Assembly: GCA_964495805.1 (NCBI GenBank)
Contig: CAZBWV010000038.1
Span: forward strand, 14,676-78,675
Length of the DNA: 64,000 bases
Source of the DNA: an uncultured Calditrichaceae bacterium
GTDB taxonomy: Bacteria > Calditrichota > Calditrichia > RBG-13-44-9
Direction of reading: 5' to 3'
Within the stretch, counting starts at the first letter, position 1; every line of letters begins with the position of its first letter. Position numbers and translations under genes: made by a program. The notes under the pieces were generated by a model. The model saw nothing but the letters and a program-made list of their open reading frames with translations, made no database searches and was not told where the DNA came from. Below are positions 1 to 64,000 of the stretch, piece after piece.

Positions 1-1270
1 TTTCGGAAAACGCCGGATCACGCTCGGATTCTTTTTTCTCCTTTTCGATGGCGTAGCGGTAAGCCTGATACACCGTGGCGGGAAGACTGGCAAAGGAGAG
101 TGCCCGCAGCACATTTCGGCGCTGAGCGTAGGTCATCAGGTTATCATAAAGCTTGCCGATATCCTGCAACACATGGCCGTACTTTTTCTTCATTTCCGGA
201 TGGGAATCGATGTACGCTTGCAGTTCCTGCTCCATCTTGCGTTTCTTTTCCAGCAAATGCAATTTCCGGAAGCCATCCAGCATTCCCTGATTGTTCTTCA
301 ACCCATTGTTCAAACCTTTGATGAATCCGCTCACTTTAATGGCGACTTCGGGATTCTTCTTCGCTTCCTGCTCCAGGGTATGGATGGCAGTCTGAAACAG
401 ATCAATCTGGAAAGGATAATTCACATTCTGATGGTAAGCGATGGAATAGGAAGAACGGTACCGATAGGTACGTCCCGGATAACCCATGATAAAGGTAAAA
501 TCGCCTTCACGGACTCCTGCACGAGAAATGGGGAAATAAACATCTGTTTTCAGTGGCACGTTCTCTTTGGAATAATCGGCAGGATTTCCTTTTTTATCCG
601 CATACACACGGAAGAAGGAAAAGTCGCCGGTGTGGCGTGGCCACATCCAGTTGTCGATGTCGCCTCCGTAATTTCCGATAGATTGGGGTGGTGCGTACAC
701 CAGCCGCACATCTTTGTACCGCCTGTACAGGAAAAGGTAGTACTTCATACCGCTGAACATTTCCACCACTTCCGCTTCCAGATGTTTTTTCTTGTTCTCG
801 TATTTGTCTTCTATCTCTTTTTGCCTGTGCGCCAGTGCTTCGTAGCGTTCCAGGGGTGTCATCCCTTCGTGCACTGCTTTGAGCACCTCGTCTGTGACAT
901 CCTTAAAATCCACCGTAAAGACCACCTCGTATCCGGGGATGGGAATTTCTTCTTCCCGGGAGCGGGCAATAAACCCTTTCTGGATGTAGTTTTGCTCCGG
1001 TGTGGAAGCCCGCTGGATGGCACCAAACGCCACATGGTGATTGGTGAGAATCAGTCCGTTGGGCGATACCACCTCCCCCGTGCCTCCGTCAATTATCACC
1101 ACAGCATCTTTGAGGTGGTACACCTGCTCCGGGGAGAGCTGCAATCCCCGTTGCTGCATCTGCTTCCAGGGTAAATCCTTCAGCTGGTCCAGCAGCCACA
1201 TGCCTTCGTCGGCAAAGGCAAAATTCATCAATAAAAACAAAGCCACAAAAAACACAACCAGGCGTCTCAT
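1..1270 (-). CDS. S46 family dipeptidyl peptidase (DPP7/DPP11-like), truncated by the window edge; missing from the ORF track
   Basis: Manual minus-strand translation from ATG at 1270: MRRLVVFFVALFLLMNFAFADEGMWLLDQL...GGTGEVVSPNGLILTNHHVAFGAIQ. Signal peptide plus the DEGMW and TNHH hallmarks of S46; frame runs off position 1. Confidence 0.9.
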   Translation of the reverse strand, partial: MRRLVVFFVALFLLMNFAFADEGMWLLDQLKDLPWKQMQQRGLQLSPEQVYHLKDAVVIIDGGTGEVVSPNGLILTNHHVAFGAIQRASTPEQNYIQKGFIARSREEEIPIPGYEVVFTVDFKDVTDEVLKAVHEGMTPLERYEALAHRQKEIEDKYENKKKHLEAEVVEMFSGMKYYLFLYRRYKDVRLVYAPPQSIGNYGGDIDNWMWPRHTGDFSFFRVYADKKGNPADYSKENVPLKTDVYFPISRAGVREGDFTFIMGYPGRTYRYRSSYSIAYHQNVNYPFQIDLFQTAIHTLEQEAKKNPEVAIKVSGFIKGLNNGLKNNQGMLDGFRKLHLLEKKRKMEQELQAYIDSHPEMKKKYGHVLQDIGKLYDNLMTYAQRRNVLRALSFASLPATVYQAYRYAIEKEKKESERDPAFSE

Positions 1271-1284
1271 AGAAGTCCTCCAGA

Positions 1285-2211
1285 TTAAATGGTATGTACA
1301 AACGTTTCCTTCTTTTCCCGGGCAATGAGATGGTTCACTCTCCGATCGGTTGCCCGGCTTCCCCGAATCCCGATGATGAGTCCCATACTCAGACCCGCCA
1401 GCACATCGGTAAAGTAGTGATACTGTCCGTAAACAGTAGCAAGAGAAAGGCAGATGAGCATGGGTAAAATGACCAGATAAGCGATTCTGGGGCGAAATTT
1501 ACGGACGAACAGAAAAATAACCGTGGCGACACCAACGTGAGAGCTGGGAAATGCCCCACCGCGGAATCCAACCCCGCTCATGAACTGACGCAGCCAGTTG
1601 CCCAGTGTGTAAGTATGGTAGGAAGCATGAATCTGCTCAGCCAGATAAAAGCGAGGTCCGGCGACCGGAAACAGGATGAAAATGAAATAGGAAAGGAAAA
1701 ACGTCAACGTGACATAGTGAACTAACTTTTCGAACAAATAGTACTTCCGGGAAAGGTAAAAAATAAATCCTCCCAGGGGAATGGTAAGCCAGTAAATGCT
1801 ATATGAAATTTGCATGACTTCGGTCAACAAAGGCGAAACCCACTGCTGTACCCACAGGTTGGGTAATACGCCAAAAAGGGCTTTATCCACCCCTAATATC
1901 CAGGGATCAAATTCGCGGGGTGTGATCATGTGAATCAGCGGTCCGACTTCCATATACAGAAACGGGAAGCTCATAACCACATACCAGTACCGGAAAAAGT
2001 GTACCACGGGATGCCGAAAGCCATCCAGGTAGGGCATCAGGAAAACAATGGCAACGCTCAGAACCAGATGAGCCACCAGATACAGTCCCCAGTGCGGTAC
2101 GTTATTATGAAATACCCCAATAAGGACCGTGAGGAAAAACCAGTACACAATCAGGTTTTTATCGAACAATTTTAACGAATGCCAGCGGTTAATCAAATAT
2201 TTCCATTCCAT
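1285..2211 (-). CDS. PAP2-family membrane phosphatase/phosphotransferase (Aur1/IPC-synthase-like)
   Basis: Multi-TM protein with motifs PVAGPRF, AFPSSHVG and QYHYFTDVLAG. Confidence 0.85.
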   Translation of the reverse strand: MEWKYLINRWHSLKLFDKNLIVYWFFLTVLIGVFHNNVPHWGLYLVAHLVLSVAIVFLMPYLDGFRHPVVHFFRYWYVVMSFPFLYMEVGPLIHMITPREFDPWILGVDKALFGVLPNLWVQQWVSPLLTEVMQISYSIYWLTIPLGGFIFYLSRKYYLFEKLVHYVTLTFFLSYFIFILFPVAGPRFYLAEQIHASYHTYTLGNWLRQFMSGVGFRGGAFPSSHVGVATVIFLFVRKFRPRIAYLVILPMLICLSLATVYGQYHYFTDVLAGLSMGLIIGIRGSRATDRRVNHLIAREKKETFVHTI

Positions 2212-2265
2212 ATTATTGTCCGAAAGTGGATTACGCAGGTTTTGCTGAAAAGTTACCGGGCTTTA

Positions 2266-4206
2266 TTATTCCACATACAGCAGAATCATGGTCACGTCAT
2301 CACTTAGCTCTTTTCGGGCACTGAACCGCCGAATAGCTTCCAGAATCAGCTCCTTAAGCTGATGGGGTGGTGTTCCGTAATGTTTCTTAATCAAATTCAC
2401 CAATCGCTGTTCACCGAATTCCTGATCGCGCTTATTTTTCACTTCGGTCACCCCGTCGGTGTACAGGATGAGATAATCGCCGGATTTCAGTTCCACGGTT
2501 TCCTGACGATATTGCTGATCGGGCAGAAATCCCAGCACGATGCCACCGGTATCCAGCTGGCGGACGGACAGGTCTTTGCGCACCAGCAGAGGCGGATTGT
2601 GCCCTGCATTGGTAAAAGTAAATCGGCGGGTATGCCGATCGATGACGCCAAAGAAGAAGGTCGCATAATACCCTTCTGCGGTGGTTTCGGTGAGCAGGTT
2701 GTTCAACCTGGCTACAATTTCCACCACCGGATAAATTTCCTTGAGCAGGCTCTTGAACCCCGCATAAAGCATCGCCATCAAAATGGAAGCAGGTGCTCCT
2801 TTGCCGGACACGTCGCCAATGGCCAGCCCCAGCATATTCTGTGAAGTACGGAACACATCGAAAAAATCCCCCCCGACAATACGTGCGGGAATGTTTACCG
2901 TGCTAATCTGGAACCCTTCGAAACGGGGTGGGCGCTCCGGTAACAGCGCCTTCTGAACACGGGAGGCAATAAGCAATTCGCTCTCCAGCCGTTTTTTCAT
3001 AACCGCTTCTTCAAACAGCTGAGCGTTTGCAATGGCTATGACCGCCTGGCTGGCAAACGTCTCCAGCAGTTCCAGGTCTGCGGGGGTAAAATGGTTCAGC
3101 AAATCGCTTTCCACGGCAATCACCCCCATCACCTGGTTGCCATACAATAGCGGCACGGTAAGCTGAGAACGAGTGGATGGCCGCACTGAACAATATTCCG
3201 GTGAGCGGGAGACATCATTGATGATGCTTGGCTTTTTGGTGGCAATCACTTTGCCGTAGATTCCTTTGTTCAACTTCAGGTGGATTTTGTCCAGCAGTTT
3301 CGGGTCGTATCCCCGGGTGACCACCCGACGTAACTCTTTGCGATGACGATCGATGAGAAAAATCCCCCCGGCATCGAAACTTACCAGCTGACTGATGGAA
3401 TCCATAATGGCGTTGAGCACCTCATCCAGTTTCAGACTGGCGGAAATTTTCTTCCCCACCTCCAGCAGCAGCCTATCCTGCAACGACTTCCGCTTAACTT
3501 CCGAATACAGCTGGGCGTTTTCCATAATGTCCGATGTCTTCTGAAATACGCGAATAAACAATTCCCGAATACTGTGGAAATAAATGTATCGATTCAAAGA
3601 ACTATCGAACAGCAGAAAACCGATATGGCCTTTAAAACTAATCATGGGGAAAAAATAATAGAACCGGCCTTCCGGGAGGGTACTAAGCAATTCGTCAATC
3701 AGGGGATGTTGCCCGCGCAATTTATGCAGCGGATAAAAATTTACATTCTCTTTGAACAGATTGAGAAATCCTTTTTTATTTTCTACCTTAATCAAACTGG
3801 GCAGGGGTAAATCCGCGGGATGGTAAGCCATCAGCTCATAGTCGCGTCCCCAGCAAAGATAAAACGCCCAGGCATGGTCGGAAAAATTTTCCTGAAGGAA
3901 TTTTTTAAATTTCTGAATCAGCACCGGGTATTCCAGAGTGGCATTCAGTTCCCGATTAAATTGCTGGAAAGAAGTGGAGATGCGATACAACTCCTGATAA
4001 AAATTTCGATCCACAAAATTCCGAATAAAACGGGTGATCTCTTCATAGTAATACAATCCGGGGATCAGGACCAGAAAGAATGCCAACAGCGAGGAATGAA
4101 CTCCCAACCAGGAGAGAAAAACGGAAACAAGCACAAACCAAAGGGCGAACAGTGCACTGGTTAGCAGAATGCGTAATGTTTTTTTAAAAAAGGGGCTTTG
4201 CTTCAC
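2266..4206 (-). CDS. GAF-domain PP2C/SpoIIE (RsbU-like) serine phosphatase with N-terminal TM helices
   Basis: GAF region followed by PP2C motifs VGGDFFD, IGDVSGKG, NAGHNPP, YTDGVTE, DDVT; GTG start. Confidence 0.88.
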   Translation of the reverse strand: MKQSPFFKKTLRILLTSALFALWFVLVSVFLSWLGVHSSLLAFFLVLIPGLYYYEEITRFIRNFVDRNFYQELYRISTSFQQFNRELNATLEYPVLIQKFKKFLQENFSDHAWAFYLCWGRDYELMAYHPADLPLPSLIKVENKKGFLNLFKENVNFYPLHKLRGQHPLIDELLSTLPEGRFYYFFPMISFKGHIGFLLFDSSLNRYIYFHSIRELFIRVFQKTSDIMENAQLYSEVKRKSLQDRLLLEVGKKISASLKLDEVLNAIMDSISQLVSFDAGGIFLIDRHRKELRRVVTRGYDPKLLDKIHLKLNKGIYGKVIATKKPSIINDVSRSPEYCSVRPSTRSQLTVPLLYGNQVMGVIAVESDLLNHFTPADLELLETFASQAVIAIANAQLFEEAVMKKRLESELLIASRVQKALLPERPPRFEGFQISTVNIPARIVGGDFFDVFRTSQNMLGLAIGDVSGKGAPASILMAMLYAGFKSLLKEIYPVVEIVARLNNLLTETTAEGYYATFFFGVIDRHTRRFTFTNAGHNPPLLVRKDLSVRQLDTGGIVLGFLPDQQYRQETVELKSGDYLILYTDGVTEVKNKRDQEFGEQRLVNLIKKHYGTPPHQLKELILEAIRRFSARKELSDDVTMILLYVE

Positions 4207-4559
4207 CGAAAATCACTCCAAATCAGAAATTAAATATACCAGTTGGACGCTCTTGAAATCAAGATATTGAAAATTTAACCCTGTAGTGGGGAGGAAGTTT
4301 CCGGAAAAAAAATCGAATTAAACAGGAAGGGAACACGAAATCATCCGCCAGTAAATTACCAGATACAACTTTCTTTCCACCTCCCGGGAAGTCAATTATT
4401 CCGAACAGAATATCAGGAGAGGTGGAAGGATGCAGGGAATTCCGACAATGCAAGAAATTTTTCTTTTTTTTCAAAAAAATAAAAATTGCGGAACTTTGTG
4501 GCAAAATACGGGTTTGTTTAATCTAATTTATGTGAAGTTAAACTAAACCGGAACGTATC

Positions 4560-5462
4560 ATGAATTTATTCAAGCAAGTTGAAAATTGGAAGGACGTGCT
4601 GGATCGTCTTTCCGCCATCCGGGAACAAGAGGACTATACCCCCGAGAACGTGGAATACATTCGGGAGAGTCTGCAATCTCCCGACGAAAAAATTCGGGGT
4701 GGTGCAGCACTGGCGGCAGAAGGTTGCCTGCTGGAGCCGCACATTCTGGACCTGCTCATCCATCTGGCAGAAAACGATAGCAGTAACGCCATTCGCAAAG
4801 CCGCTCTGCAATCGCTGGGAGGCATTATTTACGAAGGTGTGATGCAGGATTTTGAATCGTCCACCGGGCCGGACACCGCCCTGGACGAATCTGAGGAGTG
4901 GGACGAAATTCAACTGGAAAGCTTGCGCGAGGATTACCTGCGCACCAAGAATCTGCTTTTCTCCATTCTGCAAAACGAAGAAGAAGATCTAGAAATACGC
5001 GAAGCGGCTCTGATGTCCCTGAGCAATTTAGGATTTCTGGAAGAGGTTCGCGAATGGATTTCCGATTTCATTCATATGCCGGAAGAATCCGCGCGACTGG
5101 TGGCATTACATGCCATGGGTAAATTCCCGCTCTATTGGATCCAGACTCTCAGCAAATTTCTGGAACCGGGACAACCCAAACCTCTTCTGTTAGAAGCCAT
5201 CAGCTCCAGTTATGCTTCGGATTCGGAACTACTGGCACGGAAGATCGAACAGCTCCTCTCCTCCGACGATCCGGATATTCTTTCGTACGCCCTGTTAACG
5301 CTGGCCAATCTGAACAAAACGGAAAATTTAGGCGAAATTTTACAGAACTTCAGCCTGCATCAGGATGAGCGGGTACGCAAAGCAGCACGAGAAGGGATTG
5401 AACACTTCACCCGACTCAATTTCGAACGCTACATCAAAGACGAATTTGGTTTTCAGGAATAG
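4560..5462 (+). CDS. HEAT-repeat protein
   Basis: Repeated acidic helical units (DEKIRGGAALA, NAIRKAALQSLG, LEIREAALMSL, ERVRKAAREGI). Confidence 0.75.
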   Translation: MNLFKQVENWKDVLDRLSAIREQEDYTPENVEYIRESLQSPDEKIRGGAALAAEGCLLEPHILDLLIHLAENDSSNAIRKAALQSLGGIIYEGVMQDFESSTGPDTALDESEEWDEIQLESLREDYLRTKNLLFSILQNEEEDLEIREAALMSLSNLGFLEEVREWISDFIHMPEESARLVALHAMGKFPLYWIQTLSKFLEPGQPKPLLLEAISSSYASDSELLARKIEQLLSSDDPDILSYALLTLANLNKTENLGEILQNFSLHQDERVRKAAREGIEHFTRLNFERYIKDEFGFQE

Positions 5463-5517
5463 CGATTCGGGAAAGTTTAACCGGATGTTTCATTTCAAGG
5501 AAGAAAACACCTGAATA

Positions 5518-5549
5518 CCGGCAGTTATTCTGCATGAAATAACTGCCGG
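5518..5549. terminator. Hairpin between the convergent HEAT and prk genes (probable bidirectional terminator)
   Basis: Perfect 12-bp stem ccggcagttatt / aataactgccgg with 8-nt loop. Confidence 0.7.
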
Positions 5550-5563
5550 AACAGGTACATTAT

Positions 5564-6496
5564 TTATTTTTCGGTTACCTTCAGCGTGTTCAACAGATGG
5601 TACACAATAAGCAGCTGAGTTAATGCCAGCGGATAGCTGATTTTTGTTACTTCACCATCCTGATATTCTCCGATGGTGGTGTTTCGCAACTCTTCAAATC
5701 CCGGTAAATGCCGCCAGATGGTCTCTTCCATTTCCTGAGCCTTTTCCGGCGGCGTGTCGCCGGTAATATGCAAAAAGTCCACCGGACGCCCCTCGTCGCG
5801 CCCAAGCGTGACTGAGATGCATTTGTTCCGCGCATTGGGTGTATCGTCGATGAAGTCGGAAAAATCGGGATGCGGAATGGTGGGACGCAGCACCAGATTC
5901 ACATTCAGATGCCCACCGGTTTCTTCCTTTTTCCCCTCCGGCCGATAGAAATTTACCACAATATCTGCATAGGAGCGCTGGGGACGGATGTAGGTTTTGG
6001 AATCGTGCTCCCTGGCTTTGATGGCTTTAAGCACTTCTTCTTCGGTGTAACCACGTTTGGTGGTATCCCGCTTTATTTTCCATTTAATGCGCAATTCTTC
6101 TTCCGGGTCCAGATACACTTTGACATCAAACACATCGCGCATCCGACGGGTGTAAAAAGGGAGCAATCCCTCAATAATCACAAAATCGCGTGGTTTCACG
6201 TACTCCGGCGGATCGAAATCGCCGGTGGAGTGGTTGTACACCGGTTTCAGGATCGGTTTGCCCTCCCGAAGCAGGCGGATGTGCTGCTCCATGATGTCGA
6301 TGTAGTTACAGTCCGGATGCAGGGCGGTAATACCCAATTCTTTACGCTGTTTCCGATTGTACTTGTGGTAATCATCCGCACAGATGTTGGTCACCCGGTC
6401 GGGTCCCAGAATTTTCTCAATCCCCTTGGAAATTGTCGTCTTACCAGCGGCACTATCCCCCACAATTCCCAGCATGATAGGTCCTTTTGGTCGCAT
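5564..6496 (-). CDS. prk: Phosphoribulokinase (cyanobacterial/Chloroflexi-like type)
   Basis: P-loop GIVGDSAAGKTT, ICADDYH, KPVYNHSTG, EGL, KIKRDTTKRGY. Start moved from the track's 6613 to ATG 6496, which follows an AAGGAG RBS. Lies in the RuBisCO cluster. Confidence 0.92.
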   Translation of the reverse strand: MRPKGPIMLGIVGDSAAGKTTISKGIEKILGPDRVTNICADDYHKYNRKQRKELGITALHPDCNYIDIMEQHIRLLREGKPILKPVYNHSTGDFDPPEYVKPRDFVIIEGLLPFYTRRMRDVFDVKVYLDPEEELRIKWKIKRDTTKRGYTEEEVLKAIKAREHDSKTYIRPQRSYADIVVNFYRPEGKKEETGGHLNVNLVLRPTIPHPDFSDFIDDTPNARNKCISVTLGRDEGRPVDFLHITGDTPPEKAQEMEETIWRHLPGFEELRNTTIGEYQDGEVTKISYPLALTQLLIVYHLLNTLKVTEK

Positions 6497-6621
6497 GACG
6501 TTTTCTCCTTCCTTTTTTATATTCCTGTGAAAAAAACACTCCTTTTCTGTCTTTACCCGAATATGGGCAAAGACTCTCTTTCCTTGTCCGGAAACTGACC
6601 GGCGAAGGCCCATGTTTCAGG

Positions 6622-7350
6622 TTATTTCTGCACTACTCTGCGAAACAGGTTCAAAGATTGAGCGTGTATGGTTTCCAGCAAGTTCAGATTGAATCCGGAA
6701 GCGCCCGGTGCCACTAAAATGGCATGGGCAAATGAGCTCCCGAAGGTGTAATCGTTATAAAACACCACCGTAGGAATTCCCGCTGCCACAGCCGCGCGAA
6801 GTCCTTCTTCGGAATCTTCCACTGCCAGGGTTTCTTCGGCAGCGTATCCGGTTTGCTCCAGACACATCGGATACAGTTTTCCTTCCGGGCCGGTCTTGGG
6901 ACCACTTTCTTTTCCCAGTATTACCCGGAAATGGGTGGCAAATTCGCTCAGCTGGTTCTGGAGCAGAGCCCGGATTTGCGTCTCGTAGGAGGTGGAGACA
7001 ATCGCCAGTTCCATGCCACGCTGGACCGCTTCGGCAATCAGTTCCCGGATACCCTCACGCAGGCGAAGCGTCGGTAAATATTTCTCGATGTAAATGCGCT
7101 GCTTTAACGGAGCAAACTTACTCACAATCTCTTCAATTTCCCCGGCGGGAAGACCCTGATCGGTCAGGGTCTTCCGCAACCGATTCACATTGCCCGGAAT
7201 AGGGAGCAGCTCCAGAAACTCCTCCCACGACCAGCGAATCGACAGTCCCAGCTGTTCCATGGCGTCGTTGCTGGCCGGGAGGTGACCGTACCGTTCACTA
7301 TCCACCAATGTTCCATCGACATCGAAAATCAGTAACTTCAATTCAGGCAA
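6622..7350 (-). CDS. cbbY: HAD-IA hydrolase, CbbY-like (xylulose-1,5-bisphosphate phosphatase)
   Basis: FDVDGTLVDSE motif I, LAIVST, AVEDSEEG; located between cbbM and prk; TTG start after a GGAG RBS. Confidence 0.8.
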   Translation of the reverse strand: MPELKLLIFDVDGTLVDSERYGHLPASNDAMEQLGLSIRWSWEEFLELLPIPGNVNRLRKTLTDQGLPAGEIEEIVSKFAPLKQRIYIEKYLPTLRLREGIRELIAEAVQRGMELAIVSTSYETQIRALLQNQLSEFATHFRVILGKESGPKTGPEGKLYPMCLEQTGYAAEETLAVEDSEEGLRAAVAAGIPTVVFYNDYTFGSSFAHAILVAPGASGFNLNLLETIHAQSLNLFRRVVQK

Positions 7351-7403
7351 CGCTTCACTCCTGCTTGATAAATGGGTCTCTGTTATGCGTCAAAACGTAT
7401 GGT

Positions 7404-8810
7404 TTATTCCAGAAAATCTTTCAGTTTTTCCCGCCATCCGGGATACAGGCGATCGGCGTCGTGCGGGAAGGAAACAAAAGCCCGGGCAAACGCGCGGTGT
7501 TCTTTGGCAAACTCAAACACATCCGCCCCTTCGCGCCACATCTGTTCGGCCTGGCGCATGGATTTGGCTCCTTCTGCCGGTCCGTCCACATGTCCGTAAC
7601 AGCCACCGCCAGCGGTCATAATCACGTTGGAGTGCCCCAGATTCTCGAAGAAACCGGGTGCGCGCAGGGCGTTCATTCCGCCGGAAATAATCGGCGTGGT
7701 GGGTTTCATACCCAGCCAATCCTGATGGTACATGGGTCCATCCGCCGCATCGGCTGTAATCATTTCGGCAATCATCTTGTCGTCCTTGTAACCTTCCATC
7801 TTCCCAAATCCCATGGTTCCCACATGGATTCCGGAGGCACCCTGCAACCGTGCCATTTTCGCCAGTACAAATGCCGAATAACCGCGGTTGGTGCGGGGAG
7901 AGGTCACCATTCCGTGACCGGCCCGGTGGTAATGCAGGAATTGATTGGGGAAGTGCCGTCGGGCAGTGGTAATCGCAGCGGGTCCACCGACAAATCCATC
8001 CACCAGAAAAGCCACGTGATGGGCAAATTCCCCGAACTGTTCCAGAATGTACTCTCCACGGGCAATCATTTCGAACGGATCATCTGCGGTAATGTTGGCA
8101 GAAAAGAGTTTGGCCTTGCCGGTCTTGTCCTGAGCGCGCTTCATGGCATCCACCACCAGGGGAATCACCTTCTTCATCGGAGCAAAAACCTGATTGCCCT
8201 GCGGTTCGTCATTCTTAATAAAATCGCCTTCCAGCCAGAACTCATAGGCTGCTTTGGCAAATGGCTCGGGTCGCAAACCCAGCTTGGGTTTAATGATGGT
8301 TCCCACAATAAAACCACCGTTCACCACCGGACGTCCCAGCACGCGCCACAAATCGGCAATTCCCTTGGAGGGTCCATCGAACAGCTGCAAATAGCGCGGC
8401 GGGAAATAAAAATCGTACATCTTGGCATATTCAATATCTGCCATTCCCTGGTTATTCCCAATGGCCAGAGTCAGAAACGACACAATCATTGCCCGTCCAT
8501 CGATGATGTTGCGATCGAACAGTTCCACCGGATAAGCGATTTTCATTTCTTCCTTTTCCGGGTCGATAAAATAAACCGTCGCATCGATTTTACGGGTGAA
8601 ATCGTCAGTCGTTTTCACCTCCACATTGGTGCCGGTGGAAGATTCCGCAGCAAAGTGCGCCGCCGCCCGTAAATAATCCCCGGGGGATTTCGGATCGGGA
8701 TAGTGTTTGGGATTGGGTTTCATCTTGTAGTAAGCCAGCACAAAATCCCCGCTGCGGATTAAATCCTCTTCTTTGAGATTCAGATTGGTGTACCGGAGAG
8801 ATTGATCCAT
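7404..8810 (-). CDS. cbbM: Ribulose-1,5-bisphosphate carboxylase/oxygenase, Form II
   Basis: MDQS start, [61 protein letters not shown]: the full catalytic set. AAAGGAG RBS; no small subunit nearby. Confidence 0.98.
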
Positions 8811-8907
8811 GATTAAACTCCTTTATGTTTTATAACTCCGTTATTTTTAAAATAAGACATGTGATATTTTTCTTTTTTTGAATATTCTATTCCAATATGG
8901 CAAACGT

Positions 8908-9897
8908 TTAATCGTATTGAATGGAACTGATGCGCATGAGTTTTTCGAAGGAATGATGCGATTCAATGTAGCGAATGGTACCGGTTTTTCCCCGCATGAC
9001 CATGGAGTGAGTCACGGCTCCGCGACCGGTGTACCGCACTCCTTTCAGGAAAGTGCCTCCGGAGATACCGGTGGCAGCAAAGAAGATGTCGTCGCTGGTA
9101 ATCAGCTCATCAACATTCAGTATGCGGTTGATGTCGTATCCCGCAGCCAGCACGTTCTCTTTTTCTTTTTCAGATTGAGGGTCCAACCGGGCTAATATTT
9201 CGCCACCCAGAATTTTAATCGCTGTGGCAGCCAGCACACCCTCCGGTGTTCCGCCGGTTCCCATCATCACATCCACATCGGAATCCGGAGAAACCGCCAT
9301 CAGCGCCCCGGCCACATCGCCATCGGTATGTAACTGAATGCGTGCACCCGCCTTGCGAATGTCCGCAATCAGTTGCTGATGCCGGGGTTTGTCCAGTACA
9401 AATACCACCAGATCGTCCACATCCTTACCTAATGCTTTGGCAATGTTTTTCAGATTATCTTCCACAGGTGCTTCCAGATCGATGACATTTCGGGCTTCCG
9501 GACCTACCACCAATTTTTTCATATAAAAAGCTGGTCCGGGATTAAACATGGTGCCCCGCGGGGCAATGGAAATGACCGAAATCGCATTGGGGCGTCCAAA
9601 AGCCAGCAAACGCGTCCCCTCCACCGGATCTACCGCCACATCCATTTTGGGACCCTTACCGGTACCGACCCGTTCTCCGTTGTAGAGCATGGGTGCCTGA
9701 TCTTTCTCTCCTTCTCCGATCACCACAATGCCATCGATGTCGATCACGTTAAAGCTCATCCGCATGGCATCCACAGCGGCGCCGTCTCCGGCTTCCTTAT
9801 CCCCCTTGCCCAGCCAGCGGGCAGCAGCCAGGGCGGCTGCTTCGGTTACCCGAACCAGGTCCAAAGCCAGATTTCGTTGAGGTGCTTCTTTCGCCAT
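8908..9897 (-). CDS. glpX: Class II fructose-1,6-bisphosphatase (probable FBP/SBPase)
   Basis: RVTEAAA, AVDAMR, VIGEGEKD, AVDPVEGT, DGDV, GGTPEGV. Confidence 0.95.
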   Translation of the reverse strand: MAKEAPQRNLALDLVRVTEAAALAAARWLGKGDKEAGDGAAVDAMRMSFNVIDIDGIVVIGEGEKDQAPMLYNGERVGTGKGPKMDVAVDPVEGTRLLAFGRPNAISVISIAPRGTMFNPGPAFYMKKLVVGPEARNVIDLEAPVEDNLKNIAKALGKDVDDLVVFVLDKPRHQQLIADIRKAGARIQLHTDGDVAGALMAVSPDSDVDVMMGTGGTPEGVLAATAIKILGGEILARLDPQSEKEKENVLAAGYDINRILNVDELITSDDIFFAATGISGGTFLKGVRYTGRGAVTHSMVMRGKTGTIRYIESHHSFEKLMRISSIQYD

Positions 9898-10026
9898 GAT
9901 TCTTTCTCCATATATTTATTTTGATTTCACCCGTGGTCTGCTTCGCATAGCTTCCCGAAACCGGGAACTGAGCAGACCCCACAGGTTTGGTTTTTTAGCC
10001 ACTGAATTGGAACAAACCGTACCGAT

Positions 10027-10707
10027 TTACACAGCTACTTCGCCAGAAATGGCACGATTGGCGGACTGGCGGATGTCATTCATTGCCTGGACAATATCCG
10101 GAGCACGGAAGATGGCACTTCCGGCTACCAGCACATTGGCTCCACTGCGCGCCACCTCCGCTGCCGTCTCGGGATTCACCCCACCGTCCACTTCCAGATA
10201 AATGTCTCGACCCACTTCCTGAATCATCCGGCGGGCGCGTGCAATTTTATTCAGCCCCTGCCGAATGAATTTCTGTCCCCCAAAACCGGGATTCACGGTC
10301 ATAATTAACAGCAGGTCCATGTCCTCCAATACGTCCTCGATGGTGCTCAGGGAAGTAGCGGGATTCAGGGAAACGCCGGCTTTAATCCCGTGCTGATGAA
10401 TGTTCTGGATGGTACGGTGCAAATGGGTACAGGCCTCCTGATGCACGGTCAGGATGTCGGCGCCCGCTTCCACATAATCGTCGATGTACAAATCGGGATT
10501 GGAAATCATCAGGTGCACGTCCAGCGGAATATCTACAATCCGTTTGATGGTTTTCACCATATTGGGACCAAAGGTCAAATTGGGAACAAAATGCCCGTCC
10601 ATTACATCGATGTGAATAAAATCGGCGCCGTTTTCCGCCACCCGGCGAACCTGCTCTTCCAGCTTCAGTAAATCTGCCGATAGAATTGAGGGTGCGATGA
10701 GAACCAT
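10027..10707 (-). CDS. rpe: Ribulose-phosphate 3-epimerase
   Basis: IAPSILSAD, HIDVMDGHFVPNLTFG, MTVNPGFGGQ, EVDGG, LVAGSAIF. Confidence 0.97.
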   Translation of the reverse strand: MVLIAPSILSADLLKLEEQVRRVAENGADFIHIDVMDGHFVPNLTFGPNMVKTIKRIVDIPLDVHLMISNPDLYIDDYVEAGADILTVHQEACTHLHRTIQNIHQHGIKAGVSLNPATSLSTIEDVLEDMDLLLIMTVNPGFGGQKFIRQGLNKIARARRMIQEVGRDIYLEVDGGVNPETAAEVARSGANVLVAGSAIFRAPDIVQAMNDIRQSANRAISGEVAV

Positions 10708-10751
10708 AATTGCCTCTTTTTCTGGTTAAGTGATCTGGTTGCGTGCCAGGA

Positions 10752-10808
10752 AACCAACCCGATGGAATCGGGAACCCTGACAATTCCCGATTCCACCATC
10801 GGGAGGTT
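10752..10808 (-). other. Long intergenic hairpin immediately after the fba stop codon
   Basis: ggaatcgggaa (10764-10774) pairs with ttcccgattcc (10784-10794), and cccgatgg (10758-10765) pairs with ccatcggg (10796-10803). Confidence 0.65.
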
Positions 10809-10809
10809 A

Positions 10810-11733
10810 TTATGCTTTGTTGGAACTTCCCAGCACATTGCGAATCTTGTGTTGTACCATTGCTTTCACCGCATCGCGGGCGGGTCCCAGATACTTACGC
10901 GGATCGAAATTTTCCGGATGTTCCCACAGTTCCTTCCGCACCGTAGCGGTAATTGCCAGACGAATATCCGTATCGATATTAATTTTGCACACGCCGTATT
11001 TGGCCGCCTCGCGGAGCATCTCTTCCGGCACACCGCGGGCACCACCAATCTTACCACCGTACTTGTTCGCCATCTCCACAAATTCCTGCGGAACCGAAGA
11101 GGCGCCGTGCAACACCAGCGGATATCCCGGCAGCAGTTCGGTAATCTTTTTCAGTCGCTCAAAATCCAGCTTCGGTTCACCGGAAAACTTGTACGCACCA
11201 TGACTGGTACCAATGGCAATCGCCAGCGAATCACATCCGGTTCGCTGAACAAATTCCACGGCCTGATCGGGATCGGTAAATACACTCTTCTCCGCCACGA
11301 CGTGTTCCTCGATTCCGGCTAATTGTCCCAGCTCCGCTTCGACCCATACACCTCGTTCGTGGGCATAATCCACCACTTTTTTGGTAATGGCAATATTTTC
11401 CTCGTAGGGCAAATGTGAACCGTCAATCATCACCGAAGTAAATCCACCGTCAATCACTTCCTTACAGATTTCGAAATTGGCGCCGTGGTCCAGATGCAGT
11501 ACAACCGGTACGTTGCTCTCTTCCACCGCTGCTTCCACCATTTTAATAATGTAGTTATGGCCGGCATATTTACGGGCACCGGCGGAAATCTGCAGAATCA
11601 CCGGCGAACGCTCTTCCTCAGCTGCCCACATAATTCCCTGCAAAATCTCCATGTTGTTCACGTTAAAGGCGCCAATGGCATACTTCCCTTCGTACGCTTT
11701 GGGAAAAATCTCTTTGGGTGTAGTTAATGGCAT
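10810..11733 (-). CDS. fba: Class II fructose-bisphosphate aldolase
   Basis: GAFNVNN, LHLDHG, SVMIDGS, EAELG, AIGTSHG, LVLHGASS, KINIDTD; start set at ATG 11733 after an AGGAGG RBS. Confidence 0.96.
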   Translation of the reverse strand: MPLTTPKEIFPKAYEGKYAIGAFNVNNMEILQGIMWAAEEERSPVILQISAGARKYAGHNYIIKMVEAAVEESNVPVVLHLDHGANFEICKEVIDGGFTSVMIDGSHLPYEENIAITKKVVDYAHERGVWVEAELGQLAGIEEHVVAEKSVFTDPDQAVEFVQRTGCDSLAIAIGTSHGAYKFSGEPKLDFERLKKITELLPGYPLVLHGASSVPQEFVEMANKYGGKIGGARGVPEEMLREAAKYGVCKINIDTDIRLAITATVRKELWEHPENFDPRKYLGPARDAVKAMVQHKIRNVLGSSNKA

Positions 11734-11815
11734 GTTCAGCAACCTCCTTCTTTCTAATTTTTTGATATCATTATTGATTAAGAATTATTTCGTCAAATTT
11801 TCACCCATTCTGTCC

Positions 11816-13831
11816 TCAGGCTTTTTGTTCCTTATACTGCTGGTACTTTTCCCGAATCAACGGGACCAGATGCTGGGGGGTGAATCCGTACGCTTCTTCC
11901 AGCTTCTGATAGGGTGCGGAATTGCCGAACCGGTTCAGACCGTACACAAAACCGTGGCACCCGGTGTATTTTTCCCACCCAAAAGTCACCCCTGCTTCGA
12001 TGGCCACACGAAATTCCACCTCCCCGGGGAGTACTTTCTCCCGGTATTCCCGGGGTTGCTCGTCAAACAGTTCGGTGGAGGGCAGGCTTACCACACGTAC
12101 TTTGAACTCCTGTTCCAGTTCGCGGGCAATCTTCAGAGCCAGATGGACTTCCGAACCGGTAGCGATGAGAATCATATCCGGTGTTTCCTGCTCGTTACCG
12201 TAAATAATGTACCCACCGCGTCGCACTCCTTCAGCGGAAGCAAGACGGGAACGATCCAGAACGGGAAGTTTTTGCCGGGTCAGGATGAGTGCAGTGGGAC
12301 GCTTCGTCTCTTCCATCGCCATTTGCATGGCGACTGCGGTTTCCGTGGCGTCTGCGGGACGCATTACAATGAAGTTGGGAATTGCCCGCAAAGATGCCAA
12401 ATGTTCCACGGGCTGGTGTGTGGGACCATCCTCACCCACATAGAAGGAATCGTGTGTGAACACATGCAAAACCGGGACATGCTGCATGGCACTTAACCGC
12501 AAAGCAGGACGCTCGTAATCGGCAAACACCAGGAAGGTGGCACCAAACGGGCGCAATCCGCCGTGTAGTGCCATTCCGTTCAGTAACGCACCCATGGGGA
12601 ACTCCCGCACACCAAAAGCAAAGTTACGTCCGGCGGGATTGTCAGGGGAGAAGTCACCCACTTTTTCCATAAAGGCACGGGTGGCGTTGGACGGTTCCAG
12701 GTCGGCTGAGCCACCCACCAGATGCGGTAACTGATCGGCCAGCGCTGCCAGCACTTTACCGAACGCCGCACGGGTAGCGATGGAATCGCCAGCGTTGAAT
12801 TCGGGCAGGTCAAACTTTTCCGGTAATTTGCCCTCTCCCACAAATTCCCACAATTTTTGAAACTGTGTATCGCCTTTTAATTTTTCCTGTAAACGCTTAT
12901 TCCATTCCGCTTCTGCCTGGCGAAGTTGATCGAAGCGGGAACGGAAGTAATCCACCACATCATCCGGTAAATAAAACGTTTTGTCGGGAGGTAATCCTAA
13001 TTTCTCTTTGGTTGCGGCAATTTCTTCCGGTGGAAGGGGGGCACCATGGGTTTCGTGGTCACCTTCGCGGGTAGCCGCACCCTTGGCCATTACCGTATCC
13101 CCGATAATCAGACTGGGTTTATCGGTAACCTGTTGGGCGGCCAGAATGGCGGCACGAATTTGTTCGTGATTGTGCCCGTCAATTTCCTGCACATGCCACT
13201 GGAATCCACGAAACACTTCGGCAATGTCGGTACTGTCCGCCCGTGTGGTGGGACCGGATATCTGAATTCGATTTCGATCGTAAAACATAATCATTTTCCC
13301 GATTTTCAGATGTCCCAGGATTGCCGAAGCGCCCAATGCCACCGGTTCCTGCAAATCGCCATCCCCGGCCAGCACATACGTGTAATGATTCATGATGTCT
13401 TCGCCCAGCATGGTGCGCAGCAGCACCTCGGCAATGGCCATACCGCCACCCATACCCACACCCTGCCCCAGCGGACCGGAAGTGGCTTCCACCCCGGGGG
13501 TCAAATCCGCTTCCGGATGACCGGGGGTTAAGCTGCCAAACTGACGAAATTCTTTTAAATCGTCTAACTTTAAATAACCGATCAGGGTGAGCAGGGAATA
13601 AAGTAGCATGGACTCGTGACCGGCAGAAAGCACAAAACGATCGCGATTAAACCAATCCGGATTCTCCGGGCTAAAACGAAGAAATTCCTTGAATACCACA
13701 TACGCCATATCAGCAGAGGACATGGCTCCACCAGGATGCCCTGAATTCGCTTTGCGGGTGGCATCCAGAATAAGTCCCTTGATAACCGCAACAACTTTCT
13801 GATCCATGGAAGCATTGGATTGTGTACTCAT
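11816..13831 (-). CDS. tkt: Transketolase
   Basis: SGHPG, DRFVLSAGH, TPGHPE, GPLGQG, GDGDLQE, THDSFYVGEDGPTHQP; probable start MSTQSN at 13831 (track starts at 13939). Confidence 0.96.
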   Translation of the reverse strand: MSTQSNASMDQKVVAVIKGLILDATRKANSGHPGGAMSSADMAYVVFKEFLRFSPENPDWFNRDRFVLSAGHESMLLYSLLTLIGYLKLDDLKEFRQFGSLTPGHPEADLTPGVEATSGPLGQGVGMGGGMAIAEVLLRTMLGEDIMNHYTYVLAGDGDLQEPVALGASAILGHLKIGKMIMFYDRNRIQISGPTTRADSTDIAEVFRGFQWHVQEIDGHNHEQIRAAILAAQQVTDKPSLIIGDTVMAKGAATREGDHETHGAPLPPEEIAATKEKLGLPPDKTFYLPDDVVDYFRSRFDQLRQAEAEWNKRLQEKLKGDTQFQKLWEFVGEGKLPEKFDLPEFNAGDSIATRAAFGKVLAALADQLPHLVGGSADLEPSNATRAFMEKVGDFSPDNPAGRNFAFGVREFPMGALLNGMALHGGLRPFGATFLVFADYERPALRLSAMQHVPVLHVFTHDSFYVGEDGPTHQPVEHLASLRAIPNFIVMRPADATETAVAMQMAMEETKRPTALILTRQKLPVLDRSRLASAEGVRRGGYIIYGNEQETPDMILIATGSEVHLALKIARELEQEFKVRVVSLPSTELFDEQPREYREKVLPGEVEFRVAIEAGVTFGWEKYTGCHGFVYGLNRFGNSAPYQKLEEAYGFTPQHLVPLIREKYQQYKEQKA

Positions 13832-13876
13832 GTTCGAACCTTTTGTTTTGGGTTTAACAAATGATGCTTTATTTGA

Positions 13877-13893
13877 TACAACCTTTATGCCAG
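13877..13893 (-). promoter_or_regulatory. Candidate sigma54 -24/-12 promoter for the cbb operon
   Basis: Minus strand CTGGCATAAAGGTTGTA versus consensus YTGGCACGrNNNTTGCW; GG-N10-G spacing is exact; -12 dinucleotide is GT rather than GC; about 45 nt upstream of the tkt ATG. Confidence 0.6.
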
Positions 13894-13982
13894 ATAGACA
13901 TGGGAACGATAAAAACACCGTTAAGCCGTATAGAAACAAATGGATGACGGTAATTTGCAGCGATCGGAAGAATCACACAGCT

Positions 13983-14010
13983 TGTGCCACACATGGCACA
14001 CCTGTGCCAT
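13983..14010. promoter_or_regulatory. Triple alternating half-site array (candidate activator binding site)
   Basis: GTGCCA 13984-13989, TGGCAC 13994-13999, GTGCCA 14004-14009, forming two overlapping palindromes at a 10-bp period. Confidence 0.65.
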
Positions 14011-14772
14011 GTATTTTTCTCCCCCTATAAAATCTGTCAAACCCTTCAAGGAGGAATTGTGTGAAGCGGCGATACTCGAAATGAATTAAATTTTTGCCCG
14101 AATATATGGTAGTTGTGTATAGTGGTCACGCTCAAAACAAGATTTTAATTTAATAATTGTTACATTGACAAAAAATAGATTGCATTTGGCCGACTTTCAT
14201 AAAATTAGATTTGACCCAGGAAACTTAGAAAAAACAAAAAGGTCATCATTAGAAATCAAAATATTAGATTGAATTCGTGTACCGGTCAAGTGGATTTTAG
14301 AGAAAACGAAATTCATCAAAAAGTTAAAATATGTACAAATGTGCGAACTCCATTTGCCCACGGTAAGGCGCCTTTGAGATTCAGCAATCCGTTAAACTTC
14401 TGAATGTCTTTCCGACCGAAGGAAGGTCACGTCCAGCGTTTTGTTCTCCACCGTGGCGTTGTCCCACATAGCTTCCGATGATGATGTGCCGGACACACGG
14501 GTCAACGGAATCATCCGCCATGCGATCTCAGGTGTCCTGATTGTAGCGAAAATTTTACATTTCCTTGCTTCGTGGATAGCTTATTGTGGCAAATCCAGTG
14601 TTTGTTTGTACAAATCAAAATACCATTGTTTCCGGTCAATTACATTTCACCACCTAACAATCCTGAGGATATATGCCATCATCGGGTATGGCTTTCCATT
14701 TTTTCCAGTTCTGCCCGGGTGTGTTTTTTGCAATCAGGTTTTTCTGCAAAAGGATTCAGTGGGTTAAAGCGG

Positions 14773-16104
14773 TTACAAGCCGTATTTTTTCATCAACCGA
14801 TAGAAGGTTCGGCGGGGAATCCCGGAAATCCGGGACGCTTCGCTGATGTTCCCACCCGCCCGGTGAATGTACTCGATCAGCGCCTGTTTTTCGTATTTTT
14901 CCATTAACCGGGAACGCTGACGCCGAAAGTCTCCGTCCGCTCGTACGTCCGGTTCCAGAGGGGCAAAAGTAATGGAAAGGTGTTCCGGTAAAATGGTGTC
15001 GCCCGTGCACAAAATGACCGCCCGTTCAATTACGTTTTCCAGTTCTCGCACGTTGCCGGGCCAGTGGTAATTTTTCAGAATCTCCAGCGCCTGATCGGAA
15101 ATCTTTTCCACCCGTTTGTTGAGCTTTTCCTCCGCGCGGGTCAAAAAGTGATAGGCCAGATAGGGAATATCCACCTTCCGTTCGCGTAGCGGGGGTAAAA
15201 AAATGGTAAACGTGTTAAACCGGTAAAACAGGTCTTTGCGAAACTGCCCCTGTTCAATGGCTTCTTCCAGATTTCGGTTGGTGGCAGCGATGATGCGTAC
15301 CTTCACATATTTCACTTCCGAAGAACCGACCGGCCGAATCTCTCCGGTTTGCAAGAACCGCAGGAGCTTCGCCTGTAAACTTAACTCCATGTCTCCGATT
15401 TCGTCCAAAAAGATGGTGCCTCCGTGGGCTTCTTCCAACAACCCTTTGCGGTCCTGTTCGGCACCGGTAAAAGCGCCCTTTTTGTACCCAAACAGTTCGC
15501 TTTCCATCAGCGAAGCGGTTAAAGCGGTGCAGTTCAGGGAAATGAATGGTTTGTCCCGCAAATGGCTGGCCTGATGGATAGCCCGGGCAACCATCTCCTT
15601 TCCGGTACCGGTCTCACCCCGCAGCAGAACTGTGGTGGGAGTCGGTGCGACACGCTTTACCAGTTCCATCACACTCTGCATCTGAGGCGACTTGGCTACC
15701 ATCCAGCGTGCATCGGGTAAATGCTGCTCCAGTTCCCGCTGAACGGTTAAATACCGCTCCCGGTACTCCTCCTTCTGCTTGCATTTTTCCACCAGCGCCC
15801 ACATAAAATGCGCGCTCTTCCCGTCGATGATTTCACACTGTTCCGATTTACACCGGTGTAACTGACGGGTTACTTCCCGGTCGCCGGTTACATTGACTGC
15901 AATATCCAGCCGGGGGTCGGCACAATAGGGTGCCCAGTGCCGTGCTACCGGAATATCGTGCTCCTGCGCAAAGCGAATGCCCGGTGCCTTCAGATTCTTA
16001 TCCACCACCGCCAGAATTTCCACTTCGGGCAGTTCTTGCAACAATTCCAGCAAATGCAAGCCGCCTTTCCCGGCTCCGACAACCAGTATGGTAATTGAGG
16101 ACAT
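14773..16104 (-). CDS. Sigma54-dependent transcriptional activator (bEBP) with N-terminal Rossmann-like domain and Fis-type HTH
   Basis: N-terminal ILVVGAGKGG...LAVVD; AAA+ motifs GETGTGKE, ELFGYKKGAFTGA, FLDEIG, AATNR, WPGNVREL; HTH GGNISEASRISGIPRRTFYRLMKKY. Confidence 0.95.
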   Translation of the reverse strand: MSSITILVVGAGKGGLHLLELLQELPEVEILAVVDKNLKAPGIRFAQEHDIPVARHWAPYCADPRLDIAVNVTGDREVTRQLHRCKSEQCEIIDGKSAHFMWALVEKCKQKEEYRERYLTVQRELEQHLPDARWMVAKSPQMQSVMELVKRVAPTPTTVLLRGETGTGKEMVARAIHQASHLRDKPFISLNCTALTASLMESELFGYKKGAFTGAEQDRKGLLEEAHGGTIFLDEIGDMELSLQAKLLRFLQTGEIRPVGSSEVKYVKVRIIAATNRNLEEAIEQGQFRKDLFYRFNTFTIFLPPLRERKVDIPYLAYHFLTRAEEKLNKRVEKISDQALEILKNYHWPGNVRELENVIERAVILCTGDTILPEHLSITFAPLEPDVRADGDFRRQRSRLMEKYEKQALIEYIHRAGGNISEASRISGIPRRTFYRLMKKYGL

Positions 16105-16208
16105 AAGCTTCGTTCTTCTAAGAATTTATCCAAACAAATTTAACGAATTTTCTGACAAAAGCCAACTCAACGAAGGGAAAAGGGGGAAGAAACTCAATCC
16201 GGGTTGTT

Positions 16209-17495
16209 CTAACGCCCTTCCCCGGTTTTAATTAATGAATAACGGAAAAGTACCGGTCCGACAATTTGATTCATCGCCACCGAAGCAATCACCAGCGTGC
16301 GGATGCTGGTTCCCACCACTCCGGGGAAGGTGGTACTGACCAGGCTCACCAGTCCCAGGGTAAGGCCCGCCTGCCCCACAAACCCCATCCAGCCAAGCTT
16401 CTGCACCTCCGCTGTGGAGCCGGTGAGCCGCCCTCCCACATAGGTTCCGGCAAAGGTGGTGACCATGCGCAATACCACTATGGTAATCGCCAGAGATAAA
16501 TTTCCGTAGAACACAGGCAAATCCAGCGATGCACCGGCGATAGCAAAGAAGGTTACGTAGATGGGTAGCGAACCTTTCTCGATGGCTTCAATCAGCTGAT
16601 GCCCCTCGTCGCTGAAATTCTGTACCAGAAAGCCTGCCACCATAAACATCAGCACCAATTCCACGTGCAGCATCACCGACACATCGATACCGAACAGAAC
16701 GAACCCCAACAAAAATAGCGCAGTTTGCGTGCGCACATATTTCAAATAGAGCAGAATCAGCGCACCCGCCGCCGCCCCTACCACCATGGAGAGGAACAGT
16801 TCCCACAATACTTCCAGGATGTAATGAAAATGCAGCATTTCGCCGGGCACGATCAGCGGCCGGGCAACGGAAAGTGCCACGGAAAAGAGCAACACTACCA
16901 CAATATCTTTAAAGATGGTGACTCCCAGCACAAAATCAGTGAAATTGCCCCGGGCATTGGTTTCGGTGATAATGGCAATGGTGGTTGCCGGAGAGGTTGC
17001 CACAGCCAGCGAACCGATAATCAGTGCAATTCCCAGCAAAATGGAAGTGGACGAATGCTCCAGAAATGAGACCTGCCCCCCCAGAAAAACAAAGAAAAGA
17101 ATAAATCCGGGCAGCACAAATAGTATCTGAAACAGGATAACGAAATTAATGGTTTTAAATTGCCGTCGCATGGTGCGGTACCGAAATTCACCACCTGCAG
17201 TCAGAGCAATGAGTCCCAGCGCAATTTTATCGATGAGCTGAAGATTCAAGACACTTTGTTCGGAGATGGTGCCCAGTACAAACGGTCCGAACACAATACC
17301 GGCCAGCAAATATCCGGTGATTTGCGGCAGATTAAACCGAAGGGCGATTTTACCGAAAAGGAAAGCCACCAGCAGCACGAAGCCAAGTGCCAGCATACTC
17401 TCGGGCATGGTGTTGTTTCGCTCCGCCAGCGGTAAATGCAGCAATCCCCACATCAGCACCGAGAACAATCCCAGAAAAACGAGAATCCGTTTCAT
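16209..17495 (-). CDS. Cation:proton antiporter family protein (CPA2-like)
   Basis: About 12 TM segments; LPQITGYLLAGIVFGP, ATSPATT, GVTIFKD, FFAIAGASL. Confidence 0.85.
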   Translation of the reverse strand: MKRILVFLGLFSVLMWGLLHLPLAERNNTMPESMLALGFVLLVAFLFGKIALRFNLPQITGYLLAGIVFGPFVLGTISEQSVLNLQLIDKIALGLIALTAGGEFRYRTMRRQFKTINFVILFQILFVLPGFILFFVFLGGQVSFLEHSSTSILLGIALIIGSLAVATSPATTIAIITETNARGNFTDFVLGVTIFKDIVVVLLFSVALSVARPLIVPGEMLHFHYILEVLWELFLSMVVGAAAGALILLYLKYVRTQTALFLLGFVLFGIDVSVMLHVELVLMFMVAGFLVQNFSDEGHQLIEAIEKGSLPIYVTFFAIAGASLDLPVFYGNLSLAITIVVLRMVTTFAGTYVGGRLTGSTAEVQKLGWMGFVGQAGLTLGLVSLVSTTFPGVVGTSIRTLVIASVAMNQIVGPVLFRYSLIKTGEGR

Positions 17496-18688
17496 GAAAC
17501 CTCCCCGGCATTTTTCAGTATCCGCAAAGTGCTGAAAACCGCCAGCTCATCAAACACAAACAGCCCTACAATGGTCGCACTCAGTACAAAATTCCCGGTA
17601 TGGCCCCCGTAAAACAGGTGGAAGTTAAAGGCAATCGCCAGAGACACTCCACCGAAGGAAAGCAGTGCTTTGCCAATATCTCCGGGAAGGTCCAGATCGC
17701 ACTCCAGCCGTTTCAGACAAAACTGTCCACCCAGATATTTCCCCATGTACCGAAATACCAGAAAAGCCAGGATCAGTAAAATCTCTTCCCAGAAGCGGTA
17801 ATTCCAGGTTGCGCCGGCAAAAATAAGCAGGAACAGATAGGTTTGCTTTTCCATTCGCGCCAGCACGCGCATCACCTTGTCCGCACTGCGCGGGAACTGC
17901 GCCAGGGTGATTCCTACCACCATAGTCAGAAAAATAGGTGAGATTTTCAGGTAAAATCCCACCCCGCTCACAAAAATAACCAGCCCCAGCACCAGCAGCA
18001 GCAAATCCTCGCCGGTAAAATGCAAATGAATTAAATAATAGAACAGCAGCCCAATGACCACCCCCAGCAGCACCGTTAGCAAAAGCCACACCCCGCCGTT
18101 CATAAAACCGGGTGCAATGGGATGAAACAGCGCCATTACCACCCCGGAGAGCACAATTCCCCAGAAGGAATCCAGGCTGGAGACAAACTGAATGAAGTGA
18201 GTGAGGCTACCGCGTGCTTTGCGCTCAATCACCAGGCGGGAAATCATCAGCGGGGCGGTAATGCTACCCAGGGCTGCCAGTACCAGAACCGCTTCCACTT
18301 TGTTTTTAAAAGCGGAAGGTGCCAGCACCAGCAAGCACACCCCCAGACCAGCAAAAATCACCAGCAAAGAGGTTAAACTCTGCAAACTGGTAAAAAGGAG
18401 ATAATTCACCGGGAATTTGCGCAAATTACGCCAGCGGAGTTGTAGGCCAAACAGTAGTCCCACCCAGCCCAACGCCATGCTGATGAGCGGTTTTAAACTG
18501 CTGATGATATGAACATTCAGAAAATTAAAAAACTGGGGACCCAGAAAAACTCCCATTAAAATGTAAGGAATTCCGCTGACGATGAATCCGGAAAATAGCG
18601 GGGTCCGCATGAGCGTACTGCGACCAAAAAAGCGCGCCCCGACAAAGGTAAACAATAAAATTATCAGCAAACCTATTATGGGAGTCAT
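17492..18688 (-). CDS. Cation:proton antiporter family protein (divergent partner)
   Basis: Multi-TM; GIPYILMGVFLGP, GWVGLLFGLQL; 4-nt ATGA overlap with the downstream antiporter. Confidence 0.75.
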   Translation of the reverse strand: MTPIIGLLIILLFTFVGARFFGRSTLMRTPLFSGFIVSGIPYILMGVFLGPQFFNFLNVHIISSLKPLISMALGWVGLLFGLQLRWRNLRKFPVNYLLFTSLQSLTSLLVIFAGLGVCLLVLAPSAFKNKVEAVLVLAALGSITAPLMISRLVIERKARGSLTHFIQFVSSLDSFWGIVLSGVVMALFHPIAPGFMNGGVWLLLTVLLGVVIGLLFYYLIHLHFTGEDLLLLVLGLVIFVSGVGFYLKISPIFLTMVVGITLAQFPRSADKVMRVLARMEKQTYLFLLIFAGATWNYRFWEEILLILAFLVFRYMGKYLGGQFCLKRLECDLDLPGDIGKALLSFGGVSLAIAFNFHLFYGGHTGNFVLSATIVGLFVFDELAVFSTLRILKNAGEVS

Positions 18689-18860
18689 GTCGATACGGTC
18701 CCGGTTTCAAAAGATGGGAAGGTACACCGGAAAAGGAAATCTGTTTGCACGGTTGCAAAGATGCTCCTTCCCGCTGAGTGCATTTCCGATTGGTTTCTCC
18801 TCTAAACAGAAAACTGCGGAGAAGCCTCCAATCCGCTATCCGCCAATCCCATCTAATTAC

Positions 18861-18894
18861 TTTTGTCTTTTTTCTTTTGTCTTTTGTCTTTTTC
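18861..18894. repeat. Heptamer tandem repeat (TTTTGTC-like)
   Basis: ttttgtc ttttttc ttttgtc ttttgtc tttttc, intergenic. Confidence 0.6.
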
Positions 18895-18924
18895 TACACC
18901 TTCACTCTCTAACATTCCCACAGC

Positions 18925-20430
18925 TTATTCAAACACCTTTTCCACAGGAAGAATCTGGACATTTTCCGGTTTGACGTGGAGCGGATAGGAAGCAATCTCT
19001 TTGTCCTCTGCCAGCACATCCGGTGGCTTGGGAGTACTGTAAGAGATGGGCGAAGGCGTATTGTTCACCAGCATTTCCTTAAGCTGCCGGGCATTGCTGG
19101 TTACAAATACCACCTTCATGTTCTGGTACTGCAAATATTTTTTAATGGCTGCGTTGACGTCCTCCAGAGTGAGCTCATCCATCATTCGCCGAAAGATATC
19201 CAGATGATGTCCCCGGATTCCATAGAACTGGTCATCCAGCCAGTACCCCAATTTCATCATGGTAGTGGGGGCATAATGAAGGATGTAGTTTTTCAGGAAC
19301 TGGCGGGTGGTCTGGAATTGCTCGGGAGTCATGCCGTGGTCCACCAATTTTTGCAGTTCCCGCACCGCAGCACGGAAGGCAAACAGCCTGGCTTCGTTAG
19401 GAACGGGACGAATCCATACCTGAAAAATCTGCTGACGTCGGGCTACATTGGGTGGGGGAAATTGTCGGGAACCACCATGGGGAAAATGTTCGATATAGGA
19501 ATAGTCCCCGTAATTCAGTCCACGAGTTTCCCGAATAACCTGATAAAGATGGGAGGAGGAGTTGCGGTGCTCCCCGAACCAGGAGTTGGCAATGGCCAGG
19601 GCATAATAATCGCGGCTACCGCGCAACACAGAAATGGGAAAACCAAAACTGATGGCGGTTGCATTGGCATCTTTTTCCACAATCAACACTTCCATGCCTT
19701 GGATGGGTTTTACCTGTGGAGGTGCGGGATGCTCCGGCCGACCGGCGGGGAGTTGCTGCAGGTCCCGTTCCACCTGCCGGGCAAATTCCGCGGAATAACC
19801 GCCGCCCAGCCCCATCACCACATTGTCCCGGGTGTAAAACTGGCGATAAAAGGCTTTCACATCGTCCAGAGTAATGGATTTTAAACTGCTAACGTGACCT
19901 TCTTCAATATGTTCGTAGGGAGTCCCCTGAAAAATGAACTCGCTTAACACTTCTTTACCCAATTCCTCATCATCAGCGTAGCGCAGGGTTTTCTCCAGAT
20001 AGTTGATCATATTCGTTTTTACCCGCTGAAAATCTTCTTCCCGGAATGCCGGTTGCATGACCACTTCTTTAAAAATTGCGTAGTAAGAATTCAGATTATC
20101 CCGATGGGTGCGACCGTAGATCACGGTCATCTCTTTATCCACCTGACTGGAGATACCCGCTGCCATGGGGTACAGCATATCCAGAATTTCCTCGTAGGAA
20201 TGAGCCTGGGTGGCACCCTGGGTGATCAGGGCAGCCGTTAGCGCAGCCAGTCCTTCCTTACCTGCCGGATCGTCCTGGGAACCGGCTTTTACCCACAACC
20301 GGAACGAGATGGTGGGATCTTCCTTCACCGGTAACAGCACCATATCTTTTGTCCCTTTCTCTCCACAACCATTTGTTATCGCCAAAAGGAATAATATCAT
20401 CAAGAACAGAGCAGATGTTCGTTTCATCAT
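18925..20430 (-). CDS. M16 peptidase family, non-catalytic (beta-like) subunit; probable lipoprotein
   Basis: PAGKEGLAALTAALITQG, VIRETRGLNYG; no HxxEH motif; signal peptide ending in a Cys (ITNGC). Confidence 0.8.
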   Translation of the reverse strand: MMKRTSALFLMILFLLAITNGCGEKGTKDMVLLPVKEDPTISFRLWVKAGSQDDPAGKEGLAALTAALITQGATQAHSYEEILDMLYPMAAGISSQVDKEMTVIYGRTHRDNLNSYYAIFKEVVMQPAFREEDFQRVKTNMINYLEKTLRYADDEELGKEVLSEFIFQGTPYEHIEEGHVSSLKSITLDDVKAFYRQFYTRDNVVMGLGGGYSAEFARQVERDLQQLPAGRPEHPAPPQVKPIQGMEVLIVEKDANATAISFGFPISVLRGSRDYYALAIANSWFGEHRNSSSHLYQVIRETRGLNYGDYSYIEHFPHGGSRQFPPPNVARRQQIFQVWIRPVPNEARLFAFRAAVRELQKLVDHGMTPEQFQTTRQFLKNYILHYAPTTMMKLGYWLDDQFYGIRGHHLDIFRRMMDELTLEDVNAAIKKYLQYQNMKVVFVTSNARQLKEMLVNNTPSPISYSTPKPPDVLAEDKEIASYPLHVKPENVQILPVEKVFE

Positions 20431-21761
20431 TTTTCCCCTTTCAAAATAATCACCGTGCGATGCTTTTTAACAAAATACTTTTGCGCAGCAGCCTGAATGT
20501 CCGCCGGTGTGACCGCCTGCAAATTATTGTAGAAAGTATCGATTTCCTCAATACCGCCGGTTAGCGCCACAAAACGGGCCAGATTACCGGCTATGTGATC
20601 CGGCGTGTCCAGCGCCATCAAAAAGCCATAGCGCACCCGTTTCTTAATCTTCTCCAGCTGCTCCGCCGATACAGGTTCCTTCTGAAACTGAACGATGGTT
20701 TGTTCAATTTTCTGTTCCACATAAGGGATGTCCTGTTCCTGTTTCACGATGGCATAAACGGAAAACAGGTTAGGATCGCGGCTAAAGGGGAAATAGCCAC
20801 CCACCGTTTGCACTTTTTGTTCGCGCAGCACCAGCTGTTTGTACAGCTCGCTATTTTCGCCAAACGCCAGATCGGCCAATAAATCCGCTGCCGCAATCAA
20901 CCGGTTGTGCGGATCAAATGCATCGCTCTTGTACGCCATCCATAAAATGGGAAGGGTTCGCCCGGGGTAATGAACCACTTTTCGGCGCTCCTTTGTCTGC
21001 TCCGGTTCCGGCGTAATTTTGGGCGGTACATATCCCGGCTGCCAGTTGCCATAATATTTCTGAATGAGTTGCTTGGCCTGCTCAGGATCGAAATCGCCCA
21101 CAATGAGCAACACCACATTTTCCGGCCGGTAGTAACGTTTGAAAAAATTCAAACTATACTGGTAAAGATTGGGCATGTTTTTGATATCGCGTTCGAACCC
21201 AATGGTGGTATGCTTATACGTATGCACATCGAAAGCCAGATTTTGCAACTCCTCAAAAAGCACCGAATAGGGATTAACCCGTCCCTTGCGGTACTCTCCG
21301 TAAACGGCGCCCGCTTCGGTTTTGAAAGCCGTCTCGTCGTAGGAAAGATTTTGAAACCGATCCGACTCCAGTTCCATCACTTTTTCCAGTGCTTCGGTGG
21401 GGAAGGTAAGATGGAAGCAGGTATAGTCATCGGTGGTGTACGCATTGGCATCGGCACCCATTTTGGTAATCAGTTTATCGTACATGGAACCGGGATACTT
21501 CCTGGTACCGCGAAACATCATGTGCTCAAAAAAATGAGCAAAACCGGAGCGCCCCGGTTCCCATTCGTCCCGGCTGCCGGTGCGTACTATACTGTAATAG
21601 GCCACCAATCCGCTGCCGTGAACCGGAATCAGATAAGCCTTCAGCCCGTTATCCAGTTTATATAACTGGTACGAATACGGAAAAAACGATTCCGTTGAAT
21701 GCCCCATTATCATGCCTCCCAATAGAAGAAAAACAAACACAACTCGTGCATATGGTTTCAT
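20427..21761 (-). CDS. M16B zinc peptidase (pitrilysin/PqqL-like), catalytic subunit
   Basis: GFAHFFEHMMFRGT inverted zinc motif, NAYTTDD, EAGAVYGE; overlaps its partner gene. Confidence 0.92.
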   Translation of the reverse strand: MKPYARVVFVFLLLGGMIMGHSTESFFPYSYQLYKLDNGLKAYLIPVHGSGLVAYYSIVRTGSRDEWEPGRSGFAHFFEHMMFRGTRKYPGSMYDKLITKMGADANAYTTDDYTCFHLTFPTEALEKVMELESDRFQNLSYDETAFKTEAGAVYGEYRKGRVNPYSVLFEELQNLAFDVHTYKHTTIGFERDIKNMPNLYQYSLNFFKRYYRPENVVLLIVGDFDPEQAKQLIQKYYGNWQPGYVPPKITPEPEQTKERRKVVHYPGRTLPILWMAYKSDAFDPHNRLIAAADLLADLAFGENSELYKQLVLREQKVQTVGGYFPFSRDPNLFSVYAIVKQEQDIPYVEQKIEQTIVQFQKEPVSAEQLEKIKKRVRYGFLMALDTPDHIAGNLARFVALTGGIEEIDTFYNNLQAVTPADIQAAAQKYFVKKHRTVIILKGEK

Positions 21762-21900
21762 TCCGCACCTCTATTCTTTTTCTAAACGGTTCGCGTTTAA
21801 ACGTCGAAAAATAGTTACTCCAATTTTTCATTCTCCGGGAAGAAACAATGGACATCCCGCACTTATTTTCATTAAAACAAGCATGAACCATCAGGCGAAT

Positions 21901-22506
21901 TCATTTTTGCCCGATTCCATCGAATAATTCGGTTTCCAGTAAATCGCACAAAATGTGTATGAGCACTCCGTGGACTTCCTGAATCCGGGCGGTCTCACGG
22001 GAATCGACAATCAGTGGTAAATCCACCATTTTTTTTAAGGCACCACCATCCCCACCCAGGATGCCAATAACTCGAACACCTTTTTGACGGGCTAAGCGGG
22101 TGGCTTCCACAACGTTGGGGGAATTTCCGCTGGTGCTGAAAACTACCAGCACGTCACCTTCCCTGCCCAGTGCTTCCACCTGACGTGCAAACACGTTCTT
22201 GAAGCCGTAATCATTTGCGCCAGCCGTCAGGATGGAGGTATCGGTGGTTAGAGCCAGGGCAGGGATTGCCGGACGATTGAAACCGCTACGCAGTCGCACG
22301 ACTAATTCTGCCACAAAGTGCTGGGCATCCGCAGCGCTGCCTCCATTCCCGCAGGCTAAGATTTTTCCGCCCTGACGTATGGCGCTCACCAGCATTTCCG
22401 TTGCCTGCAGCAATGATTCTTGCAGTTGCTCCTGCGTCCGGGCAAGCGTTTCGATGCTTCGGTGAAATGCTGCCTGGACTCGCTCTCTCTTCCTGTCTAT
22501 GTTCAT
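21901..22506 (-). CDS. gmhA: Phosphoheptose isomerase
   Basis: CGNGGSAADAQH, LTTDTS, NDYG, FSTSGNS, RIQEVH; alternative GTG start at 22515. Confidence 0.93.
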   Translation of the reverse strand: MNIDRKRERVQAAFHRSIETLARTQEQLQESLLQATEMLVSAIRQGGKILACGNGGSAADAQHFVAELVVRLRSGFNRPAIPALALTTDTSILTAGANDYGFKNVFARQVEALGREGDVLVVFSTSGNSPNVVEATRLARQKGVRVIGILGGDGGALKKMVDLPLIVDSRETARIQEVHGVLIHILCDLLETELFDGIGQK

Positions 22507-22531
22507 TCGATTCACTCGTTTTTATGATGAA

Positions 22532-23284
22532 TTACATTTGATGGATTGCCCGGGCAAACTCCTGCAGGTAGTTCAAATTTCCCTGGGTTTCGAAAAAGTT
22601 TCCCACCACCACGAATCGGGCACCCGCATCAACTTTGCGGGCTGCTTCTTCCGGAGTCCGGATTCCCCCACCGACGATCACCGGAATGGACACCACCTGC
22701 GAAACCGCCTGAATCATCTCCTCCGGCACGGTCAGTCGCGCTCCGCTGCCGGCTTCCAGATAAATCATTTTGAACCCCAGAAATTCGGCAGCCAGAGCAT
22801 GAGCCAGTGCCAGGTCCGGTTTGTCCCGGGGAATCGGTTTGGTGTTGCTCATAAACTCCGCGCTGGTGATACCACCCGATTCAATTAGCATGTAAGCACA
22901 GGAAATGGGTTCGATGCCCAGGCGCCAGATTATTGGCGCTGCCTGCACCTGGGTGTCGATTAAATGGGTGGGATTGCGACCGCTAATCAGGGACAGGTAC
23001 AGAATGGCATCGGCGTGGGCGGAAATCTGGCGTAAACTACCCGGAAAAATCACCACTGGCATCCCATCGGATGCCTGTTTGACCCGGGCGACAAACTCAT
23101 CAAAATTTTCCTGAAGCATCAGGGAACCCCCAATAAACAGCACGTCCACACCCTGTGCCTTCATTTCCGAAACCGCTTCCTCCACCTGTTCCAGGGCAAG
23201 TTTATCCGGATCCAGCAACAATACAAACCCTGCCCCTTTTTCCCGTTGAATGGTCTGAAGTCGTTCGAACGTATCTGTTCTCAT
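22532..23284 (-). CDS. Geranylgeranylglyceryl-phosphate synthase family, group II-like
   Basis: LLLDPDK, FIGGS, IFPG, SLISGRNP, YMLIESG, YLEAGSGA, VGGGIR. Confidence 0.9.
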   Translation of the reverse strand: MRTDTFERLQTIQREKGAGFVLLLDPDKLALEQVEEAVSEMKAQGVDVLFIGGSLMLQENFDEFVARVKQASDGMPVVIFPGSLRQISAHADAILYLSLISGRNPTHLIDTQVQAAPIIWRLGIEPISCAYMLIESGGITSAEFMSNTKPIPRDKPDLALAHALAAEFLGFKMIYLEAGSGARLTVPEEMIQAVSQVVSIPVIVGGGIRTPEEAARKVDAGARFVVVGNFFETQGNLNYLQEFARAIHQM

Positions 23285-23479
23285 GTGCCTTTCCGATGCC
23301 AGTTTATGGCAAAAATAACACCCATCCCATAGGAAAGCAAGATATTTGGGAGCCAGTTCCTTTTGCGTCTGACGGAATCATTCGGTGAAGGTGAAATTGT
23401 GGAGTGACCCAAAATTTTTACCTGATCGAAAGATTTTTCTTTCACCGGCCCGGATTTTTCACTATATTGTTTTCGAAAT

Positions 23480-23498
23480 AATATTAATAACCATTACT
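23480..23498 (+). promoter_or_regulatory. Candidate Fur/PerR-type box upstream of rubrerythrin-bacterioferritin
   Basis: AATATTAATAACCATTACT matches 13 of 19 positions of GATAATGATAATCATTATC; the region is AT-rich, so a chance match is possible. Confidence 0.35.
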
Positions 23499-23515
23499 AA
23501 TTTAAGGAGGCAATT

Positions 23516-24019
23516 ATGCACAAGATGACGGAAAAATTTTTACACGATGCGTTTGCCGGTGAATCCATGGCGCATATGAAATACATGGCATTTAGCGAAA
23601 TTGCCGAAAAGGAGGGTTTCCCCAAAGTGGCAAAACTGTTTCGTGCCATAGCCTATGCAGAAATGGTGCACGCTGTGAACCATGCCCGGAATCTGGGACT
23701 TCTGGGAAAAACCGCTGAAAATCTTCAATCCGGTATCGACGGAGAGAATTTTGAGATCACCGAAATGTACCCGGCTTACAAAGCGGTTGCAGAGCTACAG
23801 GAAGAGAAGAAAGCTGTCCGTTCGATGAATTTTGCTCTGGAAGCTGAGAAAATTCACGAAGAACTGTACAAACTGGCTCTTCAGCAGGTACGGGAGGGGA
23901 AAGATATGGATATTGAAGATGTGTACATCTGTCCGGTGTGCGGCCACACGCACATTGGCAAACCCACGGAAAAATGCCCCATCTGCGGATTGCCACCGGA
24001 AAAATACAAAAAGTTCTAA
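23516..24019 (+). CDS. rbr: Rubrerythrin
   Basis: AFAGESMA, AEMVHA, ENFEITEMY, AEKIH diiron motifs; C-terminal CPVCG/CPICG rubredoxin; AAGGAGG RBS. Confidence 0.93.
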   Translation: MHKMTEKFLHDAFAGESMAHMKYMAFSEIAEKEGFPKVAKLFRAIAYAEMVHAVNHARNLGLLGKTAENLQSGIDGENFEITEMYPAYKAVAELQEEKKAVRSMNFALEAEKIHEELYKLALQQVREGKDMDIEDVYICPVCGHTHIGKPTEKCPICGLPPEKYKKF

Positions 24020-24037
24020 TATAAGGAGAAATTTACC

Positions 24038-24535
24038 ATGCACGAAAAAAGCATTGAATTGCTGAACAAAGCGGTTGCCGATGAACTTTCGGCAGTTCAT
24101 CAGTACATGTATTTTCATTTTCATTGCGACGATCAGGGTTACGACTTGCTGGCCGGATTATTCAAGCGCACTGCCATCGAAGAAATGTTGCACATTGAGC
24201 GCCTGGCCGAACGGATTCTATTTTTAAAAGGCGAAGTGGAAATGAAAGCCTCTGCGGAGGTGCAAAAGATTCAAGATGTCAAAGAAATGCTGAAACTGGT
24301 GTCTCAGATGGAAGAGAATGCCATTCTGGATTACAACCGCTGGGCTAACGAATGTTCGGCCAACGCAGATTCGGTATCGAAAAAGCTGTTTGAGGACCTG
24401 GTAGCGGATGAGGAACGGCACTACGACCAGTTTGACACCGAACTGGAGAATCTGGCCAAATTTGGCGATGGTTACCTGGCGTTGCAATCCATCGAACGCA
24501 GCAAAAACGTCGCCGCCGGTACTACGCCTGAATAG
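24038..24535 (+). CDS. bfr: Bacterioferritin
   Basis: Ferroxidase ligands DELSAVHQY, EEMLH (including the heme Met), MEEN, DEERH. Confidence 0.9.
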   Translation: MHEKSIELLNKAVADELSAVHQYMYFHFHCDDQGYDLLAGLFKRTAIEEMLHIERLAERILFLKGEVEMKASAEVQKIQDVKEMLKLVSQMEENAILDYNRWANECSANADSVSKKLFEDLVADEERHYDQFDTELENLAKFGDGYLALQSIERSKNVAAGTTPE

Positions 24536-24550
24536 AAACATTTGAATCAC

Positions 24551-24580
24551 AAAACCCGGGAATCGATTCCCGGGTTTTTT
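24551..24580. terminator. Rho-independent bidirectional terminator
   Basis: aaaacccgggaat-cg-attcccgggtttt perfect palindrome with A and T tails, between convergent genes. Confidence 0.85.
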
Positions 24581-24700
24581 ATTTCGTCTTCCACACAGAG
24601 CTCACGTGTAACACAGATTGCCTGGAGTTAAGAGTACGATTCTACCGCACAGTCATTTTTTCACCGAAGCTCCGGGCCACAAACCATCTTTCTACTGCCC

Positions 24701-25228
24701 TTACGCTCCTAATTTTAATTGAATAAACCCTGGCTTTAATTTTACGGTTCGCTCGGGGAATTGCACCACCACATTCCCACTCTCGGTAATTTCCATTACC
24801 ACTCCTTCCCCCAGCGTGGGATGCACCACCCGATTCCCCACAAAACTGCGGCGCCGGAATTCCTCCTCGGGTAAAATATGCAACAGCAATAAAATGGCTT
24901 TTTCCTGTTCCTCGCGATGGTTGTGGGGAGCCTTCAGCACCTCTTCCACTCCCGATAGTTTCCCTTTGCGGAGCACTTTGCGAATGGCATCCCGGAAATC
25001 CTGGAGGGGCACCGACCACACGTTTTTATTCGGGCGTTTAATTCGAATTTTAAAATTGGTTTTACCGGAGAATTCGACCACTTCATCCTTTAGCTGAGGG
25101 ATGGTAACCGTTCGTTTTTCCATCAGATTGGCAATTATGACGTGTTCCAGTTCTTCCACAAACTGATTTTCCAGTTGCTGGAAATTTTCCGAAAAGCTGG
25201 AAGAAGTAAATAAATTTGGATCAATCAT
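24701..25228 (-). CDS. Hypothetical protein with C-terminal PcrA/UvrD-like Tudor domain
   Basis: Start set at MIDPNL (GGGGG upstream); C-terminus VGNRVVHPTLGEGVVMEITESGNVVVQF. Confidence 0.65.
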   Translation of the reverse strand: MIDPNLFTSSSFSENFQQLENQFVEELEHVIIANLMEKRTVTIPQLKDEVVEFSGKTNFKIRIKRPNKNVWSVPLQDFRDAIRKVLRKGKLSGVEEVLKAPHNHREEQEKAILLLLHILPEEEFRRRSFVGNRVVHPTLGEGVVMEITESGNVVVQFPERTVKLKPGFIQLKLGA

Positions 25229-25443
25229 ACATCCCCCTTTCAGGGCAATATGGATGCATCCACAGAAATAGGAAAAAAATCCCAAAATCAAATTTATGGC
25301 AGGAAACATTAAAAATCAACCGAACGGTCGTTAAAAATGAAAATTTTTATCGGAGAAAATGAAAATCGAAAAAATTTTATTCTTGCAAAAAATTCAACTT
25401 TTCACAAAATTCCCGGCTCAAGTCATATAAATGGAGAGGCTCG

Positions 25444-26979
25444 ATGAAAACCTACGCATTAACCAACCCTCTGATTCAATTTCTGGATAAACCCAACACC
25501 GATTTCACCCGGGAGGATTTACTCAAAATAGTGGAAGAGAAACAGATTGAACGAATTACGTTTCACTATACCGGACTGGACGGGAAACTGAAAGAGTTAA
25601 AAATCCCGGTAAGCAACCGTCGTCAGGCGGAACGCATTCTGGCCGATGGAGAGCGGGTGGATGGTTCTTCCCTGTTCAAAGGTATGGTGGATGCTTCCCT
25701 GTCTGACCTGTACGTGGTGCCGGTGTACAAAACCGCTTTTCTCAACCCATTCGACCAGGGGAGTCTGGATTTCATTTGCCGCTACCTTACCAGCGACGGA
25801 GAACGGGCGCCGTTTGCGCTGGATAATATTTTACATAATGCCTGCGTGCAGTTCAAAAAAAGCACTGGTCTGGAATTTTACGCACTGGGAGAACTGGAAT
25901 TCTTTCTGCTTAGCGATCCCACGGTCAAAATCTTCCCCGCACAAAAACAACGGAGCTACCAGGCTTCGGCACCATTCATTAAAAGTGGTGAAATTCTGAA
26001 CGAAATGGTGCGCTACATTGCCCAGATTACCGGGGCGGTAAAGTATGCCCATAGTGAGGTGGGGTATGTGGAAAGCGTACGCAGCGATATTGACGAAATT
26101 CGTGGCAAGCGTGCCGAACAGTTAGAGATTGAGTTTTTGCCCACCCCCATTGAAGACACCGGCGACAACCTGGTGCTGGGACGCTGGCTCATCCGCAACG
26201 TGGCGTTCCGACACGGATGCGTGGCCACTTTTACCCCCAAAATCGAAGAAGGCATTGCCGGCAACGGACTGCACATTCATACCGAAATCCGTAAAAACGG
26301 GAAAAACATTATGGTGGAAGAGGATGGCAACCTCTCGCGGGAAGCCCGACAGTTAATTGGTGGATTGTGCCATTACGCGGATACCCTCACCGCTTTTGGC
26401 AATACGGTATCCTCCGCATATTTGCGTCTGGTACCGGATCAGGAAGCACCGACCCGTATTTCCTGGAGCGATTTAAACCGCAGCGCCATGATTCGTGTCC
26501 CGCTGGGATGGTCGAAAGTCTCCAATCTGGCGCGGCTGCTAAATCCCCAGCAGAAGACCGCTTTTCAGGAGCCGGAAGGTCGCCAGACGGTGGAACTGCG
26601 CAGCCCCGACGGAAGCGCCATCGTACACCTGTTGCTGGCGGGAATGACCATGGCAGCTGAGTGGGGACTCACCCATACCGAATCGCTGGAACTGGCCGAA
26701 CAACTTTATGTCACCGGAAATATTTTCAAAAACAAAAAGCTGCTGCGCAAACTTCCCGCTCTTCCCGGCAGTTGCGTGGAATCTGCCAGGTTGCTGCGTA
26801 AAAAACGCCAGCTTTACCAGCGAAACGGAATTTTCCCGGAGAGCATTATTAATTACGTGGCCGATCTGCTGGAAGCGGAAAACGATGCGCACATGAACGA
26901 TCGTCTGATCGACCTGCCCGCCGATGATCGTCTGCACGAAACCCGAAAAATCATGCACAAGGATATTCACCGCCACTAA
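25444..26979 (+). CDS. glnA: Glutamine synthetase family protein (Bacteroides-like GS)
   Basis: VDGSS, ELEFF, HSEVG, EQLEIEF, GNGLHIH, NRSAMIRVP, VELRSPD. Confidence 0.85.
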   Translation: MKTYALTNPLIQFLDKPNTDFTREDLLKIVEEKQIERITFHYTGLDGKLKELKIPVSNRRQAERILADGERVDGSSLFKGMVDASLSDLYVVPVYKTAFLNPFDQGSLDFICRYLTSDGERAPFALDNILHNACVQFKKSTGLEFYALGELEFFLLSDPTVKIFPAQKQRSYQASAPFIKSGEILNEMVRYIAQITGAVKYAHSEVGYVESVRSDIDEIRGKRAEQLEIEFLPTPIEDTGDNLVLGRWLIRNVAFRHGCVATFTPKIEEGIAGNGLHIHTEIRKNGKNIMVEEDGNLSREARQLIGGLCHYADTLTAFGNTVSSAYLRLVPDQEAPTRISWSDLNRSAMIRVPLGWSKVSNLARLLNPQQKTAFQEPEGRQTVELRSPDGSAIVHLLLAGMTMAAEWGLTHTESLELAEQLYVTGNIFKNKKLLRKLPALPGSCVESARLLRKKRQLYQRNGIFPESIINYVADLLEAENDAHMNDRLIDLPADDRLHETRKIMHKDIHRH

Positions 26980-27017
26980 AAGCCGGAACGAACCGCATCC
27001 CAAACTTTTATCCATTC

Positions 27018-27044
27018 GGGAACCTGATCGACAGTCAGGTTCCC
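27018..27044 (+). terminator. Hairpin after the GS gene
   Basis: gggaacctga / tcaggttccc 10-bp stem followed by a pyrimidine tract. Confidence 0.55.
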
Positions 27045-27257
27045 TCCCCTTCCTCCCTTCTCTTTACTATATATTCTTTTCTCTTTCCCGGCGCCGGAAC
27101 AACTCTCTTCTTTTTTCATTGAATATAGACCTGTTTCCCCTGCGGAATGGGAAAACAGCAAAATTTAATCCTATTGAAATACCAGCGGAGTTTATGTATA
27201 TTCATTCTTTAAAATTAGGGACTTATGATTGCTTCAAATTTTGCTGCAGGATATAGA

Positions 27258-28493
27258 ATGGTCGCGAATCGATTGCGAATCATTGGACTGATTTTTCTAC
27301 TGATTGTGGGTTTAAGTTCCTGTACCGAAAATCCGGTGGATCTGGAGCGACCTTTGTACGATTCCAAGATACTGGGAGCTTTGCAGGATACCATTCTCTA
27401 TCCCCTTCGGGATACCACCTACGTGCTGGGAACCCGCTACAACACGCAATTTGGCACTCAATTGTTGTTGGGAAAATATAACGGGCTGGAAGCACGTCCC
27501 ATCATTCGGTTTACCAATTTACCCCAAAATGCGCAATTCAGTCAGATTACGGTACGATTTGTCACCAAAGGGGTGATGAAGGACGATACCGCTCAGCCAT
27601 TTACTGTTACCGCCTATCCCATCTTAAATGCCTGGGAAAATAACCTGGATTCGGTCTGGGACGATTACACTCAGAACTTCGATGCCACACGACCGTTTGG
27701 GGAAATGGAAGTAACCACTTCGGGCTCCGATACGTTGTTCATGCAGTTAAATGATTCGGCACTGGTTCAGTTTACCGCCTGGGCAGATTCCGCCGCCCTG
27801 CAGGAGAATGTTAATCACGGTATCATTCTGGATTTTTCCGAAGCCAATTTCCTGAAAGCATTTCAGAGCATTAACATCGGAAACGATCCGGCTATTCTGT
27901 GCACCTATCAGGTTCGCGGAGACACCACCGTCCAGCAGGATACCATCTCTGCCACGTTCGATGCATTTCTGTACCGGGGAGAAGGTCCACCGGTGGAAAA
28001 CGACAACATGGTGAGTTCGCTTATTGCCTACGTGTCCTTGCTTCAGTTCGACATCAAAGGATTCTACCGGAAATATCCCGACGGTGTAATTTTCGTCTCC
28101 GCCAATCTGGAAATACCTTTTATTCAGGAGAAAACCCAGCTGGATCATTCCTTTGGCAACACCCTTCGGATTAATCGGGTGCTCAGTGAATTCGATAGCA
28201 GTCACGTGAAGCTGGATTCCTCTTACAACGCCTCGGTCAACTTTACTCATCTCACCGAGGATAGCTCTTACCGACAGGTCCGCCCCGGGGACGACCGACG
28301 CATCTTCGCCTCGTCCATATTGCAAAAAGAGTTAGAAGACTCCCAGGCTCAGAACACGCTGGCCATTGTATTTGGCAATCTGGTAAATCATTACTCCTTT
28401 TTCAGTTTTCATAAACGGCAGGTGGGAAACCCCGCTTTTCTGCCACGTTTACGCATTATTTACTGGATTCCGCCGGGCTCACGGTTTAATTAA
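27258..28493 (+). CDS. Outer-membrane lipoprotein of unknown function (DUF4270-like)
   Basis: Lipobox GLSSC; beta-rich; LLLGKY; C-terminal LPRLRIIY. Start could be 27225. Confidence 0.6.
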   Translation: MVANRLRIIGLIFLLIVGLSSCTENPVDLERPLYDSKILGALQDTILYPLRDTTYVLGTRYNTQFGTQLLLGKYNGLEARPIIRFTNLPQNAQFSQITVRFVTKGVMKDDTAQPFTVTAYPILNAWENNLDSVWDDYTQNFDATRPFGEMEVTTSGSDTLFMQLNDSALVQFTAWADSAALQENVNHGIILDFSEANFLKAFQSINIGNDPAILCTYQVRGDTTVQQDTISATFDAFLYRGEGPPVENDNMVSSLIAYVSLLQFDIKGFYRKYPDGVIFVSANLEIPFIQEKTQLDHSFGNTLRINRVLSEFDSSHVKLDSSYNASVNFTHLTEDSSYRQVRPGDDRRIFASSILQKELEDSQAQNTLAIVFGNLVNHYSFFSFHKRQVGNPAFLPRLRIIYWIPPGSRFN

Positions 28494-28505
28494 GCTGGAA
28501 TCGAT

Positions 28506-29708
28506 ATGAAAAAAATGGTTTACATTGCATTGTTCCTTCTGCTGCTGGGTTCTCAGGCCATGGCTGCCTCTTTCTTTTCCAGCACCAACAATAGTCTGGG
28601 ACTGAGAACCTATATGACCACCGTGCGAGGCATGGGAATGGGGAATACCGGGTTGGCTTCGCTCGATCCGTTTTCGGTCAACCCTTACAACACCTCCACA
28701 TGGCTGGGTATCAACGAAACCCGGGTCAGCATCCTGATGAAGTACAATGTAAACCAGATCGACTTTGGCTGGCAAACAGTTTTAACCCATACAGCCAACT
28801 TTAGCGGACTCCAACTGGCCATCCCACTGCAACGCCATAAATGGGTATTTGGATTCGGACTCACCCCGTACACTATGGTCAATTTTAGCTACACTCAGAA
28901 AATCGACACCGACTCCCGAACGTTAAATGAATACATCTACAACAAAGGGAATATCAGTCGTGCTCAGTTTTCTCTTTCTTATTCACCCGAGAAAAGAGTT
29001 GGCCTGGGATTTAATTTTTATTACTTTTTTGGAACGATAAATGACGATTACAACTTGAGTTTTGACGACAACGAATTTTACGATGCATTTTACGAACTGG
29101 AATATCGCTTTCATGGACCTTCGGTCGGATTTAATGCTTTTTTGAATCCGGTGGATTCCCTGACACTGGGTGGTTTTCTGGACTTAAAACCCCGATTGCG
29201 GTTCAGTGTGGTGTACCGCTCGCAGCTAACCGAAGCTCAGGAGAAGTACTCCACCCATAGCACTATTCCCGTGCAATGGGGTGTGGGAGCCAGTTACACC
29301 ATGGCCAAACAATGGACCATCAGTGCCGATTACTCTTTCCAGCAATGGTCAGAGGGTTTTGAAATTACGGATGAAAAGTTAAAATTTTTAGAGGACTGGT
29401 TTAACGTGGGATTGGGCGTGGAACATTCTCATGCTCCAAGAAAAAGCAAAAGTATTTTTCAGAAAATTGACCTGCGAGCAGGCGTTTCGTACACCCAGAT
29501 TGGTTACCAGTTCAATCAAAATTCAGTGAAGGAATATGGGATTCATGCCGGAGTGGGAATCCCGTTCGCTCACCGCACCGGGCGAGTGGATGTGGCTTTT
29601 GTTGTGGGTAGAAGAGGGGAAGGAACCTCAACCGTTGCTCAGGAAACGTTTTTCCGTACACTCATTTCGGTATCGGCGGGTGAACTTTGGTTTCAGAAAT
29701 TACGTTAA
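28506..29708 (+). CDS. Outer-membrane beta-barrel (FadL/OmpP1-like)
   Basis: Signal peptide, RGMGMGNTG, NPYN, alternating amphipathic strands, C-terminal ELWF. Confidence 0.75.
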   Translation: MKKMVYIALFLLLLGSQAMAASFFSSTNNSLGLRTYMTTVRGMGMGNTGLASLDPFSVNPYNTSTWLGINETRVSILMKYNVNQIDFGWQTVLTHTANFSGLQLAIPLQRHKWVFGFGLTPYTMVNFSYTQKIDTDSRTLNEYIYNKGNISRAQFSLSYSPEKRVGLGFNFYYFFGTINDDYNLSFDDNEFYDAFYELEYRFHGPSVGFNAFLNPVDSLTLGGFLDLKPRLRFSVVYRSQLTEAQEKYSTHSTIPVQWGVGASYTMAKQWTISADYSFQQWSEGFEITDEKLKFLEDWFNVGLGVEHSHAPRKSKSIFQKIDLRAGVSYTQIGYQFNQNSVKEYGIHAGVGIPFAHRTGRVDVAFVVGRRGEGTSTVAQETFFRTLISVSAGELWFQKLR

Positions 29709-29762
29709 AGATTAAACATAATGATTAATTCCTCAACGGGAGAAAAGAAAAGGAGGAATGCT

Positions 29763-31049
29763 GTGAAAACCAAACGGTCGAATTTCGGATTGCTAATGGT
29801 CCTGATACTGGGATTGCTGCTTACGGTTCAGCTGAATAGTTATGCTCAGATGGACGAGCTGGAAGATCTGGAAGTAGCCCAGGATTCCGTGAAATGCCAA
29901 CCGGACAGTTTTACCACCGTGTACGACAAATTCAAATCGGATTCTCTGGATCCGCAACAGCTGGGAATATGGTACAGTCTGGCACGCGAAGAGTACAAAT
30001 ATAAAAACTACAAACGCGCCATTCCTTATTTCTGGAAGATTCTGGTCAACGATACCACGGGCAAATTTAAAGTGGTGTACTCCAAATTAGCCGATTGCTA
30101 CTACAACCTGAACTTCCCGGACAGTGTGTTACTGGTGGCATACCGGGGTCTGGCCAAATATCCCAACAACACCCGACTCCACTATTGGGCCGGATATGTA
30201 CACGACCGCCTGGGACAGATTGCCTGTGCGGTGCCGCACTACGAAGCACTGGTGAAAGCGGTCCCCAACCAGAAATCCTACTGGGTGAAACTGGCGTACC
30301 TGTACTATCAACTGGAGGACCCCAAAGCCATTGAAGCCCAGCAAAAAGTGGTGGAGCTGGATCCCCAGGATGTGGATGCTTCCCGGCTGCTGGCGGAAAT
30401 TATGTCCCACTTTGGGGAAGACCCCATTCAGGCGCTGAAATCGACATTCGAAAAAGATACCACTATTGTGGATAATGCCATGCGCTACGGGAAGGCAGCT
30501 TACGAAGCGGGACTTTACCAGGATGCCATCCGACCTTTTTTGGCCGTGCTAAAAAAGGAGCCCAAAAACACCGTGGCGCTGGAATATGTGGGACGCTGCT
30601 ACGAGGGGCTAAACAAACTGACCACCGCACTGAAATACTACAAAAAAATTCTGGAAATTGAACCGAAGAATGTCAAGGTGATGTGCCTGATCGCCTCTGT
30701 GTACGGACGTTTAAACGACTTTGTCACCGCACGCCGGTACGTGCGCAAAGCTCAGCGCATCGATCCCGGAAACGGTTTACCCCATCTGATTATGGCTGAA
30801 ATTTACGAAAACGCTATTCAATACTGCTCGGACAAACGGGGGAACAACAAATTGACCTACGACGATAAGCTGGTTTATCTGATGGAACAAAAGGAATTAA
30901 AGAAAGCCAGCAAAGATCCCAATTATGCATCCGACGCCAAACGTCGAATCAAACAATTGGAAACTCTGGTTCCTACCAAAGAAGACTTATTTATGCATAA
31001 AAATCGACTGACCCCGAAAGAAAAATGTTACCAGTGGATCAACCAATAA
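29763..31049 (+). CDS. Exported tetratricopeptide-repeat protein
   Basis: GTG start after AGGAGG; signal peptide; several TPR-like units (YKRAIPYFWK, YQDAIRPF, ALKYYKKILEIEP). Confidence 0.8.
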   Translation: MKTKRSNFGLLMVLILGLLLTVQLNSYAQMDELEDLEVAQDSVKCQPDSFTTVYDKFKSDSLDPQQLGIWYSLAREEYKYKNYKRAIPYFWKILVNDTTGKFKVVYSKLADCYYNLNFPDSVLLVAYRGLAKYPNNTRLHYWAGYVHDRLGQIACAVPHYEALVKAVPNQKSYWVKLAYLYYQLEDPKAIEAQQKVVELDPQDVDASRLLAEIMSHFGEDPIQALKSTFEKDTTIVDNAMRYGKAAYEAGLYQDAIRPFLAVLKKEPKNTVALEYVGRCYEGLNKLTTALKYYKKILEIEPKNVKVMCLIASVYGRLNDFVTARRYVRKAQRIDPGNGLPHLIMAEIYENAIQYCSDKRGNNKLTYDDKLVYLMEQKELKKASKDPNYASDAKRRIKQLETLVPTKEDLFMHKNRLTPKEKCYQWINQ

Positions 31050-31101
31050 ATTGGGGATCATGGTGAAATTCCGAGAACAACCAATGCACTCACTTGAATT
31101 G

Positions 31102-31140
31102 AAATTGCCGCGGGTTTTCCAATCTGCGGCAATTTTTATT
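31102..31140 (+). terminator. Rho-independent terminator after the TPR operon
   Basis: aaattgccgc / gcggcaattt stem followed by a T-rich tail. Confidence 0.6.
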
Positions 31141-31187
31141 TAACCACCAAATACCCGGACAACTAATTTTATCTAAACGGAGGAATT

Positions 31188-32495
31188 ATGCTGGAATACA
31201 TTAAACAAACCGATCCCGAAATTTTCGAAGCCATTAAGGGCGAGGTAAATCGGGAGAACAACACCCTGGAACTGATTGCCTCGGAGAATTTTGTGAGCAA
31301 AGCGGTTCTGCAAACCGCCGGCAGCGTGATGACCAACAAATACGCCGAAGGATATCCTGGCAAGCGCTATTATGGCGGATGCGAATGGGTAGATGTGGCG
31401 GAGAATCTGGCTCGCGAACGTGCCAAACAGCTGTTCGGCGCCGAATATGCCAATGTCCAGCCGCATTCCGGTACCCAGGCAAATATGGCCGTTTATTTCA
31501 CGTTTTGCAAACCGGGCGATACGGTCATGGGAATGAATCTGGCGCACGGGGGACATCTCTCTCACGGTAGTCCGGTAAACTTCTCCGGTAAAATGTACAA
31601 CATTGTCTCCTATGGCGTGAAGCGGGAAACCGGTTACATCGATATTGACGATGCCTGGAAAAAAGCTCGCGAACACAAACCGCGCATGATTATTGTAGGT
31701 GCCAGCGCGTACAGCCGATTCTATCCGTTTGAGGAATTCCGGGAAATTGCCAACGAGGTGGGTGCTATTCTGATGGCTGATATTGCCCATCCTGCGGGTC
31801 TGGTGGCAGCAGGCATCCATCCCAGTCCCATACCTATTTGTGATGTAGTGACCACCACCACTCACAAGACCCTGCGCGGACCGCGCGGAGGTATGATTCT
31901 AATTGGTAAGGACCGGGAAAACGACATGGGCATTGTGGCACCCAAATCCGGTCGGGTGAAAATGATTTCGGAAATCATCGACAGCAATGTAATGCCCGGT
32001 ATGCAGGGCGGACCGCTCATGCACATTATTGCCGCTAAAGCGGTGGCTTTCAAAGAAGCACTGCAACCGGATTTCAAACTGTATGCCGAGCAGATTGTTA
32101 AAAACGCCAAAGCGCTGGCCAATGAACTCATTGAACTGGGCTACGATATTGTCAGCGGTGGTACGGACAACCACGTCATGTTAGTGGATCTGACACGCAC
32201 CGGAATAACCGGACGGGATGCCGAGAACGCCCTGCACGAAGCGGGTATTACGGTTAATAAAAACATGGTACCTTTTGATGAGCGCAGCCCGTTTGTCACC
32301 AGTGGTATTCGGCTGGGTACCCCCGCACTGACTACCCGTGGTTTCAAAGAAGATGAAATGAAACGAGTTGCTCATCTCATCGACCGGGTGCTGAAAAACA
32401 TGGGCAACGAAGAAATCTACCGGCAGGTTCGCAGCGAAGTGCAGGAGATGTGTGACGCTTTTCCGTTGTACGATTTCGGGAAAGAGCTGGAATAA
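31188..32495 (+). CDS. glyA: Serine hydroxymethyltransferase
   Basis: [47 protein letters not shown]. Confidence 0.98.
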
Positions 32496-32518
32496 TTTTA
32501 AGGACATACCATTTAAAA

Positions 32519-32552
32519 AACGCACGGCGGCCATCTCGGCTCACCGTGCGTT
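32519..32552. terminator. Hairpin between the convergent glyA and lipoprotein genes
   Basis: aacgcacgg / ccgtgcgtt 9-bp stem. Confidence 0.55.
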
Positions 32553-32580
32553 TATTCACCCCAGGTAAATTTTATCTATC

Positions 32581-33423
32581 TTAAAAGATAGTGGACAAAT
32601 GAACCTTCTTTTTCAATGGTCCCACCGAAATTTCGGCGATATCATCGCAATCACCATTTTCCGGATAGAAATCCACTTTGGCGGTGTAATCGGTCCCAGC
32701 AATTTCGATGACACCCCGTACAGGATACTGGCATCCGGCATAGAACAGTAACGGATCGGTAATCTGAAAGCTGTATTTCGAACCATCCGGAGTGACCACG
32801 GTACCCTGCCCGGTTACCGTGTAAGAATCATCGGTAGGATCGCCGGGCGTGCCATTCATATCCACCGTAATTTTCAGATTAGCATTGACCGTTACAGTGG
32901 AGTCGCCGCAGGTTATGGTGCCATTGGTGATAGCCACTTCGGCATACTGCATGGTCATCACATAGGTCATGCTCCCGCCAATGGTGCAGTTTACAGTGGT
33001 AAAGTTATTGAAGGTAACAGCAAACTGTAACGTCTGATTATTCAGGCTGCCATTCATTACAATGCTACCGCTATGGTTAATACCAGCCGGTCCGGTGCAG
33101 CCTTCTCCATAATCGATGGTCAATTGTTTCTGCAGCATATTCCAGATAATCGCCGGGCAGCCATCATACAGGGTGGTATCGCCAATTCCCAGTGCTTTGG
33201 CAAAACTCCCGCCGGTGTTAGCTGCCATGGTAGCCGCAGAAGCAGTGGAGGTGGCCGTTTCCATATACACGACTGAATATTCCGCAGCCGCAGCCGCTTC
33301 CTGGACGTACTGCTCATTTAAATCCGGTTCACTGCTGGTGGAATCCTTGGAACAGGAGAACAAAGCAACCAGTGACATCACAACCAAAACCAGAACAACA
33401 TTACGGAACTTAAACCAATTCAT
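32581..33423 (-). CDS. Hypothetical beta-rich lipoprotein
   Basis: Lipobox LFSC; Thr/Gly-rich beta strands with Cys pairs; AAGGAGG RBS. Confidence 0.75.
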   Translation of the reverse strand: MNWFKFRNVVLVLVVMSLVALFSCSKDSTSSEPDLNEQYVQEAAAAAEYSVVYMETATSTASAATMAANTGGSFAKALGIGDTTLYDGCPAIIWNMLQKQLTIDYGEGCTGPAGINHSGSIVMNGSLNNQTLQFAVTFNNFTTVNCTIGGSMTYVMTMQYAEVAITNGTITCGDSTVTVNANLKITVDMNGTPGDPTDDSYTVTGQGTVVTPDGSKYSFQITDPLLFYAGCQYPVRGVIEIAGTDYTAKVDFYPENGDCDDIAEISVGPLKKKVHLSTIF

Positions 33424-33631
33424 CGAAAAACCTCCTTAAATTAATTTGTTAAGTGATTAATGAATTAAAATAGTTTTAAACCTCAGCGAAGAGTTGCTGC
33501 CACCATCCCTGCGACGTTCATGTTGAATGATTGGCTCAAGGGAGAGGGGCGGGCAACTTTGACCTCCGATTTTTTAGACCAACACGTACCTTGCCGTGCT
33601 CGGGGGATAATATAAAAAATCCCGAAAGTCC

Positions 33632-33653
33632 AAGTGTTGCGAAAGTGTTGCGA
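33632..33653. promoter_or_regulatory. Perfect 11-bp tandem direct repeat (candidate OmpR/PhoB-family operator)
   Basis: aagtgttgcga twice, in the divergent region ahead of an OmpR-family regulator; variant aagtttgcga at 33693-33702. Confidence 0.55.
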
Positions 33654-33788
33654 TTTCTTAACGATATTCTGGATTTGAAAAAAGGAGTACGCAAGTTTGC
33701 GAAAAAATATTTATTTTGTAAACGAAGGGTCGATGAACAGTAAAGGTAACCCGTTGTTTTATCAGAAGAAAGGAGCAGAATCAAGGGG

Positions 33789-34514
33789 ATGAATTCACAA
33801 AGATCCACAGATGAAAAACAAAAAATTATTCTGTTAGTAGAGGATGAGGTGGGGATTGCTCAGACCATTTCCGTACAGCTTCAGTTAGTGGGTTACCGGG
33901 TGTACCACGTTCTGGACGGACATTCGGCTTTGAATTCCCCTTATTTAACCAGTTGCGATGTGATTATTCTGGATTGGATGCTTCCGGATAGTGAAGGTCC
34001 GGAACTGATTCCACAACTTCGTCGCCACACCATGGCACCTATCCTGATCCTCACGGCTCGCTCCGAAATTGTGGATAAACTCACTGGCTTTGAATCCGGC
34101 GCAGACGATTACCTGACCAAACCATTTGAAATGATGGAACTGATTGCCCGCATCAAAGCGCTGATTCGGCGAAAAGAAATGCATCGGCTTGCTGGCAACG
34201 ATTCTCAGAACATTATTGAATACGGCGACATTTCATTTAATCCGGAGACCCGTCAGGTGCGTGTGCGAGGCAATCCCATCAAACTTACTCCCACGGAATT
34301 CCGGTTGCTGGAAATTTTAATTCAATCCCCCGGCCGGGTTTTTTCCCGCGATGAATTGATTGAGCTGGTGCTGGGCTACGAATACGAGGGATACGGCCGC
34401 ACACTGGATTCCCATATCGCCCGACTGCGGGCAAAAATTGAAAACGATCCCGGTTCACCCCAATACATTAAAACCATTTTCGGAGTCGGTTACAAGTTGG
34501 GGGATTCGGAATGA
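33789..34514 (+). CDS. OmpR/PhoB-family response regulator
   Basis: LLVEDE, ILDWMLP, GADDYLTKPF, LTPTEFRLL, TIFGVGY. Confidence 0.95.
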   Translation: MNSQRSTDEKQKIILLVEDEVGIAQTISVQLQLVGYRVYHVLDGHSALNSPYLTSCDVIILDWMLPDSEGPELIPQLRRHTMAPILILTARSEIVDKLTGFESGADDYLTKPFEMMELIARIKALIRRKEMHRLAGNDSQNIIEYGDISFNPETRQVRVRGNPIKLTPTEFRLLEILIQSPGRVFSRDELIELVLGYEYEGYGRTLDSHIARLRAKIENDPGSPQYIKTIFGVGYKLGDSE

Positions 34515-35923
34515 TTATTCGCTCCTTCTACACTAAAGTTATCCTGACACTGAGTGGCGTTTTCCTTACTCTGTTCTTGGTGCAAGGATTATCGATCTCA
34601 TTGATCTTTCGCGGAACAGTGGTAGATGTATTAAAACATGCCGAAGAAGGACGTTTTATCAGCATATTAAACGAAATCAATCGCATCGAATTTCGTACGC
34701 ATTCCCGTAAGAAGATTCAGGAGTTCATTCACCATCTGTATCTGGAGGGTCAGATTGATGTGTACGATTCCACGGGCGTCTGGAGCATCGGCAACCAGCT
34801 ATTTTTTCCGCCGGAACCCACTCTCTCCGGGGCAATTGATGCCGCCAACCAGCAATTCACCGGATTTTCCACGGTGTATTACTCTACCCTTCCTCATCCG
34901 GTTTTTCCGGCCATTCGAGTGACCTGGCGCTCACAGAAAAAACCCGTATTCTGGCAAGCCATTCTGGTACTGGCTGTCTCCGGTTTAATTACCCTATTAG
35001 TTACCTTTGCTGTGGGATACAAGCTTTCTTCTTCTCTGAATTTGCGGTTGATTCAACTGGAAAAAGGGGTAGCGCAGGTTGCCCGGGGAAACTTTCAGGT
35101 GGAACTGGAACTGCCCGGCAACGACGAAATCGCCGAATTGGGACGAAATTTCAACCGGATGGCCCGGCAAATCCGTGACCTGATCGATCAGTTAGAGGAA
35201 AGCAACGAAGCTCGCCAGCGACTGATTGCCCATGCTTCCCACGAAATCAAATCGCCGCTCACCTCCATCCAGGGGTTTGTGGATATTATCGAATACATGC
35301 AGCTGATTCCCGAGCAAGGGGAGCAATCCCGCACGGTACCTACCCGGGAGCTTCTGAACACCGTACGGAAGGATATCAAACGGGTTATTAAAATTGCCGA
35401 CGACTTAATTCAACTGGCCCGTTTGCAGGAAGCCAATTTCCATATCGAAAAAAAAGAGGTTTCGTTACGATCGGTACTGAAGGAGGAACACCGTTACTTT
35501 GTGCACAAAGCCAGAGAACACAACGCCACTGCTCTGCTCAAATTCTCCGGGCGTACACGTTATCGGATCGAAACGGACCCCATCCGGCTGGCGCAAATTC
35601 TGGACAATCTGTGGAGTAACGCTTTGAAGTACGGAGATCTCTCTCACCCCATTGTCACACGGGTGCACGAAGAAAACGGCTGGATTTCCATTACCGTAAG
35701 CAATTACCTGATCTATCCCTTAGAGGTGTCTCCTCACCAGTTGTTCGAACCATTTTACCGCGATCCGAAATTCTCCGAACATGTGAAGGGCTCGGGATTA
35801 GGGCTGGCTATTGTCCAGGAACTGGTAAACCGAATGGGGGGAAGAATTAAAAGTTGGACGGAAGAAAAGCAATTATTTATAGCTATTTACTTTCCCAAGC
35901 AGGTTAGCATAGAAAACGGATAA
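34511..35923 (+). CDS. HAMP-domain sensor histidine kinase
   Basis: Two TMs, HAMP (DEIAELGRNFNRMA), H-box ASHEIKSPLT, N-box NALKY, GSGLGLAI; ATGA overlap with the regulator. Confidence 0.93.
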   Translation: MIIRSFYTKVILTLSGVFLTLFLVQGLSISLIFRGTVVDVLKHAEEGRFISILNEINRIEFRTHSRKKIQEFIHHLYLEGQIDVYDSTGVWSIGNQLFFPPEPTLSGAIDAANQQFTGFSTVYYSTLPHPVFPAIRVTWRSQKKPVFWQAILVLAVSGLITLLVTFAVGYKLSSSLNLRLIQLEKGVAQVARGNFQVELELPGNDEIAELGRNFNRMARQIRDLIDQLEESNEARQRLIAHASHEIKSPLTSIQGFVDIIEYMQLIPEQGEQSRTVPTRELLNTVRKDIKRVIKIADDLIQLARLQEANFHIEKKEVSLRSVLKEEHRYFVHKAREHNATALLKFSGRTRYRIETDPIRLAQILDNLWSNALKYGDLSHPIVTRVHEENGWISITVSNYLIYPLEVSPHQLFEPFYRDPKFSEHVKGSGLGLAIVQELVNRMGGRIKSWTEEKQLFIAIYFPKQVSIENG

Positions 35924-35970
35924 TTAATATTCGCCCCCCGTCGGTCGTATGATTTTCTCAAGCTACCATA

Positions 35971-36414
35971 TTAATAGGGGGGAGATAAATTAACATCACC
36001 ACTCCTGTGTACTCTCCTTTGATGCACCAGATACTTTCCCAATTCTTTGTCGTCATCCATGATATGATTCAAAATCCATTGCACCAGTTTGTTTTGAATT
36101 TTTAACAGAACATCCATTCGAAAATTTTCTTTTTCCACTTTATCCAATAATTCGTCCAATTCTTTTTTAAAATACTTATGTTCGTTATAATGTTTTCGGA
36201 ACATCGGATATTTATACTTCACCATAAATGCATCCTCTACACCAAAATGGAAATAGGTATAGGTGCGGATAAATTTCAACGATTCTTCCAGTTCTTTATG
36301 ATTTTTAGAACGAATTGCTCTGGATAATTTGTTAAAGCTATCCACCAGGTTACGATGCTGCTCATCGATCTGTTCAATTCCGATTTCCATCGATTCATCC
36401 CAATAAATAGACAT
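35971..36414 (-). CDS. Bacteriohemerythrin
   Basis: W..S..IG...IDEQH, HFGVED, HYNEH, WILNHIMDDD. Confidence 0.92.
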   Translation of the reverse strand: MSIYWDESMEIGIEQIDEQHRNLVDSFNKLSRAIRSKNHKELEESLKFIRTYTYFHFGVEDAFMVKYKYPMFRKHYNEHKYFKKELDELLDKVEKENFRMDVLLKIQNKLVQWILNHIMDDDKELGKYLVHQRRVHRSGDVNLSPPY

Positions 36415-36569
36415 TTTACCTCCCTATCATTTTATGCCTTGGTATTATGTAATCATCGCAAATATTTTGCAAAAGATTAATTCCTTGCAGGGAAAAACGT
36501 TATACTGCCGAGAATTTAATTCTCGTCAATGTGCCATTATCTGCCAGAGAGGGAAAACGATGGATAGAT

Positions 36570-38765
36570 TTAAAATTTTACACCAAGATGGAAATAAGTT
36601 AGAAAATTATGCACTTCACTACCGGCAACTGTAATCTCCAACGGTCCCAGAATAGTATCCATCCCATAGGTAAATCCATATCCCACAATAAACCCCTTAT
36701 CCAGAACGTTATCCACCCAACTATCGAATACATTTCCCGCATTGACCGCTCCGATCAGGAAGCTTTTTGGAGAAAGCGCATATTGAATATAAAATTTACC
36801 AGCATGCACATTGGAACCAAATAACTCTTTCAGATTCAATCCGTAAAATGAAAATAAAGAACGATTACGCACCGTTTGAAGCACCGGTACATCAATACCT
36901 CCCAGGAAGAACGCACCGTTGATGGGGACCTCTCCTCTGCGAACAGAACCAGACACCAGGTGAGCGCCCAAAACCACACCGGGATACACCTCTTTTGCCC
37001 CACTGGCGTTGAAAAAGACTCGATCGAAAGAAATCTGTTCTCCCATTTTTCCCATGTAATTAATGCCATGATCATAACGAGCATAAATGGAATAACCATT
37101 TCGGGGGAAGTAATAGCGGTCGTATTTATCCATCCAGATGACGGTCATTAAAGTAAGAATTTTTTCCTCAAATTTAGGAAGTCCCACCTGTCCGATGTTG
37201 GGAGAAGCTCGAACGTATTCGGCCCGGAGACCCATATCCAGATCGAATATTCGAGCAAACAGGGAACCAAATCGCACCTCTCCGGCATAGTTCCGAAAGC
37301 CGTATTGCGCAAGCACTTCTTTCTGGTAGTATAGATCCAGATTATCCTCAGCGTAATTCAGCCTTAAATTCAATCCCACTCCGGGCAAAATTCCCATCAA
37401 AGTGTAATATTGAGCATCGATTTCAAGTCGATTTCCCAGTAAAAAATCCAGATTAATGTAAGAGCTTTCTCGCATGAGATTCCGAATTAGAAAATTGATG
37501 ATAAAAGAGGTGTTTCGCACATTATCGTACCGAAATCCCAGGCGGAATTTATTAAGTTTTTTTTCAATAATATTCAGCACCAGGATGTTTTTTCCATTTT
37601 CCCGGTGGATACGATAATCCACCCGGTTAAAAAATTGAAGGCTGTAAATATTCTCCACTGCTTGCTGGATGTCATCCACCGAATATCGGCCTGGTAGGCG
37701 CAAATTTAATTCTGAGATGATGGTTTTCCAGGAGACCTGTCGGAGTCCTTTAATCTGCACTGCATCCAGGTCCAGGGAATCGGGAATTGACACCACAGGA
37801 TGTTTGGGCAAAGGTTGATATTGCCGAAGTGAATCTGCCAGGGCTTTCAATTGCGGCATCACTTTTCGCGCAGCCCGTTCCCCCCGATCCACAATATCCT
37901 GAACATTGTCAAATGACAAAGGCGACAAACCGGAGATATCTGGCCGTATCACAATATCGGCCAGCTTCAATTGCGCCTCGTTCGTAGCAACCGAACTGTA
38001 CATGTTGCTCTGGTTTAACACATTGAGCAGGGACTGCAATTCTTCTTTTTTAAACAAAACGGCAGAGACATCCACCGCAATAATGATATCGGGATGATAT
38101 TTCTCAATCATATCAATTACCGGGATGTTGCGTACCCGATCCCCGTCAATCAGGTAACGGCCGTCAATTTCCATGGGGACAAAGACGGAGGGAATGGACA
38201 TGCTAGCCCGGATGGCATAAGGTAAAAAGCCATGATCCAAGCGCACCCCGTTTCCATTCTGCATATCGGTTGCAAGTGCCAGGAAAGGAACTGGCAATTT
38301 GGAGAAGTCCGAAACATCGTGCACAGGTATGGTAAAACGCGAAAGCACCTCCAGTACAAACTGACCGGCAATGATCCCGCTGGGTAAATAGATCTTGGCT
38401 TTGCGCATGGGAAGTTTCAACGCATATCGGCCATCCCAGTTTTTCTGATCCATACGCAATTTACGCCGACCGACAACATCGTATAAAATATCGTTCCAGT
38501 CCGTGCCCACAGCCACCTGTTCCAGCTCATCAATGGAAAGTCCGGCCGCGTACAAACCACCTACCACACTGCCCATGCTGGTTCCTGCGATGTAATCAAT
38601 GGGAATATTCAATTCTTCCAGTACTTTAATGACCCCAATATGAGCAAAGCCTTTGGCTCCCCCACCGCTCAAAACCAGTCCCACCCTGGGTCGATCCCCC
38701 CTGGCGAAGACGATTAGCGGAACCAAGAATATCAGCACCATGTATTTGTAGAAAGAGAACTTCAT
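36570..38765 (-). CDS. Patatin-POTRA-beta-barrel protein (PlpD-like, type Vd)
   Basis: LSGGGAKGFAHIG, GTSMG, IDGD; central POTRA-like segment; barrel ending in GVKF. Start set at MKFSFY. Confidence 0.88.
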   Translation of the reverse strand: MKFSFYKYMVLIFLVPLIVFARGDRPRVGLVLSGGGAKGFAHIGVIKVLEELNIPIDYIAGTSMGSVVGGLYAAGLSIDELEQVAVGTDWNDILYDVVGRRKLRMDQKNWDGRYALKLPMRKAKIYLPSGIIAGQFVLEVLSRFTIPVHDVSDFSKLPVPFLALATDMQNGNGVRLDHGFLPYAIRASMSIPSVFVPMEIDGRYLIDGDRVRNIPVIDMIEKYHPDIIIAVDVSAVLFKKEELQSLLNVLNQSNMYSSVATNEAQLKLADIVIRPDISGLSPLSFDNVQDIVDRGERAARKVMPQLKALADSLRQYQPLPKHPVVSIPDSLDLDAVQIKGLRQVSWKTIISELNLRLPGRYSVDDIQQAVENIYSLQFFNRVDYRIHRENGKNILVLNIIEKKLNKFRLGFRYDNVRNTSFIINFLIRNLMRESSYINLDFLLGNRLEIDAQYYTLMGILPGVGLNLRLNYAEDNLDLYYQKEVLAQYGFRNYAGEVRFGSLFARIFDLDMGLRAEYVRASPNIGQVGLPKFEEKILTLMTVIWMDKYDRYYFPRNGYSIYARYDHGINYMGKMGEQISFDRVFFNASGAKEVYPGVVLGAHLVSGSVRRGEVPINGAFFLGGIDVPVLQTVRNRSLFSFYGLNLKELFGSNVHAGKFYIQYALSPKSFLIGAVNAGNVFDSWVDNVLDKGFIVGYGFTYGMDTILGPLEITVAGSEVHNFLTYFHLGVKF

Positions 38766-38843
38766 CCCATTACCCTCATTTTTTCCCAATATTCCAAGGA
38801 ATTAAACATAATTCGAATTGGCATCCTCCGTTTTTCCGCGCAT

Positions 38844-40100
38844 TTAATGTCGGTCTAAATAGCTCAGTTTGCGATGAACATCCAGGAGCTGTTCCTGAAT
38901 GTATTGATAATACACCTGAGCGAACTCTTTAAATCGGGCATCATTCGTTTCGCTGAGGACTTTATTTTTCCGGGATAAAATCTTCTGGTAACGTTGCCGG
39001 AAATAAGTCAGATTGGCGCGAATTTCGGTGAATTCCGGATGAGAAATCATCTTTTTAACTTTCCGGGTTTTCTGCTTAATCAGCGGCCATTCCATGACGA
39101 ACAGCTTAAATTGGGGCTCATACACCTCATTTTCCTGCCGGACCGAAATGGTGCGCCATAAAGCCCCGTGATGAACTGGCAGCCAATGATACTGCATCAG
39201 TGTATTTCGCAGCACTTCGTCCTGATAAATTTTACGAATATCTTCGATGGGATAATTGTTGGCTCGATCGAACAGGTTCACAAATTCGTTAGCGGGTACA
39301 GAAAGATTGAATAGCTGTTTCAGTTTGGTGGTTTTCACCGATTGCGGTTTCCAGAATCCCGCGGCAGCCAGCGCGTTGTGTACCAGATGGCTACAATTAT
39401 CGGAATAACCGCTCCAATTATATTTTGCTTCTCCGGTGGCATATTCCCGATTTACCCGATTCAGATACTCCACCACTTTACCCAGCACATCCCGGGTCAC
39501 CGGTACGCTGACGCTAAAAATGGTACGTCCAAAATTCAGGGCATAATCCGTACCGATGGACTGGCGTGCCAGATATTCCAGCACATTCATGGTGTCCGGT
39601 TTACTGGTTAGATATTGCTGATGAACTTCAATTCCCTGAAAAATTCCCATCTCCATTGCCTGTTTTATGGTATGTTCAAACCGATCCATGGTAAGTGCCG
39701 TCGTCTCGGGTAAATTTCCGTAAAAAAAGAAAAAGCGAGTGGGAACACCAATCCAGTTCACATTTTTAAACAATTTATCGACACTCACCCCCACTCCTGT
39801 GTCCGGGTTTTTTAAATCTGCCGTAGAATCGCACAGGGCGATGGTGGGGTACGGTGCATCCTTTACCCATCGGGCACCCTTGAGATAGACCACTGCGTGT
39901 CCTGCTCCCCCACCCGCGGGGGCTCCCCTGGGACGAATCTGGCTCACTGCGCTGACCTCCACATAATAGGGATACAGCTCGTCGTACACCACCGGTAAAC
40001 CCCGACTTTTAATGACCACATTTTCGTTGGAGGAACAGCCCAATAGCCCCAGAAGAACAGTTAAAATGATAAAGAATTGCATCCGTCGAAAATTTTTCAT
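38844..40100 (-). CDS. Hypothetical lipoprotein with a putative permuted papain-like His/Cys dyad
   Basis: Lipobox LLGC; GHAVVYL followed much later by YNWSGYSDNCS. Confidence 0.55.
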   Translation of the reverse strand: MKNFRRMQFFIILTVLLGLLGCSSNENVVIKSRGLPVVYDELYPYYVEVSAVSQIRPRGAPAGGGAGHAVVYLKGARWVKDAPYPTIALCDSTADLKNPDTGVGVSVDKLFKNVNWIGVPTRFFFFYGNLPETTALTMDRFEHTIKQAMEMGIFQGIEVHQQYLTSKPDTMNVLEYLARQSIGTDYALNFGRTIFSVSVPVTRDVLGKVVEYLNRVNREYATGEAKYNWSGYSDNCSHLVHNALAAAGFWKPQSVKTTKLKQLFNLSVPANEFVNLFDRANNYPIEDIRKIYQDEVLRNTLMQYHWLPVHHGALWRTISVRQENEVYEPQFKLFVMEWPLIKQKTRKVKKMISHPEFTEIRANLTYFRQRYQKILSRKNKVLSETNDARFKEFAQVYYQYIQEQLLDVHRKLSYLDRH

Positions 40101-40870
40101 GGGTTTTTTACCCCCGATTGATTTTTTAATCCATGCTGGTAAAGTGTGGAAATGGTGACGATTTTCAGACCTTTTTGGGTCAGATAGGGAAGGATTTGTT
40201 CCAGCGTACGGATAGTTCGCCTGCCGCGATCGCCACCATCATGCAGAACTATGATATCTCCCGGCCGGGTCGTCCAATCGATGTAATGGGAGGCCAGAAA
40301 GGTAAACGGAATCTGCGCATCGGCAGGATAAACTGAGCCCAGTACCAGACGATAACCCCGCGGGTCGTTCGCCAGATAATTGGCCATCTCTTCTGTGTAA
40401 AACGCAGAGCCGGGGCGCAACCAGCGCACCGGTGCAAACTGCCGCAACACACTGTCCGCCCGGTTAAATTCCTGCACAAACTTCTGGTAAGTCAGTTTAG
40501 CCGTTGGTTCATCGCGGGTCATGTGGTTGCCTATTTCGTGCCCTTCGGCCAGAATTCGCTGAATAATGGCTTCATTGCCCGGAACCCGTCCGGTAATCAC
40601 AAAAAATGTGGCATGGGCGTGATACTTACGAAGGGTGTTTAAAATCAGTGGAGTGGTGACCGAATCCGGTACATCATCAAAAGTAAGCGCCACCAATGGT
40701 TCGTTAGTAGGAATGTAAAAAATTGCCTCGGGATAATTGGTCGCCACCTGTTCCACCACCAGATGGTGAATAGGGGCGCAACTCGCCAGCATCAGCAAAC
40801 CTATGAACAGAATTCCGCACAGGCGATATCCCCTCTCTCCGGATCGATTCATTTTTCTCCAACCCCGCAT
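40097..40870 (-). CDS. Polysaccharide deacetylase (NodB/CE4), probable lipoprotein
   Basis: ALTFDD, HEIGNHM, LRPG, IIVLHD; LASC lipobox. Confidence 0.88.
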   Translation of the reverse strand: MRGWRKMNRSGERGYRLCGILFIGLLMLASCAPIHHLVVEQVATNYPEAIFYIPTNEPLVALTFDDVPDSVTTPLILNTLRKYHAHATFFVITGRVPGNEAIIQRILAEGHEIGNHMTRDEPTAKLTYQKFVQEFNRADSVLRQFAPVRWLRPGSAFYTEEMANYLANDPRGYRLVLGSVYPADAQIPFTFLASHYIDWTTRPGDIIVLHDGGDRGRRTIRTLEQILPYLTQKGLKIVTISTLYQHGLKNQSGVKNP

Positions 40871-42513
40871 TAATACTCCAGTTTTCGTTCTTTTATGTAT
40901 TGAAGCAACTGGCTCATACTGAGTTGACGACTGGCCGGGCCACTGCGAATGAAAAACATCTCCTGATCCTTATTTTTCAGAAATACCGGTCTGGGAGAGG
41001 GAAAACACTGTACCACAAAAACGTCCTTCCCCTGCACTTCACGGATGGCAAACTGGATGTATTCTGAAAATTCCAGCCCGATATGTTGATTGAATATGCT
41101 TCCGAAGTGCCTTAAGTATTTATCGTGATTGGGGAATTTGTCCAGTTCAATTCCCAGCGGAGTTCCATCATCATCTACACCTACAAACAAAAACCCGCCA
41201 CCGGAGTTCATAAACGCGGTAATGGTTTTCAGACTGGCCAGTTCAATCTCCTTGCCTGGCTTGTCCGCTTTCAGATTCCAGCGCAGGGTGGATTTGAATT
41301 CCACCCGTTCGCTTTCCCCGTTGCGAATTAAATCAAGTAGTTCTTCCTCACTCATCCGGGAAAGCTCTCGTGTAATGCTGCGGGCTCGCTCCCGTTTAAC
41401 CATCCGAACCGTTAATAAAAGGGTCCCCAGCCAGAGAACCACCAGCACCCCAATAATGGGAAAATACGGACGAGAAGAATATCCCTGTAACAGGGCAGAT
41501 TGAGGCACCACCCAGGCCAATCCCATAGGATGTTCTTTTTCAAAACGACGTAAATAAGCCCACCATATCAGCCCGGCTTGCTCGAACCGAAACGGATGCT
41601 CAGGTTGTCCCGAACTTTTCCACGCTTCCAGTACCTGTCTGGCCACAGAATCGGCAGGTATATGGCCACTCCCGAGAGTTTGCGCCTGTTTTTCTGCTAC
41701 CGGCTTATTGGACACCTGAGCCAGATTTAAAATGATTTGTTGCCCGGAAAAAATGAACACCCGGCTGGAGGCATCCAATTTCAGTGAATCTACCAGCGAA
41801 ACAAGATGCCGGTACAACACGCTAAGTGCGGCAACTCGTTGGGTATGGGCTCGCTTCCAGGCCAGCGAAATGGTCATGCCCGTTTGCCCATCGGGGAAAA
41901 GTTGATATGGTTCGGTAATGGAAAATTCCTGTTCCCCTATTTCCAGCGCATTCCGGAACCAGTTCCGGTGATGGGGACGGAAATGAACATCCGCTTTACG
42001 TTTACCAAGCAGGTTTCCCTGCGCATTCAGTTCCCACCATTCCTGCTGGCCGGTGGAATCATTTCCCACGGTGACCAGTGCCCGCCAGCCTGCCTGCCCA
42101 CGAAAAAGGGCAAAACTCCACCCCCGCGTATCAGACAGAATCAAAGAGTAAATCTGAGCATTATTGCTTATCAGGGGGAAGAGCTGATCTTTTAGTAAAT
42201 CCGGTCGGGAGGTGTTCAGTACGCCATTTTTATCCCACTGCCGGATTGTAACAAGATGTTTCAAAATAGGACTGAAAAAATTAGAAATCCGTTCGGTGCT
42301 TTGCTCGGAAAGCTGGCGAATCACCTGCCGGGAGATTTCACCGGTCTGCCGCTGGCGACCCACCAGCAACAGAATAACAACTCCCACAATCGCTACCAGA
42401 AAGAAAACGTTTAATAAAAATAGTGAACGAATGGTTCTGTTTTGGAAAAGGTATTTTCCGGACGGGTTCGGCCGACTGGAATTATTCATTGGTTTAGTTT
42501 CGTTGCTTGACAT
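40870..42513 (-). CDS. Membrane-anchored Cache-domain sensor fused to a C-terminal Schlafen/AlbA_2 domain
   Basis: TM1, periplasmic Cache-like region (RPHHRNWF...TEPYQLF...GMTIS), TM2, then GESERVEFKSTL, KTITAFMNSGGGFLFVGVDDDG, FFIRSGPASR. Confidence 0.8.
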   Translation of the reverse strand: MSSNETKPMNNSSRPNPSGKYLFQNRTIRSLFLLNVFFLVAIVGVVILLLVGRQRQTGEISRQVIRQLSEQSTERISNFFSPILKHLVTIRQWDKNGVLNTSRPDLLKDQLFPLISNNAQIYSLILSDTRGWSFALFRGQAGWRALVTVGNDSTGQQEWWELNAQGNLLGKRKADVHFRPHHRNWFRNALEIGEQEFSITEPYQLFPDGQTGMTISLAWKRAHTQRVAALSVLYRHLVSLVDSLKLDASSRVFIFSGQQIILNLAQVSNKPVAEKQAQTLGSGHIPADSVARQVLEAWKSSGQPEHPFRFEQAGLIWWAYLRRFEKEHPMGLAWVVPQSALLQGYSSRPYFPIIGVLVVLWLGTLLLTVRMVKRERARSITRELSRMSEEELLDLIRNGESERVEFKSTLRWNLKADKPGKEIELASLKTITAFMNSGGGFLFVGVDDDGTPLGIELDKFPNHDKYLRHFGSIFNQHIGLEFSEYIQFAIREVQGKDVFVVQCFPSPRPVFLKNKDQEMFFIRSGPASRQLSMSQLLQYIKERKLEY

Positions 42514-42611
42514 GTAAATATCAGGAACTCAGTTATGAAGGTTACTTTAGTGCAATACCCATGGATTGCAGAAAAATTTAATTGGAGTCAAAAGATTGGG
42601 ATATTCATCCG

Positions 42612-43370
42612 TTAAAAGAAAAGGGTGAAGCCCACTTCCGGTCCGGCATGGCGAACATCGTACTTAAAATACTCCAACCCGGTTCCACTCTCGTACTGAA
42701 CATCCCAGATGCGATAACCACCTAAAAGGGCAAAATTGGACAGGCGCAATCCCACTCCGGCAGAAATGTTCCAGGAGAATTTCGAACCCAGACCAAAACC
42801 GCCCATATCCGCACGGGCAAAAATTAACACCGGTTTAAAAATTAAAAAGCGTGTCCGGGCACCCACAAAAGGGTCAAACCAACCTTTATGCTTTTCGACC
42901 TCTGAGACGCCTCCCTCACGGATGACAGTTTTTATTTTGAAATACCGCCCACCACCAATGATGTCCAGATAGGGAAGAATGCTATAACCGGCAGCTCCTT
43001 CCCATAGGGAAATGTAAGAGTTTAATTCATCCAGGCTATCTTTATCGAAACTCTGGATAAAAATTCCCTCTAACAAAAAAACCAGTTTTTCTGTCTTCGC
43101 CTCCACATGCCCGTTCAGCGCCCAGCCACCACCACGCATTAAATCTTTAAAAAAAACATCCGCCTCAAAGCTTTTCTCCCCTACAGTGACGGTTCCATTC
43201 TGAGAAGGCAACCAGGAGAACAGGGTAAACTGATATTGCCAATTGTTCTGGTTATAATCGTACGCCACATATTGCGCCTGACCTGCTGAGGGCCAGTACC
43301 ATAGTACCATCATGACCAACAAAAAGGCGAACACCCGTCTATGCTGCGAAAATGGTTGATTCTGTTTCAT
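42612..43370 (-). CDS. Outer-membrane beta-barrel, unknown function
   Basis: Signal peptide, WFDPFVGAR, RADMGGFG, GGYRIWDVQY, C-terminal Phe. Confidence 0.7.
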   Translation of the reverse strand: MKQNQPFSQHRRVFAFLLVMMVLWYWPSAGQAQYVAYDYNQNNWQYQFTLFSWLPSQNGTVTVGEKSFEADVFFKDLMRGGGWALNGHVEAKTEKLVFLLEGIFIQSFDKDSLDELNSYISLWEGAAGYSILPYLDIIGGGRYFKIKTVIREGGVSEVEKHKGWFDPFVGARTRFLIFKPVLIFARADMGGFGLGSKFSWNISAGVGLRLSNFALLGGYRIWDVQYESGTGLEYFKYDVRHAGPEVGFTLFF

Positions 43371-43422
43371 TCGAATTCCCCTTATTCTCATCTCCCTTCT
43401 TAAAACCAATTCATACAACTAA

Positions 43423-44334
43423 CTAAAAGAAAGACAACCCGGCCAAAAACAGGACATGGAAATAATCGTAACCAGGAATGCTATAATTTTTAAAGGTGAA
43501 TGTGGTCCCACCGCCACCAAATGCCGCCGCTTGTTCAGTTATTTGGATGTGTAACAAAAAACGAAGTTGCAAAGCGAACACATCTTCTTCCGGATCGCGT
43601 TCGGTAAGTTCGGGATTGTTGTACACATGCAGATAACCCAGGTCAGCGCTCATCTGGTACTCTTCGGTCAGTGGCATCATGTACCCGTAATGAAAACTGA
43701 AGATGGTGGACTGCTCCGTCCAGAAGTCAAAACTGGTGCGTCCGATGGCCAGTTCGGAATAGAACTGATTGGCCAGAAAGCGCAGCCCTGCATTGATATT
43801 GGCATAGCTGGTTCCGTAAACGATCGCCTGCAGCTTCCCGTTATCGGCAAGGTTTATTAATCCGATGGGAATACCGTGTTGTTTTCGGGCGATGTTAATC
43901 AACCCGATCTGCACCCCGGTTTGCACGGAATCGGCGGTATTAATCAGTCCTACCTGTGTTCCCGACAGATTGGCAGCATGGTTAAATCCGCCCATCTGCC
44001 AGCCACTAAAGCGACCATCGGTATTGTTGTACAATCCCGCAATTCGCAATCCGGAAGCATCTCCCTTTACTTTTGCAACCAGTCCCACCAGCTGGAATCC
44101 CCGAAAATCGTGGTTAATCACACTCACCGCTCCGCTCATGTCGAATGCCCGGACGCTTCCCACATTGCCGTAAATCAGCGAAATATTGGTACTGGTCTGT
44201 ACATCTTTCGAACCATTGGTGCTCAAGGGATAAAACAAAGAGAGATTCAGCGCACGTGTGGAACCATCCTCCTGAGCCAGGATCGAATCCAGAGTGAATA
44301 CCGTGAGCAACAAAAACATTAACCAGATTTTCAT
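43423..44334 (-). CDS. Exported GxQxGxxN-repeat protein (LA_2272-like) with beta-rich C-terminus
   Basis: Repeats GFQLVGL, GWQMGGFN, GTQVGLIN, GVQIGLIN, GIPIGLIN; C-terminal Phe. Confidence 0.7.
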   Translation of the reverse strand: MKIWLMFLLLTVFTLDSILAQEDGSTRALNLSLFYPLSTNGSKDVQTSTNISLIYGNVGSVRAFDMSGAVSVINHDFRGFQLVGLVAKVKGDASGLRIAGLYNNTDGRFSGWQMGGFNHAANLSGTQVGLINTADSVQTGVQIGLINIARKQHGIPIGLINLADNGKLQAIVYGTSYANINAGLRFLANQFYSELAIGRTSFDFWTEQSTIFSFHYGYMMPLTEEYQMSADLGYLHVYNNPELTERDPEEDVFALQLRFLLHIQITEQAAAFGGGGTTFTFKNYSIPGYDYFHVLFLAGLSFF

Positions 44335-44768
44335 GAAAAGACCCGTTTTTTGTTCAAATTAAATTTATCCGGGAAAATATTTTTTATTTTTCAATATAAG
44401 AAGACAAAATGTGCAGGCCAATCTTTTTTTTCAACGCATCCCGGGCATTTGATTAACTAAACCAAGACACAACCATTTATATCAAAGGTTTTTGGTTCTT
44501 CACCGGAAGTGTTACCACACAAAACCACCCTGCCAACGATACGATATTCGTAAAAAAAACAGGGCAAATTAACAAACACGAATCGGAAAAGCAGGCGAGA
44601 GAAATTGATGAAACCATTTTATCTGCAAAAGAAATCTGTGTTTACTCTGTATATTCCATTCTAAAAAATTTTTAATTTTGAAATATAACCGGGCTATAAT
44701 TTCCGGTTGATTTATCTATAGAAATTCATAAATTTAACCGGAGCGAAAATCACGAAACAGGATGTTCA

Positions 44769-45401
44769 ATGAAAAGGTGGGCTATCGTCTTTTTCCTTTT
44801 ACTCCCGACAATTCTATCCGCCCAAATTTCTCTGGGAATGATGGTTGGAGCCAACATAGGCAAATTTGGGGGAGTAGAACCGCCGGATATTAGCTATACC
44901 CATCGCACCGGGTCGAATGTGGGAGTTACGGCTATTTTTCGTATAACCCGGGATGTGAGTTTGGCTTTTCAGCCGACTTATTCCCAACGTGGTTCCAACA
45001 TCGAAACCGGTGAGGATACACGCTGGGATACTCTGAAAGTGTACCAGGTTAAAATCAATTTTCTGGTGCTTCCACTATTCGTCCGAATCGATGCCGACAA
45101 CGGAATAACTTACTTTGTCAGCGGGCTGGAATTTGCTTTGCCATTGAGTGCGGAAGTAGTCTTTCAGGATCAATCATGGGACATCTCTCACAACCTCAGC
45201 AATACAGATATCCTGGCTTCCATCGGAATGGGGTTTCGTATCCCTTTCGGGCAGAAAAATCACGCCATGCTGGAAGTGCGCTACTATCAGGGACTGGTCA
45301 ACTTCAATTATTCTTCCGAAGAAGAAAAAAAACGCGTTATCTACGAAAATTTTAAAAACAGTGGTTTTCAAATCATGCTTGGAATCGAACGGGTTCTGTG
45401 A
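44769..45401 (+). CDS. Porin-family 8-stranded beta-barrel (OMP_b-brl_2-like)
   Basis: Signal peptide; YSQRG, FLVLPL, EVRYYQGL. Confidence 0.75.
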   Translation: MKRWAIVFFLLLPTILSAQISLGMMVGANIGKFGGVEPPDISYTHRTGSNVGVTAIFRITRDVSLAFQPTYSQRGSNIETGEDTRWDTLKVYQVKINFLVLPLFVRIDADNGITYFVSGLEFALPLSAEVVFQDQSWDISHNLSNTDILASIGMGFRIPFGQKNHAMLEVRYYQGLVNFNYSSEEEKKRVIYENFKNSGFQIMLGIERVL

Positions 45402-45402
45402 T

Positions 45403-46353
45403 ATGAGAAAAACCTGCCAAACCATTCTGATGTTGATGGTGGTCCTTCCGGCATTGGTAGCAGCAGGCTCACCGATTCAGAGAAATCTGCCTCTTCTGAA
45501 CAGCCACTATTTTATGCCGTTTGCCAATTTCCCCTCTCCATTTATGACCACCATCTTCAAAACCGGCATTGGCGGCGGTGTCAGCACCAATCAAATTCCA
45601 ATCTACTGGGTGGACGGCAGATTGATTGGCCAGCTGGAAGGAAAGAACACCTTTGTCAATGCAACAGTGATGGTAAAAGTCCGTGCCAAAGAATGGCTGG
45701 CAACCTGGTTCAAATACGAAGCGAACGTTCGCATCGGAAGCAATACTTCTACCCTACTGACCCATGGGGTCACATCCATCACCGGTTTCGAGTTTGGCTG
45801 GATGTACCGTTTATGGAAGAGTTCCAATAACCTGCTTTCTCTGACTCTTCAGATAAACAACACCACCGTCTCCACCATGAATTTACTGCGCTTTTTAAAC
45901 GATGTGATCACCTCACCGGACAGCATTACCACCACCCTAACCCAGAAGCGCAATCCGCTCTCCGGTGGCATGGGTTTCCGCTATGCCCACGCGTTCAATG
46001 ATTTGTGGGGAGTGGAAACTTATCTATATGGTTCCTACGGGGAATCGTTCCTCCAAGATGAAAACAACGTTTGGCAATTCAATATGGGAATTCTTGGCAG
46101 TATATATTTGAATTACCGGTATGGAATTCCCGTGGGAGGCATGCTGGGATTTACGGTGAAACGTCTTACCCTTTTTCAGAAGCAAGAGGATGACCAGACC
46201 GAATCCATTCTGGCGAAAATTGCTTACGTAGGACGTGAGGAGTATAATATGGGGCTGGAATTTTATTACGTCCGGACCGCAACTCCGCTGCTGGCACGGG
46301 ATTCCAGCATGAGATATTTAACTATTAGCTTTGTGGTTACTTATATTTTTTAA
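45403..46353 (+). CDS. Probable outer-membrane beta-barrel, unknown function
   Basis: Start set at MRKTCQ (45403); signal peptide; alternating strands; C-terminal YIF. Confidence 0.6.
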   Translation: MRKTCQTILMLMVVLPALVAAGSPIQRNLPLLNSHYFMPFANFPSPFMTTIFKTGIGGGVSTNQIPIYWVDGRLIGQLEGKNTFVNATVMVKVRAKEWLATWFKYEANVRIGSNTSTLLTHGVTSITGFEFGWMYRLWKSSNNLLSLTLQINNTTVSTMNLLRFLNDVITSPDSITTTLTQKRNPLSGGMGFRYAHAFNDLWGVETYLYGSYGESFLQDENNVWQFNMGILGSIYLNYRYGIPVGGMLGFTVKRLTLFQKQEDDQTESILAKIAYVGREEYNMGLEFYYVRTATPLLARDSSMRYLTISFVVTYIF

Positions 46354-46459
46354 TCCGGGACCCCATTTGTCCGGCAGGTTTCACGGAAGGTTTCTTGCTT
46401 CCGGCAAGGGAAAGGTTATCGGATAACATTCACAATAAATCGAAACGAACCTGTTCTCT

Positions 46460-47584
46460 ATGAAAATCCCATTTATCCTCGGAATTATTCTGGTGTTCAG
46501 TCAGATGCTGTTTTCCACCCCTCAACCGGATGATTCCACACAAGCCTTTATCTCGAAAGAGTTTTATCATTCCCATCAGACCAGCATTAAAGGTTATCCT
46601 TACATTTACTACACCCCGGAAACAGCGCTGGCGATTGGGGTTGGTGGAATTGCCACCTTTTACACCTCCCGGGAATTGATTTTACGACCTTCTAAAATTT
46701 CCCTTTCCGGTTACTATTCCACACGCAAACAATACAAAATATCCCTGACCCCCCAATTGTACATGCTAAAGAACCGGTATTTTCTGTCCGGAAACATCAA
46801 TTTTGGGGATTTTGTGGACAAGTTCTGGGGCATCGGCAGTACCTCGCCCGATATGAAAAATGTGGATTACGACTCGCGTGCATGGGGGATACTGATCAAT
46901 TTCCAGTATCCGCCGTTGCTTCAGTTCATGCCACAAAATAAAAGCGGCATTATCTACGATTACTACCACTACCTGATTCGCGATGCCCGGAACAATCCCG
47001 GCTTACATCATCCCAACCTCATCGGACGAAACGGGGGGGTGAGTTCCGGATTGGGATTCACTGTGGTGTGGGACACCCGGGATCACATTTTTTTCCCCAC
47101 CGCCGGTGGTTACTATCAGATAAAAGCCATTTACTATATGCGTTCACTGGGAAGCAGCTACGATTTTAACAGCTACGAGATCGATTTGCGAAAATATTTT
47201 GGATTTGGAGACCAGGAGGTCCTGGCAGTGCAGGTATTTGCCAGTTTTGCCGCGGGACACCCTCCGTTTTATGAGCTACCCATGCTGGGTGGCGCCAATC
47301 TGATGCGCGGTTACTACCAGGGACGTTACCGCGACCGCTATTTTATGAGCACCCAGATGGAATATCGTATCCATCTGTGGTGGCGCATCGGTGCCGTAAC
47401 ATTTCTGGCGCTGGGAGATGTGGCCCCAACAATGCAAAAATTTAATATTCGTTATGCGAAAGTATCTGGCGGCTTCGGTCTTCGTTTCCTGTTTAATCAA
47501 AAAGAAAAAGTGAATGTGCGAATGGATATTGGATTCGGGCAGGGAACCTCGGGAGTTTACTTCGGGATGGAAGAAGCGTTTTAG
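46460..47584 (+). CDS. Omp85 (BamA/TamA-family) barrel without evident POTRA domains
   Basis: YYTPETALAIG, DTRDH..FPTAG, MRGYYQGRYRD lid-lock motif, C-terminal EEAF; only 374 aa. Confidence 0.82.
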   Translation: MKIPFILGIILVFSQMLFSTPQPDDSTQAFISKEFYHSHQTSIKGYPYIYYTPETALAIGVGGIATFYTSRELILRPSKISLSGYYSTRKQYKISLTPQLYMLKNRYFLSGNINFGDFVDKFWGIGSTSPDMKNVDYDSRAWGILINFQYPPLLQFMPQNKSGIIYDYYHYLIRDARNNPGLHHPNLIGRNGGVSSGLGFTVVWDTRDHIFFPTAGGYYQIKAIYYMRSLGSSYDFNSYEIDLRKYFGFGDQEVLAVQVFASFAAGHPPFYELPMLGGANLMRGYYQGRYRDRYFMSTQMEYRIHLWWRIGAVTFLALGDVAPTMQKFNIRYAKVSGGFGLRFLFNQKEKVNVRMDIGFGQGTSGVYFGMEEAF

Positions 47585-47705
47585 TGAAACAAGAATTCGG
47601 GAACCAATATGGGATAAAAAGTCATTCGCTCAAATTCAATTACCACTCCATCCCATGCCCTTTTATTTGTAAATTGAGCATTTTAGTGAAACAGAAAGTA
47701 TTGGA

Positions 47706-48749
47706 ATGGTTCGGCTTCAATTACATAGTTGGGTATTTCTCTGGCTGATCGGATCCATTCTGCTTGGCTGGTCTGGATTGGTGTTTGGTGGTACCGATAT
47801 CGTAGTGATGAATAATGGCGACCGGTTGGTGGGAGAAATTAAAGGAATGGATCAGGGAATTCTGCATCTCGAAACCGATTACAGTAAAAAAGATTTTCAG
47901 ATTGAGTGGAAAAAAATTAAATTTATCCGGAGCTCGGCCAGTTTTGTACTGGTTCTCTCCAGTGGCCGTCGGTATGTGGGCAGTTTGCAGACGGATTTTC
48001 AGGATTCCACCCAGCTTCTAATTCGGGAAAAGCTGGGAACCTACACAGTGGATATTCACCAGGTGGTTTACATTAAACCCATCAAGGAAACGTTCAAAGA
48101 CCGCCTTAACGCAAATTTCGATTTCGGGTACTCACTCACTAAAGCAAACAAAGCCCAGCAATTGAATCTGAGCGGTACCATTGGTTATATTACACGTTCC
48201 TGGATGAGCGCCTTTAATTTCAACTCGTTAAGTAATTTTCAGGAGGGCGCTCCTCGTTCCAGTGCCACCGACGGCGACATCAACTACCGGCGCTTTCTGA
48301 CTCTGAACTGGTTCGGAATTGTGTCAGGAACTTTTCGCTCCAGCGACGAACAACAACTGGACCTGCGAACCACGTTCAATGTGGGTGGAGGTAAATATTT
48401 TGTGCAAAATAACCGACTTTATTTCATGGCGGTGGTGGGAGGTGCATTCATGATGGAAAAATTCAAAGGAGAGGAATTCCCCAGTAATCGGAGCATGGAA
48501 GGATTGTTGCAAACCGAATTTAATGCATTCGATACCGGCGACCTGGATTTCTTTGCCCAGCTTTCAGCTTACCCCAACCTCTCCGAATCCAACCGCTGGC
48601 GCCTGGTCCTGAACACCAATCTGAAGTGGAAACTCCCTTACGATTTTTATTTTAAACTCAGTTACACCCACAATTACGACAGCAAACCGCCCAACGAAGC
48701 CTCCAAAAGCGACTATTCCATTACCACTTCCGTTGGGTGGAAATTTTAA
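47706..48749 (+). CDS. DUF481-like outer-membrane protein
   Basis: D.VVMNNGDRLVGEIK N-terminal module; C-terminal YDSKPP...TSVGWKF. Confidence 0.75.
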   Translation: MVRLQLHSWVFLWLIGSILLGWSGLVFGGTDIVVMNNGDRLVGEIKGMDQGILHLETDYSKKDFQIEWKKIKFIRSSASFVLVLSSGRRYVGSLQTDFQDSTQLLIREKLGTYTVDIHQVVYIKPIKETFKDRLNANFDFGYSLTKANKAQQLNLSGTIGYITRSWMSAFNFNSLSNFQEGAPRSSATDGDINYRRFLTLNWFGIVSGTFRSSDEQQLDLRTTFNVGGGKYFVQNNRLYFMAVVGGAFMMEKFKGEEFPSNRSMEGLLQTEFNAFDTGDLDFFAQLSAYPNLSESNRWRLVLNTNLKWKLPYDFYFKLSYTHNYDSKPPNEASKSDYSITTSVGWKF

Positions 48750-48780
48750 TTGATGAAAAAGTGTTAAAAAGGTGATTCCC

Positions 48781-51270
48781 ATGAAGCAGTTCATTTTTTT
48801 ATTGATTTTTCTGGGAGGGTTGGTGGTTTCGCCGGCTCAGGAAGCAGAACCTGCTGCTCCGGCCGATCAAAAAACCACACAACCCAAAGCACCCGTCTCC
48901 ATTCCAGTAACCGAAATCACCATTCAGGCGGACCAGGTACACGGAAAACTAAACGCCATTCGGGAAGAAACCACTCTCAATCCGGAAATTCAGAAGCTCA
49001 TGGAAGAATGGCCTGCTATTCTGGATTCCCTGATCGCCAGAGAAAAGGAGCCCATATTTCAGAAGCTGGATCAACTTTCGCCGCGCAAATTGCAGGGGTT
49101 CGAACAGGAATGGAGCGTCATATTAAAACGTCTGAACCAATGGAACGATTTGCTTTTGGAGCAGATTCAGCTTCTTCAGGAAAAGAAAAAATGGTTGAAC
49201 CAGAACTACGCTCAGTGGGAAGTAACCGCTAAGGCTATCGAAGAGGAGGACATTCCCCAGAGCATCCGGGATCGGATCGCCTCCATCATGACAGAGATCG
49301 ACACCGTGCGTAACCACATTGTGGACCGACTCAATACTCTGCTTAATTTACAGAACCAGATCTCCGAACAACAGATTACAATTGGCGAACTGCTCAATGC
49401 CATCAACACCACCGAAACGGAACTTCGCACCCATCTGTTTATTCAGGACAGTCCGCCTTTGTGGGAAGCCTTCGGAGCCACAAAGGATAGTCTGAGTTTT
49501 CGGAGTAAGGAACGGGAAGCCTGGCAAAATTTCGCGGACACATTGGATGGTTTCTACCGTTCCAACCTTCAGGCTATTAAAATCCACCTGCTCCTTTTCA
49601 TGATTACTCTTTTCATAATGGTTTATTTTTACTGGAGAAATAAGCAGGAAAAACTGTTTCGGGAAGGCGAAGATGTATTAAAAGCTTCGGCTTTTTTCAT
49701 CTCCCGGCCAGTTTCTGCCGCATTACTGGTTACTCTATTCTTTTCCATCTGGCTTTACCAGAATGTTACGGATGCTATTTCGGAGCTTTTCATTATCATC
49801 CTGCTAATTCCTTTTCTCCGACTGATGACCGGAGTGGTGGTACCGGAGAGGCGAAAAGCAGTGTACCTGCTTTCCTTTCTTTACTTTCTGGTATTTGTGA
49901 ATAACAACGCTGTAAACGACGTGTTGATTCAGCGCTTGCTATTGCTGGTAATCACCCTTATTACTACCGCCCTATTTGCCTGGATTGTGTATCAGGTTCA
50001 TCCGGTTGCTCATCAGCGGGTAAAACCATGGCCTAAATTCTTATTTCGTATTCTGCCAGTGGCAATTCTTGCCCTGTTCGTAGCACTGGTCGCCAATATT
50101 ATTGGTAGTGTGGTACTGGCACACCTGATTGTAGTGGGAATTATCAAAAGTGTTATTATTGGAACCATTTTGTACGTCATTGCCCGGGTGATTGATGGAA
50201 TGGTCGTGCTTTTAATCCGCAAACGCACCATTCAGGGCCTGCAATTTGTGGACACATACGCCCATCGTATGGAACACTGGGCTGTTTTTGCGGTTCATCT
50301 GATTGCGTTTTTTGTGTGGGTTCGTGCAACTCTGAAAGCATTTCGGTTGTACGACCCGGTTTACGATTGGTTACAGATGATTCTGGAAACCCGCTGGCAA
50401 ATTGGTGCTCTAACCATCTCCGTGGCCAGCATTGTGAACTTCATTCTGATTCTTACCGTTACCTTTGTCATTGCCCGGCTCATACGCATTTTACTGGATA
50501 TTGAAGTGTTTCCCCGAATTCGTCTTCCGCGGGGAATACCCGGCGCCATCTCCATGGTGGTGCGCTATACCGTCATCGGACTGGGATTTTTCCTGGCGCT
50601 TTCTGCCATGGGAATCGATCTGGGTAAATTCGGATTGCTGGCGGGTGCCCTGGGGGTTGGTCTTGGTTTTGGCCTGCAGAATGTAATCGCCAACTTTGTC
50701 TCCGGGCTCATCCTGGTGTTCGAACGCCCCATTCAGGTGGGAGATAAAATAGAAGTGGGGAACGTGCTGGGATTGGTCAAACAAATTGGTGTACGCTCCA
50801 GCACCATTCGTACTTTCGATGGTTCGGAGGTGATTGTCCCCAATGCCGACCTTATCTCCCAACAGGTAACCAACTGGACACTCTCGGACAATCGCCAGCG
50901 GATGAAACTACCAGTTAAGGTGGCATTCGACTCGGATCCGGAGGAAGTGCTGGAGCTTCTGCTACGAATTGCCCGTGAACATCCCGGGGTGTTAAACGAC
51001 CCGGAACCCATTGCCACGTTTAATGGATTTGGGGATTATTTTCTGGATTTCACGCTGTATTACTGGGTGAGTACCAATATTCTCCAGACCAAAACGGAAG
51101 TAGCGTTGCAGGTGTACCGGGCAATTCAGACGCTTGGCATCGAAAAACCACGTCCTGAGCAAAAACTCTATTTGAAGAATTTAGAGGAACAGCAAAGCAA
51201 GCGTGCCTCTGGTAAACGGAAATCCGGGAAAGGCACTGGTTCTTCTTCCCAAAAGGAATCGGAGCCATGA
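48781..51270 (+). CDS. Large MscS-family mechanosensitive channel (MscK-like)
   Basis: Periplasmic coiled coil, many TMs, GALGVGLGFGLQNVIANFVSG, RPIQVGD, VPNADL, VTNWT. Confidence 0.93.
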   Translation: MKQFIFLLIFLGGLVVSPAQEAEPAAPADQKTTQPKAPVSIPVTEITIQADQVHGKLNAIREETTLNPEIQKLMEEWPAILDSLIAREKEPIFQKLDQLSPRKLQGFEQEWSVILKRLNQWNDLLLEQIQLLQEKKKWLNQNYAQWEVTAKAIEEEDIPQSIRDRIASIMTEIDTVRNHIVDRLNTLLNLQNQISEQQITIGELLNAINTTETELRTHLFIQDSPPLWEAFGATKDSLSFRSKEREAWQNFADTLDGFYRSNLQAIKIHLLLFMITLFIMVYFYWRNKQEKLFREGEDVLKASAFFISRPVSAALLVTLFFSIWLYQNVTDAISELFIIILLIPFLRLMTGVVVPERRKAVYLLSFLYFLVFVNNNAVNDVLIQRLLLLVITLITTALFAWIVYQVHPVAHQRVKPWPKFLFRILPVAILALFVALVANIIGSVVLAHLIVVGIIKSVIIGTILYVIARVIDGMVVLLIRKRTIQGLQFVDTYAHRMEHWAVFAVHLIAFFVWVRATLKAFRLYDPVYDWLQMILETRWQIGALTISVASIVNFILILTVTFVIARLIRILLDIEVFPRIRLPRGIPGAISMVVRYTVIGLGFFLALSAMGIDLGKFGLLAGALGVGLGFGLQNVIANFVSGLILVFERPIQVGDKIEVGNVLGLVKQIGVRSSTIRTFDGSEVIVPNADLISQQVTNWTLSDNRQRMKLPVKVAFDSDPEEVLELLLRIAREHPGVLNDPEPIATFNGFGDYFLDFTLYYWVSTNILQTKTEVALQVYRAIQTLGIEKPRPEQKLYLKNLEEQQSKRASGKRKSGKGTGSSSQKESEP

Positions 51271-52574
51271 AAATCATTACTGTTTTGCTTTTATTGATGC
51301 TTATTGGCTCAACAGGCTCAACTGCTCCGGGAGCAGAACATGCGGGAAGGGCAAACACCCCCGAACAAACCTGGGCGCTGGGAATTATGTTTCGCACCGC
51401 CAACATTCCTTATCTCAGTCCGGACGAAAAGCAAATATACAGCGCTATTCCTATGATTTTTTACCGGGGAAACCGGGTCTATTTTCGTGGAATTGCCGGA
51501 GGGGTACATCTGTACCGTCACCCTGCTTTCCAGGTAAATGCGGTTTCTCGAATTCATTTTGTGGATCTACCGGACAAGTACCAGAACAGGGTGCAACCAA
51601 CCAATCTGGACACCGGGATTCAATTTCGCTATTTACCAGGTTATTCGCTTTTTGTGGATGTGGAGGGGATGCTGGATATCCAGCTCAATCCTTCAGTGAA
51701 TTTCCGGGTGGGAATGGAGTGGCGAACACCCGGATACTTTCTGTCCCCCTATCTTCAGGCAAAATGGAAAAGCAGCGACTACAACTCCCATTACTATGGT
51801 CTGACCCTGGAAACCATTCCCGCGGGAGTGGATTATTCCGTGGGCTTGCTGGCCAGTGCACATGTGTGGAGCAACTTTTCGGTAATGGCGCTGGGACGCG
51901 TTACCCGCATCGGGAAGCAAGCACAGCAGGCGCGTTACGTTCAGGATACATATTCGGGAGAATTCCAGCTGGGATTTGGTTTTTCCAACGATCCCACCCG
52001 GCTGCGGAAACAGAAATTACACAACCGTCCCTACCTGCGCGTAGCCCAGGGGTGGGCTACTTATTCGGATTTCTGGCATACGAACTTCCTTCAGCTGGAA
52101 CCGGATAGCCTGGGGCATCAGCTTACCTCCCTGTTTTATGGGCATCCCCTCACAGATGAAGTCCTGGGAATTCCCATGGATGTGTACCTGACCCCGGGTG
52201 TTGCCTTTCACTGGCCATCTTCCCACCAGAGCAGCGCAGTGGAAGTTGTGCTTGCGGTTAAAGTGTTCTTAAACATTCCCTGGCCCATACGCTGGCGATT
52301 AGGTGGCTCGGAAGGATTCTCCTTTATCAACCACGTCACCTATATCGAACAAACCGGTTTCGCCCAAAAAGGTTACCAACCGGTGAAGTTTTTAAACTAT
52401 CTGGACTGGAGCTACGATTTTAATGCGGGCGATGTATTAGGTAAGCAGTTTAAACACCTCTGGTTAGGATACGGAGTGCATCATCGTTCGGGCATCTACG
52501 AAGCAGCCCAACAATTCGGACGGGTTAACGGCGGCAGTAATTACTATACTTTTTATTTGCAGTGGGAATGGTGA
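51267..52574 (+). CDS. MipA/OmpV-family protein with an additional C-terminal barrel-like domain
   Basis: N-half AIPMIFYRGNRVYFRG...SSDYNSHYYG (MipA-like); C-half ends GVHHRSG...GGSNYYTFYLQWEW. Confidence 0.7.
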   Translation: MKIITVLLLLMLIGSTGSTAPGAEHAGRANTPEQTWALGIMFRTANIPYLSPDEKQIYSAIPMIFYRGNRVYFRGIAGGVHLYRHPAFQVNAVSRIHFVDLPDKYQNRVQPTNLDTGIQFRYLPGYSLFVDVEGMLDIQLNPSVNFRVGMEWRTPGYFLSPYLQAKWKSSDYNSHYYGLTLETIPAGVDYSVGLLASAHVWSNFSVMALGRVTRIGKQAQQARYVQDTYSGEFQLGFGFSNDPTRLRKQKLHNRPYLRVAQGWATYSDFWHTNFLQLEPDSLGHQLTSLFYGHPLTDEVLGIPMDVYLTPGVAFHWPSSHQSSAVEVVLAVKVFLNIPWPIRWRLGGSEGFSFINHVTYIEQTGFAQKGYQPVKFLNYLDWSYDFNAGDVLGKQFKHLWLGYGVHHRSGIYEAAQQFGRVNGGSNYYTFYLQWEW

Positions 52575-52660
52575 GAGTGGGAACGGAGATTCACCAACTT
52601 ACTCCCCAACACTTTTCCGTCCCCTATACCCCCTGCATCTCCGTCCATTAAGTCCCATTC

Positions 52661-52685
52661 ATTTTACATTTTACATTTTACATTT
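52661..52685. repeat. Heptamer tandem repeat (ATTTTAC)x3.5
   Basis: attttac attttac attttac attt. Confidence 0.75.
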
Positions 52686-52730
52686 AACCCTCACTACCTC
52701 CCATCTCCCTAATACCTATTACTTCCCCAC

Positions 52731-52774
52731 AACCAAAAACCCCTCGAAGTTTAACCACTTCAAGGGGTTTGGTT
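52731..52774. terminator. Probable terminator between convergent OMP genes
   Basis: aaacccctcgaagt / acttcaaggggttt stem with one mismatch. Confidence 0.6.
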
Positions 52775-52799
52775 CATGAACAATTTTCAAACTTCGTTT

Positions 52800-53414
52800 T
52801 TAATACCAGCCCAATTCGTAAGCAAATCCGATTTTCAGGGTCAGGTAGGGAAAATCGTCCGTCTGTTCGGAAATGGTTTTGACACCGTTTACCCACTGAT
52901 AAGTACCGGACACCATAAACATCACGTCGGGGCGAATGGGGAAGAAAAATCCGATTTTCGGTGCCAGGCCAAACTGCCAGGTTCTCGATTCAAATGAATA
53001 GATTCCAATATCCATGCGTTGCAGAAAACGATACACCCCCACATTCAGACCGATAAAAGGATGAATGGCTGCATTATGCAGGAACACGTAGCGTGCGCTG
53101 AGCATCAATGGGAAGTTATTAATATAGCGGTCCTGCACTCCGGAAATATCCGCATAGTCCAGATGAATCCGTTCGCTGGTACGTTCGTAAAAAATGTGCC
53201 AGTTTACCGAAACACCCACCGCCAGACTGGAGCTCACATATTTCCCAAATTCAAAACCAAATCCGCGAAAACTGGTGTTACTGATGTAATCCTTGGTATT
53301 TCCCGTGGGAAAGGAAATGCCGTAATTTAAAATTCCATAGGAACCCTGTGCCTGAACTGAAGAAAGCCCCACTAATAGAGTGAGCAGCATTACAACAAAA
53401 AGTTTTATTTTCAT
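52800..53414 (-). CDS. OmpW/OmpA-like 8-stranded beta-barrel
   Basis: Start set at MKIKLF; YISNTSFRG, FGLAPKIG; aromatic C-terminus. Confidence 0.72.
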   Translation of the reverse strand: MKIKLFVVMLLTLLVGLSSVQAQGSYGILNYGISFPTGNTKDYISNTSFRGFGFEFGKYVSSSLAVGVSVNWHIFYERTSERIHLDYADISGVQDRYINNFPLMLSARYVFLHNAAIHPFIGLNVGVYRFLQRMDIGIYSFESRTWQFGLAPKIGFFFPIRPDVMFMVSGTYQWVNGVKTISEQTDDFPYLTLKIGFAYELGWY

Positions 53415-53481
53415 GTTTTTCTCTCCGTTTTTTCCTGTTTGCACTTCAAAACGCTTTATCGAAACGTGAAAAACTCCGGGA

Positions 53482-54162
53482 TTATTTCCCCTCTCCTAAA
53501 TAGGGAGACTGATCGAACGCCTTTTTAATTCCGGTTTCGATTCGATTTCTCAGGTTCACTGAATTGTCTTCCAGAAGCCCGTTTAATGCCGCCACCCATG
53601 GAATGGGCATTACTTTATTTTCTTCATCATAGTTTTTCACATCCAGCATGGAGATAAAAATGGTTCCGGCGGTAAAGGAATATGTTCCACCCCCATAATA
53701 AGGTGGGTAGTACCATCCCCAACCAGGAGGATAACCCCACCAACTCCAACCGGGATACCAGCCCCACCAATCCCAGTATCCACCATAATAACCTACATAT
53801 TCCGTGTTTGTCGCGGCAATCAGAAACACCGCATCCGGTTTATTCTGCTCAGGATTGGTTTCCTTTACAAAGCCCATTCGCTCAATATTTTCCCGAACCT
53901 TACTGATAATAAAATCATCATTAGAGTGGTCAATTTCATCCTGATGGGAAGAATCGGTGAGAAACACCACCGTATCCGGTAATACATACGTTTTGAATCG
54001 GCTATAATCCACATTTTTATCAAACAACGTAATTACCAGGTCCATCTGGCTGACGCTTAACGGATCGCCCGGATAACAGGATGTAAGAACCACGATCATT
54101 CCGAGAACCATCACGAAAGCCGACACAAGAAGACCCCGACGGGTTTTTTGAGATAACTTCAT
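53482..54162 (-). CDS. DUF4136-like lipoprotein
   Basis: Lipobox LTSC; DYSRFKTY; W/Y/G-rich linker; GTIFISMLD; AFDQSPYL. Confidence 0.75.
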   Translation of the reverse strand: MKLSQKTRRGLLVSAFVMVLGMIVVLTSCYPGDPLSVSQMDLVITLFDKNVDYSRFKTYVLPDTVVFLTDSSHQDEIDHSNDDFIISKVRENIERMGFVKETNPEQNKPDAVFLIAATNTEYVGYYGGYWDWWGWYPGWSWWGYPPGWGWYYPPYYGGGTYSFTAGTIFISMLDVKNYDEENKVMPIPWVAALNGLLEDNSVNLRNRIETGIKKAFDQSPYLGEGK

Positions 54163-54214
54163 TGCACCTCCTGTTGGTTAATCGTTACTTATGTTTACAA
54201 AATGTTCCCATCAC

Positions 54215-54769
54215 CTATTTTTTGCCCGATTTAGGCGGGAACTGATTTAATATTTGTTCCACAATTCGGTCCAGATTGGCTTGTATCTTCTGGGGATCCT
54301 TATACCCCTTGACGACATCGGTGGCCATTCCCCGCCATACCAGCTGTTTTCGCTTGACATCTACGATATCGATAATCAACGTTCCCTCTTCGTACTGATA
54401 GACATCCACATTGCGGTAACCCACCGGTCCCCACCAGGGATCGTACCAGCCGTAGCCTCCCCAGTTAGTTACACTTACCCTATCTTTGATTCCCGCATGG
54501 ACAAAAACCAGCATATCGGGATTATCCGAATCGGTTTGCTGAAATCCTTTGCTTTCCAGAATTTGTGCAACGGTTTCCTGTACTCTTTTCTGAATCAGCG
54601 GATGTTTGGCCAATTCATCGCCCGGGATGGGATCACCATCATAAAACCGAAACGTTTTAAACTTGCTAAAATCAGTGGCATGGTCCCAGTCCGATATTAC
54701 AGACATGCTGGAACATCCCACCATGGCCAGAAGCGCCAATCCTATGGCAAAAATTCGAAACATTTTCAT
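54215..54769 (-). CDS. DUF4136 lipoprotein
   Basis: Lipobox MVGC; DFSKFKTF; YEEGTLIIDIVD; LVWRG; QFPP. Confidence 0.85.
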   Translation of the reverse strand: MKMFRIFAIGLALLAMVGCSSMSVISDWDHATDFSKFKTFRFYDGDPIPGDELAKHPLIQKRVQETVAQILESKGFQQTDSDNPDMLVFVHAGIKDRVSVTNWGGYGWYDPWWGPVGYRNVDVYQYEEGTLIIDIVDVKRKQLVWRGMATDVVKGYKDPQKIQANLDRIVEQILNQFPPKSGKK

Positions 54770-54926
54770 TGTAAACTCCTTTTCGTTGAATTCAACATCA
54801 GTTTATTTTTCTGTAACAGAATAAGATAAATCATTTTCCGGCAATTTGCCATTTCTTTTTACCCTGCTTTCAATATAAATCGCCATTTTGTGCCAATCGA
54901 GGGTGCCGATGCAAGCACAGGTCTAT

Positions 54927-57074
54927 TTAATGCCCGTTTCTGTGTTTCGTTCCCTGAACAATTTTCGGTCCCTCCATTTTTACTACAACGACAGTCACAT
55001 CGTCCTGGAGCTTCCGATTGCCGCAATAATTCTTCACCTCCTGCACAATGCGTTCCGCCAGTTCGCGAGCTGTAGCAGTGTGGTACGTCCGAATCAATTC
55101 TTGAAGCCTTTCCTTACCGAACATTTCCCCTTTTTCATTCTCCGCTTCCCAGATGCCATCGGTGCCGATCACCACAACATCGCCCTGTTTTAACTGTTTC
55201 GGTCCTGTTTCAGAAAAAGCAACACCAGATAAAAACCCCAGCGGAATTCCTTCTCCTTCCAACTGCTCTATTTTTCCGGAGTCATATTGCCACCATAAAG
55301 CGGGATCGTGCCCGGCAGTGGCCCAAAACAGTTTACCGGTCGCAGGTTGCCACTTCAACGCAAATAGTGTAACAAACTTCTGGGGTTCGGTATCCGCAAC
55401 CAGCTGGGCATTGGTGGCAGCAAGCGCCCGAGACAAATCTCCGTTAAACTGCCGCAGGTTATTCCGCATCAATGCTCTGGCCATTGCCATTAGTAAGGCA
55501 GCCGCAATCCCGTGTCCGGAAACATCCCCCAGCAGCACCACAATCTGTTCGGTTTCACCGTCCTGCAACCACAGAAAGTCGTAAAAATCGCCTCCGGTTT
55601 CATCGCTGTAAGCACACATACCTGCCACATGAAAGCCATTTTTCCGGAAATCAACTTCCGGCAACAACCGCTGCTGGATCAACCGGGCGGCTTCCAGCGA
55701 GGTTTTCATCTCTTCCCGCTCTTTTAAATACGGCCCTATGCGGTTAAACACCCCGGCTAATTCTTCCAGTTCGTCAGCAGTATGAACATCCGCCCGCACC
55801 GAGAAATCCCCTTCCGCCAATAGCCGACTTTTTTCGGTTAGTTCGCGAATAGGCGAGACGATCCGTCGGGAAAATCGGGTCGCTCCCAGCACTGCCACCA
55901 ATCCGACTATCAGAGAAAAAATCAGTGAATAATAAAGCCAGCGCACATTTCGATTCAGGATTTCATATCTGGTTTGCTTTACCAACGCTTCCAGATTCCG
56001 GTAAGGAACAATCAGGATGGGATAAATCCGCTTTTCAGAAAATCCGCGATAGACCCACAATGCCGATTTTCCCCGATATTCCATCCTTCGAATTCCCCCT
56101 TTACCCGCACGAATGTCCTGAACCATTTCGCGAAAAGATTGTTGATCGACAGAAGTCAGATACTTCCGCTCCACCGGAATCCTCCAGTTGCGGTGAGTGG
56201 TGCTGTAATCCAGCTGAACGTAAACAGGAAGGCGGTCCGTTTCTTCGGCTCCCTGGGCATCGATGAGAAAAGCGTGGGCATCTTCCGACCAATCCTTTGG
56301 TAACACCTTTACCAGGCGTAAAATGTCCAGAATTCGCACATCGACGGCAGTAACTCCGATGAATTCCCCCTGCGGATTAATTAAAGGGGCGGACACGGTA
56401 ATCAGCAACTGCCGCGTGAAGGCATCCACATAGGGAGCCGACCATTGCAGACGCCCGCTCTCCTGAGCCTGTCGGTACCACAGGCGAGTACGGGGATCAT
56501 AATTTACCGGTATCTCATTCCCTGCCGGATAGACTCCCATCACTCCGGATTCCAGGGCAGTATATTGCCAGAGAATCCCCTTCGGCAACCGCCTGCGCAA
56601 ACGTGCATAGAGTGGGGTCATTTGTTGAAGGCGGACAACATCGCGGGAGTTCATCCCCATCTGTTGGGAATTTACCGAAAAAATGGATTGACGGGTCCAA
56701 TCCACCTTCAAACGGATTGAATCACCTGAAGGCGTAAACCGAAAAAAGATTTGATGGGCAATCTCCCCCGGAATGGGAGAGATTGGTCCAGGGGACAAAG
56801 CCGGGGAAGGAGACACCGTGGCATGTTCAAATCCGGATTTCTGAATTTCCACCAGCGATTCCAGTAGAGAGCTCTGAAGGCGGAGGTCATCTTCGAATTC
56901 TTCCAGAATCCGGGCCATGGAATTTTGCGCAAATTGCTCCACGACCCGGTTCAAATTTTGCGAAACTTTCCGGGCAGTGACAAAAAGGGAGAACCAATAA
57001 AACGACCCTGCCAGAACAAGTGGAATCACCGAAGCGGCAACAAATGCCAGCATCATTTTCTTACGAATGGACAT
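54927..57074 (-). CDS. dCache-HAMP-PP2C (SpoIIE) transmembrane phosphatase
   Basis: TM, YDPRTRLWY...PYVD...AVD Cache motif, TM, HAMP (DELEELA), GGDFYD, GDVSGHG, AGH, GTDGIWE, DDVT. Confidence 0.88.
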   Translation of the reverse strand: MSIRKKMMLAFVAASVIPLVLAGSFYWFSLFVTARKVSQNLNRVVEQFAQNSMARILEEFEDDLRLQSSLLESLVEIQKSGFEHATVSPSPALSPGPISPIPGEIAHQIFFRFTPSGDSIRLKVDWTRQSIFSVNSQQMGMNSRDVVRLQQMTPLYARLRRRLPKGILWQYTALESGVMGVYPAGNEIPVNYDPRTRLWYRQAQESGRLQWSAPYVDAFTRQLLITVSAPLINPQGEFIGVTAVDVRILDILRLVKVLPKDWSEDAHAFLIDAQGAEETDRLPVYVQLDYSTTHRNWRIPVERKYLTSVDQQSFREMVQDIRAGKGGIRRMEYRGKSALWVYRGFSEKRIYPILIVPYRNLEALVKQTRYEILNRNVRWLYYSLIFSLIVGLVAVLGATRFSRRIVSPIRELTEKSRLLAEGDFSVRADVHTADELEELAGVFNRIGPYLKEREEMKTSLEAARLIQQRLLPEVDFRKNGFHVAGMCAYSDETGGDFYDFLWLQDGETEQIVVLLGDVSGHGIAAALLMAMARALMRNNLRQFNGDLSRALAATNAQLVADTEPQKFVTLFALKWQPATGKLFWATAGHDPALWWQYDSGKIEQLEGEGIPLGFLSGVAFSETGPKQLKQGDVVVIGTDGIWEAENEKGEMFGKERLQELIRTYHTATARELAERIVQEVKNYCGNRKLQDDVTVVVVKMEGPKIVQGTKHRNGH

Positions 57075-57099
57075 GGGGAATTCCCGTTTCTCTTCCCCG

Positions 57100-57798
57100 T
57101 TACAATCGAATAATCAGACCTGCGGTGACGTCTCCCTGAACAATGGTTGTGGTGGAGCCGATCCCTACCGAACATCCGCCAGTGCCACACCACAGTCCGC
57201 CGCTGCCCCAGATTAATGGGAACAGAGCCCGGGCCTGAAGGCGCAGTCCTATCCGCTCGGTAAGGTAAAACTTCAACCCACCCCCCAGGGAAGCAGAAAA
57301 GAACCATTCATCCGAATATCGGGCGCTGGTGGGATGAAATAGAACAGCCCCGAAAGACAACGAAATAAACGGTAGCACATTATTCCGTTGCAACCCGTAC
57401 ACACCCCCAAGCTGCATGTAATGAGTGTACAGGTTAAAAAGCGGCTCGGTAATTCCGGTAAAGTAATCCTTTTTGTCCAATCGGGATTTCTGCATAATCC
57501 ACAGCAATTCAAATTGAGTACCGGTTTTGTACGGCAGATCAAAATTGACCGCTATACCAAAGTTCTCAGCATCGTCAATATTGATTTCTCCTTCGTACAC
57601 GTTGTGGCTGCCACCGAATTGGTAGCCCACAAACGGGGTAATTTCAATCCCACGGGTGTGACCACTTTCGTACATGGGAGAAATGGTCTGAGAGCTTCCC
57701 GGGATGGTCCATCCCACAACCAGTAACAGCAGTACTCCCCACGATGCTCTCGGAAGTTGTAAACGGAACTGCCTGGTAAAAAATTCAAATGATTTCAT
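57100..57798 (-). CDS. Outer-membrane beta-barrel
   Basis: Start set at MKSFEF; EITPFVGYQFGG; GGGLKF; GLRLQAR. Confidence 0.72.
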   Translation of the reverse strand: MKSFEFFTRQFRLQLPRASWGVLLLLVVGWTIPGSSQTISPMYESGHTRGIEITPFVGYQFGGSHNVYEGEINIDDAENFGIAVNFDLPYKTGTQFELLWIMQKSRLDKKDYFTGITEPLFNLYTHYMQLGGVYGLQRNNVLPFISLSFGAVLFHPTSARYSDEWFFSASLGGGLKFYLTERIGLRLQARALFPLIWGSGGLWCGTGGCSVGIGSTTTIVQGDVTAGLIIRL

Positions 57799-57925
57799 AA
57801 CACTCCCTTTTTTTCCTGAAAATGTTGATGAATGTCGATGTTGTTTTCTGTTATCGAAAGGCATAACAAAAATTAGCGATTGAAGAAATTCCTTTCCTCA
57901 ACCGCTTACGGGTAATACAAATAAT

Positions 57926-58408
57926 CTACTTGTGATCAGGTGCCGGTATATCATCCGGTTCAATCAGCGGAAGTTGTTGGGCAATCTGAATTTCCAGAAT
58001 CAAATCCAACTGATTTTCCAGCTGAATCCACTGAGCTGCCCGGACGGGATTCAAAGCTTTTTTCACCTTGTTGTAATACTTCTCTTTCAACTTCAGTTGT
58101 TTCTCTTTAATCTTGAAGCTTTCTTTCACCAGCTTTTCCGCTTTATCGTTCGATAAATCATCGTAATTTTCCACGTAATCTTTGAGCAGTGCCAGCATCC
58201 GATCGCCCAATTTAGCACGCTCTGCTTCGTATTCCCGATAAATGGGCCAGAAAACTTTCGATTCCGCATCGGTAAAATTCATCACATTCACTATCACCGC
58301 CTTCTTTTCCGTCTTCAAGTCGGAACGAAGCAGTTCCATGTAAGCATTTTCCTGAGCATAAGCCAGAACCGCTACTACCAGAATAAAAAATAATACATAC
58401 TTTTTCAT
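57926..58408 (-). CDS. Exported all-helical protein (Spy/CpxP-like fold possible)
   Basis: Start set at MKKYV after AAGGAG; signal peptide; FWPIYREY; charged helices. Confidence 0.65.
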   Translation of the reverse strand: MKKYVLFFILVVAVLAYAQENAYMELLRSDLKTEKKAVIVNVMNFTDAESKVFWPIYREYEAERAKLGDRMLALLKDYVENYDDLSNDKAEKLVKESFKIKEKQLKLKEKYYNKVKKALNPVRAAQWIQLENQLDLILEIQIAQQLPLIEPDDIPAPDHK

Positions 58409-58537
58409 TATACTTCTCCTTATGATTTTGTTCATTATTGAACTTAAACGTCTCAAGATAAATCTGATTTTTTGGCAAATCCACAAAAGATATAGATGAA
58501 TCAGGTATGCAAAAGTTACCAAATCCAGACACGAAAG

Positions 58538-59926
58538 CTAAAACCGCATGGAGAGACCTAATAAAATTTTTAGCCGATGGGTAATTACCTTCCCAATCTC
58601 TCGCACGTCGCTACCCATCGAATTCTCCATCCGGGTATCGAAATAACCGGGAGTTTTTAATTTCTCCCCACCATAGGAATAGGAAAATCCCAGGGTGAAA
58701 TAGGAATTCCACACAAAAAAGGCACTTCCCAGAGAAAAGTGATAAAGGTCCCAGCTGGTCATGGAAAGACGGGATTCGCTACCGGGGATGTAAGCGGAGC
58801 GATCCACGATAAACCCTGAATACAGAGTAAATCGGTGGGACAATTTGTGCTCAGCGGCTACACCCCAGTTAAACACCGAACTCAACTCATGCATCACTTC
58901 CGGATGGTTTTCTCCGTTCGCACTTTTTAGTACGGGATACAGAGGAATTTTATTAAACCATTCACCGGTAATATGAATCTGGGCATTCCGTACGCGATAG
59001 GAAGCCCCCAGAGCAATGTAACCGGAAGAATGATAGCGGGTGATCATACTCTCCTGGTAATAGGCTCCTATTTCGGATTGAAAAGCCGGTATCCATCCTT
59101 CCGAGGAAAGGCGAGAGGAAGCCAGAAAAGACCATCCGTTGCCCATAATATGGAATCCCGGGGTGGTAAAGGTGATTCCCAGGGTGAGCGGCGTGTAATC
59201 CACAAACAAGCCAATTTTCCAGAAGGTACGCACTGCCCAGAAGGAAAATTCGTCGATGTACAGGCGGGACTCGTTTCCGCTATCGGGAATGGCCTTCTGC
59301 CAGATATTTTGCGAACGAGTGCGCTGGTTACGTAAAGCAAAAAATTCGGTGACTCCCAGACTAATTCGGCTATTGTATTTGTACGCCCAGGTCACCCCCA
59401 TCCAGCCTTCGGTAATCCGCTCGTGAAATCGGATTTCGTCAAACTGAGTGTATTCCTCCCCGCTGACACCTGCCGTACTGGAGGGTTGCACAGCCCGACG
59501 TCCTTCCAGATTAATCTCGAAATCATGACGGGTCAAATAGGAAATCACCCAGTTGCTTCGCTTTAATCCGCCCAACCGGGCACGCACTGCAAATATGATA
59601 GGTGCGGGTTTGGCCTGCAAATAATCCAGCTTTTTACCGGTACCCAACACATCCTCCCACCGAAAATAATTAACCTCGAAAGCAGCTGTGGTAAGCACCA
59701 TGGTGGAATCCTTAATGGAGGGCAACGCACCCGGATTGTAATACACCGAGCTTAAATCTTTCACACTTCCCACCACCATTCCGCCTAACAATTGGGCTTT
59801 GGTACCATACTGATTGGTCCAGTAATGGGCATCCTGGGCATAGATCACTATGGTTTGGGCAAACCCAATCAACAAAAGTAACGTTATAATATTTTGGACG
59901 GGTAATACGCGCAATCGGTTTTTCAT
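58538..59926 (-). CDS. FadL-like outer-membrane beta-barrel
   Basis: Signal peptide; QYGTKAQLLGG; SVYYNPGAL; C-terminal Phe. Confidence 0.72.
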   Translation of the reverse strand: MKNRLRVLPVQNIITLLLLIGFAQTIVIYAQDAHYWTNQYGTKAQLLGGMVVGSVKDLSSVYYNPGALPSIKDSTMVLTTAAFEVNYFRWEDVLGTGKKLDYLQAKPAPIIFAVRARLGGLKRSNWVISYLTRHDFEINLEGRRAVQPSSTAGVSGEEYTQFDEIRFHERITEGWMGVTWAYKYNSRISLGVTEFFALRNQRTRSQNIWQKAIPDSGNESRLYIDEFSFWAVRTFWKIGLFVDYTPLTLGITFTTPGFHIMGNGWSFLASSRLSSEGWIPAFQSEIGAYYQESMITRYHSSGYIALGASYRVRNAQIHITGEWFNKIPLYPVLKSANGENHPEVMHELSSVFNWGVAAEHKLSHRFTLYSGFIVDRSAYIPGSESRLSMTSWDLYHFSLGSAFFVWNSYFTLGFSYSYGGEKLKTPGYFDTRMENSMGSDVREIGKVITHRLKILLGLSMRF

Positions 59927-59959
59927 GAATTACCGTAGGTTTCGCCTGAAATCGGTGGA

Positions 59960-60514
59960 TTAGCGTGTAGCGGGCGGGAATCTGGATAAAATCTGAGAGA
60001 TAGTAAAATCCACTTCATACTGAATCCGCTCCGGATTGCGGAAATTATGCATCTGGCGAACCGCCCAACCACGCCAGATAACCCGACCGGAGGTTCCTTC
60101 CAAAAAACTTATCTTTAGCGTACCGACTTCATACTCATGTTCCACAATTTGCGATTCATCTTCCGGTTTCCACTGGGGATCGTATTTTTCTCGACCTCCC
60201 AGGTCTTCGATCTCCACCTTTTTTTCCACTTTAAAACTTACTGTTACCGTCAAATCTGCTTGCCCGGTGGAATCAATTTTCTGAAACCCTTTTCCTTCCA
60301 ACACATGATCCACTGCATAGTGTATCATTTCCGGCAAGCGCGGCTCTCGAATAAGTTGATCCTCTGGGATGGAATCCTGCGCTGCCCAGCGGTAAGTTCG
60401 ATACGAACGAAAATTTAAATTCCGGTCATAATCCGTGTAAACCGTTAAACTGGAACAACCGATTTCCAGAAGTAAAAAAGCTAATCCCAGCAACCATACC
60501 CGGGTTCGTTTCAT
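59960..60514 (-). CDS. DUF4136 lipoprotein
   Basis: Lipobox EIGC; DYDRNLNF; YEVGTL; VIWRG; RFPP. Confidence 0.82.
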   Translation of the reverse strand: MKRTRVWLLGLAFLLLEIGCSSLTVYTDYDRNLNFRSYRTYRWAAQDSIPEDQLIREPRLPEMIHYAVDHVLEGKGFQKIDSTGQADLTVTVSFKVEKKVEIEDLGGREKYDPQWKPEDESQIVEHEYEVGTLKISFLEGTSGRVIWRGWAVRQMHNFRNPERIQYEVDFTISQILSRFPPATR

Positions 60515-60760
60515 GAACAAGTCCCCCACAGCTTTGTTGACCAAACGAAGGGATTAATATACAAAGGTCAAACCTCCTGCGAAATTTTAAATTTTTATTC
60601 CGAAACGTTTCCGGAACCGAATGCTTTTTTTACGTTTTTCCTGCTAACCCGGTTAAACACTAAACAGCTAAAACCCAATTAAGAGACAGAAAAGACTCCC
60701 ATGAAAGGGAAGAGCGTCCAATCCGTTTTATCTTTTTATATTTGCCTTCTGCCCATCAAA

Positions 60761-61525
60761 TTAAAAGTTGTAATATTTGGCCGGTACGTACCGGTATCTT
60801 CGTCCGATGTTTATTACCAGTTGAACGACCGGGATACCTGCCCATGCCCAGTAATTGCCTTTATTGGTGGCACTTATCAAATAATTAAAATTAAGAGTAT
60901 GCCGAAAATCCACGATGTAAGAAACTCCGGGACCAAAACGGATATATTGAAATCCATTAAAATTTTTCTGCCAGCGGTAAAATGCACCAGCGGCAAACGT
61001 GATCATGGCACTGGTGGCAATTTTATGATTCACAAATACAGCGTATCGTAGCCCATTATCCCAGTTGCCGGAATTATCGGCATCCACCTGCCATTTTACC
61101 TGATGAACCAGCTGGGTTCGCCGGAAAATGTGCTTAAACAAAATACCAAAACCGGGTCTGAATTCCACTTCGGTGGGTTTGATGCTGAAGCGAAAATCGG
61201 GAACAATTTCCAGCTTTTTACTGTACAGGTAGTTCACCGCACCTTCCACAAACCAGTTATCCAGTTGTTGCATGTTATCTTCCAGGCGTACCTGCCATTC
61301 ACCGGAATATCGCCAACTTCCTGTGCCCCCGGCAACCTTGTTGCCCATATAAATCTGGTTGTCCCAGTTGGGATGGGGTGGCTGCTGCGCCATAAGCGAA
61401 GTGGTTAAAACCATCGCCCAGCACAGTATGACGATTTTTATCAAAAGAAAACTCAAACGGTTATATTGTACCACAATGCTCACATCATAGCTTGATTTCA
61501 CACAGATTACACGGACATTCGGCAA
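60761..61525 (-). CDS. DUF2490-like outer-membrane beta-barrel (start codon uncertain)
   Basis: Amphipathic strands, RYAVFVN, C-terminal YYNF; true start probably downstream of 61525. Confidence 0.55.
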   Translation of the reverse strand: MPNVRVICVKSSYDVSIVVQYNRLSFLLIKIVILCWAMVLTTSLMAQQPPHPNWDNQIYMGNKVAGGTGSWRYSGEWQVRLEDNMQQLDNWFVEGAVNYLYSKKLEIVPDFRFSIKPTEVEFRPGFGILFKHIFRRTQLVHQVKWQVDADNSGNWDNGLRYAVFVNHKIATSAMITFAAGAFYRWQKNFNGFQYIRFGPGVSYIVDFRHTLNFNYLISATNKGNYWAWAGIPVVQLVINIGRRYRYVPAKYYNF

Positions 61526-61577
61526 TATGCTTTGGTTTTCCGAATCTCATCGGATTTTCAAACAGATATACTCCCTA

Positions 61578-62219
61578 CTATTTTTTAGAAGCGGAATATT
61601 TCCCTACCAGTAAAGCGATTAGAATAGCTACGTACATTTGTCCGGAAATACTGATTAACATGGCCAGCGACTTGGCAGATTGCGAAACCGGGACAATATC
61701 GCCATATCCCAGCGTGGTCATGGTCACAAAGGTGTAATAAATAATATTGGGTCCCAGGTCACCGGTCTGGTTGTTGATGGCAAAAGCGTGTGGATCGAAT
61801 CGAACCACCATTCCCACAAATAGAGAAAAAGTTAAACCAATTAGTAAGTATCCATTAATGGCTTCAAAAATGACGGCTGCATCCACCTGTTGACTGCGGG
61901 CAATTTGTGCCACCAGTTTACTGATCACCAGTGTAAAAAAAATAATGGTGAACAATCCGGAGATGCTGAAGAGCTGTGGTAATTTAAAAATTTGGGAAAT
62001 CCACACCAACACAAATGCCAGCACGGCGCCAGCTGTAAGGGTGCGATTACGTTTTTCCAGAGAAAAAACCGAAGCCAGGAAGATAAACGAATAAGCAATG
62101 TTATAAAACACTTCCTGTATTCGTCCCGAAATCATAGGAATGACAAAAATGGTGGAAAATACCACGATAAAGAGTAACGAATTGTTTTGAAATATACTGG
62201 ACAAACGTTTACGGTTCAT
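61578..62219 (-). CDS. Potassium channel family protein (Ion_trans_2)
   Basis: Selectivity filter TMTTLGYGD; preceding TMs; AINGYLLIG. Confidence 0.88.
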   Translation of the reverse strand: MNRKRLSSIFQNNSLLFIVVFSTIFVIPMISGRIQEVFYNIAYSFIFLASVFSLEKRNRTLTAGAVLAFVLVWISQIFKLPQLFSISGLFTIIFFTLVISKLVAQIARSQQVDAAVIFEAINGYLLIGLTFSLFVGMVVRFDPHAFAINNQTGDLGPNIIYYTFVTMTTLGYGDIVPVSQSAKSLAMLISISGQMYVAILIALLVGKYSASKK

Positions 62220-62264
62220 GGTTTGATACCTGAATCTTCGAATGGAGTTTAAGAACGTACATGG

Positions 62265-63596
62265 TTATGAATTCTCCCGGGTACCAGGAAGGACCAGCAG
62301 CAGAATACCTACTCCAAGCATGGCAGCAACGAAGGAACCTCCGATAATCCCGATTTTAGCAGCATCCAGCAACGGTCCTTCAACTGCCAGGCCAGCAATA
62401 AACAACGCCATAGTAAATCCAATTCCTCCCAGAAAACCACCCCCGATCAAGATTTTCCAATTCAACCCTTCCGGCAGGCTTTTTGTCACCAGTTTGACAA
62501 TTAACCAGGTAAACAGGACAATTCCCACCATTTTGCCAATGACCAGACCCCCCATGACTGCTACGGCTACAGAATTTAAAAAATCGGAAAAATGAATAAC
62601 CACCCCAGCATTGGCCAGTGCAAAAACGGGCATGATGAAAAAACTGCTCCAGGGATGCAGCCGGTCCTCCAGATATTCCAGCGGTGAGATCACCTCCCGG
62701 GAAGCACGCTGAAAAGCACGCACCTTTTCTCCTTTGTGTTCCTCCGCTTCCCACTCACCGCCGTAAAGCACCTGATTGGCCCGGGCCAGAATTCGGGCAA
62801 ACTTACCGGTACTGATGCGGCTTCGTACCGGGGTAAGAAGTCCCAGAAGAACTCCGGCAATGGTTGCATGAACTCCGGACTCATGAAATCCCAGCCAGAC
62901 AAAGACACCCAGCACGGTGTAAACGGCAAAACTACGCACACCAATGCGGGACAGTAAAACCACCACCCCCAATCCCACAAATGCCAGAGCCAACGCAATT
63001 AAATTGATATCGGAGGTATATCCAATGGCAATTACCAGAATCGCACCGATATCATCCACAATTGCCAGGGTTAGCAGAAAAACTTTCAGGATGTGAGGAA
63101 CTCGTGATCCCAGTACTGCCATAATTCCCACCACAAACGCAATATCCGTTGCCATGGGAATTCCCCAACCATGTTCCCCCGGTTGGCCCTTCTGAATGGT
63201 TAAGTAAACGAACGCAGGAACCAGCATTCCCCCAACCGCCGCCGCAACCGGAAGGATTGCTCGTTTAAATTCCCGAAGTTCGCCAATCACCAGCTCACGC
63301 TTTACCTCCATTCCCACTACAAAAAAGAAAATGACCATCAGGCCGTCGCTTACCCAATGTTTCAGGGAATGATTGAATTCAATCGAACCGATGGTAATCC
63401 CCACATGAGTTTTCCAGAAAGCAAAATAACTTTCCGAAAAAGGAGAGTTTGCCCAGATGATGGCCACTGCCGTTGCGAATAACAACACCACTCCCCCGGA
63501 AGCTTCCACATGCATAAATCGCTTGATGGGTTCCAGCCAGCGACTCACTGGTTCCTGCGGAAGCAGGGACGATGTATCAGGATGTTTAGCTTCCAT
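62265..63596 (-). CDS. nhaA: Na+/H+ antiporter NhaA
   Basis: DGLMVIFFFVVGMEVKRE, GWGIPMATDIAF, LAIVDD, FALANAG, GKMVG, GIGFTMALFI; start at 63596 after GAGG. Confidence 0.95.
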   Translation of the reverse strand: MEAKHPDTSSLLPQEPVSRWLEPIKRFMHVEASGGVVLLFATAVAIIWANSPFSESYFAFWKTHVGITIGSIEFNHSLKHWVSDGLMVIFFFVVGMEVKRELVIGELREFKRAILPVAAAVGGMLVPAFVYLTIQKGQPGEHGWGIPMATDIAFVVGIMAVLGSRVPHILKVFLLTLAIVDDIGAILVIAIGYTSDINLIALALAFVGLGVVVLLSRIGVRSFAVYTVLGVFVWLGFHESGVHATIAGVLLGLLTPVRSRISTGKFARILARANQVLYGGEWEAEEHKGEKVRAFQRASREVISPLEYLEDRLHPWSSFFIMPVFALANAGVVIHFSDFLNSVAVAVMGGLVIGKMVGIVLFTWLIVKLVTKSLPEGLNWKILIGGGFLGGIGFTMALFIAGLAVEGPLLDAAKIGIIGGSFVAAMLGVGILLLVLPGTRENS

Positions 63597-64000
63597 AAAT
63601 TCCCTCAATGTTGGTTGCATTTAAAAATTTGGGAAAAACGAATATAAAATCCTTCTAAGATTTACCCATCCAGAAACGGAAAATGTTAATTAAAACCACT
63701 GTTGACTCAGATTGTACATGTCGGATATTTCCTTTCGTAACGACCCACCCTGGATTCAGGATATGGGTAAACTGCTGCGATTTTCATTACACTAAATAAG
63801 TTTGTCAGGTAGCGCTCGCTGTGGTTCTGCAAATTAATAAACACGTCCCGGATGCCTATAATTGAAAACATAAAAATTTATCAAACAATTTATGTCATTT
63901 CGATAGCTATTACAAGCAAAACATCCTGGCAAAACGGGCGGGGTTCTCAAACAAAATTAGACAACTGTCTGGTTTTGTGTAACGTATTCAGGAAACCTGA

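Follow-up and report, generated by a model that had tools for sequence, protein, structure and literature searches.

The window analysed here, a stretch of 64,000 nucleotides from an uncultured Calditrichaceae bacterium, encodes a one-component signal transduction protein in which a predicted periplasmic sensor of the dCache type is joined to a Schlafen-type AlbA_2 domain. The receptor consisted, in order, of a first transmembrane helix (TM1), the sensor, a second helix (TM2), a linker of ~17 residues and, as output, a single-lobe Schlafen/AlbA_2 domain. Input and output thus share one polypeptide, in which Pfam detected no HisKA, HATPase or REC domain. The receptor is not a one-off but belongs to a large and widespread family: the fusion was present at ≥545 loci in species-representative genomes of many phyla, and the clade comprised 446 clusters (50% identity, E ≤ 1e-30). 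Among its cultured carriers are Desulfosarcina alkanivorans PL12, Marichromatium gracile, Thiobaca trueperi and Pontiella sulfatireligans. Literature searches combining AlbA_2 or Schlafen with Cache, response regulators or signal transduction returned nothing relevant, and no description of the fusion was found; Cache, transmembrane or response-regulator fusions go unmentioned in the main texts of three studies of Schlafen nucleases (PMC13056530, PMC13462974, 10.64898/2026.05.29.728809). The features of the locus are collected in Table 1.

Table 1. Features of the receptor gene and its surroundings (positions in the window).
Feature	Position	Strand	Details and basis
Whole receptor gene	40870..42513	-	ORF, 547 aa, ATG start; TM-dCache-TM-AlbA_2 (Schlafen)
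TM1	42358..42426	-	~aa 30-52; hydropathy; 29-aa cytoplasmic tail ahead
dCache_1-type sensor (predicted)	41470..42357	-	aa 53-348; family transitivity, family profile, AF2/Foldseek
TM2	41401..41469	-	~aa 349-371; hydropathy and AF2 model
Linker	41350..41400	-	aa 372-388; no HAMP, no other transducer
Single-lobe Schlafen/AlbA_2 domain	40873..41349	-	aa 389-547; Pfam, AF2, Foldseek
Catalytic motif ESERVEFK	41293..41316	-	aa 400-407; E400, E405, K407 = Ex4(E/D)xK
GG...GVDD core and third acidic residue	41170..41199	-	G439-G440...G445-V-D-D448
Polysaccharide deacetylase (NodB-type)	40097..40870	-	downstream, co-directional
418-aa Pfam-less protein	38844-40100	-	downstream, conserved cluster
Patatin-POTRA-Omp85	36570-38789	-	downstream, conserved cluster
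268-aa and 303-aa Pfam-less proteins	42612..44334	-	upstream, co-directional, conserved cluster

The receptor stop codon occupied positions 40870-40872, and an alternative start at Met9 (42489), which was the choice of the gene caller, gives a protein of 539 aa. Searches of the receptor protein with Pfam, NCBIfam and PADLOC matched AlbA_2 alone, with no Cache domain, no named family and no PADLOC hit. The TM-Cache-TM-Schlafen architecture had been proposed in an earlier note made from the letters of the sequence, and the Pfam AlbA_2 match, hydropathy, the family profile, the homologs and the AF2/Foldseek results all agreed with it. The AF2 helix spanning residues 26-95 covered TM1 and continued into the stalk of the sensor. 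Two details of the proposal were refined: the Cache domain is a double one, of the dCache_1 type, and the "short helix" placed after the membrane is a linker of constrained length followed by the N-terminal helix of the Schlafen domain itself, with no HAMP. A frameshift or fusion artefact was ruled out, as the same architecture recurs at the loci counted above and in ~90 full-length homologs of 500-556 aa, which formed the homolog set used throughout.

The sensor, made of a long N-terminal helix followed by a pair of PAS-like modules, filled the entire region between the two membrane helices. In the AF2 model its parts were seen as a long stalk helix, a membrane-distal α/β module (~aa 121-233) and a membrane-proximal module (~aa 251-337). 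The receptor itself gave no Pfam match to dCache_1 (PF02743) at E ≤ 1, so the Cache call of the earlier note was not profile-based; it was nonetheless correct, as judged from the homologs, the family profile and the model. Assignment of the sensor to dCache is by transitivity, without a direct profile match: 35 of the 90 homologs matched dCache_1 at E ≤ 0.01 (best 2.1e-8) and 20 matched MCP-like_PDC_1. Against the PDB, the family profile matched dCache ligand-binding domains of known structure (E = 4e-8 to 1e-5), the DPRxRxW[YF] motif included, and the top Foldseek matches of the AF2 model (pLDDT 89.9) were all dCache ligand-binding domains at probability 1.00. The family profile was used in place of a single-sequence phmmer search of the sensor, which had returned chance FOXO matches and PctC at E = 0.11.

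Small-molecule binding by the membrane-distal module would be expected of a dCache_1 sensor, and its pocket residues are partly retained. The receptor carries a HHRNWF version of the dCache RxW[YF] motif (R183, W185), and Y203 is also present, while the equivalent of PctA D173 is Ser231. Across the family, R183, W185 and Y203 were conserved in 30, 82 and 52 of the 90 homologs, respectively, and Asp occupied the D173-equivalent position in 28. An identity as an amino-acid sensor was dropped because of this serine, which leaves the binding motif incomplete. A second dCache protein in the window (54927-57074) was considered as a close paralog of the sensor and, on comparison, was not one.

The output domain matched SLFN_AlbA_2 (PF04326) on aa 400-531 with E = 1.3e-18 (68.1 bits against a curated cut-off of 25.3), a match that covered positions 1-117 of the 118 in the model, and all 90 homologs matched the same family. 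Its AF2 model (pLDDT 94.9) predicted a two-layer α+β fold resembling the SLFN C-lobe. At probability 1.00, Foldseek paired this model with the SAMD9 tRNase/DNA-binding domain (TM 0.65), DIP2311, 3lmm, 2kyy and SLFN5/11/12/13/14. The modelled receptor presents a dCache fold outside and a Schlafen fold inside. Its output domain is closest in structure to the AlbA_2 domain of SAMD9, which was solved in complex with DNA (7ksp), a point against the nuclease mechanism proposed below.

The earlier note had read the E-x4-E-x-K and GG.LFVGV.D motifs as intact; E400, E405, K407 and D448 were invariant in 90/90 full-length homologs, as were R411, K429, N436 and R523. The catalytic residues stayed invariant after REC- and cNMP-linked relatives were added. 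The GG core lies within the segment GGGFLFVGVDDDG (aa 438-450) and is preceded by a Schlafen-box-like TAFMN, to which the invariant N436 belongs. D448 aligned with the second Asp of the SLFN11 GVDD, presumably D252, an equation that holds only if chain 7zel_A carries a 28-residue tag offset. Mean pairwise identity was 55% in the output half versus 23% in the sensor half. Equivalent residues are essential in CbCash (E17, D22, K24; PMC13462974) and in RorSlfn5, the E15A/D20A mutant of which served as an inactive control, and the catalytic motif of SLFN11 is Ex4ExK (PMC13056530). The Ex4(E/D)xK motif is also kept in nearly all prokaryotic AlbA_2 domains, many of which are annotated as regulators (PMC13056530); conservation alone is therefore no proof of RNase activity in vivo.

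The linker between membrane and output domain was constrained in length rather than in sequence. In 59 of the 90 homologs, 30-31 residues separated the catalytic Glu from the first charged residue beyond TM2, and the linker sequence was poorly kept, at 18% identity. The same AlbA_2 module was also found fused to REC, cNMP-binding, PAS, HAMP and GNAT domains. A 4-nt overlap joined one REC-AlbA_2 gene to that of a hybrid histidine kinase, and a kinase was located at most two genes away at 5/10 REC-type loci, compared with 0/69 TM-type loci. In the great majority of the 249 proteins (168 with a TM sensor and 28 with REC), AlbA_2 was C-terminal and the only cytoplasmic domain. Together with the architecture, the invariant catalytic residues and the missing defence-island and mobile-element association described below, these sister inputs support the earlier proposal of a one-component receptor whose output is directed at nucleic acid; its nuclease activity is a prediction.

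We consider it somewhat better than an even bet that the protein is a dimeric receptor in which the dimer geometry set by a ligand gates a Schlafen-type endonuclease, most likely acting on tRNA. The receptor would form a homodimer in the inner membrane, with the periplasmic dCache domain binding a small molecule. Movement of the stalk helix and TM2 could then be relayed through the short, fixed-length linker to the two cytoplasmic AlbA_2 domains, whose relative orientation would decide whether a two-lobed Schlafen groove is formed. Within it, the catalytic site of one protomer (E400, E405, K407 and D448 with a divalent metal) would face a basic patch of the other, for which R411, K421, K429 and R523 are candidates. 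RNA, most likely tRNA, would be cut there, and an external chemical signal would in this way lower translation. What we infer here comprises the dimer gating, the nuclease activity, the tRNA substrate, the direction of regulation and the physiological role.

The dCache, REC, cNMP-binding, PAS and HAMP inputs usually act as dimers. This dimeric nature, together with the precedents of RzAgo and SLFN11 (10.64898/2026.05.29.728809), suggests that the receptor self-associates. For a prokaryotic SLFN domain with one lobe, dimerization is required to rebuild the bilobal nuclease (10.64898/2026.05.29.728809), and every characterised protein with Ex4(E/D)xK is a metal-dependent tRNase, namely CbCash (PMC13462974), RorSlfn5 (PMC13056530), RzAgo and SLFN11 (10.64898/2026.05.29.728809). 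The characterised pSlfns use higher-order assemblies, such as the Cash filament and the RzAgo tetramer, which a membrane-tethered dimer may not form; this observation speaks against the mechanism.

The closest precedents are pSlfn5 (RorSlfn5, Slfn with an Ig-like domain), Cash (Slfn with Csx15, activated by cA4) and SLFN-pAgo (RzAgo). As in the receptor, a single-lobe AlbA_2 domain and a sensor share one chain, Ex4(E/D)xK is accompanied by a third acidic residue, and the nuclease is conserved while the sensor varies. Their activity is controlled through oligomeric state and directed at tRNA (PMC13056530, PMC13462974, 10.64898/2026.05.29.728809). Unlike these proteins, the receptor carries its nuclease-type domain at the C terminus, tethered to the membrane, and senses outside the cytoplasm with a domain of the chemoreceptor dCache type; the family has REC, cNMP-binding, PAS and HAMP sisters and showed no defence, viral or phage association at the loci and in the records surveyed. 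Eukaryotic Schlafens (SLFN11/12/13/14) and the AlbA_2 tRNase domain of SAMD9/9L share the fold, the catalytic triad and Lys, a SAFAN-like box and the GGxxxxGVxD core, at a sequence identity of 14-24%. These eukaryotic proteins differ in having two lobes within a single chain, together with a helicase or further domains; they are also soluble, and phosphorylation or partner proteins control them.

On the input side, the receptor resembles the dCache_1 receptors (PctA/B/C, Mlp24/Mlp37, TlpQ, Tlp3, dCache histidine kinases and diguanylate cyclases) in its TM-dCache-TM layout, stalk helix, PAS-like modules and RxW[YF] motif, and differs from them in lacking HAMP, in its incomplete amino-acid-binding motif and in its output. 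The catalogued outputs of Cache receptors are MCP, HK, GGDEF/EAL/HD, PP2C, cyclase, STK, TF and ion channel (PMC4822843), and AlbA_2 falls outside these classes. ToxR and CadC likewise combine sensing and output in one membrane protein without phosphotransfer, but they have an N-terminal winged-helix DNA-binding domain and one TM helix, whereas the receptor has a C-terminal nuclease-type domain and two. Ire1 is analogous in logic only: it senses on the lumenal or extracytoplasmic side and, across the membrane, carries a cytosolic RNase that self-association switches on. It is not homologous, with a kinase-KEN RNase rather than AlbA_2, an unrelated sensor and a single membrane pass.

It is possible, though at a little less than an even chance, that the AlbA_2 clade represents an unrecognised output class of mainstream bacterial signalling, a regulated endoribonuclease that adjusts translation or the stability of RNA to chemicals in the environment. 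Such a reading would span one-component receptors with Cache domains, response regulators of two-component systems, and sensors of the cNMP or PAS type. If true, an extracellular cue would be converted directly into RNA cleavage, giving chemoreceptor-type sensors a new and fast post-transcriptional output and bacteria a counterpart, in logic, of Ire1. Schlafen nucleases, seen as immune effectors from bacteria to humans, would then have a second, non-immune role in signalling. The ~30% of prokaryotic Schlafens without defence neighbours are unexplained (PMC13056530), and for some of these the clade suggests a specific hypothesis. With Cache, REC and cNMP-binding inputs attached to a single output, the family would also provide handles for switching a Schlafen nuclease on and off, for example by phosphorylation mimics or cyclic nucleotides, which would help the study of dimer-geometry gating in these enzymes.

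An anti-phage role was weighed against this proposal. The Cache domain might detect signs of infection in the periplasm, upon which the Schlafen domain would deplete tRNA as in other pSlfn systems, causing abortive infection. Every prokaryotic Schlafen examined by experiment is a defence effector fused to a sensor, and these sensors vary (PMC13056530, PMC13462974, 10.64898/2026.05.29.728809); in the receptor family, as reported for pSlfn5, the nuclease is conserved and the sensor variable. The T. mobilis copy adjoined a RES-Xre toxin-antitoxin pair and an N6-methyltransferase, and type I-B cas genes lay near 1/14 surveyed loci. The earlier statement that prokaryotic Schlafens are usually conflict-linked agrees with the 69.6% of pSlfns found near defence genes (PMC13056530). 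Compared with that figure, PADLOC (2023 models) gave sparse and mostly generic matches among 141 neighbours at 14 loci, and clustering of 718 neighbour ORFs revealed no conserved defence neighbours and no conserved partner gene, with no family in more than 11 of 75 loci; enrichment near defence genes or mobile elements was thus not seen. In the window, the receptor had no PADLOC match, and its neighbours had none to defence beyond a generic patatin motif. No relatives were found in viral contigs or phage records, and plasmids held only distant AlbA_2 subfamilies. The sister architectures are response regulators in histidine-kinase operons, and at the window locus the receptor gene lies in an envelope operon whose synteny holds down to 50% identity. 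We therefore regard the anti-phage role as improbable, and AlbA_2 in this clade appears to serve ordinary bacterial signalling rather than phage defence.

The envelope operon bears on a different possibility, that AlbA_2 binds DNA (or RNA) uncut in the manner of ToxR and CadC and controls the adjacent genes. The first ATG of the deacetylase gene overlaps the receptor stop codon (TAATG), and a second ATG lies 21 nt on, with GGAG 5 nt upstream of it. Envelope-gene synteny is conserved in Calditrichota, the top structural match is the DNA-bound SAMD9 domain, and REC-X proteins most often bind DNA. Relatives are named "putative DNA binding domain-containing protein" or "putative transcriptional regulator" in databases, but these names are automatic annotations. 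The receptor has no HTH, and four acidic or basic catalytic residues invariant in all homologs would be unexpected for pure binding. Local regulators usually travel with their targets, yet neighbourhoods were not conserved outside the lineage of the window. The T. mobilis neighbour of 418 aa, tried as a counterpart of the 418-aa gene in the window, was equal in length and not homologous. Promoter and terminator scans around the cluster stayed at chance level (16 versus 13.7 and 12 versus 10.4). On balance, a non-cleaving regulator is unlikely, while slightly more plausible than the anti-phage role. Least probable of all, in our view, is that AlbA_2 acts as a protein-interaction or oligomerisation module, or as an intracellular nucleic-acid sensor, modulating other signalling enzymes. 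It would accommodate P0185, P0154 and P0219, in which AlbA_2 is non-terminal, with REC on one side of it and Ser/Thr kinase, PP2C or HD-GYP-type HD modules on the other, and would sit poorly with the invariant catalytic residues and with the 168 TM-sensor and 28 REC proteins described above. These three long proteins look like REC-AlbA_2 joined to a second complete signalling protein.

The receptor carries two membrane segments by hydropathy (aa 30-52 and 349-371), and its C-terminal region covers the entire SLFN_AlbA_2 model of Pfam (aa 400-531; E=1.3e-18). Pfam detected no Cache domain in the protein, and the Cache claim therefore called for independent tests; NCBIfam and PADLOC gave no match to the receptor. 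Among 90 full-length homologs, 35 matched dCache_1 and 20 matched MCP-like_PDC_1. The family profile aligned to the solved dCache ligand-binding domains 7w0w, Mlp24, PctA/B/C and Mlp37 (E=4e-8 to 1e-5) across the DPRxRxW[YF] motif, which reads HHRNWF in the receptor. An AlphaFold2 model built from the 90-sequence alignment (pLDDT 89.9) placed a long stalk helix (26-95) before two alpha/beta modules and TM2. The top 50 PDB matches listed by Foldseek were double-Cache receptor structures, each at probability 1.00, comprising dCache ligand-binding domains of chemoreceptors, histidine kinases and cyclases and two integrative chemoreceptor models (TM-scores ~0.5-0.67, normalised to ligand-binding-domain targets). 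The sensor is, as modelled and by profile, a predicted double Cache domain. The amino-acid-sensing motif of PctA is kept only in part: R126, W128, Y144 and D173 correspond, in the register of the family-profile alignment, to R183, W185, Y203 and S231, positions conserved in 30, 82, 52 and 28 (as Asp) of 90 sequences. This partial, variable retention suggests that the ligand probably differs between lineages.

Modelled alone (aa 385-547; pLDDT 94.9), the AlbA_2 domain gave matches of probability 1.00 to the SAMD9 tRNase/DNA-binding domain (TM 0.65), DIP2311, a RecG-related N-terminal domain and SLFN5/11/12/13/14. The sequence contains the motifs ESERVEFK (aa 400-407) and GGGFLFVGVDDDG (aa 438-450), the former holding the Ex4(E/D)xK motif as E400-x4-E405-x-K407. 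The equivalent residues of CbCash (E17, D22, K24) are essential, with Mg2+ (PMC13462974), and an E15A/D20A mutant serves as the inactive control for RorSlfn5 (PMC13056530). In alignment, D448 pairs with the second Asp of the SLFN11 GVDD, and TAFMN is the counterpart of the SAFAN Schlafen box. Invariant in the 90-member alignment were G399, E400, E405, K407, S408, R411, K429, N436, G439, G440, G445, D448, G454, D464, G479, R523, G525 and L531; mean pairwise identity was 55% in the output half against 23% in the sensor half, the output being far more conserved. Alignment and model thus portray the output as a single-lobe Schlafen domain whose predicted active site is complete. The earlier note had proposed a TM-Cache-TM-Schlafen layout with intact E-x4-E-x-K and GG.LFVGV.D motifs and an AlbA_2 C-terminus; hydropathy, Pfam, the Cache matches of homologs and the structural model, which returned both folds, confirm this observation, and its interpretation is supported and extended.

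The Cache-AlbA_2 fusion is a family rather than an accident. A word-indexed search gave ~90 full-length homologs (27-85% identity), and scanning GTDB at one genome per species brought at least 545 loci to light. With the module alone as query, phmmer run exhaustively over 1.84 billion cluster representatives gave 5877 matches (E<=1e-3), 446 of them at E<=1e-30; the best 150 were mostly 480-560 aa with the module C-terminal. Among the cultured organisms that carry it are Desulfosarcina alkanivorans, Marichromatium, Thiobaca, Thiorhodococcus, Thiocapsa, Rhabdochromatium, Pontiella sulfatireligans and Desulfogranum; MAGs that carry it fall in Desulfobacterota, Gammaproteobacteria, Planctomycetota, Verrucomicrobiota/Kiritimatiellota, Krumholzibacteriota, Acidobacteriota and others. 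The window belongs to Calditrichota: the SHMT it encodes shares 81-88% identity with the SHMTs of named Calditrichia MAGs.

Both parts are known, as dCache sensors and as Schlafen nucleases; their combination and its signalling setting were not described in the searchable literature. A Cache census, whose models were built solely from proteins with known output domains, lists MCP, kinase, c-di-GMP enzyme, phosphatase, cyclase, Ser/Thr kinase, transcription factor and ion channel outputs and no nuclease (PMC4822843). A survey of prokaryotic Schlafens (pSlfn) reports 55 architectures, its main-text classes being fusions to GHKL-type 'HisKinase' ATPase, HTH, DUF5929, Ig-like, DUF262 and TBP-like domains; the Cache-AlbA_2 fusion may already stand, without comment, in its supplementary table (PMC13056530). 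The receptor resembles known pSlfn proteins in being sensor-fused, but differs in being membrane-embedded, chemoreceptor-coupled, placed in one-/two-component signalling and apparently non-immune.

Module relatives at 45-57% identity are fused to REC or to a cNMP-binding domain, and others carry PAS, HAMP or GNAT. The 249 classified modules comprised 168 TM-sensor-TM, 48 partial/single-TM, 28 REC, 1 cNMP and 4 other; 23 of the 28 REC-linked modules fell in one clade of a neighbour-joining tree. In the genome scan, a histidine kinase lay within two genes at 5/10 REC-type loci, a lower bound given the crude kinase detector, versus 0/69 TM-sensor loci. One REC-AlbA_2 gene overlaps the end of a hybrid histidine kinase gene by 4 nt, with GGDEF and STAS genes next. 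Three long metagenomic relatives, P0185 (REC-AlbA_2-Pkinase), P0154 (REC-AlbA_2-REC-SpoIIE) and P0219 (REC-AlbA_2-REC-HD_5), hint at shared pathways. Their mid-protein module gives each the appearance of REC-AlbA_2 and a second signalling protein in one chain.

No HAMP or other transducer lies between TM2 and AlbA_2. Counted from the first charged residue beyond TM2, the catalytic Glu lies 30-31 residues further on in 59/90 sequences (range 23-38); linker identity averages just 18%, yet length is constrained, as a mechanical connection would require. The input domains seen in this clade typically work as dimers. Single-lobe pSlfn domains become active once two copies form a bilobal horseshoe, which in RzAgo takes its active site from one protomer and its basic patch from the other (10.64898/2026.05.29.728809), and Cash and SLFN11 are likewise controlled via assembly state (PMC13462974). 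Because the inputs are usually dimeric and pairing activates pSlfn, we propose gating by dimer geometry. Ligand binding to the dCache dimer would rotate TM2 or shift its register; the fixed-length linker would pass this on as a changed mutual orientation of the two AlbA_2 domains, switching a metal-dependent endoribonuclease whose substrate, by analogy with all relatives characterised so far, is most likely tRNA. Switch direction, substrate and physiological outcome are what we infer, the outcome being most likely a translational down-shift.

We hold this ligand-gated, paired endoribonuclease to be somewhat more probable than all other readings combined; the support for its architecture, predicted catalytic competence and signalling context is strong, and the lines of evidence agree. 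A membrane-tethered, non-catalytic regulator that binds nucleic acid would suit the SAMD9 match and sits less easily with the invariant catalytic residues; we consider it unlikely. An anti-phage sensor-effector is a little less likely again. Generally, 69.6% of pSlfn genes have a defence gene within 10 kb, and of the remaining 30.4% the survey says they 'may have non-immune functions' (PMC13056530). Among 141 neighbours of 14 diverse loci, no PADLOC family was matched by more than two proteins; type I-B cas genes occurred near one locus, and other matches were mostly generic (TatD, PLD, ABC ATPase). No relative turned up in IMG/VR viral contigs or phage records, and plasmids carried only other AlbA_2 subfamilies (<=38% identity). 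The family is apparently non-immune. Some other role is improbable. The Thioflavicoccus mobilis locus, with its RES-Xre/methyltransferase genes, and the separate locus near type I-B cas genes are among the few defence-like contexts; for the genes beside the receptor in the window, the sole match was to a generic patatin motif.

Features of the window and of homolog-bearing loci
Feature	Position	Strand	Content
Receptor ORF	40870-42513	-	547 aa
Receptor start	42489-42513	-	in-frame ATG at Met1 and Met9; no obvious Shine-Dalgarno before either
Co-directional cluster	36570-44334	-	303 aa, 268 aa, receptor, NodB-type polysaccharide deacetylase, 418-aa unknown, Patatin-POTRA-Omp85
Two-component pair	33789-35923	+	OmpR-type response regulator, HAMP-HisKA-HATPase kinase
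Envelope/outer-membrane run	44769-52574	+	OMP_b-brl_2, 330-aa unknown, Omp85 (374 aa), DUF481, 832-aa MscS-like channel, MipA
Second Cache receptor	54927-57074	-	dCache_1-HAMP-SpoIIE (PP2C phosphatase)
L001, Calditrichota-like	6202-14114		six-gene order
L003, Calditrichota-like	3895-11815		six-gene order
L004, Desulfobacterales	2405-8533		TAXI-TRAP, Usp, Cache-AlbA_2
L005, Desulfobacterales	1742-8608		TAXI-TRAP, Usp, Cache-AlbA_2
L006, T. mobilis	5260-6429; 3279-4997		RES-Xre toxin-antitoxin pair; N6-adenine methyltransferase-like gene; just upstream of the Cache-AlbA_2 gene

A public gene call elsewhere starts the receptor at Met9 (539 aa). The deacetylase start overlaps the receptor stop (TAATG) or lies 21 nt later with GGAG ahead. 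The 303-, 268- and 418-aa proteins had no Pfam match; the Patatin-POTRA-Omp85 protein is a PlpD-like lipase. The cluster looks envelope- or lipid-related. Its order is kept at orthologs of 58% and 50% identity and is common to three Calditrichota-like genomes, the window's included. Elsewhere the neighbours vary: when 718 neighbour ORFs from 75 loci were clustered, no family recurred at more than 11 of the loci, and another distant homolog had unremarkable neighbours. In L004 and L005 the Cache-AlbA_2 gene directly follows the TAXI-TRAP (NMT1-type binding protein and DctM permease) and Usp genes, and Mla-like ABC/MCE genes lie upstream at 7-11 other loci. The second Cache receptor has a conventional output; its sensor was considered as a close paralog and rejected, the two sensors not being closely related. 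The envelope run adjoins the cluster and is partly syntenic in L001, where the two-component pair also keeps its place directly beside Patatin-Omp85.
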